Source: an uncultured Colwellia sp. (GTDB taxonomy: Bacteria; Pseudomonadota; Gammaproteobacteria; Enterobacterales; Alteromonadaceae). Taken from it: a DNA stretch of 64,000 nt. The position numbers and the translations under genes were made by a program. This document shows, one piece after another, positions 1 to 64,000 of the stretch. The stretch is from assembly GCA_913057925.1 (NCBI GenBank), contig CAJXPG010000002.1, positions 5,387 through 69,386 of the forward strand, in the 5' to 3' direction. Under the pieces are notes generated by a model, which saw only the letters and a list, made by a program, of their open reading frames with translations, did no database searches and was not told the DNA's origin. The stretch's first letter is position 1. Each line of letters begins with the position of its first letter.

Positions 1-623
1 GGTGAACACACACCTTTTTGTGCACTATAAAAGCTTGGTTTGTCATTGATAGGGTAGAAGGCAATACAACCATGAAGATCCATACTATGAAAATATGAAA
101 AAACTTCATCTCTAATTTGTTCATAAGTAAAGCAGTGGTTGAGTTTAGAGGTCAGTTGCATACAGCTGCCATATTTAGAAGCCTGAGCCATAGAGACATT
201 GATGACATTATTCTTTGATTTTATTTCATCTTCAAAATCATGAATCTTATCCTGATAAACAATTAATTTATCAAGTTTAGAATGCAACGCTAATAACGAG
301 AAGGGCTTTGCTAAAAAGTCATCTGCTCCACATTCAAGCCCTTTTAAAATAGCTTCTTCACTCGCCATGCCCGAATATAAAACAAATGATGTTGGGGCTT
401 CGGCTTTACCTTGCTGTAATTTAATCCAATCAGAGCCTTTATCACTACCAATATTTTCATCAACTAATGCAATATCAAAAGTAATATTCTCTTTTAGGAG
501 GTCTTCAGCCACAGTAATATTACTTGCGCATTTTACTTCAAAAACATCGCTTAAACTCTCAGCAAGTAGCTTTAAGTAATCTATGTCATCATCAATAATT
601 AAAAGATTGTGCTTTATCATCAT
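1..623 (-). CDS. Response regulator (REC domain plus uncharacterised C-terminal region), truncated by window start; not in ORF track
   Basis: Manual translation from ATG at 623 (AAGGA upstream): MMIKHNLLIIDDDIDYLKLL...DIALVDENI...GADDFLAKPF, open to base 1. Confidence 0.85.
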   Translation of the reverse strand, partial: MMIKHNLLIIDDDIDYLKLLAESLSDVFEVKCASNITVAEDLLKENITFDIALVDENIGSDKGSDWIKLQQGKAEAPTSFVLYSGMASEEAILKGLECGADDFLAKPFSLLALHSKLDKLIVYQDKIHDFEDEIKSKNNVINVSMAQASKYGSCMQLTSKLNHCFTYEQIRDEVFSYFHSMDLHGCIAFYPINDKPSFYSAQKGVCS

Positions 624-653
624 AATTCCTTTTTGTAGCTGCGATATTGAGAG

Positions 654-2399
654 TTAATCATGCCAAATATAACTAGCGGTCACAGATGTCCCATGCTCTA
701 GATACTCCAACGTATCGCAAAGTTGATTTACTAACTCAACCCCTCGACCGCTCAACTTAATTCCATCATTCTCGGCAATATTGTTTCTCTTCATAACATC
801 GACAATATCAAAGCCCTTGCCACTATCTTTTATATTAATGATCATTTTTCCACCATGAGATAATGGAAAGTACTCTAACGTTATCCTAACAAAGTTATCA
901 GGTGAGTTTATGGTGTTAACAGCTAAATTATCCAAACGCTTTGCACGCTCATTAAAATACTGACTAAAGCCTTCAGCAGAGTCTTTTAATGATGAATTTA
1001 ATTGTAAAACACCATGGTCTAACGCATTAACAAACAGCTCTGTTAATATAGTATATAAACTCTGCCAATGCTCACCGGCTCCTTCTATGTCATTAATTTG
1101 ATTCATAACTAACGGTATTGGATTAACCGTTTTGAGTAATTTTCCTGTCAGATGCAAGTGATAAGACCAAGTAGGTAAATAAGTTTGTTCATCATCTATA
1201 AGGCTTTCATTAAGAATAAGGTGTTCAGGTGAAGTCTTATTGTTAAACTCTATTTTCTGCCATCCACTACAAGGGACATCAACCAAAGATATATCATCCT
1301 CTTGCTCGCAGTGTTGACAAAAATCATCAAGACTATTTAAAACCTTATTGACCAACTGGTTCTGTTTTATCCCAGCTATTGCTGCATTTTCAAAGCGTGG
1401 GAATCCATAAAGCTCCCCTTCTGGGTTTCTTGCTTCAACGATACCATCAGTGATAAATACTAACCTGTCTCCTGAATATATCTGCACAACTTCAAGTTGG
1501 GTATCGGGTAATAATTGCGGCAATATACCTAAAGGTGGATGGCTTGAGCTAAATTGTTTCTTAATTTCCCCTTCGCCATTAAATAGGTAACCTTCAGGTA
1601 AACCTGCATTAAAGATATAAGCAGATCTTTCATGATCAGAAATACAGGCAAAACTTGCAGCAAAAAATAAATCACCAGGTAACAAGGTATGTAATTGTTT
1701 ATTTAATTGTGAAACAATCTCCAGGATTGAAAAACCTTTATTAGTCATTGCTCGAAAGGTTTCAGTGACCGGTATTGCACCAATAGAAGAACGAAGACCA
1801 TGACCGGTAAAGTCACCAAGTAATACGTGAATATTACCATTGGGACACAATGCACTTAATTGTATGTCACCACTAAAAATAGTCGCTGCTTTTTTGATAA
1901 CACCAATTTTATCTAAACCATAATTTCTCGCCTCTATAACCCCCGACATCATTTTTTCGGCAAGTTCAGCATCATTTTGTTGCTCTTGTTGGAGCCCTTT
2001 AACTTGCTCAACAAGATCACTGATTCGTTGTATTGCTTTTATTTTGGCCTTGAACACTTGAGGTGAAAACGGCCTGACAAGAATGCTATCACCGCCCGCT
2101 TCCACACTTTCAATAAAAGCTTGCTCATTGTCCATGCTGGTAATAAAAATTAGTGGCGCTAAATTACCAGCCCCAGATAATTGTTTTATCCGTCTAGTTG
2201 CTTCAAAGCCATCCATGATCGGCATATTAATGTCCATTAAGACGAGATCAGGTTGGTGTTCAATATACATTTGAACACCACTTGCTCCATCATTTGCTAC
2301 GACGACTTGGTAATTTTCTTCCTGAAGCAAAACAGATAGCAATTTACATTGCATTTTTGAGTCATCAACAATAAGCGCAAGTTTATGGCTGTTAGGCAT
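654..2399 (-). CDS. REC-PP2C(SpoIIE)-RsbW-like HATPase partner-switching regulator (HsbR/VCA1086-like)
   Basis: REC (LIVDD, LMDINMP, RPF), PP2C motifs (SGD, LGDFTGHG, FITDG, EDDIS), C-terminal ELFVNALDHG...DSGKGF...SGRG. Confidence 0.85.
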   Translation of the reverse strand: MPNSHKLALIVDDSKMQCKLLSVLLQEENYQVVVANDGASGVQMYIEHQPDLVLMDINMPIMDGFEATRRIKQLSGAGNLAPLIFITSMDNEQAFIESVEAGGDSILVRPFSPQVFKAKIKAIQRISDLVEQVKGLQQEQQNDAELAEKMMSGVIEARNYGLDKIGVIKKAATIFSGDIQLSALCPNGNIHVLLGDFTGHGLRSSIGAIPVTETFRAMTNKGFSILEIVSQLNKQLHTLLPGDLFFAASFACISDHERSAYIFNAGLPEGYLFNGEGEIKKQFSSSHPPLGILPQLLPDTQLEVVQIYSGDRLVFITDGIVEARNPEGELYGFPRFENAAIAGIKQNQLVNKVLNSLDDFCQHCEQEDDISLVDVPCSGWQKIEFNNKTSPEHLILNESLIDDEQTYLPTWSYHLHLTGKLLKTVNPIPLVMNQINDIEGAGEHWQSLYTILTELFVNALDHGVLQLNSSLKDSAEGFSQYFNERAKRLDNLAVNTINSPDNFVRITLEYFPLSHGGKMIINIKDSGKGFDIVDVMKRNNIAENDGIKLSGRGVELVNQLCDTLEYLEHGTSVTASYIWHD

Positions 2400-2447
2400 A
2401 ATACGTCCTAGAATTTTTTAACTACTCAAGGCACCTAAAGAGGTAAC

Positions 2448-2753
2448 CTACTCAATAGTCATTAACCGTTGAAATTGGGCAATTTCTAAGATTTTTCTCA
2501 CCGTAGCACTTGGCTTTGAAATAATGAGATCCCCTGAGTACAAATGTACATGATCTTTTAATAGTAAAATCATCCCCAATGCTGAGCTATCCATATATTC
2601 TGTTTTACTTAAGTCGAGAATATAGGTTAGTCCTTTTAATCTTTCATTATTATAAGCATCGCGAAACTGCTGATGTGAAGAGAAATCGAAGCGTTCATTA
2701 ATACTTATAACCATTTGTTTATTATCTGAAGATAGCCTGCTACTGACTGTCAT
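2448..2753 (-). CDS. STAS anti-sigma factor antagonist (HsbA-like)
   Basis: 101 aa; DLSKTEYMDSSALGMIL motif with phospho-acceptor Ser. Confidence 0.9.
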   Translation of the reverse strand: MTVSSRLSSDNKQMVISINERFDFSSHQQFRDAYNNERLKGLTYILDLSKTEYMDSSALGMILLLKDHVHLYSGDLIISKPSATVRKILEIAQFQRLMTIE

Positions 2754-2778
2754 AATCTCTTTCCTTATCGTTTAATCA

Positions 2779-3969
2779 TTAAAATAGTTCAACTTCACCT
2801 TCATCCATGCTGATTTGTTTAACGCTACGAATATCTTCTGCTTGTTGAGTTTGTTGATAAACTTGCTGACAAGTTTCTTTCAAATTTACTAATTGATCAT
2901 GCACGCCAATGCTAGGGTTTTTAACAAAAGTAGCTAAAACATCACTGATTTCATGAAGACTGGCGACATTCATCTGTAAAGATTCTAAGGATTGACGAGT
3001 TAAATCTTCAAACTGTAATGATCTGACTCCAAGACTGACTGCATCGGTAATTTTTGGTGCGATAATAGCGAGCTCTTCTACACTCTCGTTTGATTGATGA
3101 TTTACATGCTCAACATGTCCCATCATTACAGTCATTTTGTCTTTTGCTTCTAGAGTAGACGTCATATCAGCAGATGCCATTATTTCTACAGAATTTCTAA
3201 GTTTAGAGATAATTTCTTTTGCATTATTTATTTCCTTGCGAATATCTTCATTAAGCTCTGTAGACCCGACAGATAAGCTACGGACTTCATTTGCAACCAC
3301 AGCAAAACCTCTTCCAGCCTCACCCGCTCGCGCAGCTTCTATCGCAGCATTTAATGCTAGTAAATTCGTTTGACTGGCTAAGCCTTCCACTTGAGACAAT
3401 AATTTAAATATACTATCAAATTGTGTCACCATATCATCAGTATAAGCCATCGTTTCAAGACTTTGCTTACTCGTGTTGATAATGACACCAACAAATTCAT
3501 CTAATGTTTTATTTGAGTCAACGACAAAGCTTTCTAATGAAGTGCCACTTTCATCCTCCATACTACCGGATTGCGTAATTAGTAACTGGATCATTTGCTG
3601 TTGTTCATCACTTAAGCCTTGAAGGTATTTAAAACTGTCAGATATTCCTGTAACAGCATCAGAAACTAAGGTCTTTGTTCGCCCTAATTCTTTTTCTACA
3701 ATGTTAACTTCCTGGTGAATGAACTGTTGTAACTCAAAGATAACACTATGAATTAACTCATCATCAACAGTAGACATTTCTGTCAATTGCTCTACGCTTC
3801 TTTTGCCTGGTGATACTTTATTTAATGAATAAATGCTAAAAACTATACTTACTATAAGTCCTAACAGAGATATGATGAATATAGTGCTGTTTTCAAATAA
3901 CATGAAGTTAAGAAGTTGCACTAAGCACAAAGCACTAGCCAAAAAAAGAACATTGGTAACTCTGCTCAT
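2779..3969 (-). CDS. Methyl-accepting chemotaxis protein with N-terminal hydrophobic hairpin and no obvious sensor domain (VCA1088-like position)
   Basis: [31 protein letters not shown] signature; two adjacent hydrophobic segments at N-terminus. Confidence 0.9.
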
Positions 3970-5096
3970 AAAGCACCCTCAATATCACTTTGTTCCAAGA
4001 CATCTTGCATCTCAATCCTTTTTAAAGACGCGTATTGTAATATGGCCTTGCTAATTGACATCAAAGGCATTTGTGCTGTGTGAGCGGAAATTGCATGCGC
4101 TCTACCCGGCATTCCCCAGATAAGACTTGAGCTTTTATCTTGAATTATAGTTCGCGCACCAAGTTCTTTTAAACGCAACATTCCATGTGCACCATCTTGC
4201 CCCATGCCTGTTAGTAGAACAGCCTGAACGTTATCAGCGATATCATTTAAAGAATCAAACAAAACATCAACCGCAGGTTTATGACGGTTAACCTCTGGGC
4301 CATCACTTAACGTACAAAATAACGCACCATTTTTATGAACAACCTCTAAGTGCTTATCTCCAGGTGCAATATAAACATGACCTTCTTTAATCTTTTGACC
4401 ATGACTTGCCTCATGCACGGTAACTTGACAATTTTCATTTAAACGTTGCGCAAATCGATAGCTAAAAGTTTTAGGGATATGTTGGGTAATAACAATTGCT
4501 GGTGAATTACTAGGCAACGTCTCTAACAGTTTTTTTATCGCCTCTGTGCCACCGGTTGATGCACCAACTGCAACAAGATGATTGGAGCGTTTTATCCCAG
4601 TAAAGCTTAAAATGTTAGTTCTTTCAGTGGAAACTTTTTTTGTCGCAAGGGTATCAGACAGCTTAAAATTCTTTTGATCAACCGTAACTGCTTGCATTAC
4701 CTTTTCAATCAGGACCTCTTTAAAGCTTGACCTTGTTGCAATCAGCTCTTGGACCGTTGGTTTTGCGATAAAATCTAATGCGCCAAGCTCTAATGCTTGT
4801 AAAGTGATATCAGCGCCTTTGGTTGTTAATGTTGATAACATAATTACCGGCATAGGGCGCAGACGCATTAAGTTAGTAAGGAAAGTAATGCCGTCCATTT
4901 TTGGCATTTCAACATCTAAGGTTAAAACATCTGGATTCAGTTTTTTGATAAGCTCTCTTGCAACTAACGGGTCTTCTGCTTCACCTACCACTTCAATAGC
5001 ATCGCTATGACTTAATGCTTCTTTAATGATATTACGAATTACAGAAGAGTCATCAACAATCAGTACTTTGATTAAATCCATATTAATGCTCTCCAA
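3966..5096 (-). CDS. cheB: Chemotaxis methylesterase CheB (REC plus esterase)
   Basis: GASTGG, QHIP and LTGMGQDG catalytic motifs; N-terminal REC. Confidence 0.95.
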
Positions 5097-5107
5097 ATCT
5101 GAGGTTT

Positions 5108-5788
5108 TTAAAACAGTTCAACATCACCACTAACCTCTTTCTTGTATATTTTATTGCTATAATCACTTTCTCGTTTGATGATCGTATCATTGTGCAAGTT
5201 ATCTAACCGTTTGATAAAAGCGCGACCACTACCAGGTTCGAATATCACTTTTCTTGGGTAAATATCACCAATGTCACTACTTTCAATAATGATTTCTTCT
5301 TGCTCTAAATAAGCTAGAGCAAAATCAATATTTTTTTGTCCTACATCAGACATTTGGTTAAGCACCTTAGCACCACCAAAAAGCTTAGCTCTTAAATTAA
5401 CTTTCCTACCACCGCACCTTAAAATACAGTTAATAAGGTGTTCCATAGCAAAGTTACCATAGCGTGTTGCATCTGCAGTCTTCTCTCGGCTTCCCCAATT
5501 TACTTCATGTGCGTCTTTATTGGTGATCGGTAACATAAAATGGTTCATGCCACCGACATTACTTCTCTCATCCCAAATACATGCAGAAATACATGAGCCT
5601 AATGTTGTTGCAATAGCAACATTTTGTGTAGTCATATAAAATTCACCAGGTAATATTTTAGCAACCACCATATCCCTCTGTTTATCCCAATAGTGGTTAA
5701 CTTGCACAAACTCTGGCTGGCATTGGGTTAAATATTTTGATAATTCTGGGTGATTATTTCTTAACACAAAATTTCCTTTTGAAAGCAA
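5108..5788 (-). CDS. cheD: Chemoreceptor glutamine deamidase CheD
   Basis: ILPGEFY, TTLGSCISAC, GGMNHFMLP, KLFGGA motifs; TTG start uncertain. Confidence 0.93.
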   Translation of the reverse strand: MLSKGNFVLRNNHPELSKYLTQCQPEFVQVNHYWDKQRDMVVAKILPGEFYMTTQNVAIATTLGSCISACIWDERSNVGGMNHFMLPITNKDAHEVNWGSREKTADATRYGNFAMEHLINCILRCGGRKVNLRAKLFGGAKVLNQMSDVGQKNIDFALAYLEQEEIIIESSDIGDIYPRKVIFEPGSGRAFIKRLDNLHNDTIIKRESDYSNKIYKKEVSGDVELF

Positions 5789-5790
5789 AG

Positions 5791-6702
5791 CTAATAAGGC
5801 TTTCTAAAAATTGTTCTACCAACATTGCTAAAATACTGCTGATAATTCCCTAAATTTTCACTATGCCCTAAAAAGAGTAAACCTCCCGGGGTTAGCATTT
5901 CATAGTATCGAGCAAACAGCTCTTGTTGGGTTTTCTTATCGAAATAAATAATAACATTACGGCAAAAAATCACGTCAAATGGGCCTTTCATTGGCCATTC
6001 ATGAAGTAAATTCAATTGTTTAAAAGTTATCAGCTCCTTTAAATTATCATTAACCTTTACACTCTGACTGCTTTTGCCACAACCTTGAAAAAAGTAATCC
6101 TGTTTCACTTTTTGTGGTAGTTCTTCAATTCGCCCAATATCATAGATCCCAGCCTTACCTTTTGCTAAAACATCGCTATCTATATCTGTTGCTAATATTT
6201 TCATATCCCATTGAGATGATTCAGCTTTCATAGTATTCAATAAAGTAATGGCTATACTATATGGCTCTTCACCTGTTGAACTAGCCGAAGACCATATCCT
6301 TAAACGCTTCTTACCATTTGCTAAAACTTTTTTATTCTCAATAATCCTAGGCAACTCTTCTTTACTCAAGAAGTCAAAATGATGATTTTCACGAAAAAAG
6401 CTTGTTAAGTTTGTGGTTATGGCATTAATAAAGAAATCTTTTTCATGCTCGGGTTGATCCTTAAGTAACTGGCAATAAGCAGAAAATGATTTCAGCTTCC
6501 TTTCTCGAATGATGCGTGTTAAACGGCGGTATAACATTTCACGTTTACTGTCATTCAGTACGATACCTGTATTGTCATAAACAAACTGACAAATAAACTT
6601 AAAATCCTTTTCTGTGAGTCGCATCGCATTTTCCCTTTGTGCGTTACGGCTTTGATGACCTCGCATATCATTTGCACCTCCTTTTAGCTCAGTCATCAAC
6701 AC
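5791..6702 (-). CDS. cheR: Chemotaxis methyltransferase CheR
   Basis: TTNLTSFFRE, RIWSSASSTGEEPYSIA, FDVIFCRNVIIYF, GHSE. Confidence 0.96.
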   Translation of the reverse strand: MLMTELKGGANDMRGHQSRNAQRENAMRLTEKDFKFICQFVYDNTGIVLNDSKREMLYRRLTRIIRERKLKSFSAYCQLLKDQPEHEKDFFINAITTNLTSFFRENHHFDFLSKEELPRIIENKKVLANGKKRLRIWSSASSTGEEPYSIAITLLNTMKAESSQWDMKILATDIDSDVLAKGKAGIYDIGRIEELPQKVKQDYFFQGCGKSSQSVKVNDNLKELITFKQLNLLHEWPMKGPFDVIFCRNVIIYFDKKTQQELFARYYEMLTPGGLLFLGHSENLGNYQQYFSNVGRTIFRKPY

Positions 6703-6750
6703 AGTCTCCTAATTAATTTAAACACACTATTCCTTTATTCTAATCAGGGG

Positions 6751-9700
6751 TTAAAACTCTTCCCATTCTTGATCTACCAGCGTACTCGGACGTTTAGTGC
6801 CGCGAACAGGTTTAGGCGTAACCGCAGGGCTAAAGTTTGACGAATTTTTCGCGGGTGCTTGTCTTGGCGCCGAGCGATTAGGACGCTGTACAGCAACAGC
6901 TTGCTCAACATTTTCACCATTATTGAAAAAGGCAACTTGATCTAGCAATGACTGAGATTGTTCTTCCATCGACTTACTCGACGCAGCGGCTTCCTCAACC
7001 AAAGCAGCATTTTGTTGCGTCATTTCATCCATTTGACTTACGGCTGCACTCACCTCTCCTATTCCCGCAGATTGTTCTTTACCTGCACTGTCAATATCAC
7101 CAATCATCTTACTAACATCTTCAATGGCGGTAACTAAGTCGCTAAAGGTTTGCCCGGTTTCATCTACTAACTTAGTGCCTTGTCCAACCGCTTCAACACT
7201 GTCATTTATTAAACCTTTAATTTCTTTAGCAGCACCTGCTGATCGTTGAGCTAAATTTCTCACTTCTGCTGCAACAACGGCAAAGCCTCGACCTTGCTCG
7301 CCAGCTCGTGCTGCTTCAACCGCAGCATTGAGTGCAAGTAGATTAGTTTGGAAAGCAATTTCATCGATAACACTAATAATATCGGCAATTTTCTTGCTCG
7401 ATTTATTGATATCACTCATTGCGGTAATAGCATTCCTAACCACAGCACCACCATTACTGGCTTTATCCATAACCGAGTTAGATAATTTACTGGCTTCTGT
7501 GGTGTTTTCAGCGTTTTGTTGTACTGTGCTCGTTAACTCTTCCATAGCTGACGCTGTTTCTTCTAAGCTAGATGCTTGAGACTCGGTGCGATGACTTAGC
7601 TCATTGTTACCCGATGCTATTTCTTTTGCAGAATCGAAAACATTGGTTGAAGCATTACGAATTTCTTCAACCATGTTACTTAAATTATCAATAGAGCCAT
7701 TCATTGCATTCGCTAGTGCAAGGAATTCACCACCGTAATCATTTCTCATGCTTTGTGTTAAGTCACCATCGGCGAGCGCTTGGGCAATATTAATGGCATC
7801 ATTTATGGGTGCTACAATCGAGTCCATTAGGCTATTAATATTATTGCCTAATTCTTTCATAAAGCCTTGGTATTCTTCTGTTTCTATGCGGCTATCTAAC
7901 TTACCTGAAATGGCGTCGGTAATTAAATTATCTATTTGTGATTGAGCATCTCTTTCTTCAGTTAAATCAACCCATTGCACCGCCGTACCAACATGATTAC
8001 CCTCTTCGTCCCTCAGTGCTATGGCAATTAACTGAAATGTTAAGCCAACTACAGATATCTCTGTGGTGTAAGGAAGATTGTCAGGATTACCTAACAGATT
8101 CTGTTGATGTGCAGGGTTTTTATGGAAGGTATCAAAATTAGTCCCTACCATGGTATCGACACTAAACGAAGGTAACGCTGTGCGTAGTTTTGCCTCTCTA
8201 CGGCGTAACATGGTTTGTACTGCTGGGTTGGCATAAACTATATTACCTTGAGTATCAGCCATCATAAGATTGGTTGTCATTCCTTCTACCGCTGAAGTTA
8301 ATCGGCCTACTTCCACCGACTTCTCCCTTGCTGCGGTAACATCTTGCCATTCTAAGGCGTTACCAATATATCCACCGCTAGCATCCAAAATAGCGGTAAC
8401 ATTTAGTTCAAACGATAAATGCTTAATTTGGATATCGGTCTTATAAGGTAAGTTATTTGGGTCACTTAGTAACTTACGTTGATGGGCTGGGTTTTTATGG
8501 AAACTGTCAATGTTGGTGCCAATAATCACATCAGGGTCAGCTTTAAATCCTGGCCAATTCTCAGCAAAGGTGGCTTCATGCTCTTTCAATAAGGCCAGCG
8601 TCGAAGCATTGGCATAGGTAATATTAAAGTCTCTATCGATCATAATATTAGCGGTAGCTGATTGGTCAATAGCACCTTGTAGTTGAGCTGATTTGTTTTC
8701 TTGTGCACGCGCTTCAGTAACATCTTGCCACTCTAATGCGTTACCTATGTATTCGCCGTTAGCGTCTAAAATTGCGGTAACGTTGAGTTCAAACGATAAA
8801 TGTTTAATTTGGATATCGGTCTTATAAGGTAAATTATTTGGGTCATCGAGTAATTTACGTTGATGGGCTGGGTTTTTATGGAAGCTGTCAATGTTAGTAC
8901 CAATAATCACTTCAGGTTCGGCTTTAAAACCAGGCCAATTATCAGCAAATGTTGCTTCGTGTTCCTTCAGCAGTGCCAAAGTTGCAGCATTAGCATAAGT
9001 AATATTAAAATCTCTATCGATCATGATATTAGCTGTGCCAGATTGATCTATCGCTCCTTGTAGTTGAGCTGATTTGTTTTCTTGTGCTCGCACTTCAGTA
9101 ACATCTTGCCACTCTAGTGCATTCCCAATGTATTCGCCTTGAGAATCCAACGTAGCACTGACATTTAATTCAAAGGTTAAATGGGCAATTTGAATATCGG
9201 TTTTGTATGGCAGATTGTTTTGGTCGGCAAGTAACATGCGTTGATGTGCCGGGTTTTTATGAAAACTATCTATGTTAGATGACAGTAATGCTGCTTTGTC
9301 GGCTTTAAAGCCTGGCCATTTTTGTACAAAGGTCTCTTCATGTTGCTCTAACAATTTGAGCGTTGCATCGTTTGCATAAGTTACATTGAAATCTCTATCA
9401 ATCATCATAAATGCTGTCGATGATTGATCTAGTGCGCCTTGTAATTGTATTGCCAAATCATCCTGTTTCTTATTTTGAACCTTACTCTTATCCATGTTCT
9501 TTCCTTTTGAGGACTGGGATGGTGCGACATTATTTGCTGCATCAATCATTGTTGTTGATAAGGTTTGATAAACTGCTACCCAAGCTTTTTTAACAGGTGC
9601 TGTAAACTCTTTACCTAAGCCTTGTGCCAATGTTTTAAGTAACGCGGCACCAACTGTATCGTAATGCTCTGGCTTGGTACCATACTCTACATGCTTGGCG

Positions 9701-9933
9701 CCGAGCTTTTGAACCGCTGGAATTAACTTATCTGGGTTATCAAGTAATTTGACAGCTGTATCAAGCATAGCCATCAATTTTTTACCTTGTTCTGTAACAT
9801 CTTCAGGAAATAGGGCTTTTAGTGAAGGGTCCATTTCAAACAAGGTGGTATAAAATATGTCTGCTGCTTGAGGTGCAATTGGTAACACTTTTTCCCAGCT
9901 TTGTTGCACTAAACTTATCTGTTTTGGTGTCAT
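6751..9933 (-). CDS. aer2: Soluble Aer2-type chemoreceptor: globin + 4 PAS-heme + HAMP region + MCP signalling domain, C-terminal EWEEF pentapeptide
   Basis: N-terminal 3/3 globin ([19 protein letters not shown]); four PAS repeats with FHKNPAHQ and (E/Q)W-D motifs; MCP signature; no transmembrane segment; position between cheW and cheR. Confidence 0.85.
7960..9483 (-). repeat. Four tandem intragenic PAS repeats, 381-bp period (outer boundaries approximate)
   Basis: ATCTTGCCA(C/T)TCTA anchor recurs at 8341, 8722 and 9103; middle two units nearly identical in protein, fourth more divergent. Confidence 0.9.
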
Positions 9934-10024
9934 AAGTTAATTTCCTGTGTTGTTATTTTTGAACTGTTTGGTATTTTCTTTCTTGCTTTATATCGTTATA
10001 TTTAAATGAAACCTGCGCTGTTTG

Positions 10025-10579
10025 TTATGCAGTTGAAATGCCAGTTACAGAGTTCGTTTGCATATCTTGAGCTTTAATATCGATATCAAGGTTACCTTCA
10101 CTATTGCCCTCACTGTTATTGCTGATGCAATATAAATCGTCTTCATTAAGTAATGAATCGCTATCTAAAAGAATGATTAGTTTATCTTCTACCGATGCTA
10201 AACCTTTTAAAAAACAGCTATCTATATTATTACCAAAGGCAGGTGCTTGACGTATGGACTTTTCGGAAAACTTATAGACTTCTGAAACCGCATCTACCAC
10301 TATACCGACAACCATGGTGCGAGATTGAGATTGTTGGCGTAATATGATGGTTACTGTTTGCTCATCATAATCGAGCGCCGAGTGGCCAAAGCGCATCCGT
10401 AAGTCAATGATTGGAATGATCACTCCCCTGAGGTTTATGACACCTTTTATATAGCCTGGTTTATTAGGCAACTCGGTTACTGAGCTCCATACACGAATTT
10501 CTTGTACGCATAAAATATCTACGCCATATTCTTCACCTTGAAGTAAGAAAGTAAGATATTCTTGTTCTGTTTCAGCCAT
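10025..10579 (-). CDS. cheW: CheW coupling protein (second copy)
   Basis: YLTFLL, YGVDILCVQEIR, GVINLRGVIIPIIDLR, GIVVDAVSEV. Confidence 0.95.
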   Translation of the reverse strand: MAETEQEYLTFLLQGEEYGVDILCVQEIRVWSSVTELPNKPGYIKGVINLRGVIIPIIDLRMRFGHSALDYDEQTVTIILRQQSQSRTMVVGIVVDAVSEVYKFSEKSIRQAPAFGNNIDSCFLKGLASVEDKLIILLDSDSLLNEDDLYCISNNSEGNSEGNLDIDIKAQDMQTNSVTGISTA

Positions 10580-10635
10580 GTTAATTTCCTATTAACCATT
10601 ACTCTTGTTGGGTGTTACTCAAGATAATTTAATCA

Positions 10636-11169
10636 CTAACTATTCATTGGGTGCTGTTCAACTTGCTGTAAATGAGCAACATTAAGAATGGTGACAACTT
10701 TTTGTTCACTATTTATTAGACCATCTATAAATTGTTGACTTACACAACCGCCAAATGCTGGCGCAGGTTTAATATCAACACTTTCAACGTTCAAAACATC
10801 AGATACCGCATCGACAACGAAACCTATAGTGCGTGATTTATCATCATTCTGATAAGTTAAAACTATTACTACCGTTGTTTCTAGGTAGCTTGCTTCACCT
10901 ATTCCAAACTTTAATCGTAAGTCAACAATAGGAACTATCACACCACGCATATTAATTACACCTTTAATATAGCCAGGAGCATTAGGTATCTTAGTCGGTG
11001 TTTCCCAGCTTCTGATCTCTTCTACACATAAGATATCAACAGCATATTGTTCATCGGCAAGTAGGAATGTTAAATATTGATCGCCACTGGTTATAAAGTC
11101 TACACCTTCAATGGAGTGCTCACCTTCAACAGGAATATCTTGAGCCATTGCTTGAATATTCATATACAA
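10636..11169 (-). CDS. cheW: CheW coupling protein (first copy)
   Basis: YLTFLL, GVINMRGVIVPIVDLR, GFVVDAVSDV. Confidence 0.95.
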   Translation of the reverse strand: MYMNIQAMAQDIPVEGEHSIEGVDFITSGDQYLTFLLADEQYAVDILCVEEIRSWETPTKIPNAPGYIKGVINMRGVIVPIVDLRLKFGIGEASYLETTVVIVLTYQNDDKSRTIGFVVDAVSDVLNVESVDIKPAPAFGGCVSQQFIDGLINSEQKVVTILNVAHLQQVEQHPMNS

Positions 11170-13265
11170 ACCTCTGCTTTGACACTGTCTCCACCATTTT
11201 TAAATTTTTGAGCATACTGTGCTTTTTCAAGTGCCATACTTATCATTCCTGGAATATCTAAAATCATAGCAACAGAGCCATCGCCTAAAATCGTTGCCCC
11301 TGAAATCCCTGCAACCTGTTGATAATTATCTTTTAAGCTTTTAATGACTACTTGTTGCTGAGCAAGTAAATCATCTACCATCAAGCCAACCTTTTGCCCG
11401 TCAGCTTCAACCACAACAAGTAACGCGTTATCTATTTCAATGCATTCTGTCTCTAAATCAAACAATTGGTAGATAGGAAGTACCGGAACATTGTCGTCTC
11501 TCAATCGATACAGAACCATGTCGCCTGAAACTCGGTTTATTAATTTATTATCTATTTGAAGGGACTCTACGATAGCAATAAGCGGGATTATGTAAGTTTC
11601 ACTGCCAACTTTGACTAACTGACCATCTAGTATGGCAAGAGTTAATGGCAGGTTTACCTTAAAAGTACTTCCTTTACCCAAAGTAGATTCAACTTGGATT
11701 CTTCCACCAAGTGCTTGAATATTTCGTTTAACCACATCCATACCGACACCACGACCAGAGATATCGGTAATTTCTGCTGCGGTAGAGAAACCAGGTTCAA
11801 ATAACAAATCATAAACTTGGCTATCTGTTAAAGTTGCATTAGCGTCAATTAAACCTTTATCAACAGCTTTAGCTAGTACAGATTCACGATTAATACCTGC
11901 ACCATCATCATTTATTTCAATAACAATATTGCCACCTTGATGATATGCGTCTAGCGAAATGGTGCCCTTCTCTGGTTTCCCTTGTGCAACCCTTATATCA
12001 CTCGCTTCAATTCCATGATCCGCCGCATTACGAACTAAATGTACTAAGGGATCACCAATTTGCTCCATAACAGTTTTATCAAGCTCGGTTTGTTCTCCTT
12101 TGATAACTAGTTCCATTGCTTTGCCGGTTTTTACAGCTAAATCATGAACTAGTCGTGGAAAGCGACTAAAGGCAAAACTGATAGGTAGCATACGAATGCG
12201 CATCACACTTTCTTGTAGTTCTTTGGTATTTTGTAGTAACTGCTCTAACCCGCTATTAAGGCGCTCTACTTTTTCCATGACGAAGTCATTGCCTAACTCT
12301 GACAACATAGACTGAGTAATAACTAATTCACCCACTAAATTAATTAAGCTATCCACTTTATCTACGCCGACACGAATAGAGCCAACTTCAGTTTTCGCTT
12401 TAGTTTTGCTAACTGTTGCTTTTTCATCAGCACTTTTAGGATTAGCTGCTGCTATCTGACTTTCTTGAATTTGAGGCGTCGTTTCATCGATGGCAGGAGC
12501 TGTTGTATTTTCTTGTTGGAAGGTAGGCTCATTTTCAGTTTTTTCTTGTGGCAGCTTATTATCGATAGGAGTGAGTTCGAGTAAACACTCATCTTCAACC
12601 CACTCAAAAATTTCTTTAACCTCTTCTTCGTCAACTTCTCCAATCAACGTTAATTGCCAGCTTAAATAAAGCTCTTGTGCATCAATGTCCATTAAAGCAG
12701 GAAGTTCATTGGTATTAGCGTGAATGGTTAAGCTGCCTAACTCTGCTAAAGCACTGAATAAAAACAGCGGATCATTACCTGTTTTTGCCAGACTATGCTC
12801 CGGAACAAACTTGATATTAAAACCCGTAGCTGATTCTGAGCCTACTTTATCAACACTAACATTTTCATCAGAAGTGAGTTGTTCGTTACCTAATGTTTGC
12901 GCTAAACGGCTAGAGGTTTGAGCTACTTTTTCAGTATCATAATCCGATTCATCTCTAGCGGCTTCAATGAGCAGTCGCATACAGTCAACTGACTCAAGTA
13001 ATATTTCAGTATCAGCGTTGGTAACCTCTCTTCGACCATCTCTCATTTCATCTAGCAGGGTTTCGACTAAATGAGTAAAATCAGTAACACTGTCAAAACC
13101 AAAGGTTCCAGCCCCACCCTTGATTGAATGGGCCGCCCTAAAAATAGAGTGGATAGTTTCATTGTCGCCCGGCTGTAAATTTAATAGTCCGGACTCCATT
13201 AACTCAAGCCCTTCAAAACTTTCTTCTAAAAAGCTTGGAATAAATTGTGATAAATCAACACTCAT
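11160..13265 (-). CDS. cheA: Chemotaxis histidine kinase CheA
   Basis: Hpt FRAAHSIKGGAG, SIRVGVDKVD, HLVRNAADHGIE, SGRGVGMDVV, C-terminal CheW-like domain. Confidence 0.97.
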   Translation of the reverse strand: MSVDLSQFIPSFLEESFEGLELMESGLLNLQPGDNETIHSIFRAAHSIKGGAGTFGFDSVTDFTHLVETLLDEMRDGRREVTNADTEILLESVDCMRLLIEAARDESDYDTEKVAQTSSRLAQTLGNEQLTSDENVSVDKVGSESATGFNIKFVPEHSLAKTGNDPLFLFSALAELGSLTIHANTNELPALMDIDAQELYLSWQLTLIGEVDEEEVKEIFEWVEDECLLELTPIDNKLPQEKTENEPTFQQENTTAPAIDETTPQIQESQIAAANPKSADEKATVSKTKAKTEVGSIRVGVDKVDSLINLVGELVITQSMLSELGNDFVMEKVERLNSGLEQLLQNTKELQESVMRIRMLPISFAFSRFPRLVHDLAVKTGKAMELVIKGEQTELDKTVMEQIGDPLVHLVRNAADHGIEASDIRVAQGKPEKGTISLDAYHQGGNIVIEINDDGAGINRESVLAKAVDKGLIDANATLTDSQVYDLLFEPGFSTAAEITDISGRGVGMDVVKRNIQALGGRIQVESTLGKGSTFKVNLPLTLAILDGQLVKVGSETYIIPLIAIVESLQIDNKLINRVSGDMVLYRLRDDNVPVLPIYQLFDLETECIEIDNALLVVVEADGQKVGLMVDDLLAQQQVVIKSLKDNYQQVAGISGATILGDGSVAMILDIPGMISMALEKAQYAQKFKNGGDSVKAEVCI

Positions 13266-13388
13266 AACTGATCACCTACTTTTCCTTGTTAAAACCGGGG
13301 ACGTTATCACAACAAAGCACTTTTAGAATAAGTGCTTTAGACAAGTATATTGCTTATGTTTTCAGATAATTATATTAAGAACAGTAAA

Positions 13389-13751
13389 TTATTTTACTAC
13401 GCGTTTTATCGTTGCCAAGAGCTTCTCGGGATTAAACGGCTTAACCAACCAACCTGTAGCGCCAGCAGCCTTGCCTCGCATTTTCATATCGGTTGAACTC
13501 TCAGTCGTTAACATTAATATAGGAGTGAATTTAAAAGCAGCTAACTTTCTCAGCTCGGTACATAGGCTGATACCATCCATATTTGGCATGTTTACATCTG
13601 ATATCACTAAATCGAATCCATCCATTTGCGCTTTGGACAAACCTTCTCGACCATCCTTTGCCTCAACAGTCTGGTAACCTGCACTTTTTAGGGTAAAACT
13701 TACCATGTCCCTTATTGAGTTTGAGTCATCAACAACTAACACTTTAGTCAT
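13389..13751 (-). CDS. cheY: CheY-like single-domain response regulator
   Basis: 120 aa REC: VVDD, SDVNMP, MLTTE, VKPF; directly upstream of cheA. Confidence 0.92.
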   Translation of the reverse strand: MTKVLVVDDSNSIRDMVSFTLKSAGYQTVEAKDGREGLSKAQMDGFDLVISDVNMPNMDGISLCTELRKLAAFKFTPILMLTTESSTDMKMRGKAAGATGWLVKPFNPEKLLATIKRVVK

Positions 13752-13816
13752 ACTGGTTTCCTCGTCTTTAATTCACAGTCTTCGCGTAAAAGTTATTATT
13801 TTAATTTACTGAAGTA

Positions 13817-14092
13817 TCAATCCATTAAGTATTGCAATAAAATCACATCGCTAATGCCTAACTGCTGAATACTTTCCTTTAAAACGGTGGATTTTGATTG
13901 CCACTTAATATCTTTACCTTGGGCAATAATGTAGGTGACCACGGCTAAGATAAATTGCACACCAATGGTATCAATGCGAACTAAATCACCATCGTCGATA
14001 GTAATAATATCGTGGTCATCAATTAGTGGGAGAATTTGTGCTTGATATTCGTCAACTTGAGCAATAGTTAAATCGCTGGGGAACTTGATCAT
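13817..14092 (-). CDS. Small STAS-domain protein (VCA1097-like position)
   Basis: 91 aa; LTI..., IDTIGVQFI STAS-like motif; first gene of che cluster. Confidence 0.8.
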   Translation of the reverse strand: MIKFPSDLTIAQVDEYQAQILPLIDDHDIITIDDGDLVRIDTIGVQFILAVVTYIIAQGKDIKWQSKSTVLKESIQQLGISDVILLQYLMD

Positions 14093-14274
14093 TTTTTAAA
14101 TTATTTCCATATTTTTTATTATTTTGCCTTGTGCAATTAAGCATATGCCAGATTTAATGGATTGCAAGAAAGTTAAAATAAAAAATACTGAAAGTAATAA
14201 GTCATTGATTTAAATATAAAACCAAAAACAGCTTAGTAATTTAAATCATTGAATTATATGAATTTATTAGGGAG

Positions 14275-14322
14275 AAAAAAAACTGTAGAGTGCAAGGAAT
14301 GAAGCTTTTCCTTACACTTTTT
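14275..14322. terminator. Hairpin separating nor-accessory and che clusters
   Basis: AGTGCAAGGAA (14289-14299) and TTCCTTACACT (14308-14318) inverted repeat, flanked by A and T runs. Confidence 0.55.
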
Positions 14323-14371
14323 AGACAGTTACCAATAATTATTACTTAATGGTAAGGAGAATGAAGTCGGT

Positions 14372-14572
14372 TTAACGTGGTAAATAAAACACCATAATTA
14401 AGCAAAATAAAGCGATTAACCAAAAAGCTTTAACAAAAAATTTAACTTTCAAATTTCGATCATTGGGGTGTTTTTCTGGTAAATCCATTCCGCAATGTTT
14501 GCACTGTTGGATATCTCCATCACTGATATTTTCAGTTTGACAATATAAACATGTCTTCTTAATTTGGCTCAT
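14372..14572 (-). CDS. Small CxxC...CxxC zinc-ribbon membrane protein, DnrP-like (66 aa)
   Basis: CLYC...CKHC, C-terminal TM ending YLPR; GAGG upstream of ATG 14572 (ORF track start 14593); follows norD as PA0526 does in P. aeruginosa. Confidence 0.65.
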   Translation of the reverse strand: MSQIKKTCLYCQTENISDGDIQQCKHCGMDLPEKHPNDRNLKVKFFVKAFWLIALFCLIMVFYLPR

Positions 14573-14602
14573 TATTGACCTCTCTAAAATCAATATCTTT
14601 TA

Positions 14603-16456
14603 TTATTGGGATGTTAATTGATGATATAACTGAGGAAGTCTCATCGGCAATTGATCTGGTCGCAATATTTGGGTAAAGCCATCATTACCAAACAAGTATG
14701 GCAAGTAATCTTGTGCATCAACATCTATTGTTATGCAAAAGGGTTTTATACCAAGACGTTTTGCCTCATTAATGGCCTGATGAGTGTCTTCAATGCCAAA
14801 GCGGCCTTCATAGTGATCAATATCGTTAGGCTTGCCATCAGTTAAGATAAGCAGAAGTTTATCCGCTGTTTTCTGTTCACTAATAACTTTAGTAGCTTGA
14901 CGAATTGCCGCCCCCATTCTGGTGTAAAAGCCAGGCGTTATCGCTTGAATTCTGCCTCTGACATGATCATTATAATTTTCATTGAAATTTTTCAGCATGG
15001 TGAAGCGAATATTGCTGCGCTTAACCGATGAAAAACCATACATAGCAAAGTTATCACCAACAGACTGCAACGCTTCGCCAAATAACAGCAAACTGTTTTG
15101 TACGACGTCAATAACGCGATTATCATTATCTATGTGAGAATCTGTCGACATTGACAGATCCGCTAATAGCAAACATGACAGATCGCGGTTATTACCTCGG
15201 TATGACTGAAATAAGCCTTTTTCTGCCGTCGCAGCAGTTTTACTTTCTATATGATAATCAAGCCAAGCATTGAGATCTAATTCTTCACCTTGCGGTTGAG
15301 CTTTAAGCCAATATCGAACACTTCGCAATTGTTCAAATTGCGCTTGGATCATTCTTGCAGTTTTTTGTAGCTTTACTGGCAATTTTGCCGGCACTGCATC
15401 ACGAGGTAACATCGGCTGCAACAAGCAGCGATCATCTTGTAATGTTTGGCTTTTATAATCCCACTCAGGCAGTTTGATACCTTCACCGAGTGGAATATCA
15501 TCTTCAGAAGCTGACGGTAAGTCCAAATCAATTTTTATCTGTCCGCTTTTTTGTTGCTCTTGTTGCTTGGTTAACGTGATCTTGTCTAGATCATCAATAG
15601 TGCTTTGATAATCTTCTTCATCCTCATCACTATCATCAGTGCCTCGGTCCATTTTGGAAAATTCACTCCATGAGAACAAACTTTCTAATCTAAATATCAT
15701 CATGCCGCTTCTGCCGTCGGGTGAATCGACCCGCTCTGCTTTTTTACGAGCAGAATTAGCTTTTTTAGTTATCTTCTTCTCATTGTCTTGTCCATTTTCT
15801 TCTAACAGTTTATCTTCATCAAATTCAGCGCCAAGCACATCGTCACTGCTTGCCGAAGGGTAAAGCCACAAATATACCGCTTTTGGGGCAAAATTTACTT
15901 TGGGAAATTCATTGACTGAGCCCGGTGTTAGAATTGCTTGCCTAATAGCGCGTTCCATTGAGCGCTCTGCCTGAGGCATTTTATCCATGGATGCCCTCAT
16001 CTCAACAAAAGCCTTTGCTAAGCGACGATATCGATTTTGTAATGCAGGAAATTTTTCCAAGACTTCAACCACTAGCGCTTGATTATCCTTTGCCCAATGG
16101 CGAAAGCTACCACTGTGGTGTGCAGCGAGTACTGCCAGCCAAATGTAAAGGTCGTAATTGAGGTTTGTTTCATTAAAAACTGCTAGAGACTCTGGTAATC
16201 GCAGGCTTTCTTCATCTTGCCAAGCAAGACTCACTAACTGATTGTCTCCTGAAACTTTTTGTAAAAAGCTTTTACGTGTAAGATATTCTCTGCCAGTTGC
16301 GGATTCGACACGCTTTACCGCATCGCCACCTAACGCTCTAAACACCATAGCTACAGATTTACTTACCTGATCAAAATTAACGCGAGCTTCATCAAATTCA
16401 GGATTTGCTTTGCGAGTTATATATTTGTGCCAAAGTCCACCAACCCACTCTTCCAT
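14603..16456 (-). CDS. norD: Nitric oxide reductase activation protein NorD (VWA domain)
   Basis: MEEWVG start, YPEWDY-like LPEWDY, MIDAS DLSMS, GFYTRMGAAIR, LTDGKPND. Confidence 0.92.
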   Translation of the reverse strand: MEEWVGGLWHKYITRKANPEFDEARVNFDQVSKSVAMVFRALGGDAVKRVESATGREYLTRKSFLQKVSGDNQLVSLAWQDEESLRLPESLAVFNETNLNYDLYIWLAVLAAHHSGSFRHWAKDNQALVVEVLEKFPALQNRYRRLAKAFVEMRASMDKMPQAERSMERAIRQAILTPGSVNEFPKVNFAPKAVYLWLYPSASSDDVLGAEFDEDKLLEENGQDNEKKITKKANSARKKAERVDSPDGRSGMMIFRLESLFSWSEFSKMDRGTDDSDEDEEDYQSTIDDLDKITLTKQQEQQKSGQIKIDLDLPSASEDDIPLGEGIKLPEWDYKSQTLQDDRCLLQPMLPRDAVPAKLPVKLQKTARMIQAQFEQLRSVRYWLKAQPQGEELDLNAWLDYHIESKTAATAEKGLFQSYRGNNRDLSCLLLADLSMSTDSHIDNDNRVIDVVQNSLLLFGEALQSVGDNFAMYGFSSVKRSNIRFTMLKNFNENYNDHVRGRIQAITPGFYTRMGAAIRQATKVISEQKTADKLLLILTDGKPNDIDHYEGRFGIEDTHQAINEAKRLGIKPFCITIDVDAQDYLPYLFGNDGFTQILRPDQLPMRLPQLYHQLTSQ

Positions 16457-16519
16457 AACAATATTACATTCGTCTAAATTAATAATGATATGATTGTATC
16501 AATAAAAATTAACCATGCT

Positions 16520-16533
16520 GTGATTTGGGTCAA
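16520..16533 (-). promoter_or_regulatory. FNR/DNR-type box upstream of norD
   Basis: Minus strand TTGAC-CCAA-ATCAC; TACAAT -10 at 16498-16493 gives class II (about -41.5) geometry. Confidence 0.6.
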
Positions 16534-16540
16534 CAGAAGT

Positions 16541-16969
16541 TTACTTTGGCTTAGCAAAATTCAATATTGCTTCACTGGCAAACCTTCTTTTACATTCATT
16601 GACAGACTTTTTAACGAGAACACGGCGAAATGACTCATCTAAATTCAACCATTTATTTTTCATTTCGGGATGTGTACCAAGCTCTTCAAAAGAATCTATA
16701 AGCAACTGCTTTCTAACATCAAAAAGCGCTTCAGGTATAAACATGTGATTGTGGGCAATGGGGGGCGCTTTTCCAATATATAGATTTTCACCGCCAAGCA
16801 CTTTTTGCATAAAGTCTACTTGTTGATCTTCGATATGCTGTTGAGGAATGTCTAAAAAATAAAGCTTTAACCATGGATGTTTATAGACTTTATCGTAAAA
16901 AACTTTGTTGATGGCAATAAGACTTTCACGACCGCCGATACGGTTAAACTCATCGAGTTTATTCATCAA
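16541..16969 (-). CDS. Group I (N-type) truncated hemoglobin
   Basis: IGG, FY (B9-B10), F (CD1), QQVDF (Gln E11), LGG...Y EF loop, His F8 in IAHNHM. Confidence 0.88.
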   Translation of the reverse strand: MMNKLDEFNRIGGRESLIAINKVFYDKVYKHPWLKLYFLDIPQQHIEDQQVDFMQKVLGGENLYIGKAPPIAHNHMFIPEALFDVRKQLLIDSFEELGTHPEMKNKWLNLDESFRRVLVKKSVNECKRRFASEAILNFAKPK

Positions 16970-17036
16970 TCACATTTACCCTAAGGTTACTTATCTTCTG
17001 TGTTAAATAAACTATAGAGTAAAATGTAGAAAGTTA

Positions 17037-17477
17037 TTAAAAAATAGGCAGTTTTTTTGCCATTGCTCGAGATAAATTGAACATGCCAATCAGAACAAAC
17101 CCTGCATGTAGCGTAACAAAGTAAATCAAACCGACCATAATCGATACTTGTTGTTGCTCCGATAAATAGATAACAGCAAGCGGTACAATAGCCAGCAATA
17201 CCCCCGCTAGTATCGACAACTGAACACTTCGAATTAGGTGAATCTTACCAATACCCAAATTTTTCAGTTTCACTTTATTTTCACCCTGTGGGGATTGGAT
17301 ACTTTGAGTACTATTTTCAGAACTGTTTTGAGTACTATTTTTTTGCTGATTAAGTTGACGTAAGTAATAAACTAATACCAAGAAAAATACTCCCGGTAGC
17401 AATAGCAAGTTGGCAAGGTAAAGCGATTGACAAATAATGGCAAACCTTCCACTTGCGCTAGGACTTCTATTAATCAT
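17037..17477 (-). CDS. Uncharacterised membrane protein (about 3 TM) within nor-accessory cluster
   Basis: LYLANLLLLPG N-terminal helix and two further hydrophobic helices; co-oriented between norF-like gene and trHb. Confidence 0.6.
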   Translation of the reverse strand: MINRSPSASGRFAIICQSLYLANLLLLPGVFFLVLVYYLRQLNQQKNSTQNSSENSTQSIQSPQGENKVKLKNLGIGKIHLIRSVQLSILAGVLLAIVPLAVIYLSEQQQVSIMVGLIYFVTLHAGFVLIGMFNLSRAMAKKLPIF

Positions 17478-17536
17478 TTGTATCTCCTTGTCTTTAGATT
17501 GCTCACTTTACTTAGTTACTTAATGCCTATTGCTTA

Positions 17537-17791
17537 TTAATTTAGATAAATCACACTAATAATTAACGGTAACATTACGATATAACTTAATAATAGCAAA
17601 CGCCAAAACCTTGGTGCTGACTTCAATTCCATAAACACATCAACAATTTGCTGTCCTTTGATTACAACAATAATTAATGCACAAATTATATAAGCACTTC
17701 TCTCACTGATAATGATTGGGAAATACATTGTGACAAGTGTTAACACAACCAGCACTAGCCAACTAGTTGTTGCTAAACGAAAAGCTAGCAT
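17537..17791 (-). CDS. Cytochrome c oxidase subunit IV-like small membrane protein (NorF/NirP-like)
   Basis: 84 aa, 3 hydrophobic segments, IKGQQIVDVFMELKSAP motif; follows norE. Confidence 0.75.
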   Translation of the reverse strand: MLAFRLATTSWLVLVVLTLVTMYFPIIISERSAYIICALIIVVIKGQQIVDVFMELKSAPRFWRLLLLSYIVMLPLIISVIYLN

Positions 17792-17846
17792 TATTTTGCC
17801 CTCCTAATACATTGAGATAAATGTCATCAACTTAAACAACATGAAT

Positions 17847-18431
17847 TTAAATGACATAGATAAGTGGAAACAAAATAATCCATAGCAAGTCAACCATATG
17901 CCAGTAACTTGCTCCCGCTTCAAAACCAGAGAGTGATTTCCCCTGATATTTACCCTGCCACGCTGCTTTTGCGATAAAGGTTAAAATCACCATACCCAGT
18001 AATACATGCATTAAATGAAAAGCGGTTATCAAAAAATATAAAGTAAAAAAGGTATTAGTTTCTATGGTAATACCTTGTTCAAATAATGAAAAATATTCCC
18101 AAATTTTCACCGAAATATAGATTAATGCGAAGCCTTTAGCCCCGAGTAATAGCAAAGCAGCTTTATTAGCGGCTTGTTTGTGTATTGCTGCCAGTGATAA
18201 CGAGACAAAATAGCTGCTTGTTATTAGCGCTATTGTATTGATAAGCCCTGATAGTTGATGAAGCTGTGCTTTACCCTGAGAAAACATTTCAAGGTTTTGC
18301 TGTTCACTGATTGCAAAACCAATAAAGAAAATGGCAAAAACCGTTAATTCAGCCAAAATAAAAAACCACATGGCTAAATCCCCAGGTAGTTTTTTATTAC
18401 AATGCTCTAATGTTATTGATGAACTGGACAT
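17847..18431 (-). CDS. norE: Cytochrome c oxidase subunit III-like protein NorE/NirO
   Basis: PGDLAMWFFILAE, NTIALITSS, FHLMHV, YWHMVDLLW; directly after norQ. Confidence 0.85.
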   Translation of the reverse strand: MSSSSITLEHCNKKLPGDLAMWFFILAELTVFAIFFIGFAISEQQNLEMFSQGKAQLHQLSGLINTIALITSSYFVSLSLAAIHKQAANKAALLLLGAKGFALIYISVKIWEYFSLFEQGITIETNTFFTLYFLITAFHLMHVLLGMVILTFIAKAAWQGKYQGKSLSGFEAGASYWHMVDLLWIILFPLIYVI

Positions 18432-18444
18432 TAGCCGCTAAGCG

Positions 18445-19227
18445 TTAGTCAAAATAAATCTTGGCAACATCCATCAACGCTTTTACGGTTTGTGGATCAT
18501 CAGATAAAGGCTCTGCTAAACAGCAACGACACACTTCTAATGGTTCCATACCTGAAGTGATCATTCTGGCTGCGTAAATCAGCAAACGCGTAGAAGCAAC
18601 CTCATCTAAATCGTTTTGCTCTAAACGACGTAAAGCACCAGCAAGCTCAACCAATTTAAAAGCTAGATGTGGCTCGGCGTTGGCTTCTTTAATTAAAATT
18701 TGTTGTTCAAGCTCTGCATCTGGGTATTCAAAACGTAATGCAACAAAACGTTGTCTAGTACTCGCTTTCATACCCTTTAATAAATTTTGATAACCTGGGT
18801 TATAAGAGACCACCAACATAAAGCCAGGGGCTGCTTCAAGTAATTCACCGGTGCGCTCTAGAGGTAATATGCGTCGATCATCTGCAAGAGGATGTAACAC
18901 AACAGTGGTATCTTTTCTCGCTTCAACAACTTCATCTAAATAACAAATTCCTCCTTCACGAACTGCTCGGGTTAAAGGACCGTCTTGCCAATAAGTACCG
19001 TCAGGTCCAATTAGGTGACGACCTACTAAATCGGCAGCCGTTAAATCATCATGACAAGCAACCGTATAAAGTGGCTTGTTAAGTTGCTCAGCCATATGAG
19101 CAACAAAACGTGTTTTACCACAACCCGTTGGCCCTTTAATCAAAACAGGTAACTGATGTTCAAAGGCATAATTAAATAACGAAACTTCATTCTTTTGTTC
19201 TTGGTAAAATAGCTTGTCGGTTGTCAT
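18445..19227 (-). CDS. norQ: CbbQ/NirQ/NorQ MoxR-type AAA+ ATPase
   Basis: GPTGCGKT, VACHDDLTAADLVGR, YLDEVVEARKDTTVVLHPLADDRR, STRLL. Confidence 0.93.
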   Translation of the reverse strand: MTTDKLFYQEQKNEVSLFNYAFEHQLPVLIKGPTGCGKTRFVAHMAEQLNKPLYTVACHDDLTAADLVGRHLIGPDGTYWQDGPLTRAVREGGICYLDEVVEARKDTTVVLHPLADDRRILPLERTGELLEAAPGFMLVVSYNPGYQNLLKGMKASTRQRFVALRFEYPDAELEQQILIKEANAEPHLAFKLVELAGALRRLEQNDLDEVASTRLLIYAARMITSGMEPLEVCRCCLAEPLSDDPQTVKALMDVAKIYFD

Positions 19228-19307
19228 TATAAATATTCTGTGATTATTAAACTTGCAGCTAAAATACCCTGCCCCTAAGGAAAGTACAATTGCACTGAGC
19301 TGGTTCG

Positions 19308-19321
19308 TTGATGAAGATCAA
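19308..19321 (-). promoter_or_regulatory. Perfect FNR/DNR/ANR box upstream of norQ
   Basis: TTGAT-GAAG-ATCAA; candidate -10 TACTTT (19286-19281, minus strand) at class II spacing. Confidence 0.85.
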
Positions 19322-19443
19322 TGACCTTGGAGAAATAGTTAATTTTCCCACCATGAAATGCAAAATATAAGCTTGGCTATTTTAACGCGCATTCGTTAAA
19401 ATCTAGCTATTAGTCGTACTGCTGTTATTTTTATTGGTTTTAT

Positions 19444-20022
19444 ATGCAACTCTTTCTTGAATACTTTCCGCTTTTTATTTTTTTCATTATTAACTCCCTC
19501 GCTGGTATCTATTGGGCAACGGCAAGCTTAATTGTTGCCGCTTTTGTTCAAATTATTTATTTCAAGCTGACAAAGCAAAAAATTCCCGCCAAGCAATGGA
19601 TTATTTTTGGCTTAATAGTGGTGTTTGGCGGTCTAACCATTTATTTACAAAACGATGCTTTCTTAAAGTGGAAAGTCACTATCATTAATGCTTTCTTTGC
19701 TATCGCATTACTGATCAGTAATTACGTATTTAATAAAAATATTATCAAAGAGTTTCTTGGCGAGTCATTAACCCTACCTGAAAATATCTGGTCAAAATTA
19801 AATTTTAGTTGGGCAGTATTTTTCCTATTTTGTGCGTTGTTAAACTACTACGTTGCTTTTAATTATGATCTTGATACCTGGGTAAATTTTAAAGTTTTTG
19901 GTTTAACAGGTTTAATGTTTGTTTTCTCAATCACTTCCATTTTAGCTTTATATAAGCATTTACCACTTGAAGAAGCTGAGCCTGATTCAGATGAAATAAA
20001 AGAAGATAAGCCTCAAAGCTAG
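19444..20022 (+). CDS. yciB: Inner membrane protein YciB/IspZ
   Basis: FLKWKVTIIN, WVNFKVFG motifs. Confidence 0.92.
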   Translation: MQLFLEYFPLFIFFIINSLAGIYWATASLIVAAFVQIIYFKLTKQKIPAKQWIIFGLIVVFGGLTIYLQNDAFLKWKVTIINAFFAIALLISNYVFNKNIIKEFLGESLTLPENIWSKLNFSWAVFFLFCALLNYYVAFNYDLDTWVNFKVFGLTGLMFVFSITSILALYKHLPLEEAEPDSDEIKEDKPQS

Positions 20023-20062
20023 GGCCTCTTGTTAGCACACATTTATTTAAAGGAATATAGTT

Positions 20063-20365
20063 ATGTTTTATGTTATTTACAGTGAAGATGTTGAAGACTC
20101 ACTTAGTTTACGTTTAGCTGTTCGTGACCAGCACATTGCCCGTCTGAAAGAATTACAATCCCAAGGTAAGTTATTATTAGCCGGACCTTGTCCAGCGATA
20201 GACAGTGAAGATCCGGGTGAAGCTGGCTTTACCGGCTCTTTAATTGTCGCAGAATTTGATAGTTTAACGGCAGCACAATCCTGGGCCGATAATGATCCCT
20301 ACATTGGCGCTGGTGTTTATAAAAAAGTAACGGTTAAGCCGTATAAAAAAGTTTTACCCGCTTAA
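20063..20365 (+). CDS. yciI: YciI family protein
   Basis: [34 protein letters not shown]. Confidence 0.93.
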
Positions 20366-20445
20366 AAATCAACTAAACTTGATGCTAATCTTGTTTAGCG
20401 TTTGAAAACACTTTAATCAAAAAAACTAGAGTTTGTAAAAGTAAA

Positions 20446-20871
20446 ATGATCAGAAATAATAAAGTAATTATCGCCCTACTCATGTCTCCACTTTTCATGC
20501 ATTTGCCAGCTTATGCTGCAAAAAGTGTCGAGGAGTGTCAGAAGTTAAGTGGTGCTCAAGACAATGCACAATCCCGGTGTTTAGATAGTGTCATTTCTTT
20601 TGTCGATAGAGAGCTGCAAACGTGGGTTAACTTACATACTTTTAATTTAGAAGAAAAAGCCTTGGTAAATGGTCGTTACTCAGCGCTTAAAATGTTCAAA
20701 CGTTCGCAAAGTAACTTTATTACTTATCGGGAGAATGATTGCCGTTGGCAGTATTTGGCAATATCTCCGCAAACTGGCGCTGATTTAGCCTATAAGACTT
20801 GTTACGTAAATTTAAGCCAAAGCAGAATTATGGCATTAAGTAAAATTAATACGACAAACTCAAGCCAATAA
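20446..20871 (+). CDS. Secreted DUF1311/LprI lysozyme-inhibitor-like protein
   Basis: Signal peptide; four Cys; SQSNFITYRENDC motif. Confidence 0.7.
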   Translation: MIRNNKVIIALLMSPLFMHLPAYAAKSVEECQKLSGAQDNAQSRCLDSVISFVDRELQTWVNLHTFNLEEKALVNGRYSALKMFKRSQSNFITYRENDCRWQYLAISPQTGADLAYKTCYVNLSQSRIMALSKINTTNSSQ

Positions 20872-20896
20872 AAGTATAGCGATTGAGCAAGCTTAG

Positions 20897-21961
20897 CTAA
20901 TCAAGTAAAGCTTGCTCTGTTTTATCTTCCAACTCTTCTTCATCACTTAACATTACTGCCAGCCAACGCCCTTCAGGGGAACTTTCTAAGCCTATCTTCA
21001 AAATCATGGTTAATGGTACGCTTAACAACATACCAACGGTGCCTAAAAGCCAACCCCAAAAGATTAACGATAAGAAAACCACTAACGTTGATAACCCTAG
21101 TCCTTTGCCTAGATAGCGAGGCTCAACCATATTCCCCATCACCATATTTATTAACACGAAACCTAAACCGATTGCGCCAGCTTCACCAATACCTAACTGC
21201 AAAATTGCTAAAGTCATCGGCGGCACAGCAGCGATGATTGAACCGATATTAGGAATATAATTAAGTAAAAAAGCTAATACCCCCCAGAGTAAGAAGAAGT
21301 CTAAACCGAACGCCCATAACATTATCGAAACAATACAACCGGTCGCAATACTAACCAAGGTTTTAATGGCAATATAATGATTGACCGAAGATAAGAATCG
21401 CTCAATTTGTTTAATTCGCATTTGTGGATCATCAAGGGCTAAATGCAATTTATGGGGGAATGTCGACGCTTCGAACAACATAAAGACCACAGTCAGAATA
21501 ATTAAGAATAGATTTGCCATAACCGAGCCAAAACTTGACAGCATCTCAGCGGCTAAGCCCATTGCCGCAGCAGGATCAAAGTACTCGGTTACAACTGCTG
21601 TAGAGAGTTGAATATCATGACGTGAAAAGAAATCTGTTAACCAGGAAAACTGCTGTTTTAATTGAATACGATATTCCGGTAAATGTTGTGAAAGCTCATT
21701 TAAAGAGCTACCAACTAAACCCGTTAAAAACACAGCCATAGTTACAAACACAGCAATAACAAAAATGACTGAAATTGCTTTTGGGATCTTGTACTGACTT
21801 GCTTTATTTATCAGGGGATTGCAGATAATGGCAATAAAAATTGAAAGTAAGAAAGGCACTAATATATTTGCTGCGGTTTTGATACCGGCAAAGATGATGA
21901 AAATAGCAGCTACCGTTACAAACGCTTTAACAATAGAGCTATGGGTCGTATTTGAAACCAT
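20897..21961 (-). CDS. AI-2E family transporter
   Basis: Multi-TM; LNYIPNIGS, GNMVEPRYLGKGLGLS, WGWLLG..GMLLSVPLT. Confidence 0.92.
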   Translation of the reverse strand: MVSNTTHSSIVKAFVTVAAIFIIFAGIKTAANILVPFLLSIFIAIICNPLINKASQYKIPKAISVIFVIAVFVTMAVFLTGLVGSSLNELSQHLPEYRIQLKQQFSWLTDFFSRHDIQLSTAVVTEYFDPAAAMGLAAEMLSSFGSVMANLFLIILTVVFMLFEASTFPHKLHLALDDPQMRIKQIERFLSSVNHYIAIKTLVSIATGCIVSIMLWAFGLDFFLLWGVLAFLLNYIPNIGSIIAAVPPMTLAILQLGIGEAGAIGLGFVLINMVMGNMVEPRYLGKGLGLSTLVVFLSLIFWGWLLGTVGMLLSVPLTMILKIGLESSPEGRWLAVMLSDEEELEDKTEQALLD

Positions 21962-22098
21962 GAAATATTAATCCTTATATTTTTATCGTTTCAATATACC
22001 GCAATTAGCTTTACTAGACTAGCTTACAAGTATTTAAGCAACTGTTATCAATCAATTATATAAGAAAGCAGCCTTGAGAAGGCTGTTTGTCGTTAAAT

Positions 22099-22128
22099 TA
22101 ATGCGTCTAATGATTATTAGACGCATTA
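22099..22128. terminator. Inverted repeat downstream of ybbP
   Basis: TAATGCGTCTAAT-GATT-ATTAGACGCATTA. Confidence 0.55.
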
Positions 22129-22162
22129 TTCATTGCAGGGTGTAAAGTGCTAGGCAATTTTT

Positions 22163-24682
22163 CTAAGCTATTTTTCGAAGTAAACCTTGGGTATTTTGCT
22201 TCATAGTATTCGCCACCATAAAATAACCAATCATAGCGACAAATATCGCACCACTTGTTGGACCAAGTAGCCAAATGTAAGGATGAAGCTTACCGTCAAC
22301 AGCAAAGAGTTGCTGCTGGATTATCATCAATACCAAATCACTAACAATTGCAGCAACTAATCCCGCAATAGCTCCGAGCAATAAGAATTCATAAAGTGTT
22401 GCTAATTTAATTAATCGCCCTTTTGCGCCTAGTGTTCTAAGTATCACCACTTCTTGTAATCGCTCTGCTAAGCTTGCTTGCACCTGTGAAATAAGGACTA
22501 AAGCGCCACTTACTAAAACAATTGATAAGACAAAACCAATAGCTAATGACACTTGGCCAATAATTGATTGCGCTTGTTCTATTTGCGCTTTTATATCAAT
22601 CATACTAATTGTCGGATATCGCTGTAATAACTGACTAATACCTTTGGTATGGCTATCTGACAATTGCGCAGCACTAAAGTAGGTAACTGGAACTGTACCT
22701 GCCATATTGGGGCTTAAAATCATGACAAAGTTTGGCTTAAGTGTTCCCCAATCCACGGTTCTAAAACTGGTCACCTTCGCAATGACTTCCTGTTCGTTCA
22801 CTAAAATTGAGATTGAATCTCCCAGCTCTAAATTTAACACCTCACGCCAGCCTTCAAAAACAGACACTTCTATTTCATCGCCACCAGTGAACCATTGCCC
22901 TTCAATGATATCGTTCCCCTCAGGCAACTCATCTAGCCAAGTTAGATTAGGCTCTCGACTAACTCCGTCTCTTGCCTCTTCATCTTTCTCCTCACCTTCT
23001 TGTTTTGATACTCTACGAGAATATTCTTCACCGTTAACCGCATCAATTCTGCCACTAAAAACAGGATAAAAAGCTTCATGGGCGATATCATTTTCATTAA
23101 AGAACTGTTTGATAGGCTCCACTTCATTTTCATTAATGTTGACAATAAACATGTTGGGAGCGTCGCTAGGGACTTGCATCTGCCAATCAGAAATAATGTC
23201 ATTTTTTAGCACCACTAAAAACAACATCAATTTAATGGCTAGGGCAAAACTGATCAATTGGATGGCATTAGCGTTTGCTCTTTTTTGTAAAGTGGCAATG
23301 GCCAATGACCAACTAGAACCAGGACTTAAGCCAAGACGTCTGCCTGCAGCAAAAATCAAACGCGAAATACCAAACAAAATAGCAATCACTAATAAAGTAG
23401 AACCAAATAAAATCAAGGTAGTAACTAGCTCACCACTAAATACCCACATCAAAACAAAAATGGTCAGTAGTGATATGGTGATATGAATTCGACTAATTGC
23501 AATGGTATCGCCAAGGTTTCGACGTAATACCCTTAACGGCGGTATATCAAACAAGTCTAATAATGGTTTTAAGGAAAACATTAATGCGCAGACAATACCA
23601 ATTGCCGCTGATAATACCCACGGGCGAATTCCTGCTTGAGGAAGTTCAGTACCCATAAATTGCGCTAAATACTCTCCCGCTACAGACTGTAAAAAATAGC
23701 CGACTGCGAAACCGGCAATAATCGAAAATCCTGTCACTAAAGATAAATGCAATAGATAAATATTACGAATAACACGGCGACTGCCCCCTAACGTTTTCAT
23801 CATCGCAACGGGATCATATTGACGCTCACAATAACGCTTCGCAGATACTGCCATCGCGACTGCGGCAAGCATAATGCCAAATAATCCCGCTAATAATAGA
23901 AAGCGTTCTGCTCGGTCAAGATTATTCCCAAGTGGCGATTGTCTATCCTTGATACCTTGCCAGTTTTGATTACTTTTCATTTGTGGTTTCAACCACTGAT
24001 AATAGTCAGTTAGTTGTTGATCATCTCCTGAAAAAAGTAAACGATGAAATACCCTACTGCCCGCTTGTACTGCTTGCGTAGCAGGAATATCTTGGTAATT
24101 AAGTAATACGCGTTTGTTACCTGATAGCGAAAAGAATGGCGAGTCAGGCTCTTTGACTAATACTTTGGCGATATTAAATATACCGGCGCCAAGTTCCACA
24201 TTATCGCCAACATTAACCCCAAGGGTATAAAATAAACCTTCACTAAGCCAAACAGAGCCAGGTTGTGGACCATGTTCAACGTCAAATGGCTGACTGGAGA
24301 TATTATCTTTGATGGTAACTTTGCCTCGCAATGGGTATTCATTGCTTACGGCTTTTACTGAGCCTAAAACTAATTCGTCATTTGCAAAAAGCATAGAGTC
24401 AAAGAAAAGCATTTCTGCGGTATTTAAGCCAAATTCTTTTGCTTTAGTTAAGATAAGTGGCTCAAATGCATGATTACTTGATAAACGACGATCTGCTGCA
24501 ATAAAGTCACTACTCTTTTGTTCTATATTTAAGCTGATTCGTTCTGTGATAGACGATAAGCTAAATACGGTGAGCACGGCTAAAGCGATAGCGGCAAAGA
24601 TAATTGTTAACTCACCACGGCGAAACTCTCGAGCAAATAATTTACCTGCTAACTTAACCCACATTAGCAGATACTCCTTCAC
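22163..24682 (-). CDS. ybbP: YbbP-like ABC transporter permease (FtsX-like)
   Basis: REFRRGEL, YPLRG, two FtsX-like TM blocks, RTLGA motif. Confidence 0.88.
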   Translation of the reverse strand: MKEYLLMWVKLAGKLFAREFRRGELTIIFAAIALAVLTVFSLSSITERISLNIEQKSSDFIAADRRLSSNHAFEPLILTKAKEFGLNTAEMLFFDSMLFANDELVLGSVKAVSNEYPLRGKVTIKDNISSQPFDVEHGPQPGSVWLSEGLFYTLGVNVGDNVELGAGIFNIAKVLVKEPDSPFFSLSGNKRVLLNYQDIPATQAVQAGSRVFHRLLFSGDDQQLTDYYQWLKPQMKSNQNWQGIKDRQSPLGNNLDRAERFLLLAGLFGIMLAAVAMAVSAKRYCERQYDPVAMMKTLGGSRRVIRNIYLLHLSLVTGFSIIAGFAVGYFLQSVAGEYLAQFMGTELPQAGIRPWVLSAAIGIVCALMFSLKPLLDLFDIPPLRVLRRNLGDTIAISRIHITISLLTIFVLMWVFSGELVTTLILFGSTLLVIAILFGISRLIFAAGRRLGLSPGSSWSLAIATLQKRANANAIQLISFALAIKLMLFLVVLKNDIISDWQMQVPSDAPNMFIVNINENEVEPIKQFFNENDIAHEAFYPVFSGRIDAVNGEEYSRRVSKQEGEEKDEEARDGVSREPNLTWLDELPEGNDIIEGQWFTGGDEIEVSVFEGWREVLNLELGDSISILVNEQEVIAKVTSFRTVDWGTLKPNFVMILSPNMAGTVPVTYFSAAQLSDSHTKGISQLLQRYPTISMIDIKAQIEQAQSIIGQVSLAIGFVLSIVLVSGALVLISQVQASLAERLQEVVILRTLGAKGRLIKLATLYEFLLLGAIAGLVAAIVSDLVLMIIQQQLFAVDGKLHPYIWLLGPTSGAIFVAMIGYFMVANTMKQNTQGLLRKIA

Positions 24683-25367
24683 TGATTTTTTCTAATTGCC
24701 CTGCCTCAATATGAATGATGCGCTGACATTGTTTGGCAAGTAATTCATCATGAGTTACTAAAACTAGCGTTGTGCCATTTTGCTTATTTAAATCAAAGAG
24801 CAACTTTTCAATAAGGTGACCATTTTTGCTATCAAGGTTTGCAGAGGGCTCATCTGCAAAAAGTATTTTAGGTGAACCAATAAATGCCCTCGCTATGGCA
24901 ACCCTTTGTTGCTCTCCTCCTGACAATTGAGAAGGGTAATGCTCAAGGCGATGACTCAAACCCACTTTATCGAGTAGTTCAAGTGCTTGGGCTTTAGCGT
25001 CATGATCGCCAGCAAGTTCAGCAGGTAACATCACATTTTCCAGGGCTGTCAGACTTTGCACCAACATAAAGGATTGAAAGACAAAACCTATCTTTTGCGC
25101 TCTTACTTGTGCTCTAGCTTCTTCATCTAACGTACTCAAGGCATCACCATCTAGGTGAACCTCACCTTTCGTTGCTACATCAAGACCCGCTAACAAGCTA
25201 AGTAAAGTAGACTTACCTGATCCCGACGCCCCAACGATTGCAACGGACTCTCCTGACTTGACAGCAAAGTTAATATCGCTAAGGATAGTTAGGTTCCCTT
25301 CAAGGGTATTAACACTCTTTGTTAACCCTGAAACCTGAATTACATTTAACTGAGATAAAACTGACAT
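24654..25367 (-). CDS. ybbA: ABC transporter ATP-binding protein YbbA
   Basis: GASGSGKST, LSGGEQQRVAIARA, FADEP. Confidence 0.9.
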   Translation of the reverse strand: MSVLSQLNVIQVSGLTKSVNTLEGNLTILSDINFAVKSGESVAIVGASGSGKSTLLSLLAGLDVATKGEVHLDGDALSTLDEEARAQVRAQKIGFVFQSFMLVQSLTALENVMLPAELAGDHDAKAQALELLDKVGLSHRLEHYPSQLSGGEQQRVAIARAFIGSPKILFADEPSANLDSKNGHLIEKLLFDLNKQNGTTLVLVTHDELLAKQCQRIIHIEAGQLEKISEGVSANVG

Positions 25368-25986
25368 GACACGTTGTTTCCTAAAATCTATTATTTTCTT
25401 ATTTTTAATGAATATATCACTTACTAGCTCGGCAAGTGAAAAAATCCTACTTATAGGTGACAGCTTAAGCGCTGGCTATGGGCTTGAGCAAGCACAAGCA
25501 TGGGTTCATTTGTTACAAAATAAATATAATGAGAAAAATGCCGATATTACCATCATAAATACTGCCATTAGCGGCCAAACAACTGATAATGCTTTATTAA
25601 AAATTGATGCTTGGCTTAGCTCCCACAAACCAAGTCATGTACTGATTGAGCTTGGAGGTAATGATGGTATTCGTGGTTTTCCCGTTAAATTAATTCAAAA
25701 ACATTTAACAAAACTAATTACTACCAGCCAAAAACACGGTGCAAATGTTGCTTTGATGGAAATTCATATACCGCCTAATTTAGGGCCAAGATACACACAA
25801 ATGTTTACTCAAAGCTATAGCAAGGTGGCAAATAGTACTGGTGCATACCTAATGCCGTATTTTATGAGCAAAATAGCGGTGGACCCCAAATTAATGCTTA
25901 ATGATAATCTTCATCCTAATGCAACAGCTCAACCGTTAATTAGAGATTTTATGTATATTGAAATCGATAAGTGGTTGCAACATTAA
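25366..25986 (+). CDS. tesA: GDSL arylesterase/acyl-CoA thioesterase I
   Basis: GDSLSAGYG, ELGGNDG, DNLHP; divergent from ybbA as in E. coli. Confidence 0.92.
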   Translation: MTRCFLKSIIFLFLMNISLTSSASEKILLIGDSLSAGYGLEQAQAWVHLLQNKYNEKNADITIINTAISGQTTDNALLKIDAWLSSHKPSHVLIELGGNDGIRGFPVKLIQKHLTKLITTSQKHGANVALMEIHIPPNLGPRYTQMFTQSYSKVANSTGAYLMPYFMSKIAVDPKLMLNDNLHPNATAQPLIRDFMYIEIDKWLQH

Positions 25987-26192
25987 TTAAGCACTTTTCT
26001 ACACGCAAATCTATAAATCTCACTGGTGTAAAGAGTTGTTTTTAAGGTAAACTTCTCTTGTGGCCAGTGACATGCTTAAAGCTAATTTCACTGCCTTAAC
26101 ACCTTTCTGGATAATGAATAGAATTTGAACAAAATGCCTATTTAACTATCCCCATTTAGCAGCAAAAACATTTATTACATTAGAGCATCATT

Positions 26193-27764
26193 ATGGATTT
26201 TATTTGGGTACTTTTTGCTTTCATCTGTGGCTTAATCGCTAAAACTACATCCTTGCCACCTTCTATTGGTTATCTTGCTGCCGGATTCATTCTTAATTTC
26301 ATCGGATATCAAGCGGATGATAGTTTAAGTATGTTAAGTGATTTAGGCATCACCATTATGCTCTTCACTATTGGCTTAAAGTTAAATGTTAAAAACCTCT
26401 TTAAAACTGAAGTATGGTTGGGCTGCTCGTTACACACATTACTTTGGATAGTGGTAACTATCACTTTTGTGAAATTACTTGCTCTACTTTCAGTCAGTTA
26501 CTTTAGTGACTTAGATTTAATGACCTCAGCATTAATCGCCTTTGCTTTAAGCTTTAGTAGTACGGTATGTGTAATTAAATTATTAGAAGAGAACGGTGAA
26601 ATGCGTACCCGCCATGGAAAACTAGCGGTAAGTATTTTGGTTATCCAAGATATTATTGCCGTTGGATTTTTAGTTGCTGCTACAGGCAAAACCCCATCAA
26701 TATGGGCATTTGCTTTATTAGGTCTGTTTTTGATTAAGCCGATTATAAATAGACTTATTAGCCATGTAGGACATGGCGAGTTAATTCCTTTAATGGGTTT
26801 TTTCCTTGCTCTAGGTAGTTATGAATTATTTGAGTTAGTGAATATCAAAGGCGATTTAGGCGCTTTGATTATCGGAATGTTTCTAGCGTCACATCAAAAA
26901 GCCACTGAAATTAATAAAGCGTTGATGAGCTTTAAGGATATATTTTTAATCGGCTTTTTCCTCTCCATCGGTTTTACCGCAATCCCGACTATTGAAATGC
27001 TAGGGCTAGCAAGTTTACTGGTACTGTTAATTCCCGTTAAATTTGTCATGTTTTACGGTATCTTCAGCCTATTGAAGATGCGTTGTCGAAGTGCGTTTTT
27101 AAGTGCATTATCATTAAGTAATTTTAGTGAGTTTGGTCTCATTGTTGGCGCTTTAAGTGTTACAGCCGGTTGGCTCAGTAACGACTGGTTAGTGATACTT
27201 GCTTTGGCTGTTGCTATCTCTTTTATATTAACCAATATAGTTTACCGTTTCGCACATACCCTATTTGCCGATTACCGTGTTTTCCTATCGAAATTTGAAC
27301 GTAAAGATAAACTTGAAGAAGACAGTTTCTGTCAGCCCTGTCAGCGACCGATTGTTATTATTGGCATGGGTAGAGTTGGTATGGGTGCCTATCAAGCGAT
27401 TAATAGTCACAGTACTAACCATGCATGGGGTTTAGATGCCGATAAAGAAAAGATCAACTGGCTAACTAAAAATAATGTTGAAGCCTATTATGGTGATGCT
27501 GAGGATGTTCATTTTTGGGAAAGTATCGATCTTTCCCAACTGGAGCTTGTTTTACTTGCTCTTCCTACTGTTCAAGATGCAGTAAGCATAACAACTCAAC
27601 TTCACGCGGCAAAATACCAAGGTAAAATAGCAGCTGTCGCTCGTTATGATGATGAACGTTCAGAATTAGAAACTTTTGGTATAGATAAGGTATTTAACTT
27701 TTATACTGAAGCGGGTGTTGGTTTTGCTGAAGAAAGCTTAGCTTTGCTCCCTAAAAAAATTTAA
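26193..27764 (+). CDS. CPA2 cation:proton antiporter with C-terminal TrkA-N domain (KefC-like)
   Basis: LFTIGLKL, FSSTV, QDIIAV, SEFGLI; GMGRVG Rossmann motif. Confidence 0.88.
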   Translation: MDFIWVLFAFICGLIAKTTSLPPSIGYLAAGFILNFIGYQADDSLSMLSDLGITIMLFTIGLKLNVKNLFKTEVWLGCSLHTLLWIVVTITFVKLLALLSVSYFSDLDLMTSALIAFALSFSSTVCVIKLLEENGEMRTRHGKLAVSILVIQDIIAVGFLVAATGKTPSIWAFALLGLFLIKPIINRLISHVGHGELIPLMGFFLALGSYELFELVNIKGDLGALIIGMFLASHQKATEINKALMSFKDIFLIGFFLSIGFTAIPTIEMLGLASLLVLLIPVKFVMFYGIFSLLKMRCRSAFLSALSLSNFSEFGLIVGALSVTAGWLSNDWLVILALAVAISFILTNIVYRFAHTLFADYRVFLSKFERKDKLEEDSFCQPCQRPIVIIGMGRVGMGAYQAINSHSTNHAWGLDADKEKINWLTKNNVEAYYGDAEDVHFWESIDLSQLELVLLALPTVQDAVSITTQLHAAKYQGKIAAVARYDDERSELETFGIDKVFNFYTEAGVGFAEESLALLPKKI

Positions 27765-28179
27765 AGACAGGCATAAATCAACACTGTTTTGACAAGAGTG
27801 CTTGTATATTACTAACGCTTTCATTGCAAATAATAGCGAGTAACCTAGCTAAAACGCCCTGTTGAAAAGACTGTGGGTAAGTTGTGAAAAAACCGTGTCT
27901 GACATGTTAATAATACACTTCATTTCGTAAGGGACTTTATTATTATTTTCGAGGTAAGCAATTGTTTTAAAAGCGATTAACAAATAAACAAAAAAATATT
28001 AGCAATTTAAAAAAGTTACACTACACTTAGTTACACAAGCTTAGCATGAAGTAAGATTTTTATTGTTAAGGTGTTAGTAAACAGGATTACACACCCTAGT
28101 TTATTTTTGTTTTTGTTTTTCTTAGTTACCAGATAATGGTTAATTAGCGCACGGCTCAAACCCCTTGAGCCATTCCTTG

Positions 28180-28208
28180 AGCCCAAACGACTGTTTGGGC
28201 TTTTTTTT
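28180..28208 (+). terminator. Rho-independent terminator, plus-strand oriented
   Basis: AGCCCAAAC-GACT-GTTTGGGCT followed by T run. Confidence 0.8.
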
Positions 28209-28235
28209 ATCTTTTTTATGGCTGAGTTGTTTACT

Positions 28236-29003
28236 TTACAAGTTAAATAATCGATTAAAATTCTCTGTCGATAAACGGGCTATTTCTTCAACAGATTGAC
28301 CTCTGATACTTGCAAGGTGTTTTGCGACTTCCACCACATAAGCAGGTTGATTTTCTTTGCCTCGGTGAGGAACTGGCGCTAAATATGGCGCATCAGTTTC
28401 TATTAATATTTTATCATCTGGTACTTTTGCCGCAACTTCCCTTAATGCTGATGCATTTTTAAATGTAACAATACCTGAAAAAGAAATATAAAAGCCTAAC
28501 TCTATCGCTTGTTCAGCCATATCCCATGTTTCGGTAAAGCAATGTAAAATTCCACCAACACTTGCCGCTTGCTCTTCACGAAGTAAAGCTAACGTGTCTT
28601 CTTGGGCATCTCGAGTATGTATTATTAATGGCTTATTCAACTGTTTTGCCACTTGTATATGCTTTTTAAATGAATCTAACTGAAGTGCCTTAGTTTCTGG
28701 CGCATAGTGATAATCTAATCCTGTCTCGCCAATGGCAATTACCCGCTCATTTTTACTCAGGGTTAATAACGCTTCTGAATTTACTTCATCTTCTTGATTT
28801 AATGGATGAGTACCACAGGTAAGCATTACATTATCGAACTTTGCAGTTTTTTCTGCCATGGCGGGAAAATCTGCAAGCGTAACGCTAACACAAAGCATTT
28901 TATCTACTTTTACAGCCTTTGCTGCTTCAATGACGTTATCAAGATTGTCGTCATACAGGGATAAATTAAGACGGTCTAAGTGGCAATGGGAATCTATAAA
29001 CAA
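28236..29003 (-). CDS. TatD family hydrolase (YcfH-like)
   Basis: DSHCH, GETGLDY, IIHTR, LHCF, ETDAPY. Confidence 0.93.
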   Translation of the reverse strand: MFIDSHCHLDRLNLSLYDDNLDNVIEAAKAVKVDKMLCVSVTLADFPAMAEKTAKFDNVMLTCGTHPLNQEDEVNSEALLTLSKNERVIAIGETGLDYHYAPETKALQLDSFKKHIQVAKQLNKPLIIHTRDAQEDTLALLREEQAASVGGILHCFTETWDMAEQAIELGFYISFSGIVTFKNASALREVAAKVPDDKILIETDAPYLAPVPHRGKENQPAYVVEVAKHLASIRGQSVEEIARLSTENFNRLFNL

Positions 29004-29082
29004 CGAGGAGCTCCTGTGCTTTGAATTTTTTTGGGCTTTTGGCTTTTGGATAAAATTATAACGATGCGTTAAGAAAACGATG

Positions 29083-29409
29083 TTACATAGTTAATGTTGG
29101 CTCTGATGAGTTTAAATGGCGTGCAATAATCTGCTCTATCTGATGTCGTACCTTTTCAGGGTCATCTATAAAAGTAACACCCACGCCCGGAGGAGTACCA
29201 TTTTGCGCACCGACAGGCGTTAACCAACACACTTCGCCTTTTACTGTTGACTCTTCTAACGCATCAGGTAATAAAATATGCAGCTCAACTTCGTCACCTA
29301 AATCATATTGACGCGGGGTACGAACAAAGATGCCACCTTCTTTTAGAAAAGGCATAAAAGCTAAGTATAAATCACGCTCTGAGTGTAACTCTACGTTTAA
29401 TGGAACCAA
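29083..29409 (-). CDS. pilZ: PilZ domain protein (PA2960-like)
   Basis: LYLAFMPFLKEGGIFV motif; holB-pilZ-tatD synteny. Confidence 0.85.
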   Translation of the reverse strand: MVPLNVELHSERDLYLAFMPFLKEGGIFVRTPRQYDLGDEVELHILLPDALEESTVKGEVCWLTPVGAQNGTPPGVGVTFIDDPEKVRHQIEQIIARHLNSSEPTLTM

Positions 29410-29419
29410 GTTGGCTCTC

Positions 29420-30409
29420 CTATGTCGATGACCTAATGATATTATTAATTGTCACAAGTAATTGTTGGCAAATAAGTTGGCGATTAACTTGAGCATAAGA
29501 CTTTATCAGTTTATTACTATTGATGATAGCTTGATAAAGTTGCTTTAACACCGATACTTCAATGCCAAATTGTTTCGAAAAGTTAGTTTGTTGGACAATG
29601 TCGGACAGATAAAACTTTCTAATTAAATTACAAGTAAGGTTTTCTAACCAACGAATGGCATGTTCACTATCATTGAGTTGGTCTAATAACTGCTTTTCTT
29701 CAACGGTATTGTTTAAATAACCGAGATAACACTGAGTAAAGGTTTGATAAGCGTGAAAAGTATCTTCGCTCGTTAACTCTGCCAGCTGGCTTGAGTTAAT
29801 AAATGCATTATCATTTAGCCCATTATCGAAATAGAGATTTTTTGAATCCATTGATAGTTGTAAACTATTTAATAGAGCTTGCCCTACTTCAGATTTGATA
29901 GTGAGCACTGCACATCGACTAACGATAGTAGGCAGCAAGGAGTCCAATTCTTGCGTTAATAAAATAATATAATTATTTGGATTAGGCTCTTCTAGTGTTT
30001 TCAATAATGCATTACTTGCCGCAACAGTCATGGTATCAGAAGCAGGTATAAGTACGGTTTTAACTTGTCCTATATGTGCAGTTTTTTCCAGGAAACTGTT
30101 TCCCCGACGTATATCATCAACACCAATAGTCTTGTTTTCACTTTGTAAGTTCAAATGGTCTGGAAAATTATCCGCTTTATTAAGAAGACATGTTTTACAG
30201 TGGCCACAAGCCTGCAAAACTAAAGCTTGTTCATCAATTTTACTGAGCTTTGTTACAGGCTTTTGGCAAATAAGTAACTCAATTAACCAATCGGCTAAAG
30301 CTCTGTTCGCTAAAGTGCTACGCCCCTGGATAACGATAGCATGTGCCAAGGTTTGATTTTGATACTGTCTACTTAACAGTAACTGAGTCTTTTGACATAT
30401 CTCAAGCAT
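29420..30409 (-). CDS. holB: DNA polymerase III delta' subunit
   Basis: Zn motif C...CGHCKTC, ASNALLKTLEEP, LPTIVSRC; after tmk. Confidence 0.9.
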   Translation of the reverse strand: MLEICQKTQLLLSRQYQNQTLAHAIVIQGRSTLANRALADWLIELLICQKPVTKLSKIDEQALVLQACGHCKTCLLNKADNFPDHLNLQSENKTIGVDDIRRGNSFLEKTAHIGQVKTVLIPASDTMTVAASNALLKTLEEPNPNNYIILLTQELDSLLPTIVSRCAVLTIKSEVGQALLNSLQLSMDSKNLYFDNGLNDNAFINSSQLAELTSEDTFHAYQTFTQCYLGYLNNTVEEKQLLDQLNDSEHAIRWLENLTCNLIRKFYLSDIVQQTNFSKQFGIEVSVLKQLYQAIINSNKLIKSYAQVNRQLICQQLLVTINNIIRSST

Positions 30410-30418
30410 AGTATTTAC

Positions 30419-31057
30419 TTAAGCCTGTTCGATGGTTGACATAAATTGCTGAACTTCTTCAATAATATCTTGATGTACCTGTGCCATAGTTTGCGATGCA
30501 TCAACACTGACAATAGAAGGGTCTTGAGCCGCTAGCTCACGATATTTTTGGTGGACACGAATAAAAAATTCCATTTGTTCTAGTTCAATCCTATCTAAAT
30601 CACCACGTGCTTTAGCCCGTGATAAACCAATGTGAGGATCTATATCTAAATACAATGTTAAATCGGGTTTAAAACCTTTTAAGGTAATATCACTGATAGT
30701 ATTCATTATTTTTTCATCAAAACCACGGCCACCACCCTGATATGCACGGGAGCTTAAGTCATGTCTATCACCAATGACCCATAGCCCTTTTGCTAACGCG
30801 GGCAGTATTTTATTGGCCAGAAGTTGACTTCGGCTCGCGTACATTAACAATAACTCAGTTTCTACGGTTAACTTTTCTTGATGGTCAACTGATTTAACCA
30901 TGTCGCGCAAAGATTCCGCAAGTGGTGTGCCACCAGGCTCACGAGTATTAACAAACTCGATTCCTTGCTGTGTTAATAAGTTTTCTATCGCGGTGATAGC
31001 AGAAGATTTTCCAGCTCCTTCCATACCTTCAATGACAATAAATTTTCCAGTAGACAT
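30419..31057 (-). CDS. tmk: Thymidylate kinase
   Basis: EGMEGAGKS, TREPGGT, DRHDLSS. Confidence 0.96.
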   Translation of the reverse strand: MSTGKFIVIEGMEGAGKSSAITAIENLLTQQGIEFVNTREPGGTPLAESLRDMVKSVDHQEKLTVETELLLMYASRSQLLANKILPALAKGLWVIGDRHDLSSRAYQGGGRGFDEKIMNTISDITLKGFKPDLTLYLDIDPHIGLSRAKARGDLDRIELEQMEFFIRVHQKYRELAAQDPSIVSVDASQTMAQVHQDIIEEVQQFMSTIEQA

Positions 31058-31112
31058 CTTTTAAACATTACCTGTTTTGATTGTAATCAGACCTTAAGCT
31101 ATTCAGTTAAGG

Positions 31113-32126
31113 TTACTGTTGGTTTTTTTGTTTTTCGATTCTTAAGTAGTCTCGAACTGCACTATTATGCTCTGCAAGTGTGCGACTAAATACATGTTTA
31201 CCATTACCGCCACTGACGAAATAAAAATAATCACTCGTTGCTGGGTTTAATGTTGCTTGAATTGCCGAGAGTCCAGACATCGCAATAGGTGTTGGTGGTA
31301 AGCCATTTATTCGGTAAGTATTATAAGCTGTTTTTTCACGTTTGTGTGCATAAGTGATATCACCTTTATAACGATCACCTAAACCATAAATAATCGTTGG
31401 ATCCGTTTGTAAACGCATTTTCTTCCGTAAGCGATTAACAAAAACAGAAGAAATCAGCGGCTGCTCAGCAATATAACTGGTTTCTTTTTCGATAATTGAG
31501 GCCATTATCAATGCTTGGTATGGTGTTTTATAAGGTAAACCTTGAGCTCTTGTTTGCCAAAGGTTGTTCAATTGCAACTTCATATTTTGATGGGCACGCT
31601 TTAACAGTGCTATATCAGATGTTCCCGCGGTAAACGCGTAAGTATCTGGAAACAACCAACCTTCAGGGTTTGCATTATCAATTGCTAGTTTTTTGGCAAT
31701 TTGAGCGATTGTCATATTATTAACAGTCTGTTGAATATGGGGGTGATTCGCTAAAATGGCCAGTGCATCTTGAAAACGTGTGCCTTCAATCAAGGTCACT
31801 GAAAATTGATGCTCTTGACCTGCTATAACTTGTTTTATGAGTTCTGCTAAGGTTGAATCTTGCTTTACTAAATAGGTACCCGCTTTGATATTTACCCTCT
31901 CAGGAAATACCCTTCCATAGTTTCTTAACCAAAACCTATCAGGGATCCACAGTTGGTTTTCTAACTGCTTTGCAAATGAACTGATAGAGCTACCCGGATT
32001 AATCGTTAAAAAGCTATCCTGATTGAGATTAAGTGGTGCGGATAAGGCTTTTTCAAACTGAAAGTATAGGGTAGACACCATAGCTGCAGTTGCTAAAAGC
32101 ATAACAATCAATAGTTTTTTGATCAC
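31113..32126 (-). CDS. mltG: Endolytic transglycosylase MltG
   Basis: EGWLFPDTY, ASIIEKE, LQTDPT, YNTYRINGLPPTPI. Confidence 0.95.
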   Translation of the reverse strand: MIKKLLIVMLLATAAMVSTLYFQFEKALSAPLNLNQDSFLTINPGSSISSFAKQLENQLWIPDRFWLRNYGRVFPERVNIKAGTYLVKQDSTLAELIKQVIAGQEHQFSVTLIEGTRFQDALAILANHPHIQQTVNNMTIAQIAKKLAIDNANPEGWLFPDTYAFTAGTSDIALLKRAHQNMKLQLNNLWQTRAQGLPYKTPYQALIMASIIEKETSYIAEQPLISSVFVNRLRKKMRLQTDPTIIYGLGDRYKGDITYAHKREKTAYNTYRINGLPPTPIAMSGLSAIQATLNPATSDYFYFVSGGNGKHVFSRTLAEHNSAVRDYLRIEKQKNQQ

Positions 32127-32224
32127 AAAATTTCCTTGATAGTGGTATATAACAATGAGTCAAACTTCAGCAGTTTAGCTAGCAACACTGCTGATAAAAT
32201 ATAGATATTGAAAAGAGCTATCCT

Positions 32225-33031
32225 CTAAATAACATCATATAACTGCACTTGTAATTTCAATGTGTTAATTCTTTTTAATTGATGCTCATTGTACGTATTA
32301 ACGGGCATAATGCCCATTAAAGAATTACAAATAAACACTTCTTGAGCCAGATGTAAGTCTTCCATTGACGTCTTAACGACCCTTGTTGAGGGTAAGTATT
32401 TGAGAATTTCTTGCCTGATAATACCATTGACCCCGGAAGACATTAAATCAGGGGTAAATAATTGCTCGTCCCGCCAGTAGAATATATTGGCGCAAGTTGT
32501 TTCAATCACTAAGCTTTGCTCATTAGTGACTACTAGGTCATCTACTAAACTCGCGTCCAATTCAGCTCTTAGCAAGACTTGTTCAAGACGATTAAGGTGT
32601 TTGATACCCGCGAGCATAGGGCTTGATGAGATAATTTTCTTACTATTACCAAGGCTTATTCCTGTCTCTCTTAGTGTATGATAATTAGTAGGAAAGTCGT
32701 TTACCATCACAATAACTTGCATTGCATTTTCAGATAGACCTCCCCTAGAATATCCCCTGCCACCGCTACCTGTTGTAATTACTACTTTTATACATGCCAA
32801 TATAAAGCCTGTTGCTGCTCGTTTCATTTGCTCAGCTAAATAATTCCGAGTTGGCGAGGCAATCCCGAGATGTTCACAACCCTCAATAAGACGATTAACA
32901 TGCTTATCAAGTAATATCACTTGGCCATCAATGACTTTCGCCGTGGTAAAGAGCCCGTCACCATAAGCTAATCCACGATCAGTGACAGCAATCTCTGTTT
33001 GTTGCATTCCATTAATTGAGCAATATTTCAT
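32225..33031 (-). CDS. pabC: Aminodeoxychorismate lyase
   Basis: DRGLAYGDGLFTT, KHLNRLEQV; start set at MKYCSING because the longer ORF start overlaps a terminator. Confidence 0.92.
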   Translation of the reverse strand: MKYCSINGMQQTEIAVTDRGLAYGDGLFTTAKVIDGQVILLDKHVNRLIEGCEHLGIASPTRNYLAEQMKRAATGFILACIKVVITTGSGGRGYSRGGLSENAMQVIVMVNDFPTNYHTLRETGISLGNSKKIISSSPMLAGIKHLNRLEQVLLRAELDASLVDDLVVTNEQSLVIETTCANIFYWRDEQLFTPDLMSSGVNGIIRQEILKYLPSTRVVKTSMEDLHLAQEVFICNSLMGIMPVNTYNEHQLKRINTLKLQVQLYDVI

Positions 33032-33078
33032 AGTAGTCTTATTATAATTATTACTGTTAAATATCTGAATGTTGCCAT

Positions 33079-33124
33079 AAAAAAAGCCCGAAGACTTCCC
33101 CATTTAGGAGTAGTATTCAGGCTT
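33079..33124 (-). terminator. Terminator downstream of fabF
   Basis: Minus strand GCCTGAA...TTCGGGC followed by T run. Confidence 0.6.
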
Positions 33125-33175
33125 GTTATGCTTATTTCAAGTAATTATTAAATTACCTGAAACTTTTAACCAAAA

Positions 33176-34414
33176 CTAAACTTTCTTAAAGATTAATGAA
33201 CCGTTAGTTCCACCAAAGCCGAATGAGTTACAAAGTACATACTCAAGTTCGACGTCACGTGCACTACCGGCAATATAATCAAGATCACAGCCTTCATCAG
33301 GGTTATCTAAATTAATTGTCGGTGGTACTTGGTTGTTCATTAAAGCTTGAATACTAAAAATTGCTTCTATCGAACCTGCAGCGCCCAGTAAATGACCAGT
33401 CATAGACTTAGTTGAGCCCATCATAACTTTATTAGCGTGACTACCAAATATTGTTTTAACTGCATTGGTTTCAGCAATATCACCCGCTGGTGTTGATGTA
33501 CCGTGCGCGTTGATATAACCAATTTTACTCACGTCAATTTTGGCGTCATTAATAGCATTTTGCATAGCACGCGCTGCACCATCACCATTTTCTGGTGGTG
33601 ATGTCATGTGATAAGCATCACCGCTCATACCAAAACCAACGAGCTCGGCATAGATTTTAGCGCCACGTGCTTTTGCATGTTCGTATTCTTCAACAACAAT
33701 TATACCAGCACCATCACCAAGGACGAAACCGTCACGATCTTTATCCCAAGGACGAGAAGCCGCTTGTGGGTCGTCGTTACGACGAGATAATGCGCGTGCA
33801 GCACCAAAGCCACCCATTCCCAATTGTGTTGATGCTTTTTCAGCACCGCCGGCGACTATTGCATCAGCATCACCATATGCAATCATTCGCGCAGCATGGC
33901 CAATATTATGCACACCACTAGTACATGCCGTAGTAATGGCAATATTAGGACCTTGTAAGCCAAACATAATTGATAAGTGACCGGCAATCATATTGATAAT
34001 GGTCGACGGTACAAAAAATGGCGATAGTTTACGAGGATTACCGCTTGCTTTGATTAATTTCTCATGATTTTGCTCAATCAAACCTAAGCCGCCAATACCA
34101 GAGCCAACAGCAACACCAATGCGCGGGGCATTTTGCTCTGTCACTTCAAGTCCAGAGTCTTTAAAGGCTTGTACACCTGCAGCGATACCATATTGAATGA
34201 AAAGATCCATTTTCTTGGCTTCTTTACGTTCCATATAGTTTTGTGAATCAAAACCTTTGACTAAACCAGCAAATTTAGTTGGGTAATCTGTGGTGTCGAA
34301 ATGGTCAATATTGCCTATACCACTTTTACCAAGTAGTAAGTTTTGCCATGTTTCTTCTGCGGTGTTGGCTAATGGGCTAAGTGCACCAATACCGGTAACT
34401 ACAACACGTCTCAT
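33176..34414 (-). CDS. fabF: 3-oxoacyl-ACP synthase II
   Basis: [30 protein letters not shown]. Confidence 0.96.
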
Positions 34415-34488
34415 AACAGAGCGGCCTCCGAAATTATTAATACTCCCCTAAAGTAAATGCTACGGGGATACATCGTTATCTTAGACAT

Positions 34489-34527
34489 AAAAAAAGCGGT
34501 CACTTACAATTAAGTATACCGCTTTTT
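34489..34527. terminator. Hairpin downstream of acpP
   Basis: AAAAAGCGGT...ACCGCTTTTT. Confidence 0.7.
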
Positions 34528-34567
34528 ATATTTTTATTAAGCTCGAAAAATTCGAACTTATAAACAA

Positions 34568-34801
34568 TTACTGGTTAGCAGTAACGTAATCGATTGCTGC
34601 TTGAACAGTAGTAATCTTTTCTGCTTCTTCGTCAGGAATCTCAGTATCAAATTCTTCTTCTAACGCCATAACTAGTTCTACAGTGTCTAAAGAATCAGCA
34701 CCTAAGTCATCAACGAATGATGAATCAATTTTAACTTCTGCTTCGCTAACACCTAGTTGTTCAACTGTGATTTTTTTTACGCGTTCTTCGATATTACTCA
34801 T
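34568..34801 (-). CDS. acpP: Acyl carrier protein
   Basis: [11 protein letters not shown]...[20 protein letters not shown]; start corrected to 34801. Confidence 0.97.
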
Positions 34802-34960
34802 TTTTTTTCCTTTACTGAAAGTGCATTTTTTCAAATTGCGTGTAGTGTATTCGTCAACAGCTCGCCATGCAAGCTTCTAATTCACTTTTTTGTCTGGTCT
34901 AACCTGTTGATGTATTGAAAAATATTAATAAATTACTAGCTAAGCCTTAAAAATTAAGGC

Positions 34961-35707
34961 TTAGACCATGTACATCCCACCATTCACATGGATAGTTTCA
35001 CCTGTAACATAAGCGGCTGCATCTGAGGCTAAAAAGGCCACGGTGCTAGCAATTTCTTCTGGTTTACCTAAGCGATTAGCTGGAACTTGTGAGAAAATCC
35101 CCTCTTTTTGCTCGTTTGTTAGCGTTTGCGTCATATCTGTATCAATAAAGCCTGGTGCTACTGTATTAACGGTAATACCACGAGAAGCAACTTCACGGGC
35201 TAATGCTTTGGTAAAACCTAATAAACCAGCCTTTGCGGTAGCATAGTTAACTTGTCCAGCATTACCCATAGTACCCACAACTGAGCCAATATTAATAATA
35301 CGACCAGTGCGCTTTTTCATCATAGGACGAACCGCAGCTTTACTGACTTTGAATACAGAAGTTAAGTTGGTTTCAATGATATCGTTCCACTCATCATCTT
35401 TCATACGCATAAATAAGTTATCGCGTGTGATACCTGCATTATTCACTAAAATGTCAATTGAGCCATACGCTTCTTTAATCGCGGCAAACATTTCAGCAAT
35501 TGACTCATCATTTGTTACGTTAAGTACTAAACCCATGCCTTTGCCGTTATCTGCTGTTAAGTACTCAGCAATATTGCTTGCACCATTTTCAGAGGTTGCA
35601 GTACCGATAACTGTTGCACCAAGTGATTGAAGTTGGGTAGCAATGGCTTTACCAATTCCGCGGCTTGCACCAGTAACCAGTGCAACTTTTCCTTCTAATG
35701 AAAACAT
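34961..35707 (-). CDS. fabG: 3-oxoacyl-ACP reductase
   Basis: TGASRGIG, NNAGITRD, YATAK. Confidence 0.96.
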   Translation of the reverse strand: MFSLEGKVALVTGASRGIGKAIATQLQSLGATVIGTATSENGASNIAEYLTADNGKGMGLVLNVTNDESIAEMFAAIKEAYGSIDILVNNAGITRDNLFMRMKDDEWNDIIETNLTSVFKVSKAAVRPMMKKRTGRIINIGSVVGTMGNAGQVNYATAKAGLLGFTKALAREVASRGITVNTVAPGFIDTDMTQTLTNEQKEGIFSQVPANRLGKPEEIASTVAFLASDAAAYVTGETIHVNGGMYMV

Positions 35708-35779
35708 AATATACCTACTATTTTTGATTTTATTTCGTTAAATCACTATTTAACGAGTATTGATTTGATTAAGCTCAGG

Positions 35780-36718
35780 TTAACCGCTGATTAAATCTTT
35801 TGCTTGTTGTAGAGAGTCTGTCGTATTAAAACTCACACTCTTTAATGCTTTATTGATACGTTTGTTTAAGCCTTGCAAAACTTTTCCAGGACCTACTTCA
35901 ACAACCTTTTCAATACCATCAGTTGATAATTGGCTGATTGTTTCGCTCCAACGTACTGGAGAATATAACTGCTTAACTAGCGCCGTTTTTATTGCATCAC
36001 TGCTTGTTTCAACTGAAACATCAACATTATTGACAACATTAACGGTGGGTGTATTAAAAGACACTTTATCAAGTTCAATGGCAAGCTTGGTTGCTGCATC
36101 ACTCATTAGTGCACAGTGTGATGGTACGCTCACAGGTAAAGGTAAAACACGTTTTGCCCCTGCTGCTTTACAAAGTTCACCTGCGCGCTCTACCGCTTCT
36201 TTGTGACCAGCTATAACGACTTGGCCTGGAGAGTTAAAGTTTACCGCAGAAACAACTTGTCCTGATTCAGCTTCACTACATGCTTTAATGATATCTTCAT
36301 CAGCTAAACCGATGACTGCTGCCATTGCGCCAACACCAGCAGGAACACATGCTTGCATAAACTCACCACGTTTTTCAACGAGTACCACTGCATCACTTAA
36401 TGAAAATACGCCAGCACAAACCAATGCTGAATATTCACCTAAACTGTGGCCAGCCATAACATCAGGTGTTATTTCAGACTCGGCTTGCCAAACACGCCAT
36501 AAAGCGACACTGGCTGTTAAAAGTGCTGGTTGAGTGAAGTTAGTTTGATTTAATTTTTCTGCTGGCCCTTGAGCAACTAGTTGCCATAAATCGTAACCTA
36601 AAGCTTTTGATGCTTCTTCAAAGGTTGCTTGCACGATACTGTTATCTGCAAAGTCACTGAGCATAGCAACAGTTTGTGAGCCTTGACCTGGAAATACGAA
36701 TGCTAATTTATTTTGCAT
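35780..36718 (-). CDS. fabD: Malonyl-CoA:ACP transacylase
   Basis: FPGQGSQ, GHSLGEY, VSVPSHC. Confidence 0.96.
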   Translation of the reverse strand: MQNKLAFVFPGQGSQTVAMLSDFADNSIVQATFEEASKALGYDLWQLVAQGPAEKLNQTNFTQPALLTASVALWRVWQAESEITPDVMAGHSLGEYSALVCAGVFSLSDAVVLVEKRGEFMQACVPAGVGAMAAVIGLADEDIIKACSEAESGQVVSAVNFNSPGQVVIAGHKEAVERAGELCKAAGAKRVLPLPVSVPSHCALMSDAATKLAIELDKVSFNTPTVNVVNNVDVSVETSSDAIKTALVKQLYSPVRWSETISQLSTDGIEKVVEVGPGKVLQGLNKRINKALKSVSFNTTDSLQQAKDLISG

Positions 36719-36810
36719 AGTGATACTCTATTTAAATTTTTTAAGTAAATACAATTAATTATTATAAAAGATAGTTTTGTCGAATTTGTTTTTAATTGTG
36801 ATTTCGATAG

Positions 36811-37860
36811 TTAACGCGCTGAAAAACCATGTTCTAAAGATTGTTTTATTTTTTCTGGTACTTGCCTTTCAACCTCTTTCACTGCTTCCATAATTGCAGC
36901 GAAAAAAGCATCTGAATTAGCATTACCATGGCTCTTAACCACAATACCGCGTAATCCTATCAAACTTGCGCCGTTATACTGGTCGGGGTTCATGGTTTTA
37001 AAGAGTTTTTTAAAGCTTGGTTTGAGTAGTGAACCAAATAGTTTAGACAAAAGGCTGGCTTTGAACGTTGCTTTAGATTTCTCATAAACTAAACGAGCTA
37101 CACCTTCACAGGTTTTTAGCGCTACGTTTCCGACAAATCCATCGCAAACGATAACGTCAGCTTTGTTTGAAAAAATGTCACAGCCTTCTATAAAGCCGAC
37201 ATAGTTAATGTCTTTATTTTCACTTAATTCAAGTGCAGCTAGCTTAATGTGATCGCTGCCTTTTATCGCTTCCTCACCCATATTTAACAAAGCAATTCTT
37301 GGTTTAGAAATACAATCGACCTGCTCTGCCATAACTGAACCCATAACACCAAACTGATAAAGCACATGAGAGTCACAAAACACATTTGCGCCTAAATCTA
37401 GCATGAAAACATGCTTATCTTTGTCATGGGTAGGTAATGAGGAAATAAGTGCGGGCCTTTCAACCCCAGGTAAGTTTTTCAACACGAAATGTGCCATAGA
37501 AAATAATGCGCCGGTATTTCCAGCACTAACACACGCTTGCGCTTTTCCCTCATGAACTAAATCTAATGCTTTACGCATTGAAGAGTCTTTTTTAGTTCTT
37601 AGTGCAACAATAGGTTTATCTTCCATTGAAACAATTTGAGTCGTGGCAAACAGACTAAGTTGTTTATGGCTTTTAAGATCAGTTTTTGAAATTTTATGAT
37701 GAGCAAGATTTTCTGCAATGATACTTTCATCACCACACAAAATGAGGTGCAAATTAGGCTGATGTGATATCGCCATTATTGCGGAGGATATTGTTATAAA
37801 GGGGCCTTGATCGCCCCCCATAACATCTAACGCGATGGTTAGATTAGCATTTAAGCTCAA
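36811..37860 (-). CDS. plsX: Phosphate acyltransferase PlsX
   Basis: ALDVMGGDQGP, SAGNTGA, CDGFVGNVALK, KSHG. Confidence 0.95.
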   Translation of the reverse strand: MSLNANLTIALDVMGGDQGPFITISSAIMAISHQPNLHLILCGDESIIAENLAHHKISKTDLKSHKQLSLFATTQIVSMEDKPIVALRTKKDSSMRKALDLVHEGKAQACVSAGNTGALFSMAHFVLKNLPGVERPALISSLPTHDKDKHVFMLDLGANVFCDSHVLYQFGVMGSVMAEQVDCISKPRIALLNMGEEAIKGSDHIKLAALELSENKDINYVGFIEGCDIFSNKADVIVCDGFVGNVALKTCEGVARLVYEKSKATFKASLLSKLFGSLLKPSFKKLFKTMNPDQYNGASLIGLRGIVVKSHGNANSDAFFAAIMEAVKEVERQVPEKIKQSLEHGFSAR

Positions 37861-37901
37861 ATGAGATAAGCCTAAACTTTTTACTCTAACGAAGTAATCG
37901 C

Positions 37902-38072
37902 TTAAACAGCGATTACTTTAACGCCTTTGTAAAAGCCATCAGCAGTTACATGGTGACGACGATGCGTTTCACCTGATACTGGGTCTACTGATAAGTTTTC
38001 TGGTGTTACGGCATCATGTGAACGGCGCATGCCACGTCTTGAACGAGACTTCTTGCTTTTTTGTACTGCCAT
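37902..38072 (-). CDS. rpmF: 50S ribosomal protein L32 (missing from ORF track)
   Basis: Manual translation [56 protein letters not shown]. Confidence 0.97.
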
Positions 38073-38120
38073 GAGTTACTCCTAAGTAAATTATTAGTTA
38101 AAATGCGTTATGCTTATTAA

Positions 38121-38633
38121 CTACTTGAATTGTTTTAATACATCAAATGGGTTTGGCTTCTCAAGCTCTTCAGGCAGTTCACCCCAAACCGAATCAGCAT
38201 CTGCTGGACAGTCTTTAATGTCATGCCTTGGAATCAATGGGATCATGAGGATTAACTCTTCTTCCACTAATTCACGTAAGTTTACTTCGCCATTTTCATC
38301 TAACTCTACTACGTCATAATATGACGGAATTTTCTCAGCAGCTTCCTCATTTTTGGCAGGACTAAAAGTAAAGTCTACTTTTAGTAACTGATCAAAACTT
38401 TCGTTACACCGCTGACAAGTTAATGCAACTAATGTCGAACCCGTACCTGTCATTACTGTCAGACCACGTTCATCAACATCAAACTTAACACTAACTTGAA
38501 CATGCTCACTCTTGCTTTCGCATTCAGCAAGCAGTCTAGTCATATCCTGCAATTTAAATACACCTTCACACACAAGTCTTCGCTGTGCACTACGTGATGG
38601 ACTAATTGTTATTGGAAGTTTAAGATTCTGCAT
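38121..38633 (-). CDS. yceD: YceD/DUF177 protein
   Basis: CQRC, EEELIL, KPNPFDVL; upstream of rpmF. Confidence 0.92.
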   Translation of the reverse strand: MQNLKLPITISPSRSAQRRLVCEGVFKLQDMTRLLAECESKSEHVQVSVKFDVDERGLTVMTGTGSTLVALTCQRCNESFDQLLKVDFTFSPAKNEEAAEKIPSYYDVVELDENGEVNLRELVEEELILMIPLIPRHDIKDCPADADSVWGELPEELEKPNPFDVLKQFK

Positions 38634-38826
38634 AAGGCGCGCATAATAAAGCCCCTACAGGCAAGTGTCAAAAGAAAATTGCACTATTTTGTTTAAAAGC
38701 TCAAGATTGCCCCAATAATAGTAGTAATTCGTTGATAATTGTTTATTTAGGAACCACTTGGTACCAAAACTGCATTATAACTGATTCTTACAATTTTTCT
38801 CATCAAGACACTATTAAAGGCTACAC

Positions 38827-39426
38827 ATGAAAACCCTAGTACTCGGCTCTACCTCGCCATTTCGTAAATCTATTTTAGAAAAACTACAGTTACCTTTCCT
38901 CTGCGCAAAACCTAATATAGATGAAACGGCTAAAGATGGAGAATCACCACAAGCTTTAGTTGAACGTTTAGCGATAGAAAAAGCCAAAGCAGTTGCAGAA
39001 GAACATCCAAAAGCATTAATTATTGGCTCTGATCAAGTTGCTGTATGTGAAGGTGAAATTTTAGGTAAGCCACATAATTTTGATAATGCAGTTATTCAAT
39101 TAAGTAAGTTCAGTGGTAAGGCTATCACTTTTTACACTGGGCTTTGTGTGTTTGATAGTGAAAATGATAAAGCTATTGCGTTAGTTGAACCTTTTACCGT
39201 TCATTTTAACCATTTAACGCAAAGTGAAATAGCTAACTACCTTAAGGCAGAGCAACCTTACAATTGCGCAGGTAGCTTTAAAAGCGAAGGGTTAGGTATT
39301 TGTTTATTTGACAAGCTTGCCGGTGATGATCCAAACACCTTAATTGGTTTACCGCTGATTAGACTTGTTTCGTTGTTAAAGCAACAAGGTCTTGATGTAT
39401 TGGCTGAGCAAAAAAATAGTGGCTAG
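38827..39426 (+). CDS. yceF: Maf family nucleotide pyrophosphatase (YceF-like)
   Basis: LGSTSPFR, IDE, GSDQV, LGKP, CAGSFKSEG. Confidence 0.88.
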   Translation: MKTLVLGSTSPFRKSILEKLQLPFLCAKPNIDETAKDGESPQALVERLAIEKAKAVAEEHPKALIIGSDQVAVCEGEILGKPHNFDNAVIQLSKFSGKAITFYTGLCVFDSENDKAIALVEPFTVHFNHLTQSEIANYLKAEQPYNCAGSFKSEGLGICLFDKLAGDDPNTLIGLPLIRLVSLLKQQGLDVLAEQKNSG

Positions 39427-39434
39427 ATAAAGCA

Positions 39435-39471
39435 AACACGGGGTAAAATCATCAATGTTTTACCCCGTGTT
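39435..39471. terminator. Hairpin between convergent maf and HAD genes
   Basis: AACACGGGGTAAAA...TTTTACCCCGTGTT. Confidence 0.7.
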
Positions 39472-39494
39472 AATAGTAGTTAAAAGTGCTAATA

Positions 39495-40166
39495 TTATTC
39501 TGCATTTCTAGTAGTAACAGGAAGTAATAACTGTTGTAGTTCTGCAAGCGAATCAACCACTGCTCTAGGTTGATAACGATTTAAGATATCTCTCTCATGA
39601 ACACCTAAGGTAATACCGATACGGTCGACCCCTGCAGATTGGGCCATTTCCATATCATAACTCGTATCACCAATCATCACCGCATGTTCAGGTAAAACAT
39701 TTAGCTCTTCAAGTAAACTTAACACCATTTGTGGATCAGGCTTGGACAGTGCTTCATCAGCGCATCGCGATGCATGAAAATAATGTTCCGTATCAGTTAC
39801 CGAGAATACCCGTTGCAAACCTTGCCTGGCCTTTCCTGTGGCAACAGCAAGTAATTTATTTTCACCTTTTAATGCGTCAAGCAATAGTAATGCATTATCA
39901 AAAAGCGGACTTGGTGGGTTATTGCCCTCAACATATTGATACTTATATTGTTCCAGCATATTGGTTAATTGATCGTTAGAGCCCTTGGGAAATAATACAC
40001 CAAGTGCCTTAGGAAGACTCAAACCGATGATATCTTTAACTTGCTCCTGAGTAGGAATAGTTAGTTGGCATTGCTTTGCTGCAGCTTGCATCGATGAAAC
40101 AATACGCGCAACTGAGTCCATTAAGGTGCCATCCCAATCAAATATAATTAACTTATAATGATGCAT
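39495..40166 (-). CDS. HAD-IA family hydrolase (phosphoglycolate phosphatase-like)
   Basis: FDWDGTL, ATGK, SKP, IGDT. Confidence 0.9.
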   Translation of the reverse strand: MHHYKLIIFDWDGTLMDSVARIVSSMQAAAKQCQLTIPTQEQVKDIIGLSLPKALGVLFPKGSNDQLTNMLEQYKYQYVEGNNPPSPLFDNALLLLDALKGENKLLAVATGKARQGLQRVFSVTDTEHYFHASRCADEALSKPDPQMVLSLLEELNVLPEHAVMIGDTSYDMEMAQSAGVDRIGITLGVHERDILNRYQPRAVVDSLAELQQLLLPVTTRNAE

Positions 40167-40170
40167 TAAC

Positions 40171-41244
40171 TTATTCTTTCACTAATTTAGATAGCAGTTT
40201 TTCTAAGCTAGGCTCTAACGGTGCTTCAATTTTTAATCGTTCTTCTGTTTTAGGATGCGTAAATTCGATACTTGCAGCATGTAAAAACAAACGCTTAAGC
40301 CCTTTACTTTTCATTTGCTCATCAAAGTCATCATGGCCATATTTAGCATCCATGGCAATAGAATGACCACTGACTTGACAATGGACTCGTATTTGATGCG
40401 TTCTCCCTGTAACAGGGAAAGCCCTAACAAGCGTAGCACCACGGTAGCGCTCTAACACTTTATAACGTGTTTCTGATTCTTTACCTAATTGATTGTCAAC
40501 AACAACCACACGTTCACCAGACTTAAGGTCATTTTTCTTTAAACCTTCGGTCACTCTGGTCAATTTGGTTGGCCAATGTCCTTTTACCAATGCATGATAA
40601 AATTTTTGTACCTTTTTATTGCGCAACTGTTCATGTAAATTTCTTAAAGCAGAACGTTTTTTTGCTACGACAAGACAACCTGAAGTGTCTCTGTCTAACC
40701 TATGTACCAACTCCAACATACGTGCATCAGGTCTTAACGCTCTAAGCGCCTCAATTAAACCAAAACTTAAGCCACTACCACCATGAACTGCCATACCCGA
40801 CGGTTTATTGATAACAATAAGTCGATCATCTTCAAAAAGGATTTGCTTTTCGAGGTTTGCAACAATATTTAATCCAGTAGAGACAGCATCTTTTTGCTCT
40901 GATACGCGAATAGGGGCAATTCTTAATTCATCATCAACTGCTAATTTGTAAACAGGCTTAATACGTTTTTTATTAACTCTGATCTCACCTTTGCGCATTA
41001 AACGGTATAAGTGACTTTTTGGTACCCCTTTTAAGGTTCTTAATAAAAAGTTATCTATACGCTGCCCGGCATCTTCACTATCAATGGTGATAAACCTAAC
41101 TTTTGGTTTATCTTCATCCACAGGTCTATTAATCGTGTCAGAATTTTTCTGTTTAGATTGCTTGTCATTTTCAACTGAGCGATGTTGAGCGTTTGCTTTG
41201 TTTTTTTGCACGTGATTCGCTTTTTTAATATTAATTTCTTTCAT
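40171..41244 (-). CDS. rluC: 23S rRNA pseudouridine synthase RluC
   Basis: GQRIDNFL, NKPSGMAVHGG, HRLDRDTSG, GRTHQIRVH. Confidence 0.96.
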   Translation of the reverse strand: MKEINIKKANHVQKNKANAQHRSVENDKQSKQKNSDTINRPVDEDKPKVRFITIDSEDAGQRIDNFLLRTLKGVPKSHLYRLMRKGEIRVNKKRIKPVYKLAVDDELRIAPIRVSEQKDAVSTGLNIVANLEKQILFEDDRLIVINKPSGMAVHGGSGLSFGLIEALRALRPDARMLELVHRLDRDTSGCLVVAKKRSALRNLHEQLRNKKVQKFYHALVKGHWPTKLTRVTEGLKKNDLKSGERVVVVDNQLGKESETRYKVLERYRGATLVRAFPVTGRTHQIRVHCQVSGHSIAMDAKYGHDDFDEQMKSKGLKRLFLHAASIEFTHPKTEERLKIEAPLEPSLEKLLSKLVKE

Positions 41245-41925
41245 AACGCCAGTTTAACACATTTTATTTAACGAATAATGCAATTAACTCCCTTTTTTAT
41301 TGGCTAATGTTGCAAGATAGTGTGATAATAAGAAGGTTATTAGTTGATATTTAACGCTAACAGCGAATTAAATAGCTAAATCTAGAAGTAACATAGCTAT
41401 TCAACTTAATAATTTAACCTTAGAAGCTTTAAAGAGAGACGTAAGAGGCAAACTGCGGCCACATCATTTTGCGAGTTTTAAATTGTTTAATACGCTTATT
41501 CAGCCTTAACAATCTAGCTAAGACAACTTGATAGAACGGCCTATTGTATAAATTGACACAGAAGTAATCTATTAAGATCACTAATCACTGTAAATTGTCA
41601 AAAAAACATAAACAGTTTTAGCAAAAAAACATTTTTGTTATTCAGCCCAGCACCATAAAGCAATTTTATAAAATAATACCAGTGTATTTAACTGGTATAT
41701 AGCGCAGCGCACATGCTGAGCACATAAAGAATAATTTAACATTGCCAGCGACAATTTGCGGCATTGCTATTAGAAACAATCAGAATTTATAACAGCTTAA
41801 CCTGGTTTAATGACAGGTTAATCGTGACAACCGTGAGGTTGACAAAGTGCTGTTACCAGAAAAACAGATTGCTTTGTGTCCTAAGCAAACGGTGTGTTGT
41901 GACTTAAAAATGAGTCCGACAAACT
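41245..41925. promoter_or_regulatory. Long rluC-rne divergent intergenic region, likely containing the rne promoter and autoregulatory 5' leader
   Basis: About 680 bp without a convincing ORF; long rne leaders are known in gammaproteobacteria; boundaries not mapped. Confidence 0.5.
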
Positions 41926-44900
41926 ATGAAACGTATGTTAATTAACGCTACCCAATCAGAAGAATTGCGCGTAGCACTAGTAGATGGCCAAAAACTTTAC
42001 GATTTAGATATCGAAAGCCCTGGTCATGAACAAAAAAAATCAAATATCTACAAAGCCAAAATAACCCGCATTGAACCTTCTTTAGAAGCTGCTTTTGTTG
42101 ACTATGGTGCTGATCGCCATGGCTTCTTACCAATGAAAGAAATTGCTCGTGAATACTTTCCAAAAGGCTATACCTTTCAAGGTCGCCCTAACATCAAGGA
42201 AGTTTTACGTGAAGGTCAAGAAGTTATCGTTCAAATTGATAAAGAAGAACGTGGCCAAAAAGGTGCTGCGCTAACTACGTTTATCAGTTTAGCCGGAAGC
42301 TACTTAGTACTAATGCCTAACAACCCTCGTGCTGGTGGTATTTCACGCCGTATCGAAGGTGATGAACGCACAGATCTAAAAGCATCATTAAGTAAGTTAG
42401 ATTTACCTAAAGGTATGGGCTTAATCGTACGTACTGCTGGTGTTGGAAAAGATTACGATGAATTAGAGTGGGACCTTAGTGTCCTTTTACACCATTGGAA
42501 AAAAATCAGTGATGTTGCAGAAAGTCGTCCTGCTCCTTTCTTAATTCACCAAGAAACTGACCTTATACAACGAGCGTTAAGAGACTATTTACGTCGTGAT
42601 ATTGGTGAGGTTTTAATTGACCGCCCTAAAACATTTGAGAAAGTTAAACAACATATTGAAGTTGTTCGTCCCGATTTCTTAAGCAAGATAAAACTCTATA
42701 CGAGCGATGTACCTTTATTTACCCATTATCAAATTGAAACTCAAATAGAAACAGCCTTCCAGCGCGAAGTGCGCTTACCTTCTGGTGGCTCAATTGTTAT
42801 CGATCCAACCGAGGCGATGACGTCTATTGATATCAACTCTGCCCGCGCAACTAAAGGCAGTGATATTGAAGAGACTGCTTTTAATACTAACTTAGAAGCT
42901 GCAGAAGAAATTGCCCGCCAACTTCGCCTTCGTGATTTAGGTGGTTTAGTTGTTATCGATTTTATCGACATGACGCCTGTACGCCATCAACGTGAAGTTG
43001 AAAACCGCATGCGTGACTCTGTTCATCAAGACAGAGCTCGCATCCAGTTAGGTAAAATATCTCGCTTTGGTTTACTAGAGATGTCTCGCCAACGTTTACG
43101 TCCTTCTATTGGTGAAACAAGCCAAGGGGTTTGTCCACGTTGTAGCGGTACCGGTCATGTCCGTGGTGTTGAATCTTTAGCTTTATCTGTTTTACGCTTG
43201 ATGGAAGAAGAAGCCATCAAAGATAATACCCTACACGTACAAGCTCAAGTACCAGTGCCTGTAGCAACTTATCTACTTAATGAAAAGCGTCGCTCGGTAA
43301 TGCATGTTGAAAAACATCACAATGTACGCGTATTAATTATTCCTAATCCGCACATGGACACGCCTCAATATGAAGTATTGCGTGTTAAGAAAGATGAGAC
43401 TATCACTGAAGCAAGTTATGAGTTGCCGGTAAAACAAGCAGAGCTTGAAGAAGCTAAGATGCCTAAGTTTGATAAAGCCGCAGCTAAGCGCGATGAACCA
43501 TTAATTCAAGGCATGTCTGCACCTAAACGTGCACCTAAAGACGAAAATGCTGAAAAGAATAGTTCAGCTAGCTCACAAGTAACTAAAAAAGTTGAATCCA
43601 AAGGTTTCTTTGGTTGGTTAAAGAGTCTTTTTGTCACAGAAGATGTGGTTGAAGAGAAAAAGCAAGAGAGTACAACTAACAAGCCAAGACGTTCGCAAGA
43701 AAGACGCGGTAATCAACAAAATAAACGCCGTAATAATCGTGGCGGTAACCGTAATCGTAATGATCGTAACAACGACTCGAACGATAATCGTTCTGCTAAC
43801 AAAGCGAATGAAGGCAAAGGTAATCGTCCAGCGAGAGATGGCGAGCAAAATAAACCTAAAAGACAACCGCGCAAGCAAGATGTTGAAAAAGATAAGGTAG
43901 TTAAAGAAGAAAAAGTTGCTGAACGTCGTCAACGTAGAACGAACCGTAAAAAAGTTCGTGTAGATAAAGCTGAAAAGAACAACGAAGCAGCTAAAAACGT
44001 AGCAGCTAAGTCAGTGGAGAAAGAGCAATTGACTCAAACTCCTGAGGTTGACACAGCGAATACTGATGAGCGACCACGTAATAGACGTTCACCAAGACAC
44101 CTTCGTGCTAATGGACAAAGACGCCGTCGCAATAATACTAATGCAGATGCTTCACACAAAGAACAAACTGTAGCAGCAGAAGTAGTTACTTCGAATGATG
44201 AAGCCGTTGAAGCTCGTTACCCTGCCACTGAATCAGAAGTAGCGGTTCCAGAGCAAAACTCAGTGACTGTAGAAAAAACTCCTGTTGAGTCAACAGTAGT
44301 TGAAACATCGGTTGCATCTTCAGAAGAAAATCAAACTGAAGTAGTAGCTACTGAAAAAGAAGTTGTTGTTCCAGCTGAAACTCAAGTAAAAGAAGAATTA
44401 CAACAAGAACTTCCTCTTGAGCAAAAAGATGAGCCAATCGTCGATACAAAAGTAGCTACAGCTACTATTGAAAAAGTAGTAGAACAAGCAGAAGAAGTCG
44501 CTGTTGAATTAGATATCTCTGCTACTTCTGATGCTTCATCAGAGTCTGCACCAGCAAAAGTTAGCACTGTAGACGAAAGCGAAGCAACTGAAGTTGAAGC
44601 TAGCTCTAAAGATACTGCTGTTGTTGAGGAGATTGTTGAAACTCAACCAGAAAAAGCAGAGCCAAAAGAAGCTAAAGTTAAAGAGAAAGTAGTGAAAGCC
44701 GATAAGAAAGGTCCTGCAAAAGACAAGAAGTTAGCAAGACAAGTTAAAAAGGCTAACCGTCTTTCTGGCCGTGCTACTGCCCCTATGACAAGAACTGAGA
44801 CTATCACTACGATAAATGATATTCCAACCAGTTTTATGGCTGATGATGATAGATTACCTCATCAAACCTCTGGTAGAACAGCAGTTATCTCTGATGTAGT

Positions 44901-44934
44901 TAGCAGAAGTACTGCAGGCGCTACTAAGCCGTAA
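41926..44934 (+). CDS. rne: Ribonuclease E
   Basis: [26 protein letters not shown] Zn-link, amphipathic [11 protein letters not shown]-rich and acidic scaffold. Confidence 0.97.
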
Positions 44935-44951
44935 TATTAAAATTACACTTT

Positions 44952-44983
44952 AAAAACCAGCTAATATTAGCTGGTTTTTTTTT
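44952..44983 (+). terminator. rne terminator
   Basis: AAAAACCAGCTAAT-ATTAGCTGGTTTTTTTTT. Confidence 0.85.
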
Positions 44984-45278
44984 GCCCAAATAAAGATTAG
45001 AAGGCGTTTACTTTTTAACAGAAGTGTCGCCAAGATTTTCACAAAATAAATATCTGATCAGATATTATTATAATCAATTAAAATATTTTGCTCGTTATCG
45101 ATAAACAATTGCTAAAGATTATACAGGGCTTTAACTTAGCAGTAATAAAGCACTTGACTGTTCGCTTTAGCTAACGTTAAATAGTGAGTAGAAGTAGACC
45201 CGCTGTTAATAAATATAATAGGTCGCAATTGCTGTATATTTTAAGATATAGCGAATATTAAAGAGAGTAATAATTATT

Positions 45279-45710
45279 ATGAAAAAATGGTTTTTTTCTG
45301 ACAATGGTGAAGTAACCGGTCCTTTCGGATTAAAGGAATCTAATGAATTAATTTCAAAGAATCCAGATTTGTATGCTTGGCACCCATCATACACTCATTG
45401 GGTTCCCGTTAGTTGCATTAATGAGTTCGATACAACAATCTCACCACCACCACCACCGATTGACCTTCCGACCGATCTTATTGGTGATATGATAGGTGAA
45501 GAAAAAGAGTTATTAACGACTCTAGATCGAATTGATAAAACCATAAAAATCACGTCAGATTCTTTATATGAAATCGATGCTGAACTGGACGAATATAGCC
45601 AGATAACCCATAATTTAACTGAAGAAGTTAAAGTGGTAGTTAAATCAATTGAAGAGCAGTATGCTTCTCTTCAGAAGAATTTAGCTAACGTGATCAAAAC
45701 CGATTATTAA
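45279..45710 (+). CDS. DUF4339/GYF_2-like domain protein with coiled coil (paralog 1)
   Basis: KWFFSDNGEVTGPF...AWHPSYTHWVPV; then PPPPP and helical segment. Confidence 0.7.
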   Translation: MKKWFFSDNGEVTGPFGLKESNELISKNPDLYAWHPSYTHWVPVSCINEFDTTISPPPPPIDLPTDLIGDMIGEEKELLTTLDRIDKTIKITSDSLYEIDAELDEYSQITHNLTEEVKVVVKSIEEQYASLQKNLANVIKTDY

Positions 45711-45789
45711 TATCTATTCACTTCAATGCATGTGAAATAGTTCATCATATTAATAATAAAGTTAAAATTAACAAATAAGAGTATTTACA

Positions 45790-46701
45790 ATGAAAAAATG
45801 GTTTTTTTCAAAAGATGGCAAAGTAACTGCCCCACTAGATTTAGAGGCAGCAAAAGAGTATTTAGCAAGTAACCCTGATGTTTATGGTTGGCACCCTTCT
45901 TTTAGTCAATGGAAGCCCGTAAATTGCATTAGTGAATTTGTTGATGTTATTCCTCCTACTGAGCAAGCGCCACTGATTCCTAAAGAAATTTCTGATAAAT
46001 TTTTAGCTAAAAAAAATCGTTTAGAAACTAAACTCACCTCAATTGATGACAGCATAAATCATAGCCAATCATCACTAGGTAAGTTTGATCAACAAATTGA
46101 AGCGTATAAATCGTTAACGATAAACTTAAATGACGATGTTAAAGGTGCTATTGATAACATTGAGAAAAAATATAAGAATTTAAGTCGTAAATTATCTCAA
46201 GTTAAAGATGCTGTTCACATCGCAGAAAAAGAAATGTCTGAAGTGGTTGAAGATTTTGATCGCAAAATGAGTTCAAACGATATTTTCATGCCTTCTTGTA
46301 ATCAGGCACCACAGGTTAAGCACAGCTCTTCAGAAAGCCAGCAGATAAGTAAAGCTAAATTAGCGCAAGAAAAACTAGCTACACCACATAGACGTGTAGA
46401 GACTGTTGAAGAAAAGGTTGAGAAAGCCCCTACCGCTAAAAAAGAACAAACAAAACCAGCCAAAAAGAAAGAGGCTGCTAAAGTTGAAGACAAAGCAGAT
46501 ACGCATCTATATGACACCCATGAAGCCAATCATGCGCCAAAGGAAAGCTTCAATGGTATGAAAAACATGATGAAGTCTGTATTTAAAGGTGACAGTAAGG
46601 TAGAAAAACAAGAAGCACCTAAAGCTAAGGAAGCGCCTAAAGGTAAAGATGAGCCGTTATCCATGGCTGAGCGTTTAAAACTAGCGCAAAACAATCAGTA
46701 A
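45790..46701 (+). CDS. DUF4339/GYF_2-like domain protein with coiled coil and charged tail (paralog 2)
   Basis: KWFFSKDGKVTAPL...GWHPSFSQWKPV; K/E/A-rich C-terminus. Confidence 0.7.
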   Translation: MKKWFFSKDGKVTAPLDLEAAKEYLASNPDVYGWHPSFSQWKPVNCISEFVDVIPPTEQAPLIPKEISDKFLAKKNRLETKLTSIDDSINHSQSSLGKFDQQIEAYKSLTINLNDDVKGAIDNIEKKYKNLSRKLSQVKDAVHIAEKEMSEVVEDFDRKMSSNDIFMPSCNQAPQVKHSSSESQQISKAKLAQEKLATPHRRVETVEEKVEKAPTAKKEQTKPAKKKEAAKVEDKADTHLYDTHEANHAPKESFNGMKNMMKSVFKGDSKVEKQEAPKAKEAPKGKDEPLSMAERLKLAQNNQ

Positions 46702-46747
46702 ATCACCTTAATAGGTTAACTTACTTTAACAAGTTGCTTTTAAATAT

Positions 46748-46783
46748 AAAAGCCAGTCAATGGTAATATTGACTGGCTTTTTT
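46748..46783. terminator. Bidirectional terminator
   Basis: AAAAGCCAGTCAAT...ATTGACTGGCTTTTTT between convergent genes. Confidence 0.85.
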
Positions 46784-46811
46784 CATGTCTGTAATAAAGA
46801 TTAAGTAAGAA

Positions 46812-47459
46812 TTACTTTACATGTGCTAATGCTTGATTCGCTAACTTAGTAATTTCAGACCAATTCTTGTTTTCTACAATATCACTTGATACTAACCAAG
46901 AGCCACCACAACAAACAACGTTGGGTAGTGCTAAGTAATCACGGACGTTATTTAAATTAATACCGCCAGTTGGGCAAAAACGAATATCAGGGAATGGACC
47001 ACCAATAGACTTAATCGCTTTTACACCGCCTGATGCTTCAGCTGGGAAAAACTTTAAATGGTCATAGCCATAGTCAGCACCATCCATCAATTCAGAAATT
47101 GAAGAAATACCTGGAATTAGAGCTATATTACCTTCATTACCTGCTTGTAATAAATCTTTTGTTAAACCTGGACTGATAGCAAATTTTGCACCTGCATCAT
47201 ACGACTGCTGAAGTTGCTGACGGTTAGTTACTGTACCCGAGCCAATAATCGCTTCTGGTAACTCTTTTGCGATGGTACTTATAACATCTAGCGCTGCTGG
47301 AGTACGTAAAGTTACTTCTAGTACTTTAATGTCAGCTTTTAATAACGCTTCAGCAATTGGTAATGCTTCTTCTACTTTATTAATCACAAGAACTGGAACA
47401 ATCGGCCCCATTTCGAATACGTCCTTTGGCATGATTTGCCAATTTTTTGATACTGTCAT
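46812..47459 (-). CDS. eda: KDPG/KHG aldolase
   Basis: EVTLRT, GSGTV, LKFFPA, FCPTGGI. Confidence 0.95.
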   Translation of the reverse strand: MTVSKNWQIMPKDVFEMGPIVPVLVINKVEEALPIAEALLKADIKVLEVTLRTPAALDVISTIAKELPEAIIGSGTVTNRQQLQQSYDAGAKFAISPGLTKDLLQAGNEGNIALIPGISSISELMDGADYGYDHLKFFPAEASGGVKAIKSIGGPFPDIRFCPTGGINLNNVRDYLALPNVVCCGGSWLVSSDIVENKNWSEITKLANQALAHVK

Positions 47460-47603
47460 AAATCCTCTTTTATCTAGTTTGTAGAGCCGAATCTAAAAAC
47501 TCAGCATCGACCAATTTTTTATAATTTTGACTTATAGCCCTTAAGGTTGGGCTACAAGTGTTTTAGCTAGAACTAATAAATAGCCCTAGTAAATAATATT
47601 TAT

Positions 47604-49415
47604 CTAATCAAATAATGAACATGCGCCCGTTTCGGCTGAGCTCAAGTTACGACGCATAAAGCCGAAAAGCTCACGCCCCATTCCTTGGTGATGCCCATTT
47701 ACTTGGAACTGTGCTACTTCGCGACTTGCTAACTCTTGCTCATCGACCAATAACGATAGCTCTCCGGTTTCACCGTCTAAATTGATCATATCGCCATCTT
47801 TAATTTTAGCGATTAAACCACCATCAAGCGCTTCTGGACATAAATGAATGGCTGCAGGTACTTTACCTGAAGCACCAGACATACGACCATCAGTGACTAA
47901 AGCAACTTTAAAGCCTTTATCTTGAAGTACGCCAAGCAGTGGCGTTAATTTATGTAGTTCAGGCATCCCTCTGGCTTTAGGGCCTTGGAAACGAACAACA
48001 GCAACAAAATCTTTTTCAAGCTCTCCGGCATCGAATGCTGTTTGTAGTTCATTTTGATCTTCAAAAACTACCGCAGGTGCTTTTATCACAAAGCTGCCTT
48101 CGCGCAATGATGATGTTTTAATTACCGAAACGCCTAAATTACCTTTAAGCACTCTTAAGCCACCATCTTTTTTGAATGGTTTTTGCACTGTGGTAATAAC
48201 TTCAGTATCAAGTGATGCCTCAATGCCATCAACCCACTTTAGTTCACCATTTTCTAATACTGGTTTTTGCGTATATCTAGATAAGCCTCGACCACAAATG
48301 GTTTCAACATCTTCATGAACTAAACCATTAGAAATTAGCTCTTTAAATAATAGTGCCATACCACCCGCTTCTTGGAAGTGGTTGATATCTGCATGACCAT
48401 TTGGATAGATACGTGTTAATAGTGGTACAGCTTCAGATAAATCATTAAAATCTTGGAAGTTAATAATGATGCCTGCAGCCTTTGCAAATGCGATAATATG
48501 CATAGTTAAGTTAGTTGAACCACCCGTTGCCAGTAATGCGACAATAGCATTAACAATTGAACGTTCATCAACCATTCTACCAACAGGCATATAGTTACCT
48601 GATTGTTGAGTTAAGCGCGTTGCTTGGCGAGCAGCAGCTTTAGTTAGCTCTTCACGAAGTGGTGTATTCGGTGCAATAAATGAAGCACCGGGTAAATGTA
48701 GGCCCATCACTTCAACAACAAGTTGGTTTGAGTTTGCGGTACCAAAGAAAGTACATGTTCCTGCAGCGTGGTATGATGCAGACTCAGCTTCTAATAATGC
48801 TTCTTCATCAACTTCACCTTTAGCATATTGTTGACGAACACGTGCTTTTTCTTTATTAGGAATACCTGACGGCATTGGACCTGCAGGAACAAAGACTGTA
48901 GGTAAGTGACCAAAGGTCATACTTGAAATTAATAGACCTGGAACAATTTTGTCACAGATACCAAGCATTAACGCACCATCAAACATATTATGTGATAAGC
49001 CAACTGCTGTAGCCATCGCAATCACATCACGACTCATCAGGCTTAAATCCATACCTGGTTGCCCTTGAGTTACGCCATCACACATTGCCGGAACACCGCC
49101 AGCAAACTGTGCTATGCCACCTGCTTCTTGTACTGCCGCTTTGATAATATCAGGATATGTTTGATACGGTTGATGCGCACTCAGCATATCGTTGTACGCT
49201 GAAATAATGGCAATATCCGAGTGATTTAACCCCTTGATAGTTTGCTTTTCTTCCTTACCACAAGCAGCAAAACCATGAGCTAAGTTACCACATGACAGAC
49301 TAGCACGATGAACGGTAGTTGACTTGGCAGCATCAATTTTTGCTAAATACGCAGCACGTGTACTTTCACTACGTTTGATAATTCTTTCAGTTATATCTAC
49401 TATTTGCTGTTTCAT
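47604..49415 (-). CDS. edd: Phosphogluconate dehydratase
   Basis: CGNLAHGFAAC, YNDMLSAHQP, PAMCDGVTQG, ICDKIVPG, TDGRMSGASG. Confidence 0.96.
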   Translation of the reverse strand: MKQQIVDITERIIKRSESTRAAYLAKIDAAKSTTVHRASLSCGNLAHGFAACGKEEKQTIKGLNHSDIAIISAYNDMLSAHQPYQTYPDIIKAAVQEAGGIAQFAGGVPAMCDGVTQGQPGMDLSLMSRDVIAMATAVGLSHNMFDGALMLGICDKIVPGLLISSMTFGHLPTVFVPAGPMPSGIPNKEKARVRQQYAKGEVDEEALLEAESASYHAAGTCTFFGTANSNQLVVEVMGLHLPGASFIAPNTPLREELTKAAARQATRLTQQSGNYMPVGRMVDERSIVNAIVALLATGGSTNLTMHIIAFAKAAGIIINFQDFNDLSEAVPLLTRIYPNGHADINHFQEAGGMALLFKELISNGLVHEDVETICGRGLSRYTQKPVLENGELKWVDGIEASLDTEVITTVQKPFKKDGGLRVLKGNLGVSVIKTSSLREGSFVIKAPAVVFEDQNELQTAFDAGELEKDFVAVVRFQGPKARGMPELHKLTPLLGVLQDKGFKVALVTDGRMSGASGKVPAAIHLCPEALDGGLIAKIKDGDMINLDGETGELSLLVDEQELASREVAQFQVNGHHQGMGRELFGFMRRNLSSAETGACSLFD

Positions 49416-49504
49416 TTGCTGTAAACCTTTACTCTATATTTATTAATATCTATTCAGATAATTGAAATTTAACTACCTGTTGATAATGCATGTCGGACAA
49501 TAAA

Positions 49505-50200
49505 CTAAGGTGCCCAATAAACTTGTGTATTCAAGCTAGGATGGTGTAAAAATGCCCGAATTGGCATTTCAAAACTGTCTTGACCTTCAAGTGCCTGATT
49601 CAGCACAACTTGCTTATTTTCGCCACATAAGTGTAAGAAGGTATGCTTACTTTTACTTAAAGCTGCAAAACTAAAGCTAATACGTTGGTGAGGTGCTGTT
49701 GTTGGTAATACTTTCAATAACGCACTTTCATTATCTTGCGATAAACCTTCACTTATCTGCTCACTGCAAGGAAAAAGAGAGGCTGTATGTCCATCTTCTC
49801 CCATGCCCAAAATTAATACATCTAAAGGTAACAAAGTCGTGTTAGCTGCTACGTTCAGATCACTAAGTGTTTCTTCATTTAACTCTTCACCCTGCTTTAG
49901 ATGAAAAAATTTAGCTGCCGCTGCTTTATTTTGTAATAAATTTTCATGTACTAAACGGGTATTGCTATCGATACTATCTAAAGGTACCCAACGCTCGTCG
50001 GCTAAGGTAATAGTCACTTTTGACCATTCAAGATCACAATGCGATAAAATACTAAATAAACCTTTCGGTGTTGAGCCACCGGATACTGCGATACTCGCCT
50101 TACCTTTATGCTTTATTGCTTCACTTAGAATTTGTTGAACTGAATCGGCTAATGCTGAATCTAATTCGTTTCTTGAAGGAAATTGAGTTAACTGATTCAT
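49505..50200 (-). CDS. pgl: 6-phosphogluconolactonase
   Basis: VSGGSTP, DERWV, LGMGEDGHTASLFP; ATG overlaps zwf stop (TAATG). Confidence 0.94.
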   Translation of the reverse strand: MNQLTQFPSRNELDSALADSVQQILSEAIKHKGKASIAVSGGSTPKGLFSILSHCDLEWSKVTITLADERWVPLDSIDSNTRLVHENLLQNKAAAAKFFHLKQGEELNEETLSDLNVAANTTLLPLDVLILGMGEDGHTASLFPCSEQISEGLSQDNESALLKVLPTTAPHQRISFSFAALSKSKHTFLHLCGENKQVVLNQALEGQDSFEMPIRAFLHHPSLNTQVYWAP

Positions 50201-51669
50201 TATTCTACCCACTGGCGATCATCGCGTGCTATTAAAGAAATTGAAGAAACTGGTCCCCATGAACCTGCAGCGTATGCTTTAGGTGCTTCATTTGTTGTTT
50301 TCCAAGCATCAATAATACTATCAGCCCAAATCCAAGCGGCTTCCACTTCGTCGCGGCTAACAAACAATGATTGATTGCCGTTAAGTACTTCTAGCATTAA
50401 GCGTTCATAAGCATCAACTACACGTTCATCGTTGTAGGTGTCAGAAAAGCTCAAATCCAATTTGTTTTCTTGAATATGCATTTGTGATGCAATACCAGGG
50501 ATTTTATTCATCATTTGTAACTCAACCCCTTCATCGGGTTGCAAACGAATAGTTAATTTATTCGCAGGTAAATCGCTATAGCTATCCTTGAAAATATTGT
50601 GCGGTTGCTGTTTAAAGTGCACGACAATCTCACTATGCTTTTTCGGCATACGCTTGCCCGTACGAAGATAGAAAGGAACGCCTTTCCAGCGCCAATTGTC
50701 AATTTCAGCTTTGATTGCCACAAAGGTTTCAGTATTACTATTTTGGTTAGCGCCCTCTTCATTTAAATAACCAGGTACAGGAACACCATTTAAATAACCA
50801 TCGCTATATTGCCCGCGAACAACCTTATCTTTAATGTTTTCTCTATTAATAGCTTTTAGTGCTTTAACTACTTTTAGTTTTTCAGCACGAACGCTGTCAG
50901 CACTTAAATCTGCTGGTGGTTCCATTGCCAATAACGATAAAATTTGTAGAAGGTGATTTTGCACCATATCTCTTAATTGACCGGCTTCATCATAAAAGCC
51001 CCATCGACCTTCAATACCAACACTTTCAGCGACAGTAATTTGTACATGATCGATACTATTCCTATCCCAGTTATTGGTGAAAAGCGAGTTAGCAAAGCGC
51101 AGTACTAATAAATTAAGCACCGTTTCTTTACCGAGGTAGTGATCAATTCGATAGGTTTGATTTTCTTTGAAAAAATCAGAAACTTGATTGTTAATTTCAA
51201 TAGAAGAGTCTAAAGAGTGCCCTATTGGCTTTTCCATGACTACACGATCAGCATCAGTAATTAAAGCAGCAGCATCTAAGCCTTTACAGATATCGCCATA
51301 AATTGCAGGAGGTGTTGAGAAGTAATAAACCCTTGTAGTATTACCACTTGCAAGCGCTTCAGCTAATTTATTAAAAGACGTACTATCTTTAAAATCTAAC
51401 TGTTGATATACCATGCGATTAATAAAGCGAGTTAATACTGTTTCTTCGATGGTTTCTTTAACAAATTCTTGTAAATTTTCAAGTACAAACGCTTTAAACT
51501 CTTCAAGTGAGTGCTCTTGTCTTGCTGCGCCAACTATACGACTATCTTGGTGAATTAAACCGCATACTTCTAATTGATATAAAGCAGGTAATAGTTTACG
51601 ACGAGATAAGTCGCCTAATGCACCGAAGATAACTATTTCACTCGCTGTTTGACAATCTAAATTACTCAT
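50200..51669 (-). CDS. zwf: Glucose-6-phosphate 1-dehydrogenase
   Basis: FGALGDLSRRKL, RIDHYLGKE, RDMVQNHLLQ. Confidence 0.97.
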   Translation of the reverse strand: MSNLDCQTASEIVIFGALGDLSRRKLLPALYQLEVCGLIHQDSRIVGAARQEHSLEEFKAFVLENLQEFVKETIEETVLTRFINRMVYQQLDFKDSTSFNKLAEALASGNTTRVYYFSTPPAIYGDICKGLDAAALITDADRVVMEKPIGHSLDSSIEINNQVSDFFKENQTYRIDHYLGKETVLNLLVLRFANSLFTNNWDRNSIDHVQITVAESVGIEGRWGFYDEAGQLRDMVQNHLLQILSLLAMEPPADLSADSVRAEKLKVVKALKAINRENIKDKVVRGQYSDGYLNGVPVPGYLNEEGANQNSNTETFVAIKAEIDNWRWKGVPFYLRTGKRMPKKHSEIVVHFKQQPHNIFKDSYSDLPANKLTIRLQPDEGVELQMMNKIPGIASQMHIQENKLDLSFSDTYNDERVVDAYERLMLEVLNGNQSLFVSRDEVEAAWIWADSIIDAWKTTNEAPKAYAAGSWGPVSSISLIARDDRQWVE

Positions 51670-51760
51670 AGAAATTCTCTTATATAAAATTTTATCTTTA
51701 TCATTTAACTTGATTAATTACTTGCCTGTTTTTTCTCGGGTCAAAGTAAAGTCATCGGGT

Positions 51761-51775
51761 TGTAACTAAACTACA
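51761..51775. promoter_or_regulatory. HexR-type operator 1
   Basis: TGTA-ACTAAAC-TACA in zwf/hexR divergent region. Confidence 0.7.
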
Positions 51776-51821
51776 TATACCTCTAATTTAGCGCTTGTTT
51801 CGTCGACAGTAAAGAACTTTT

Positions 51822-51836
51822 TGTAATTTTACTACA
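51822..51836. promoter_or_regulatory. HexR-type operator 2
   Basis: TGTA-ATTTTAC-TACA. Confidence 0.75.
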
Positions 51837-52126
51837 TTCATTTACTTAATACTCTTTCATAAGCCGGAATAGCAACTCCCATCTACTTATATCTAGCTAA
51901 ACAATAGCTACTTTGCATAATAGCACCTTGCCTAAATAGTAAACATTTATCGTTTTCCTGCCTTTTTAGCAGTAGAAGCTTTAATTATGAAATAAAATTT
52001 CATTTTTTCTGTTACTTGAGCAGAAAATAAATTACAGTATAGGGAAAGTAACCTATTTCAAATGTTAGGTTATAAATCAAATATTGTATAAAACTTAAGA
52101 TTAATAAGAGCTAGGATCAGACCATA

Positions 52127-52975
52127 ATGAATATATTAGAAAAGATCGCTAACGAACTAGACATGCTCAGTAAGTCAGAACGAAAAGTCGCTGAGGTAAT
52201 TTTAGCTTCTCCAAGTACTGTTATACATTCAAGTATCGCGGCGCTTGCAAAGCAAGCGAATATTAGTGAGCCAACAGTTAATCGCTTTTGTCGTCGTCTA
52301 GATACCAAAGGCTATCCTGATTTCAAACTGCACTTGGCGCAGAGTCTTGCTAACGGTACCCCATACGTAAATCGCCACGTAGATGAGAATGATACCGCTG
52401 ATGAATATACTGCCAAAATATTTGAATCTACCATGGCAAGTCTTGAACTAGCGCGTAAAAGTTTAAACTCAAACGATATCAATAGATCTGTTGATGTATT
52501 AACACAAGCCAATAAAATATCTTTTTTTGGTCTTGGTGCTTCAGCCATTGTCGCTCATGACGCTCAGAATAAGTTTTTCCGCTTCAATGTGCCTGTTGTT
52601 TATTTTGATGACATATTAATGCAACGAATGAGTGCTATTAATAGTCGCCAAGGTGACGTAGTTATCGTTATTTCACATACCGGACGTACCAAATCATTAG
52701 TAGAAGTTGCCAGCTTGGCGAAAGAAAATGATGCAACTGTTATTGGTATTACCTCAACAGGTACGCCATTAGCGAAGGAATGTAGCATCGTATTGTCAGT
52801 AGATGTTAGCGAAGATACTGACCTTTATATGCCAATGTCATCGCGTATTGCACAACTGGCTTTAATCGATGTATTAGCGACTGGCTTTACCTTACGCCGT
52901 GGCAGTAAATTTAGAGATAACCTTAAGAAAGTTAAAGATAGTTTAAGAAGCTCGCGCTTTGAAAGAAAAGATTAA
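52127..52975 (+). CDS. hexR: RpiR-family regulator HexR
   Basis: SEPTVNRFCR, GYPDFKL HTH plus SIS domain; divergent from zwf. Confidence 0.93.
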   Translation: MNILEKIANELDMLSKSERKVAEVILASPSTVIHSSIAALAKQANISEPTVNRFCRRLDTKGYPDFKLHLAQSLANGTPYVNRHVDENDTADEYTAKIFESTMASLELARKSLNSNDINRSVDVLTQANKISFFGLGASAIVAHDAQNKFFRFNVPVVYFDDILMQRMSAINSRQGDVVIVISHTGRTKSLVEVASLAKENDATVIGITSTGTPLAKECSIVLSVDVSEDTDLYMPMSSRIAQLALIDVLATGFTLRRGSKFRDNLKKVKDSLRSSRFERKD

Positions 52976-53058
52976 AAAATTATGCTTTTGTGTTGCTTCT
53001 GTTGAGGTTGACACAATTATCCAAATGTTAACGTAAATAAAAACGTAAGAGGATTAAA

Positions 53059-54510
53059 ATGCCTAGAAGAACGAAGATTGTTGCTACCTTAGGTCCTGCA
53101 ACTGATGATAGAGAAACGTTAAAAGAAGTTTTAGCTGCTGGTGTAAACGTAGTAAGACTAAACTTTTCTCATGGTATCCCACAAGACCACATTGATAGAG
53201 CTAATAACGTAAGAGCAGTAGCAAAAGAGCTTGGCATTTATGTCGGTATTTTAGGTGACTTACAAGGTCCTAAAATTCGTGTATCTACGTTTAAAGATGG
53301 CCCAATCAAACTCGCTATTGGCGATAAGTTTGAGTTAGATGCAACATTAGAGAAAGGACAAGGCTGCCAAGAAAAAGTTGGTATTGATTATAAGAAACTT
53401 GTTCAAGATGTAAATACCGGCGACATTTTATTACTTGATGATGGTCGTGTTCAGTTAAAAGTTTTATCAACGTCTGACACCTCAGTTTTTACTGAAGTTA
53501 CTGTAGGTGGTCCTTTATCGAATAATAAAGGCATCAACCGTCAAGGTGGTGGTTTAACAGCTCCTGCATTAACATTGAAAGATAAAGAAGACATCAAACT
53601 TGCGGCAAAAATTGACGTTGACTTTTTAGCAGTATCATTCCCTCGTGATGCAGCAGATATGCGTGAAGCGCGCTTACTTGCACAAGAGGCAGGTTGTGAT
53701 GCACGTCTAGTTTCTAAAATTGAACGTGCTGAAGCGGTTAATGATGACAAGATTCTTGATGACATTATCCTAGCATCAGATGTTGTAATGGTTGCTCGTG
53801 GTGATTTAGGTGTTGAAATAGGTGATGCCGCACTTGTCGGTAAGCAAAAACACATTATAGCACGTTCTCGTCAACTTAACCGCGTAGTGATCACAGCAAC
53901 ACAAATGATGGAAACCATGATTGAGCAACCTATGCCAACGCGTGCAGAAGTCATGGATGTATCAAACGCTGTCCTTGATGGTACTGATGCTGTAATGCTA
54001 AGTGCTGAAACTGCCGCAGGTAAATACCCAGTAGAAACAGTAAAAGCAATGGCAAACGTATGTAAAGGCGCAGAGCAACATCGCTCAGTTAACATTTCTA
54101 ACCACAGAATTGAGTTAACTTTTAGTGAAGTGTCTGAAACAGTTGCATTATCAGCAATGTACGCAGCAAATCACCTAGCAGGTGTTAAAGCAATCATCGC
54201 ATTAACTGAATCAGGGCAAACCAGTAAGTTGATGTCACGCATCACTTCAGGTTTACCAATTTTCTCGTTATCTCGCCACAGTAAAACATTAAATAAAACC
54301 GCTATTTATCGTGGTGTTTATCCTGTTGAATTTGATTCAACGCATGTTAATAACGACACTTTATCTGATGAAATATTACAAGCGGTTAATGGTAAAATTG
54401 AACTAGCGGTTGGTGACAAGATCATTTTAACCCATGGTGATATTATGGAAACGGTTGGTGCTTCTAATACATTAAAAGTGTTAACCGTGTCGAAAAAACA
54501 CTTAAGCTAG
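53059..54510 (+). CDS. pyk: Pyruvate kinase (PykA type)
   Basis: [43 protein letters not shown]. Confidence 0.96.
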
Positions 54511-54538
54511 ATTAAAATTAAATTAAAGTAACATGATT

Positions 54539-54576
54539 AAAACGGCCATATAATCACTTATATGGCCGTTTTTTTT
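54539..54576. terminator. Terminator downstream of pyk
   Basis: AAAACGGCCATATAA...TTATATGGCCGTTTTTTTT. Confidence 0.85.
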
Positions 54577-54606
54577 ATGTTCATGTTTTTTTTATTATCG
54601 CTTTAA

Positions 54607-55449
54607 CTAATTATTGACCGCAAATTTTACTTTATCCTTGTAACTTCGACTCACTTTCAACTCTTTACCATTTTTAAGTACTAAAAAATACTCACCATTA
54701 ACTTGGCTACAAAACTTATCAATGACATGTTTATTCACTATGGTCGATCTATGATTGCGGATAAATTGTTTTGGATCTAAACAAGCTTCGAGTTCTTTCA
54801 TCGTTTTTCTCAGGATGTAAGTACTTTCTTGTGAGTTTTCCTTTTCATTAGCGATTGCATGAACACACATGTAATCGCCAGCAGCGTCGATCCAAAGTAT
54901 ATCTTTAACAGGTACTCGGTTGACTTCACCACCATCTTTGATGGCAAGTACATCAGAATAACTTGAAATGCTGAGCTCTTGATCATTATCTAATTCGGAT
55001 AAAATCTTTTGATAATCATTACCCGTTACATCGCTAACTAAGCGAACCAGCTTAGATTTGTGAGCACTGTTTGCCGTGTTTTTAAAGTATAGTTGTATCT
55101 TTTCGATTGTTTGAGCCAGTCTTTCTTCATCGGCGGGTTTCATTAGATAATCAAGCGCATGAACTTCAAACGCTTTTAATGCATATTGATCAAAAGCGGT
55201 GACAAAAACAACAACAGGCATGGTTAAGCCCTGATCGATAATACTTTCAATGACTTCAAAACCATTGAGGCCAGGCATCTGAATATCTAGAAACATCAGA
55301 TCAACTTGATAGGCTCTTATTGCTTCTATCGCTTCTCTACCGTTACAACACTGCTCTATTACATTTATATCATCATGTGCTCGTAAACGTATTGCTAACC
55401 CTTTACGAGCAAGGGGTTCATCATCCACAATTATGGTTGATAGTGACAT
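54607..55449 (-). CDS. LytTR-family response regulator
   Basis: VDDEPLAR, FLDIQMP, FVTAFDQYA; LytTR FIRNHRSTIVN, VSRSY. Confidence 0.93.
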   Translation of the reverse strand: MSLSTIIVDDEPLARKGLAIRLRAHDDINVIEQCCNGREAIEAIRAYQVDLMFLDIQMPGLNGFEVIESIIDQGLTMPVVVFVTAFDQYALKAFEVHALDYLMKPADEERLAQTIEKIQLYFKNTANSAHKSKLVRLVSDVTGNDYQKILSELDNDQELSISSYSDVLAIKDGGEVNRVPVKDILWIDAAGDYMCVHAIANEKENSQESTYILRKTMKELEACLDPKQFIRNHRSTIVNKHVIDKFCSQVNGEYFLVLKNGKELKVSRSYKDKVKFAVNN

Positions 55450-55512
55450 AAAAAATCCTAATTTATTCTTTTATAAGTCAATGACAACTAAAGCCTTGTG
55501 CTCAAATTGTCG

Positions 55513-56589
55513 TTAACTTATTTGAAATGGCATACGTAAGTTTACTTTAACACCAGATGGTTGATTATGGGAGACAACCAATGAAAATTTTTCACGATAT
55601 AATGCATGTAAACGTTCTCGAGTATTAGCGAGACCGACACCATTTTCTCTGTGTAAGTTTCCTTCAACAATATCAGCACCTGGTCCGTTATCTGCCACTT
55701 CTATCAATAAGTCATCAGCAAAACGACTGACTGTAATAGTGATACAACCACCTTGCTCTTGCACTGCAATTGCATGCTTTATCGCATTTTCAGCCAGTGG
55801 TTGTAATATCATACTGGGCACTAAAGCCTGTTGGCATTCATCACTGATATTAAAATCAAGATGTAATCTATCCTCAAAACGCACTTGTTCTATAGCTAGG
55901 TATAATTGCAGTGCTTGTATTTCACTTTGTAAAGTCACTTTCTTCATCGGATCTTTATCCAATGAATACCGTAAAAATTCACTGAGCTTAGTAACCATGG
56001 TATTCGCGGTTTTGTTCTCTTCTACTAAAATCAAGGTCGAAATGGCATTTAGTGTATTGAATAAAAAATGTGGATTAAGTTGATACCGTAGCATTTTCAA
56101 CTGTGCTTGATGGGCTACTGTATTGGCTTTCAAAACATTTTGTTTTTCAACTTGGAGCATTTGATAATATTTACTACCAAAATATAAACCACTCCAGCTC
56201 AAAATAATGTAGAAGGAGCCTAATGTTGACTGGGTGTACATAAACCAAGAATCTGGTTGATAACCATGTTTATATATTTCCCAGTAATTAATATTTTTAA
56301 CTATTTGCCACAGTACGCCGGTAAAATACGAGGAAAGAATAACAACTAAGGCTATCTTTATTGGTGGGAAGTTCCATGCTTTACGATAAATATAGCGCAA
56401 CGGCACGGTAAATAACCAACCTGCGTAGGCATTTAAAAAGATGATTACTACGAAGATATCTCGTAGATCATGTTGCAATGAGCCAAGGTAGTGCACAAAA
56501 GCGAAACCAAACCACCCTGCGGTATGCGCTAACCAGAACAAGCGATTTCTATTTTCTAGTATGTCTTTCCAATTCACAAAATTAACCAC
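55513..56589 (-). CDS. LytS/YehU-type membrane sensor histidine kinase
   Basis: QLNPHFLFNTLN, ILQPLAENAIKH, GVGLANTRERL; four N-terminal TM segments. Confidence 0.93.
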   Translation of the reverse strand: MVNFVNWKDILENRNRLFWLAHTAGWFGFAFVHYLGSLQHDLRDIFVVIIFLNAYAGWLFTVPLRYIYRKAWNFPPIKIALVVILSSYFTGVLWQIVKNINYWEIYKHGYQPDSWFMYTQSTLGSFYIILSWSGLYFGSKYYQMLQVEKQNVLKANTVAHQAQLKMLRYQLNPHFLFNTLNAISTLILVEENKTANTMVTKLSEFLRYSLDKDPMKKVTLQSEIQALQLYLAIEQVRFEDRLHLDFNISDECQQALVPSMILQPLAENAIKHAIAVQEQGGCITITVSRFADDLLIEVADNGPGADIVEGNLHRENGVGLANTRERLHALYREKFSLVVSHNQPSGVKVNLRMPFQIS

Positions 56590-56710
56590 TTTTGGGATAC
56601 TACAATAAAGTATGCGCTATTAGTTTAATGATTTCATTGTCTTTGGACTTACTAATCAGTCGACTTATCGCATACTTTACCCAGTTAGTGCTGGTAAAAA
56701 GCAACAAACT

Positions 56711-57061
56711 TTAAACGGATAGCATTGCGCCTAATGGTTGACCGCCTAACAGATGCATATGAATATGATAAACCTCCTGCCCGCCATCACTATTACAGTT
56801 AATAATTAATCGATAGCCACTTTCATCAATGCCCTCCTCTTTGGCAAGCTTTTTTGCCACCGTAATCATACGACCTAGTGTTAACTCATCTTCTTGGCTT
56901 ACATCATTAATTGTCGGAATAAGCTTATTGGGTACGATAAGAATATGGCTATCAACACGAGGAGCAATATCTCTAAAAGCTGAGACTAAATCATCTTGAT
57001 ATAAAAGGGGGGTTGGAATTTCTTGTCTGATAATTTTAGAGAAAATAGTTTCTTCAGTCAT
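56711..57061 (-). CDS. hinT: Histidine triad nucleotide-binding protein
   Basis: [23 protein letters not shown]. Confidence 0.92.
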
Positions 57062-57144
57062 TATTACACCTTGTAATGAAAATTTATAACCTGTGCCAGA
57101 TGATTAGCGCTGGCAAAATATAAATCACATCTTATTACTATTTA

Positions 57145-57158
57145 TTGACCTTAATCAA
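57145..57158. promoter_or_regulatory. FNR-type box in hinT / M14 hydrolase divergent region
   Basis: TTGAC-CTTA-ATCAA (one mismatch to consensus). Confidence 0.6.
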
Positions 57159-57237
57159 CACCCTAGTTGTACTAACTGTGACATTCTTATTGCTTATAGG
57201 GATATGAATATTAAACTCAAATTATTTAGGCAATACT

Positions 57238-58302
57238 ATGGATATAGATTTTAGCGAAATCAACTATTTAACAGATCCTACGTGGCAAGATCTGCATGCT
57301 GATTATGAACAATTCCTTTTGTCGATGACCGGACCCACAGTAATTGACATATCAGGAAACGAGCCTACTAAGTGTAGGGTATTCACTACCTTGCTGCACG
57401 GCAATGAACCATCAGGTTTAATCGCAATGCATAGGTATTTAACTGAAGTATTAGAGCAAGGAAAACCTGCTACTAATCTGAGGTTTATCATTTGCTCAGT
57501 TGAAGCAGCGACAACAAGGCCACTTTTTTCAACCCGCTTTATCAATGGTGGTATGGATATAAACCGCTGCTTTGGTAAAAACTGTTCTTTTGATTGCCAC
57601 GAAGAACAAAAAGGCTATTGTCAACGTGCTTCACTCATTGAGCAAGCCGTTCGTGAAGTTTGCCCTGAAATGGTGATCGACCTTCATAACTCTTCAAGTT
57701 CAGGACCTACCTTCGCAGTAAGCTCTGTGGTAACGACAGAAACATTATCGCTTGCTTCATTATTTTGTCAGACACTTATCCTTTCTGATTTAACTATGGG
57801 GTCGATAATGGAACAAAATTTTTCCTGTCCTTTTATCACCATTGAATGTGGAGGTTGCCAAGACGAACAAGCCCACGAAATTGCCTTTTCCGGGGTCAGT
57901 CAAGTGGCATCTTGTGAAAATATTGGTTACATCCACCAAGAGAAGCCAGTGGAAGTCATTTACCGCCCGTTAAGATTGCAATTAAAAGATCAGGTTAAAC
58001 TTTCTTATGCTCAGCATGATGAAGGTTATAGTGGTGTCACGTTAAAAGACAATATTGAATGCTTTAATTTTGGTAGTGCTCATCAAGATGAAATGTTGGG
58101 TTGGATTGATGGAAATGGTTTAGATAACTTACAATTAATTGATAAATCTGGTGAAAATGTCTTAGAAGAATATTTTTACGCCCGAGAAAACCAATTAGTA
58201 TGTCGTCATAATTTACGTCTTTTCAAGGCAACAACCAACAAAGCCACAGCGATGAATGATTGTTTATTTTATGTAGTAAAACTATCATCCATTGAAATTT
58301 GA
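57238..58302 (+). CDS. Succinylglutamate desuccinylase/aspartoacylase-like (M14) hydrolase of unknown substrate
   Basis: LLHGNEPSG, DINRCF, IDLHNSS, TIECG. Confidence 0.78.
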   Translation: MDIDFSEINYLTDPTWQDLHADYEQFLLSMTGPTVIDISGNEPTKCRVFTTLLHGNEPSGLIAMHRYLTEVLEQGKPATNLRFIICSVEAATTRPLFSTRFINGGMDINRCFGKNCSFDCHEEQKGYCQRASLIEQAVREVCPEMVIDLHNSSSSGPTFAVSSVVTTETLSLASLFCQTLILSDLTMGSIMEQNFSCPFITIECGGCQDEQAHEIAFSGVSQVASCENIGYIHQEKPVEVIYRPLRLQLKDQVKLSYAQHDEGYSGVTLKDNIECFNFGSAHQDEMLGWIDGNGLDNLQLIDKSGENVLEEYFYARENQLVCRHNLRLFKATTNKATAMNDCLFYVVKLSSIEI

Positions 58303-58326
58303 CCAGTGATTACTCGTTAATCAGAT

Positions 58327-58368
58327 AGTTAAACTGAGCTAAACGCCCTTGTTCAGCTCAGTTTAACT
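58327..58368. terminator. Hairpin between convergent genes
   Basis: AGTTAAACTGAGCT...AGCTCAGTTTAACT. Confidence 0.7.
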
Positions 58369-58404
58369 GTCTTGATAACGTCATTCAGATTTAGCGTAAA
58401 TGTA

Positions 58405-59598
58405 TTATGTATTGGCTAACACGGCATTAAAACGGTCAAAGCCTGCATCGAGATCTGCGATTAAATCATCAACATCTTCTAAACCAATATGTAGTCTAAT
58501 TAATGGGTATTGACAGTCGAACTCTGTCGCGCTTCGAATAGCATTAACATTACTAATGCCTAAAATTAAACTTTCAAACCCTCCCCATGAATACCCCATT
58601 TTGAAATGCGATAGACCATCAAGAAAAGCGGTCATTGCTACTTTGTTTCCGCAGTTAAAGACAAAGGAAAATAAACCATTTGAGCCTTCAAAATCACGTT
58701 TAAAGAATTCGTGACCCGGGCAAGTATCAAAAGCAGGATGTAATATTTTTGCAACTTCAGGTCGCGCTTTTAACCAGTTTGCTACCTTTATCGCACTTTG
58801 TTGATGCTGCTTTAAACGTACACCAATAGTACGTATGCCTCGTAAAGCAAGGTATAAATCATCAGGTGATGTACACTGCCCCATAAGATAACTATAGTCA
58901 CGTAATTGCGGCCAATATTTATCAACCGCCGTAGCTGTGCCTAACATGACATCGGAATGACCTACTATGTATTTAGTTGCCGCTTGTACGCTGACATCAA
59001 CACCATAGTCAAATGGTTTAAAATTAACCCCTGCTCCCCATGTGTTATCAAGCATCACAATACAGTCATGCTTGTGCGCAATAGCACTAATGGTTGGAAC
59101 ATCTTGCACTTCCATAGTGATAGAGCCTGGTGATTCAAGAAAAATTAAACGGGTGTTCTCTTGTATCAAACCTTCGATATCCGCACCAAGCATTGGATCA
59201 TAATAAGTTGTGGATACCCCCATCTTGGCCAATATTTTATCGCAATAGTCTCTTGTAGGCTCATAAGCACTATCCACCATCAAGATGTGATCTCCTTGCT
59301 GAACAAACGCTAAAATCGCGTTGGTAATTGCCGCAGTACCTGACGGGTATAATGCGCAACCTGCTCCACCTTCTAACTCTGTCATGGCATCACTAAAGGC
59401 AAAAGAAGTGGTCGTTCCTCGACGGCCGTAAACCATGGTTTGGTTGTGTCTGTTTGCTACGGCATTGTTCATCTCTGCTACCGTATTAAAAACTACCGTC
59501 GATGCGCGTGTAACTGCTGGGTTAACAACGCCATTTGTCCATTTCGCACTTCGTCCAGCATTAACTATCGTTGTATCTTTTTTCATAGCATGTCTCAT
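58405..59598 (-). CDS. metC: Cystathionine beta-lyase
   Basis: VNPAVTRAST, YGRRGT, DNTW, QAATKYIVGHSD, MGYSWGGFESL. Confidence 0.94.
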   Translation of the reverse strand: MRHAMKKDTTIVNAGRSAKWTNGVVNPAVTRASTVVFNTVAEMNNAVANRHNQTMVYGRRGTTTSFAFSDAMTELEGGAGCALYPSGTAAITNAILAFVQQGDHILMVDSAYEPTRDYCDKILAKMGVSTTYYDPMLGADIEGLIQENTRLIFLESPGSITMEVQDVPTISAIAHKHDCIVMLDNTWGAGVNFKPFDYGVDVSVQAATKYIVGHSDVMLGTATAVDKYWPQLRDYSYLMGQCTSPDDLYLALRGIRTIGVRLKQHQQSAIKVANWLKARPEVAKILHPAFDTCPGHEFFKRDFEGSNGLFSFVFNCGNKVAMTAFLDGLSHFKMGYSWGGFESLILGISNVNAIRSATEFDCQYPLIRLHIGLEDVDDLIADLDAGFDRFNAVLANT

Positions 59599-59752
59599 TA
59601 AATCGATTGGCCTTAGGTGCCTACACAGTTAAGTTCAGCTATCTAGCCATCTAAAGAATATTACTCTTTATAACCTGATTATTCCTAACAGGCTAGGATT
59701 TATTGATATAAAAAGGGAATTACTAAGCTCATTTGGTACTGAGGTGATTAGG

Positions 59753-62212
59753 TTAAAACAGACCTAACTGTTTATCGGTGATTTGTTTAAAGCTTGTACC
59801 AATAAATGGTAAAATTGCATCAGCGACAGTTGTTAGCTGGCTATCGATATAAAATTGATAATCTAGCGGTGCTGAAAGCTGCTCGACAACTTGAGGGCCT
59901 TGCAACGTAATATAGTACTCAATCCAACCACGTTTTTGATACTTTAACGGTTGACCAAGTTGCTGATTAACAGCATCTGCTCGACGCGCCGCTTTAATAT
60001 GGGGAGGGATATTTTTCAAGTAATCCTCTAGTTTACGTCTGATCCGTTTACGATAAATCAATTTATCATCAAATTCACCGGCGAGGGTTTTAGCTAACGT
60101 TTCTTTGACAAAGTCCGTAACATCTTCTTGATTAAAAACTTTTAAATATAATGTTTTTTGAAAGTCTTTCGCAAGTTGTGTCCAGTCAGTTCTAACACTT
60201 TCCAAGCCCTTAAAGATTAATTTTTCTGTATTTTTCTCACCGTCAAAACCACATACAAGACCCGCATAACGCTTTTTAGTGCCGACATCACGTCCCCTTA
60301 CCGTCGGCATTAAAAACTTTGAAAAGTGAGTTTCAAACTCAATATCCAGATGGCTTTCAATATGATGATCTGCATGTAGCTTAGTTTGCCATTTATTATT
60401 AATAAGCGTTTGTAGTTCACCGCCGAGCGCTTTAGCTTCCTCCTGAGTCTTATCATCACCTATAACGACAAAGATTGAATCAGTATCCCCATAAATTACC
60501 TGAAAACCATAGTCTTCAATCCAATCACGCGTCTTTTTTAATATTTGATGACTGCGTTTAGTTATCGAGCCTGACAAGCGCGGATCAAAGAATCGACAGC
60601 CCGTAGAGCCAAGCACGCCATAAAAACTATTCATGATGATTTTTATCGCTTGTGATAAAGCCGCGTTATTTTGCTGCTTGGCTTTATCACGCTCTAGCCA
60701 AAGCGATTCTATAATATCAGGTAAAAAATGGTGTTCACGCGAGAAGAATGCGCCATCATAGCCCTGAATGACCTTGCACTTATCAAAAATTTCAGCTGCA
60801 TGAATCTTTTCACTATCATCAGATGCTTTTACTTCGTGCAAACCTTCAATTAATCCCATGGGATCGATTTTAAATGTTCTGATAATACTTGGGTATAACG
60901 ACTTAAAGTCTAGCACTAATACATTATCATAAAGCCCTGGAATGGAATCCATGACATAGCCACCTGGAGATACCAAACCAGATAGTCCATCTCCCATATT
61001 AGGGGCGACATAACCACTACGGTGTAATTTTGGCAGGTATAAATTAGTGAAGGCAGCAACAGAGCCTCCCACCCTGTCGATGGCCAAACCGGTAAGTTGA
61101 GCTCTCAGTTGAGCAAAAGCTAATAATTGTGTTTTTTCAAAAATTAACCAGACAAGACGGCAATCTTCAAGATTATAAGCTGCCAGTGCGGGTTTATCAT
61201 GGTGGAAGTTATCGGTAATTTCTTTTAGACGGTTATCAACATCAGTAACCTTTTTAGTTAAGCCTAATAAATTTTGTGATACATTATCCAGTGAAAAACT
61301 GGCAAAGTTATATGTTGCTGTTTTTAATAAGTCGATACCATCAAGTACAACACGTCCTGCTATTTCAACAAAGTTTTGCTCACTATTATTGGTATTTTTA
61401 CGCCAGTAAGGACAACTGTCATCCCTGCCGATAGTAAATTTTATTTGGTGTAAATCACAGCGTTTTTGCAACAAAGAAAAATCAAAATTAATAACATTCC
61501 AACCAATTAAAATATCAGGATCAAATGCTTGAACCTCAGCGATAAAAGTCTTCAATAATTGTCGTTCATCATCTTGCCACTGAATATATGCCTGTTCAGT
61601 CTCTTGCGGTTTACCTATCATCAAAACACGCTTAAACACCTGATTATCATTGTTAGCATACAAACCAATAGAATATAGCTCTCCGCTTGCGGAACATTCA
61701 ATATCGATAGATAACATAGTTAAGCAATGCTGATGTTTAACCTTACTTGGTTTGCATTTTACCTCTCGAGCATAATTATATTTCTGCTGTTGTTGATGAC
61801 AGCCAATATAATCAACATCTGCTGTGATATGGCGCTCCATCAAAAAACGTTCGTCCGGGCGTATATCATCTTCATAACACTTAATACCTTGTGCTTTTAA
61901 TACCTCTCTAGCGCGATAAAAATGTCGTAAGGTGGAAAAATACAAGCCACTGACTTTACCGTGCTTGAATGTCTTAAGTGAAAGGTGCTGAGATTTAGCT
62001 ACAGGGATATTTTGTGTGGTTAATTGTGCTAAAGCTTGAGGTACATATTGCTGCTCAATAAAAAAAACTGCTAACTCATTATCTACTTGTAACTTAACTG
62101 CGCCAGAATCACACTTAAGCCAGAGAATAATTTGCAAACCAGTCGCATGATCTCTTACTTGCCGGGTAAGTAAAAAGCCATTATTTATTTGTGGGCTTGT
62201 TAAACTTGTCAT
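59753..62212 (-). CDS. polB: DNA polymerase II
   Basis: GFLLTRQ, SIDIE, LDFKSLYPSII, KIIMNSFYGVLG, YGDTDS, KKRYAG; start moved to MTSLT since the longer ORF start abuts the LexA box. Confidence 0.95.
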   Translation of the reverse strand: MTSLTSPQINNGFLLTRQVRDHATGLQIILWLKCDSGAVKLQVDNELAVFFIEQQYVPQALAQLTTQNIPVAKSQHLSLKTFKHGKVSGLYFSTLRHFYRAREVLKAQGIKCYEDDIRPDERFLMERHITADVDYIGCHQQQQKYNYAREVKCKPSKVKHQHCLTMLSIDIECSASGELYSIGLYANNDNQVFKRVLMIGKPQETEQAYIQWQDDERQLLKTFIAEVQAFDPDILIGWNVINFDFSLLQKRCDLHQIKFTIGRDDSCPYWRKNTNNSEQNFVEIAGRVVLDGIDLLKTATYNFASFSLDNVSQNLLGLTKKVTDVDNRLKEITDNFHHDKPALAAYNLEDCRLVWLIFEKTQLLAFAQLRAQLTGLAIDRVGGSVAAFTNLYLPKLHRSGYVAPNMGDGLSGLVSPGGYVMDSIPGLYDNVLVLDFKSLYPSIIRTFKIDPMGLIEGLHEVKASDDSEKIHAAEIFDKCKVIQGYDGAFFSREHHFLPDIIESLWLERDKAKQQNNAALSQAIKIIMNSFYGVLGSTGCRFFDPRLSGSITKRSHQILKKTRDWIEDYGFQVIYGDTDSIFVVIGDDKTQEEAKALGGELQTLINNKWQTKLHADHHIESHLDIEFETHFSKFLMPTVRGRDVGTKKRYAGLVCGFDGEKNTEKLIFKGLESVRTDWTQLAKDFQKTLYLKVFNQEDVTDFVKETLAKTLAGEFDDKLIYRKRIRRKLEDYLKNIPPHIKAARRADAVNQQLGQPLKYQKRGWIEYYITLQGPQVVEQLSAPLDYQFYIDSQLTTVADAILPFIGTSFKQITDKQLGLF

Positions 62213-62247
62213 TTTTTTATTATTTCTTTCGTGCGGCACTAGCAAAC

Positions 62248-62263
62248 CTGTTAATATATACAG
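62248..62263. promoter_or_regulatory. LexA (SOS) box between divergent polB and dinG
   Basis: CTGT-TAATATAT-ACAG, perfect gammaproteobacterial consensus. Confidence 0.9.
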
Positions 62264-62302
62264 CAGTGTAACCTATCTCCTGTTTTTTGGAAACCAAAGC
62301 TA

Positions 62303-64000
62303 ATGTTATCTGATAAGTTGAAACAAATTATTCGCCAGTCGTATAAAGCGATAGGTGAAAATTTAACGCATTTTAATCCACGTAAACAACAAACATTCCT
62401 GATTGCTGAAATAGCAAAAACGTTAGCGGGTGAATACAGTAAAGACAGAAAAATAATCACCATAGAAGCAGGAACAGGTACAGGGAAATCTCTCGCTTAC
62501 AGCTTAGGTGCAATTCCCTTAGCATTATCACGCGATAAAAAGGTATGTATTTCTACCGCCACAGTAGCACTTCAAGAACAATTAGTAGATAAGGATTTAC
62601 CCTTCCTAAAAAAGTATGCGGGTATAGACTTTAATTTTACTTTAGCTAAAGGCAGGCAACGCTATGTTTGTCGACAAAAGCTAACACAGGCAGTCACTAC
62701 CAGCTCAGGTAACGAGCCAACACAAGTTGGTTTTACCTTTGCTGAAAAACCAGACGCTAAAGATATTAGAACCCTCAATGCGATGCATAAAGCGCTGCTA
62801 GATGGTACTTGGTTAGGAGATATAGATTCGTGGGAAACGCATTTACCGCAACACATTTGGCAACAGGTACAAAGCGATAAACACAGCTGTTTAAAGCATT
62901 TATCAGAACATAACCACTGCCCGTTTCATAAAGCGCGAGAAACCATGGAGCAAGCCCATGTATTGGTAGTCAATCACAGTCTACTTTTAGCAGATCTTGA
63001 ACTTGGCGGTGGCAGAATACTTTCTCCGCCTGAAGATACTTTCTATATAATTGACGAAGCCCATCACCTACCCAAGGTGACACGTGACTTTTCTAGTGCC
63101 AGTATAACCCTAAAAGGCTCGATAGATTGGTTAACGAAATTAAGAGAAACGGGTGATAAAATGGCAAAGCTCATTAAGTCACAGCAGGCCATTTCACCCG
63201 CATTGAAATTAAGTGATGACTGTCAAGATTTGCTGATAGAGATGCAAAAGGTATTGAATTTTATTGAAGCAAATGCCAATACTTATTTTGATGAGGGTCA
63301 AGCACAGAGCAACAATCCAAAATATAAACAAAATACGCAAAAAGATGCGCTAGTTTATCGTTTTGAAAATGGCATCATACCAACGACATTAAAAAATTGG
63401 GCTGAAGATTTACAAGCACTCAGTAAAAAGTCGCTTGGGCACTTGAACAAGCTATACAACGCCTTAATAGAATCGGTAAAAGATGGTGATACTCAGATGT
63501 ATTTAGCTGAGCCATTACTTGCTGAAGCAGGTTTTTTGCTACAAAGGCTCGAGAATTTTCAATCACTGTGGTTTATGTACTCAAAAACAGACAGTGAAAA
63601 AGCAGCGCCCATGGCTCGATGGCTCGAAAGACTTGATCATAAGCGATTAGATTACTTGCTTTGCGCTTCACCGATAGAAGTTGGTTTTACCTTAGAAGAT
63701 ATGCTGTGGAGTCAATGCGAAGGTGCGGTGTTATGCTCGGCAACTTTAAGAGCGCTAAATTCTTTTGATCACTTTAGATTTCAAGCGGGTCTAAGAAATA
63801 ATGACGGTAGTCAATATCAGCAAGTAGATTCCCCTTTTGACTATCAAAACAAAGCTAAACTTGTCGTAGCCAATATGACACATGAAGCTAGTGCTAGCGA
63901 ATTTACTGATGAAGTCATTGATAAATTACCTGATTACTTGAAACAAGGTAGTGCGAGTTTAGTGTTATTTTCATCATATTGGCAGATGAATAAAGTCGCC
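62303..64000 (+). CDS. dinG: ATP-dependent DNA helicase DinG, truncated by window end; not in ORF track
   Basis: Manual translation MLSDKLKQIIRQSY...IEAGTGTGKSLAY...STATVALQEQL...KGRQRYVC...IDEAHHL. Confidence 0.93.
   Translation, partial: MLSDKLKQIIRQSYKAIGENLTHFNPRKQQTFLIAEIAKTLAGEYSKDRKIITIEAGTGTGKSLAYSLGAIPLALSRDKKVCISTATVALQEQLVDKDLPFLKKYAGIDFNFTLAKGRQRYVCRQKLTQAVTTSSGNEPTQVGFTFAEKPDAKDIRTLNAMHKALLDGTWLGDIDSWETHLPQHIWQQVQSDKHSCLKHLSEHNHCPFHKARETMEQAHVLVVNHSLLLADLELGGGRILSPPEDTFYIIDEAHHLPKVTRDFSSASITLKGSIDWLTKLRETGDKMAKLIKSQQAISPALKLSDDCQDLLIEMQKVLNFIEANANTYFDEGQAQSNNPKYKQNTQKDALVYRFENGIIPTTLKNWAEDLQALSKKSLGHLNKLYNALIESVKDGDTQMYLAEPLLAEAGFLLQRLENFQSLWFMYSKTDSEKAAPMARWLERLDHKRLDYLLCASPIEVGFTLEDMLWSQCEGAVLCSATLRALNSFDHFRFQAGLRNNDGSQYQQVDSPFDYQNKAKLVVANMTHEASASEFTDEVIDKLPDYLKQGSASLVLFSSYWQMNKVA

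Follow-up and report, generated by a model that had tools for sequence, protein, structure and literature searches.

Aer2 receptors are the reference system for gas sensing by PAS-haem domains and for modulation by tandem PAS domains, and the versions studied carry one to three PAS domains. The tri-PAS-haem VvAer2 and the dual-PAS-haem VcAer2 are soluble proteins whose tandem PAS-haem domains contain an Eeta-His and an Ibeta-Trp. In both proteins, N-terminal PAS_8-type modulators precede a distinct C-terminal signalling PAS, a di-HAMP region, a kinase-control module and an EWEEF pentapeptide. The most N-terminal, distal modules of VvAer2 are largely dispensable, and its PAS1 is readily oxidised in vitro (PMC10107281). 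P. aeruginosa Aer2/McpB (3vol, 4hi4) carries a single PAS behind three N-terminal HAMP domains, without a globin or a PAS array, and is encoded in the Che2/F7 cluster between cheW and cheR. The S. oneidensis Che1 cluster (F7) encodes Aer2so, which has no globin, together with McpA, CrsA and CrsR, and a link of che1 to RpoS control has been proposed (PMC9855816).

Haem globins are also found on signalling proteins. HemAT and other globin-coupled sensors combine an N-terminal haem globin and a C-terminal MCP domain in one soluble protein, with a Protoglobin-family sensor globin wired directly to the signalling helices. HGbI (3s1i) and the globin domain of HGbRL (3wfw), both from Methylacidiphilum infernorum, belong to a bacterial subgroup that lacks the D helix and has Tyr B10 and Gln E7. 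HGbI has a very high O2 affinity and slow autoxidation, and HGbRL is an M/F-lineage globin with a site-swapped, fused E-F helix, joined to a putative signalling domain of the Roadblock/LC7 type (PMC4476040). An in silico listing of 2018 gave seven genomes with PAS, globin and MCP domains in one protein, among them a Colwellia and a Glaciecola. The receptors of Corallococcus (Cc_4972), Colwellia sp. MT41 and Glaciecola nitratireducens were described as cytoplasmic, proposed dual oxygen sensors, and their globins were named as truncated 2/2 Bac_globin (PMC6194562).

The window, which is the whole 64,000-nucleotide stretch analysed here, encodes a receptor in which a 3/3 globin, a disordered linker, four Aer2-type PAS domains, a di-HAMP region, an MCP signalling domain and EWEEF follow one another (Table 1). 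The initial annotation had read it as one gas sensor, and the ORF indeed runs over exactly the positions given there, with no internal stop. Pfam matched Globin PF00042, four PAS, HAMP_2/HAMP and MCPsignal. The NCBIfam model NF041847, "aerotaxis transducer Aer2", scored 1393.7 bits with the whole protein (cut-off 1200), the best stretch placing residues 321-1060 on model positions 70-804, and PAS4-HAMP matched 3vol at 2e-42 and 6ceq at 2e-33. The maximum Kyte-Doolittle value over 19-mers is 1.48; the receptor therefore has no transmembrane segment and should be soluble. As in other Aer2 proteins, the last PAS is followed by di-HAMP and a kinase-control module, and the gene lies between cheW and cheR in an F7-type che cluster. 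Judged by its sequence, the protein belongs to the Aer2 family of soluble haem-PAS gas receptors and is encoded in such a cluster, in a Colwellia-like marine gammaproteobacterium. By the same measure the fusion with a globin is a variant of the known Aer2 type, in which a role for the globin can be inferred.

Table 1. Features of the globin-Aer2 receptor gene and its neighbours (positions in the window).
Feature	Position	Strand	Evidence
Whole ORF, globin-linker-PAS x4-diHAMP-MCP receptor	6751..9933	(-)	1060 aa, open throughout
Globin domain, residues 1-135, compact HGbI-like 3/3 fold	9529..9933	(-)	Pfam, PDB matches, AF2, Foldseek
Lys/Ser/Gln-rich low-complexity linker, residues 136-159	9457..9528	(-)	AF2 pLDDT <50, sequence
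Candidate internal start: in-frame AAGGA, 6-nt spacer, ATG (Met147)	9493..9506	(-)	Sequence, orthologs
PAS1, residues 160-285, modulator type; His225, Trp275	9079..9456	(-)	Alignment, AF2
PAS2, residues 286-412, modulator type; His352, Trp402	8698..9078	(-)	Alignment
PAS3, residues 413-539, modulator type; His479, Trp529	8317..8697	(-)	Alignment
PAS4, residues 540-666, core type; His604, Leu629, Trp654, DLT motif	7936..8316	(-)	Alignment
di-HAMP region, residues 667-760	7654..7935	(-)	Pfam HAMP_2 688-752, HAMP 704-752
MCP kinase-control (signalling) module, residues 761-1010	6904..7653	(-)	Pfam MCPsignal E 4e-54
C-terminal pentapeptide EWEEF	6754..6768	(-)	Sequence
Upstream operon genes: STAS, CheY, CheA, CheW, CheW	10025..14092	(-)	Pfam
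Downstream genes: CheR, CheD, CheB, short soluble MCP (McpA-like), STAS (CrsA-like), CrsR-like	654..6702	(-)	Pfam

It is very improbable that an assembly or sequencing error joined separate globin and aer2 genes, or that the four-PAS count reflects mis-assembly of a repeat. The assembly behind the window is MAG-like, with 260 contigs, short-read contigs break within the PAS repeats, and a protein with 98% identity (P0002) has one PAS fewer. However, the ORF has neither stop nor frameshift, more than 100 clusters, some from complete genomes, share the fusion, and the 15% DNA difference between PAS2 and PAS3 suffices for assembly. Contigs covering 9058-9911 and 9326-9996, from public seawater-metagenome runs and possibly from the same sample as the window, span the globin-linker-PAS1 junction without indels. 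On the strength of these contigs and of the recurrence of the fusion in other genomes, an assembly artefact at the globin-PAS junction was rejected, and the stop codon between globin and PAS1 that the initial annotation had named as fatal to its reading is absent from the ORF. The exact number of PAS domains in the source strain is mildly uncertain.

All four PAS domains contain FHKNPAHQ (with the haem His), the Hbeta-Leu, the Ibeta-Trp and a DxT motif. In alignments with 3vol and with VcAer2 PAS2 (6ceq), the haem residues fall in register with His234, Leu264 and Trp283 of PaAer2, with which the receptor also shares the PAS-haem fold and the PAS-to-HAMP coupling. The four complete Aer2 haem/O2 sites proposed in the initial annotation are thus borne out. 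The AF2 model of PAS1 superimposed on 6ceq with a TM score of 0.91 and on 4hi4 with 0.84. PAS2 and PAS3 are 91% identical in protein and 85% in DNA. PAS4 is 53% identical to VcAer2 PAS2 and 39.5% to the PaAer2 PAS, and by analogy with these it is likely the signalling PAS. The same arrangement holds in the family: the last PAS is of the PAS4 type in 113 of 114 homologs, and the 263 PAS units ahead of it are all of the PAS2 type, neighbours often being 93-100% identical. In sequence, this amounts to a single core PAS with between one and six modulator PAS, nearly identical to one another, ahead of it; the roles of core and modulator are taken over from VvAer2 and VcAer2 (PMC10107281). Downstream, the alignment with PaAer2 PAS-HAMP (3vol) extends through the first HAMP of the di-HAMP region, the MCP region is 92% conserved across the globin-Aer2 family, and EWEEF, as in VvAer2 (PMC10107281), is a probable CheR/CheB tether.

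PF00042 matched residues 27-129 of the N-terminal domain (E 6e-19). The best PDB match was the HGbRL globin domain 3wfw, aligned without gaps to residues 1-132 (E 2e-26), followed by HGbI (3s1i) and 3ubc and then by neuroglobins, flavohaemoglobins and Vitreoscilla Hb. The initial annotation had assigned the domain to the flavohaemoglobin/HGbI lineage and not to HemAT, and the matches agree with this. The key residues are Tyr28 (B10), Phe42 (CD1), Gln49 (E7), Lys52 (E10), Leu53 (E11) and His81 (F8). In HGbRL, Tyr28(B10), Gln49(E7), Lys52(E10), Leu53(E11) and His81(F8) carry the same numbers, and the alignment shows the pocket to be lined as in N-HGbRL (PMC4476040). The domain also shows the features of M/F single-domain globins of the HGbI/VHb group: a 3/3 fold without a D helix, Tyr B10, Gln E7 and His F8. 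F27, Y28, F42 and Q49 are present in 120/120 homologs, H81 in 118, and L53 and K52 in 117, in a set collected by globin similarity, which inflates the apparent conservation. The AF2 model of the globin (pLDDT 81-93) has helix E (46-62) distinct from helix F (67-83), and Foldseek superimposed it on oxy-HGbI 3s1i with a TM of 0.95 and an rmsd of 1.1. Together, these alignments and the model show a compact, HGbI-like globin at the N-terminus, its haem pocket complete and strongly conserved. The invariance of the pocket, its N-HGbRL-like lining and the superposition on oxy-HGbI predict that it binds haem.

Several other identities were rejected. A HemAT-type sensor globin has no support, as Protoglobin PF11563 gave no match on the receptor in a Pfam search down to E<=1 and the nearest structures are M/F-family globins. 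Bac_globin PF01152 was likewise unmatched in that search, which excludes a truncated haemoglobin here; as described, the receptors listed in 2018 (PMC6194562) differ in this from the window protein, which matches PF00042 only, although their Colwellia and Glaciecola entries may belong to its family. A flavohaemoglobin (Hmp) was dismissed because the reductase module is absent and NF009805 matches only over model positions 6-145 (72 bits, cut-off 432). A site-swapped dimer fold like that of HGbRL finds no support, given the conserved Pro67, Pro72 and Gly78, the E and F helices standing apart in the AF2 model and a TM of 0.49 to 3wfw. Thus, unlike HGbRL, the globin has a modelled compact HGbI fold and a chemoreceptor as partner. 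Unlike HemAT, the receptor has a flavohaemoglobin-lineage globin on a floppy linker, with four PAS-haem domains between globin and output. The continuous helical connection between globin and output that defines globin-coupled sensors is missing: the 24-residue linker has a pLDDT below 50 and the four PAS domains intervene.

In the AF2 model, pLDDT is below 50 over residues 137-160, the pTM of 0.48 does not fix how the domains are arranged, and no globin-PAS contact is predicted with confidence. Among 99 homologs the linker is 20-41 residues long and variable in sequence. Within it, a Met with a Shine-Dalgarno-like motif is present in 29 of 33 orthologs (about 5% expected), and the linker Met lies 10-19 residues ahead of the PAS1 N-cap in 33/33. 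Translation from Met147 would give a 914-residue globin-less Aer2, and the globin-less ortholog L080 has an N-terminus resembling that of this product. Since the in-frame SD+ATG is conserved despite the variable linker, the gene probably also yields a second, globin-less receptor from the putative start at Met147. Alternatively, the motif could be a remnant of the fusion that is decaying slowly, or could mark a pause in translation. One metatranscriptome contig from a close relative spans 9593-9936; this single contig is uninformative on isoforms.

The explanation that we prefer, with slightly better than even confidence, comprises an O2-sensing PAS4, modulator PAS1-3, a tethered accessory globin and an internal-start isoform, acting in an F7 pathway. 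By homology, O2 would bind at the haem of the C-terminal core-type PAS4, where the Hbeta-Leu would move out and the Ibeta-Trp would hydrogen-bond the ligand. The change would be relayed through the DxT motif and the di-HAMP to the kinase-control module, which would set CheA activity, and PAS1-3 would be modulator-type haem domains, arisen by recent tandem duplication, that tune PAS4. The globin, held only by a disordered linker, should be unable to push on the PAS stack as PAS units do; most likely it serves as an accessory haem module, sitting on its tether at the distal end of the receptor dimer. Through reversible docking or dimerisation, the ligand that the globin carries, or its redox state, may bias signalling, and Lys52-His81 hexacoordination as in HGbRL may be part of that state. 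Because the internal start would probably provide globin-less receptors as well, globin-bearing and bare subunits would stand in a set ratio within arrays. The occurrence of the same globin clade on MCPs of several PAS types speaks for an input-module role. Against signalling by the globin, a linker that is disordered and differs in length is ill suited to conducting a signal, and the N-terminal module of VvAer2 is largely dispensable (PMC10107281).

Gene order around the receptor is conserved in orthologous loci, and in gene content and order the cluster matches S. oneidensis Che1 (PMC9855816), its CrsR-like gene encoding response regulator-PP2C-HATPase_c_2. To go by this gene content, the output may be a CrsR/CrsA-type RpoS partner switch instead of, or besides, swimming. 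In Colwellia and Litorilituus, norQ/norE/norD-like genes and a truncated haemoglobin adjoin the cluster. This neighbourhood was rejected as a general partner, being confined to these two genera and absent in Thalassotalea, Psychrosphaera and other fused loci.

Such neighbours bear on the possibility, which we consider rather unlikely, that the globin does not signal but consumes or sequesters NO, or holds O2, beside the receptor array. The oxy-ferrous Tyr-B10/Gln-E7 globin would act through NO-dioxygenase chemistry, sparing the PAS haems from NO locking or oxidation, or would filter fast O2 fluctuations. It shares the Tyr B10/Gln E7/Leu E11 pocket with flavohaemoglobin, VHb and HGbI, the O2 affinity and slow autoxidation of HGbI fit this role, and a flexible tether suits a module working by local concentration; the ready oxidation of VvAer2 PAS1 (PMC10107281) and the adjoining nor-like and truncated haemoglobin genes point the same way. 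However, Pfam found no reductase domain on the receptor, so NO turnover would need a partner, and the genome already has, elsewhere, a canonical NO-inducible flavohaemoprotein (Hmp, 539.5 bits against the NF009805 cut-off of 432). Moreover, the nor genes are missing beside other fused loci, a buffer cannot alter steady-state O2, and a globin clade found on several kinds of MCP looks more like an input module. The initial annotation had suggested that the globin scavenges or buffers NO/O2 or provides a second ligand input; this inference is constrained by the disordered tether, the organism's own Hmp, the conserved internal start and the loss or decay of the globin in relatives.

The same globin is joined to Aer2-type PAS domains in 114 or more protein clusters, most of them from Colwellia, Thalassotalea, Litorilituus and Psychrosphaera, and the fused ORF recurs in isolate genomes and complete genomes. 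Homologs have 2-7 PAS domains, four being mid-range. PMC10107281 and a 2026 review (PMC13401364) bear out the view that characterised Aer2 proteins lack a globin and contain one to three PAS domains, and relative to VvAer2 and VcAer2 the window receptor adds the tethered globin, a four-PAS array and the conserved candidate start. The rarity implied by the initial annotation was nevertheless overstated, given this widespread family and the 2018 listing (PMC6194562). Our literature search, in which subscription journals were thinly covered, found no published characterisation or experimental study of the globin-Aer2 architecture. The globin clade is also N-terminal on MCPs with other PAS types (six clusters; also L029 and L032). 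An unfused ancestral globin gene beside aer2 was not found: four stand-alone globins of the clade occur in genomes of the same family, none beside an MCP. In the globin tree 35 of 65 forks are open, deep nodes included, and one fusion event is not separated from several.

Two close orthologs (L080, L081) have no globin, two (L077, L078) have a membrane sensor in its place, and in three (L076, L079, L083) the globin has decayed, with Tyr B10 or His F8 lost. The receptor core can thus do without the globin. Orthologs with a lost or decayed globin have very long branches (2.3-4.0 substitutions per site). These orthologs, the conserved internal SD+ATG and the dispensable distal modules of VvAer2 (PMC10107281) would suit a globin left over from an old gene fusion, serving at most folding, dimerisation or array spacing, with the Met147-start product as the functional receptor. 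We regard this reading as improbable. The globin is slow to evolve in the window's clade (terminal branch 0.05; mean identity 76% vs 67% for PAS1), and the retention of haem-pocket residues in 117-120 of 120 clusters from several genera is unexpected for a passenger.

The preferred explanation, an O2-sensing PAS4 with a tethered accessory globin, can be taken further, although we hold the extended, joint version only tentatively and think it probably incorrect in full. In it, the linker RBS+ATG would be selectively maintained, so that globin-bearing and globin-less Aer2 co-assemble in the F7 cytoplasmic array. Globin-coupled sensing would have arisen a second time, independently, from flavohaemoglobin-lineage globins, which would act as haem modules on a tether, controlled by dosage and not wired through helices. 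The 2-7-unit PAS-haem array, its length often reset by unequal recombination, would feed an RpoS partner-switch stress output and not swimming.

In the family, the number of haem-PAS units varies naturally from 2 to 7 around one fixed core unit, with a second haem chemistry tethered on top. This series opens the question of how extra haem domains affect sensitivity, cooperativity and ligand discrimination, and it permits a test of a flavohaemoglobin-type globin as a signalling input. The conserved candidate start would offer a simple and testable case of isoform dosing in a bacterial receptor array. Because Colwellia and its relatives of the cold and deep sea span steep O2 and NO gradients, the finding may bear on how these bacteria sense their redox niche.

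The receptor gene is one uninterrupted reading frame of 1060 codons. With NF041847, NCBIfam's equivalog model of the Vibrio-type "aerotaxis transducer Aer2", its protein reached 1393.7 bits, where the cut-off is 1200. The flavohaemoprotein model was the sole globin-related NCBIfam match, over its first 145 positions and far under its cut-off, and neither Protoglobin nor Bac_globin was matched in the protein by Pfam at a threshold as loose as E≤1. The protein has no hydrophobic segment of sufficient length for a membrane span, and none of its 1060 residues is cysteine. It ends in EWEEF, the same pentapeptide noted in Vibrio vulnificus Aer2 (VvAer2; PMC10107281).

Coordinates of the receptor, its Pfam domains and the neighbouring genes
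Feature	Residues	Window positions	Strand	Remark
Receptor		6751-9933	minus	
Globin	27-129			Pfam, E 6e-19
PAS				Pfam, 4 matches
HAMP_2/HAMP	688-752			Pfam
MCPsignal	816-972			Pfam, E 4e-54
PAS2 and PAS3, compared with P0002		8317-9078		one 127-aa unit (PAS2/PAS3 hybrid) lacking in P0002
Receiver-domain ORF after the CrsA/CrsR-like genes		3-623	minus	passes window edge
STAS + response regulator-PP2C-HATPase_c_2 (CrsA/CrsR-like)		654-2753	minus	cluster end
cheB/short MCP overlap		3966-3969		4 nt
cheA/cheW overlap		11160-11169		10 nt
NorD-like (VWA, 617 aa), truncated haemoglobin (Bac_globin, 142 aa), unassigned 146-aa ORF, NorE-like (COX3 family), NorQ-like (AAA_5+CbbQ_C)		14603-19227	minus	

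HGbRL of Methylacidiphilum infernorum has a globin domain (3wfw) to which residues 1-132 align without gaps (E 2e-26); therefore the residue numbers of the HGbRL paper apply directly. The next structure matches were HGbI of the same organism (3s1i) and 3ubc, then neuroglobins, flavohaemoglobins and Vitreoscilla Hb. The HGbRL distal pocket consists of Phe27, Tyr28(B10), Leu31, Phe42, Lys52(E10), Leu53, Val56, Val94 and Leu98; His81 is proximal, and Arg80 and Tyr84 contact a haem propionate (PMC4476040). The window globin has F27, Y28, L31, F42, Q49(E7), K52, L53, M56, K80, H81, Y84, V94 and L98. Among the 120 homolog clusters listed, F27, Y28, F42 and Q49 never vary; L53 and K52 are found in 117 and H81 in 118. 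The alignment and this conservation bear out the initial annotation, which had assigned Tyr, Gln, Leu and His to B10, E7, E11 and F8. The globin is almost certain to bind haem. Lys E10, which makes a Lys-His hexacoordinate state in HGbRL (PMC4476040), is also conserved in the window globin and its homologs.

HGbRL has a site-swapped fold in which the E and F helices are fused. We modelled residues 1-290 with AlphaFold2 from 36 aligned orthologs (alignment A1). Helix E (46-62) and helix F (67-83) were apart, with pLDDT 81-93, and the E-F corner retains Pro67, Pro72 and Gly78. By Foldseek the globin model superimposed on oxy-HGbI with TM 0.95 and rmsd 1.1 Å, compared to TM 0.49 with 3wfw. These results do not support the fused HGbRL-like fold.

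PAS1-4 each hold the FHKNPAHQ, Hβ-Leu, Iβ-Trp and DxT motifs, with the haem and O2 residues in register with His234, Leu264 and Trp283 of Pseudomonas aeruginosa Aer2 (PaAer2). Thus all four units keep the His and Trp that had been claimed for them. PAS4 is 53% identical to PAS2 of V. cholerae Aer2 and 39.5% to the PaAer2 PAS. PAS1-3 form a separate subtype (69-91% identical to each other, about 39% to PAS4), in which PAS2 and PAS3 are a recent tandem duplication of 381 bp with 85% DNA identity. The O2 signal of VvAer2 reaches the di-HAMP from the C-terminal PAS, with the penultimate PAS as its modulator, and the receptor can largely dispense with the first PAS (PMC10107281); PAS4 preceded by PAS1-3 mirrors this arrangement. 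A metagenomic homolog (P0002), 98% identical to the window protein, is without exactly one PAS unit, which reflects either a close-strain copy-number polymorphism or an assembly collapse.

A search with residues 1-150 only, taking full-length candidates, gave 127 clusters (90% identity), of which almost all are Globin+PAS+MCPsignal. The named clusters, annotated as methyl-accepting chemotaxis or PAS-domain proteins, come from Colwellia, Litorilituus, Thalassotalea, Thalassomonas, Psychrosphaera and Brumicola. In 114 of the 120 clusters listed, PAS units were counted with a PAS profile from the window protein: 1, 2, 3, 4, 5 and 6 units were found in 1, 26, 43, 28, 13 and 3 clusters, respectively. 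Essentially all units retain the His, Leu and Trp. The final unit is PAS4-type in 113 of the 114, and every unit before it (263/263) is PAS2-type, the modulator subtype of PAS1-3. Identity between neighbouring modulator units is often as high as 93-100%, a sign that units were duplicated recently and repeatedly. The longest array seen, at 1365-5681 of L075 (G026, a genome of the same family), has a globin and seven Aer2-type PAS units in 1438 aa. Contigs from short reads also end within PAS repeats.

The globin clade was present in 50 of 201 sampled genomes of the GTDB family, fused in about 30 and as a free 147-176-aa globin (47-59% identity) in about 20; in the window's genus it was found in 2 of 6 genomes. 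Fusions also occur in Spongiibacteraceae and a Bacteriovorax MAG, and at least six clusters have the same globin on MCPs with other PAS types. Tandem di-globins of this clade, about 290-340 aa long with Ala/Pro/Glu-rich or short linkers, are present at five loci (L035, L038, L039, L040, L062) of Bacteroidota (Aquimarina, Cytophagales) and alphaproteobacterial MAGs.

Close orthologs of the Aer2 core include some without the globin, some with a membrane sensor instead and three with a decayed globin. The decayed globins (L076, L079, L083) begin MTPKQI or MTPRQI, have lost Tyr B10 (to Phe) and/or His F8, and have branches of 2.3-4.0 substitutions per site. The globin could thus be in the course of loss in some lineages; that of the window has a short branch inside a well-supported Colwellia clade. 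At L077, L078 and L081, a membrane-anchored N-terminal sensor region or TM+HAMP replaces the globin and PAS array and is followed by a single core PAS.

The globin is joined to PAS1 by a weakly conserved linker (20-41 residues in 99 homologs). Residues 137-160 had pLDDT <50, and at pTM 0.48 the model had no fixed globin-PAS arrangement. The linker contains an in-frame ATG (Met147) with AAGGA ahead of it. We examined 33 orthologous loci from Colwellia, Litorilituus, Thalassotalea, Psychrosphaera, Alteromonadaceae, Pseudoalteromonadaceae and Oceanicoccus. All 33 have a linker Met 10-19 residues ahead of the PAS1 N-cap, and in 29 an SD-like core (AAGGA, GAGG, GGAGG or AAGGAGG) lies 3-12 nt 5' of it, as compared to 7% of 859 other in-frame Met codons of these genes. 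Chance would give Met and SD in about 5% of linkers; since the loci are related, this comparison is no formal probability, but the linker sequence around the motif is unalignable from genus to genus. A globin-less two-PAS ortholog (L080 1532-3544, on the contig of homologous locus L033) starts MKTPQ...KRSNMDKKTT...LQGALDQS; its 5' region and opening codons (MKTPQ) are similar to the start of the globin gene, and the subsequent residues (KRSNMDKK) to the linker, which suggests that it arose by in-frame deletion of the globin. We infer that the linker SD and ATG may be the former aer2 start, retained since it is still in use. Such an internal start would allow cells to set the share of subunits bearing the globin.

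The cluster order is STAS, CheY, CheA, CheW, CheW, receptor, CheR, CheD, CheB, short soluble MCP, STAS and response regulator-PP2C-HATPase_c_2; it is kept at nearly all orthologous loci and matches the Shewanella oneidensis che1 (F7) locus. The overlapping reading frames are consistent with translational coupling inside a single operon. In S. oneidensis, its Aer2 (Aer2so) forms units with CheA1/CheW1, and CrsR/CrsA control RpoS availability (PMC9855816). The CrsA/CrsR-like genes at the cluster end suggest an RpoS partner switch as output. Directly upstream of the cluster are the Nor-like and truncated haemoglobin genes; neither norC nor norB was found among the ORFs scanned in window 14603-19227, and the NorD-side adjacency was seen only at Colwellia and Litorilituus loci among the orthologous loci. 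In the 4.38-Mb genome (260 contigs, 93% complete), the only other PF00042 globin is a canonical NO-inducible flavohaemoprotein (539.5 bits), and no second Aer2 was found.

Homology suggests that an O2-driven switch is made up of PAS4, the di-HAMP and the kinase-control module, with PAS1-3 as modulators. The globin is tethered rather than wired to it, with three possible modes: besides loss, it could be a local guard reacting with NO/O2, or it may signal by docking or dimerising, depending on ligand, at the tip of the receptor. We modestly favour docking or dimerisation because the nearest relative of solved structure is a putative sensor, which has a conserved Lys E10 and makes a large movement linked to its ligand, and because the globin clade recurs on several MCP types. 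Our literature search found no description of a globin-Aer2 fusion. A 2018 in-silico note on PAS+Bac_globin+MCP receptors includes a Colwellia and a Glaciecola, but the globin family named there is Bac_globin, unlike the window globin (PMC6194562). A special function of the globin in the receptor is conjecture. The globin-Aer2 design is not rare, and the clean anatomy of this receptor makes it attractive for experiments.

Follow-up and report, generated by a model that had tools for sequence, protein, structure and literature searches.

A nitric oxide reductase accessory locus in Colwellia with norCB at a second site and a truncated haemoglobin gene as neighbour

The window analysed here, i.e. 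the whole 64 kb stretch of DNA from an uncultured Colwellia sp., carries on its minus strand the genes norQ-norE-norF-X146-trHb-norD-Znr73 (order from ORF calls and family searches; Table 1), and the question arises where the NO reductase is that such accessory genes would serve. In Pseudomonas aeruginosa, the nirQOP/norCBD cluster encodes NirQ/NorQ, NirO/NorE, NirP/NorF, NorC, NorB and NorD, with a small ORF after norD. A sequence-only reading of the window had placed a truncated haemoglobin (trHb) gene where norCB should be, with 67 bp between X146 and trHb and 84 bp between trHb and norD, and had imagined that either norCB had moved elsewhere, or NO removal had been handed to the globin while NorQ and NorD had acquired a new client. 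The order and the gaps hold. With a probability of roughly 0.85, we regard the locus as holding the accessory genes of an ordinary cytochrome c-dependent NO reductase (cNOR) system whose genes are divided between two chromosomal loci. The split is simple and conserved in Colwellia, and the globin is a resident neighbour.

Table 1. Genes and promoter elements of the accessory locus, with positions counted from the first nucleotide of the window.
Feature	Description	Position	Strand	Support
FNR/Dnr-type box	TTGATCTTCATCAA, perfect; centred ~87 nt upstream of norQ ATG	19308..19321	.	
norQ	MoxR-type AAA+ ATPase, 260 aa	18445..19227	-	AAA_5 4.5e-37, CbbQ_C 3.7e-28
norE	cytochrome oxidase subunit III-like membrane protein, 194 aa	17847..18431	-	COX3 3.5e-14
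norF	COX4_pro-like small membrane protein, 84 aa	17537..17791	-	COX4_pro 2.6e-11
X146	conserved membrane protein without known family	17037..17477	-	ORF call
Globin promoter-like site	TTAATA, 18 nt spacer, TATAGT	17011..17040	-	promoter scan
trHb	group 1 (N-type) truncated haemoglobin, 141 aa from ATG	16541..16966 (alternative start 16969)	-	Bac_globin 4.7e-07
Dnr-like box	TTGACCCAAATCAC, 2 mismatches; centred 70 nt upstream of norD ATG	16520..16533	.	
norD	617 aa, C-terminal VWA domain and MIDAS motif DLSMS	14603..16456	-	VWA 1.1e-07, residues 447-580
Znr73	small CxxC...CxxC zinc-ribbon protein with one TM segment	14372..14593	-	weak Pfam match

The accessory genes and their enzyme

All seven ORFs of the locus are intact. 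With the Walker A and B motifs GPTGCGKT and YLDEV and the CbbQ/NirQ/NorQ C-terminal domain, the norQ product belongs to the MoxR-class AAA+ proteins, and the norD product has the length (about 600 aa), the C-terminal VWA domain and the MIDAS motif of a NorD, orthologues of which occur in 31 of the 151 genomes of the family. The position of norE and norF is kept across the family, and Znr73, which starts 9 bp past the norD stop, directly follows norD in 20 of 20 related loci examined. X146 gave no Pfam or NCBIfam family above cut-off; it is found in 13 of the 16 related nor clusters that retain norQ, and its place in unsplit relatives is between norF and norC. Since Logan contigs from four independent metagenome runs, belonging to four studies, span the X146-trHb junction unbroken, this junction is not an assembly error.

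As the sequence-only reading had stated, norCB is absent from the window. No COX1-family gene occurs there, and the three of the genome lie on contigs C56, C99 and C161, the last of which carries an intact norC-norB pair. NCBIfam holds no specific NorB, NorC or NorD model and the scans gave distant oxidase matches only, and the identity of NorB and NorC was settled against PDB sequences. NorB (463 aa) matches the P. aeruginosa protein (3o0r_B) over its full length with 837 bits, and the FeB/haem ligand motifs HLWVEG, GTGHH and AAHGHM, whose ligands we take to be His207, Glu211, His258, His259, His347 and His349 in P. aeruginosa numbering, align identically; the match of NorC to 3o0r_C has 240 bits. 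The genome also encodes a nirS cluster and nosZ (a search for nirK was negative), and the intact norCB together with these genes makes the organism a complete denitrifier.

The end of C161 coincides with the norC ATG, a break that is a Nextera adapter artefact; the adapter is present on 191 of the 260 contigs of the assembly. The 30 nt upstream of norC that are seen in reads are absent from the genome's own assembly, and this stretch was therefore read from metagenome contigs, 8 of the 12 that carry this NorC having been read. Those long enough give the order Fer4_5 protein, cupredoxin, norC, norB, peptidase S10 (PepS10) and BipA for the species.

Enzyme and accessory genes are not contiguous in this genome, and in the current assemblies the two loci lie on different contigs in every genome examined. 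Colwellia sp. 12G3, Colwellia sp. 75C3 and MAG DT_22 share the chromosomal site of this accessory operon as well as the second locus with norCB, with norQ 95-96% identical to that of 12G3 and 75C3 and norD 89-90% identical to those of the split-operon Colwellia genomes. The search of the genome for norB, norC and nirS and the comparison of relatives, both of which the sequence-only reading had called for, led to what that reading itself had named as reducing the case to a simple operon split, namely an intact norCB elsewhere with the same arrangement across relatives.

Promoters, selection and co-loss

The box upstream of norQ is the sole perfect FNR/Dnr match in the window, and a perfect box precedes norQ in 21 of 23 related loci; norC, too, is preceded by a perfect TTGAT-N4-ATCAA box. 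A box of the form TTGAT....ATCAC precedes norD by 65-84 nt in 23 of 24 related loci, also where norCB is kept upstream, and in the window it is followed by TACAAT at 16498-16493. Because this box is present even alongside norCB, it probably represents norD's own promoter. A reading as the remnant of a former norCBD promoter was discarded, as the box also occurs in relatives that keep norCB with its own box. Family-wide, three conserved boxes recur. Judged from these motifs, the nor cluster of the family is modular, with norQEF-X146, norCB and norD-Znr73 as three putative Dnr-box transcription units. At the motif level, the TTGAT-N4-ATCAA boxes upstream of the units place them in a Dnr/NNR (FNR-type) regulon, which suggests a putative co-regulation of the norQ and norC loci. 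Of the RNA runs searched, none contains this stretch.

The accessory ORFs overall show dN/dS values of 0.02-0.13 against three relatives, with about 0.12 for X146 and 0.02 for norQ and norD at saturated dS, and NorQ and NorD are, on these ratios, under strong purifying selection. In relatives without norB, the accessory operon is decayed or absent: C. psychrerythraea GAB14E retains trHb and only remnants of NorE, X146 and Znr73, and MAG DT_17 is left with part of norQ at one locus and with Fer4_5 fragments at the second. In TT2012, norB is broken and trHb carries a frameshift. In every case examined, intact norQ and norD stand alongside an intact norB.

In this lineage, norCB, preceded by its perfect box, lies next to the Fer4_5 membrane protein and cupredoxin genes at one locus, and the norQEF-X146 and norD-Znr73 units flank the globin gene at the other. 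From our point of view, a Dnr/NNR-type regulator would turn on both loci under low oxygen and NO, and NorQ (MoxR AAA+) and NorD (VWA) would then act in trans and insert the non-haem FeB into NorB. In Paracoccus, the NorQ/NorD chaperone inserts FeB into NorB (PMC9976466, PMC13036017), and this work, together with the co-occurrence and co-loss of the accessory genes with norB, argues for the same function here. The resident globin, with its own promoter, would be no substitute for cNOR.

How the split arose could be imagined in two ways. Three genomes of another genus (g9) have the unsplit order norQEF-X146-norCB-smallTM-trHb-norD-Znr73. A comparison of the genes flanking the two loci with 23 related nor loci, made to tell which locus is ancestral, revealed no shared flanks outside Colwellia; norCB may have moved out, or the accessory modules may have moved in around a resident globin.

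The globin and its possible role

The trHb matches group 1 trHbs of the PDB with 5e-10 by sequence and 9e-14 by profile, the latter against 3aq5, to which it aligns without gaps. In an AF2 model (pLDDT 70), group 1 trHb structures are found at a target-normalised TM of 0.74-0.78, and the top 23 Foldseek matches, with a best E of 8e-05 and a target-normalised TM of 0.62-0.78, belong without exception to group 1 trHbs. The protein is hence a group 1 (N) trHb of the 2-on-2 globin type by both fold and sequence. Its key residues are Tyr24 (B10), Ile45 (E7), Gln49 (E11), His72 (F8) and Arg85 (G8). The proximal His, the Tyr B10, the Gln E11 and the Gly-Gly motifs that characterise group 1 (GG11-12 and GG58-59) are each shared by 32-34 of 34 homologues, and Tyr24 and Gln49 by all of them.

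In group 1 trHbs, G8 is a small apolar residue (Val, Ile or Leu) lining the distal pocket. This does not apply to the present globin, whose Arg85 aligns with Ile G8 of 3aq5 and is an Arg in 33 of 34 homologues; by sequence, this Arg defines a distinct group 1 subfamily. A conserved 25-residue C-terminal tail with Cys125 and Arg128-Phe/Tyr129 is a further feature. The subfamily occurs in Colwellia, Kangiella, Nitrospinaceae, and Bdellovibrionota and Acidobacteriota MAGs, and the neighbours of the distant homologues (Kangiella, Nitrospinaceae and others) are heterogeneous and give no functional clue. Searches of the literature gave no relevant account of a truncated haemoglobin in nor clusters.

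As to its role, NO dioxygenation is plausible from the pocket residues, but the Arg at G8 departs from characterised NO-dioxygenase trHbNs, which makes the proposed activity uncertain. We slightly favour an O2-dependent NO dioxygenation, or an NO/O2 buffering at the oxic-anoxic transition, that would be independent of cNOR assembly. A more tentative and rather doubtful idea is that the globin represents an uncharacterised group 1 subfamily (invariant distal Arg G8, Tyr B10/Gln E11 pair, Cys-containing tail) whose chemistry may differ from HbN-type NO dioxygenation and which would have been recruited repeatedly beside norD as a partner of NO reductase at the oxic-anoxic switch. In this context, the distal Arg could hold anionic nitrogen oxides (nitrite, peroxynitrite, nitrate).

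Alternative readings and known systems

A window of 64 kb without norCB, in which the globin holds the place of norCB in unsplit relatives and has a pocket (Tyr B10, apolar E7, Gln E11) resembling that of Mycobacterium tuberculosis HbN, could suggest that cNOR was lost, that the globin took over NO removal as an NO dioxygenase and that NorQ/NorD mature another client. This is refuted by the norCB locus with all ligand motifs in the same genome at equal depth, and we give it next to no credence. The position of the globin noted in the sequence-only reading stands in comparison with unsplit relatives, but the implied replacement does not, since the globin already adjoined norB there. A handover of NO removal with a new client for the chaperones finds no support, given the coexistence of globin and norCB in relatives, the low dN/dS of norQ and norD and the decay of the accessory genes wherever norB is lost. 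Hardly more credible is that C161 is a binning or assembly contaminant and that the genome truly lacks norCB. The assembly is indeed fragmented into 260 contigs (completeness 93%, contamination 1.3%), norC lies at the end of one of them and the stretch upstream of it is missing; however, depth at the two loci agrees in four metagenomes (14 vs 15, 7.7 vs 7-11, 6-9 vs 7-9 and 4.6 vs 4.8), and the GC content is 38.7% in C161 and 38.9% in the genome. Within this assembly, contig C109 starts inside the cupredoxin-norC spacer, 94 bp past the cupredoxin stop, and bears the upstream flank, and the identical two-locus layout lies on contigs of 290-720 kb in the two isolate genomes and the MAG. The flank genes of C161 are 88-91% identical to syntenic genes of Colwellia relatives.

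One could also speculate that the accessory operon is a decaying relic and that FeB is inserted without chaperones, given that a cNOR without norQD exists in Thermus thermophilus (PMC12067857) and that many stages of decay are found at the same site in relatives. The seven intact ORFs, the low dN/dS values, the retained perfect Dnr box and the consistent company of intact norB make this very unlikely. Somewhat less remote, albeit still improbable, is that the globin is a true cNOR accessory factor, e.g. one that protects or primes NorB as a buffer of haem or NO/O2 while FeB is inserted; it would then have been recruited to the side of norD and would have remained with the assembly genes after norCB had moved. 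In two genera and different chromosomal contexts, trHb lies directly upstream of norD, MAG DT_18 has trHb-norD-Znr73 without norQEF, and the g9 trHb lacks the Colwellia -10 motif and is apparently co-transcribed after norCB and a small TM gene. Against this, none of the 16 family nor clusters examined that keep norCB next to norD has a globin there, 14 of them having only a small membrane-protein ORF in the 420-730 bp norB-norD gap, and the globin was kept intact after complete nor gene loss at least three times (GAB14E, C. marinimaniae and the g9 genome G063). No nor gene lies within 10 kb of the homologues from Kangiella, Nitrospinaceae and other groups. Further, in Colwellia no Dnr box is found upstream of trHb, which has a conserved putative promoter element of its own: its first hexamer overlaps the X146 stop codon, its -10 element is at 17016-17011, and the motif CTATAGT, about 45 nt ahead of trHb, is shared by Colwellia loci whether or not they have nor genes. 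That the globin recurs immediately before norD in two genera would still allow some functional tie to cNOR, which the preferred reading takes to be loose.

For the preferred reading, a split cNOR system with a resident globin, the current understanding of denitrification is unchanged by either the split cluster or the globin. In annotation, a nor accessory operon without norCB does not imply lost NO reduction. Enzyme and chaperones of the Colwellia lineage would be coupled only via shared Dnr-type promoters, and are gained and lost together; the cultured isolates 12G3 and 75C3 represent a natural test bed for trans-acting NorQ/NorD. The Arg G8 subfamily of globins, of which no member has been characterised, is of secondary interest.

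In comparison with HbN of M. tuberculosis and other group 1 trHbs (1IDR, 3AQ5, 8UGZ), the Colwellia globin shares the 2-on-2 fold (target-normalised TM 0.71-0.78 for the AF2 model), Tyr B10, an apolar E7, Gln E11, His F8 and the Gly-Gly motifs, whereas its G8 is an invariant Arg in place of Ile in 3AQ5 and of Val in HbN. Unlike HbN, it has the conserved Cys125 tail and lacks the pre-A motif. The nor genes belong to the same families as those of the P. aeruginosa nirQOP/norCBD cluster, with a closely matching NorB and Dnr-box-type promoters; in contrast to that cluster, norCB is found at a separate locus with the Fer4_5 protein and cupredoxin genes, norD has its own Dnr-like box instead of being the third gene of norCBD, and X146, trHb and Znr73 are interleaved. 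As in norCBQDEF of Paracoccus denitrificans, NorQ is a MoxR AAA+ protein with a CbbQ_C tail and NorD a VWA/MIDAS protein (PMC9976466, PMC13036017), but unlike in this single operon, the chaperones would have to act in trans on an enzyme encoded elsewhere. With T. thermophilus, finally, the Colwellia system shares the uncoupling of enzyme genes from chaperone genes within the cluster and represents its converse, as Thermus has no chaperones at all, whereas Colwellia has both halves in one genome and loses them together.

The accessory operon and its separate norCB locus

Seven closely packed ORFs lie on the minus strand of the window at 14372-19227 (see table), with gaps of only 67 and 84 bp on either side of the globin gene, and no haem-copper oxidase gene occurs within the 64 kb. 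As such, ORF and Pfam reading confirmed the claim of the sequence-only reading that the accessory nor genes stand here without norCB. Since the junction between X146 and the globin is spanned unbroken by contigs of four independent metagenome runs, misassembly is excluded.

Features of the nor loci and their surroundings (positions refer to the window unless a contig or an extracted comparison locus, L, is named; G000, the assembly of the source genome)
Feature	Location	Strand	Description
NorQ	window operon	minus	Pfam AAA_5 and CbbQ_C
NorE	window operon	minus	Pfam COX3
NorF	window operon	minus	Pfam COX4_pro
X146	17037-17477	minus	small membrane ORF; no family assigned by family scans
trHb (globin)	16541-16966	minus	truncated globin, Pfam Bac_globin
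norD box	16520-16533		norD-class Dnr-type box (predicted)
NorD	window operon	minus	Pfam VWA, C-terminal
Znr73	14372-14593	minus	last ORF of the operon; zinc ribbon and one TM segment; no family assigned by family scans
Chemosensory operon	6751-14092; L109, L112, L114, L117		genus-wide synteny
Fer4_5 and cupredoxin	L042 5580-6975; G000:C109 139-1531		polyferredoxin-type membrane protein, 315 aa; cupredoxin, 111 aa
Nextera adapter	L041 (G000:C161) 9748-9795; G000:C109 1-44		untrimmed, at contig ends
Paralogue of the ~85-aa membrane protein	G000:C56:7731-7982		38-40% identical
Fer4_5-like and NorE-like genes	G000:C38 24019-25809		second pair; NorE-like 43% identical
Globin orthologue in MAG Colwellia ALOHA_DT_126	L116 5505-13008		lies between two gene sets

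When the complete assembly was searched for COX1-family genes, three matches came up, one of which, on contig C161, is a 463-aa NorB preceded by norC (240 bits against 3o0r_C). This NorB aligns with that of P. aeruginosa (3o0r_B) at 837 bits, and the ligand motifs for metal and haem fall in register. C161 stops exactly at the norC ATG, and is separated from C109, which holds the upstream half of the locus and starts inside the cupredoxin-norC spacer, because Nextera adapter is fused to the contig ends, as is the case in 191 of the 260 contigs. The adapter adds five spurious codons (MYKRQ) to the start of the norC ORF as listed; reads of three runs extend upstream of norC into sequence that is missing from the assembly. 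An exact look-up of the 146-aa NorC found 12 metagenome contigs, eight of which were read, and those long enough give the gene order Fer4_5 membrane protein, 111-aa cupredoxin, norC, norB, terminator, peptidase S10 and BipA. Sequencing depth is equal for the two nor loci in all four metagenome runs. Since the same genome holds a nirS cluster and nosZ in addition to norCB, whereas nirK was not found, the organism is by gene content a complete denitrifier.

Split and decayed clusters in relatives

NorD orthologues were found in 31 of 151 sampled genomes of the GTDB family, usually in the order Fer4_5, cupredoxin, norQ, norE, norF, X146, norC, norB, ~85-aa membrane protein, norD and Znr73. X146 (between norF and norC), the ~85-aa ORF (in the norB-norD gaps of loci L080-L099) and Znr73 (after norD) are thus three small membrane ORFs conserved in the cluster of this family; the ~85-aa gene is absent from both nor loci of the window's species, and a paralogue lies elsewhere in the genome.

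Colwellia sp. 12G3, Colwellia sp. 75C3 and MAG DT_22 share both the layout of the window and its chromosomal site, which permease, YciI and YciB genes flank at one end and STAS, CheY and CheA genes at the other; all three carry an intact norB in the same locus, running from Fer4_5 and cupredoxin to peptidase S10 and BipA, with a perfect box. Among the Colwellia relatives compared, the accessory operon is decayed or missing where norB is absent: C. psychrerythraea GAB14E keeps the globin alone, between fragments of norE, X146 and Znr73; in C. marinimaniae the globin is the only gene kept; and in MAG DT_17 a fragment of norQ adjoins the globin, with fragments of Fer4_5 present at the second locus. 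In TT2012, norB is broken and the globin frameshifted. Split-operon and globin-only genomes form one clade in the globin tree, with the globin-only states nested within it and therefore derived by deletion. For norQ and norD, dN/dS against three relatives is about 0.02, with dS saturated. The intact norCB elsewhere, the same split in relatives, the co-decay and the dN/dS together reduce the finding to a conserved operon split, an outcome that the sequence-only reading had itself named as its refutation, and the more far-reaching proposal of the sequence-only reading, namely that the truncated haemoglobin had taken over NO removal in place of norCB, is not upheld.

Predicted transcription units and a candidate electron-donor pair

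The sole perfect TTGAT-N4-ATCAA box of the window lies 87 nt upstream of norQ, and another is found at the second locus ~83 nt upstream of norC. Across 25 nor loci, three box positions are conserved, before norQ, norC and norD, the norD class reading TTGAT....ATCAC at 65-84 nt from the ATG; the window's norD box belongs to this third class. This conservation suggests that the cluster, even when contiguous, is built from three predicted Dnr-type transcription units, which would make its splitting mechanically easy. One could also imagine the norD box to be the scar of a lost norCBD promoter, an idea contradicted by the conservation of its class across nor loci. In four family genomes (loci L084, L088, L092 and L098 of genomes G075, G092, G117 and G014), norD-Znr73 stands alone with a Dnr-like box, neither norQ nor norCB occurring within 9 kb, and splitting at the norD unit therefore occurred repeatedly.

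Many genomes of the family have the Fer4_5 and cupredoxin pair upstream of their nor genes, and in the split genomes the pair remained with norCB; it is possible that the two proteins represent a dedicated electron-donor pair for cNOR. The source genome holds, on another contig, a second Fer4_5-like gene, paired with a NorE-like one.

The globin and the relation to known systems

The globin is a group 1 truncated haemoglobin according to its sequence (5e-10 against PDB chains; 9e-14 for a profile of eight orthologues), the fold of its AF2 model (pLDDT 70; target-normalised TM 0.74-0.78 against the best-matching group 1 structures) and the NCBI name of its Colwellia orthologues. An alignment with Tetrahymena trHbN, without gaps from B10 to G8, assigns Tyr24 (B10), Ile45 (E7), Gln49 (E11), His72 (F8) and Arg85 (G8). 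Tyr B10, the apolar E7 and Gln E11 form a pocket similar to that of M. tuberculosis HbN, from which the globin differs by its Arg G8. This arginine is found in 33 of 34 homologues compared (from Colwellia, Kangiella, Nitrospinaceae, Bdellovibrionota, Acidobacteriota and others), which also conserve a C-terminal tail with Cys125 and Arg128-Phe/Tyr129. His at F8+2 and Trp106 further mark the subfamily (window globin and L105-L141), which extends over several phyla, and no solved structure combines Arg G8, His F8+2, Trp106 and this tail.

In nor-less Colwellia, the globin immediately precedes, in the same orientation, a chemosensory operon whose genes include STAS, CheY, CheA, CheW and a globin-coupled (Aer2-like) receptor. 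In MAG Colwellia ALOHA_DT_126, its orthologue is placed between a divergent molybdopterin oxidoreductase with a fused 4Fe-4S/membrane subunit and a convergent hybrid histidine kinase, the N-terminus of which is MHYT-like by eye only.

With regard to its role, the globin could act directly as a cNOR accessory, since its position upstream of norD recurs; in three genomes of one other genus it lies in norCB-bearing clusters, after the small membrane protein and before norD, and thus shares a cluster with norCB. From our point of view a direct accessory role is unlikely: the globin stayed intact after at least three losses of nor, in Colwellia no Dnr box lies upstream of it, and a CTATAGT element ~45 nt upstream is conserved there with or without flanking nor genes. 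We hence regard it as a resident gene under a predicted promoter of its own, plausibly a putative NO dioxygenase or NO/O2 buffer, and neither as a replacement of cNOR nor as a required assembly factor.

Modest novelty lies in the modular layout with three predicted promoters, in the family-specific X146, Znr73, small membrane protein and Fer4_5 and cupredoxin pair, and in a globin subfamily without a characterised member. Overall, the system is a cNOR of the kind equipped with NorQ/NorD chaperones (PMC9976466, PMC13036017), from which it departs solely in not forming one contiguous operon. The cNOR of Thermus, which does without chaperones (PMC12067857), represents the converse case, as the chaperones missing there are present here.
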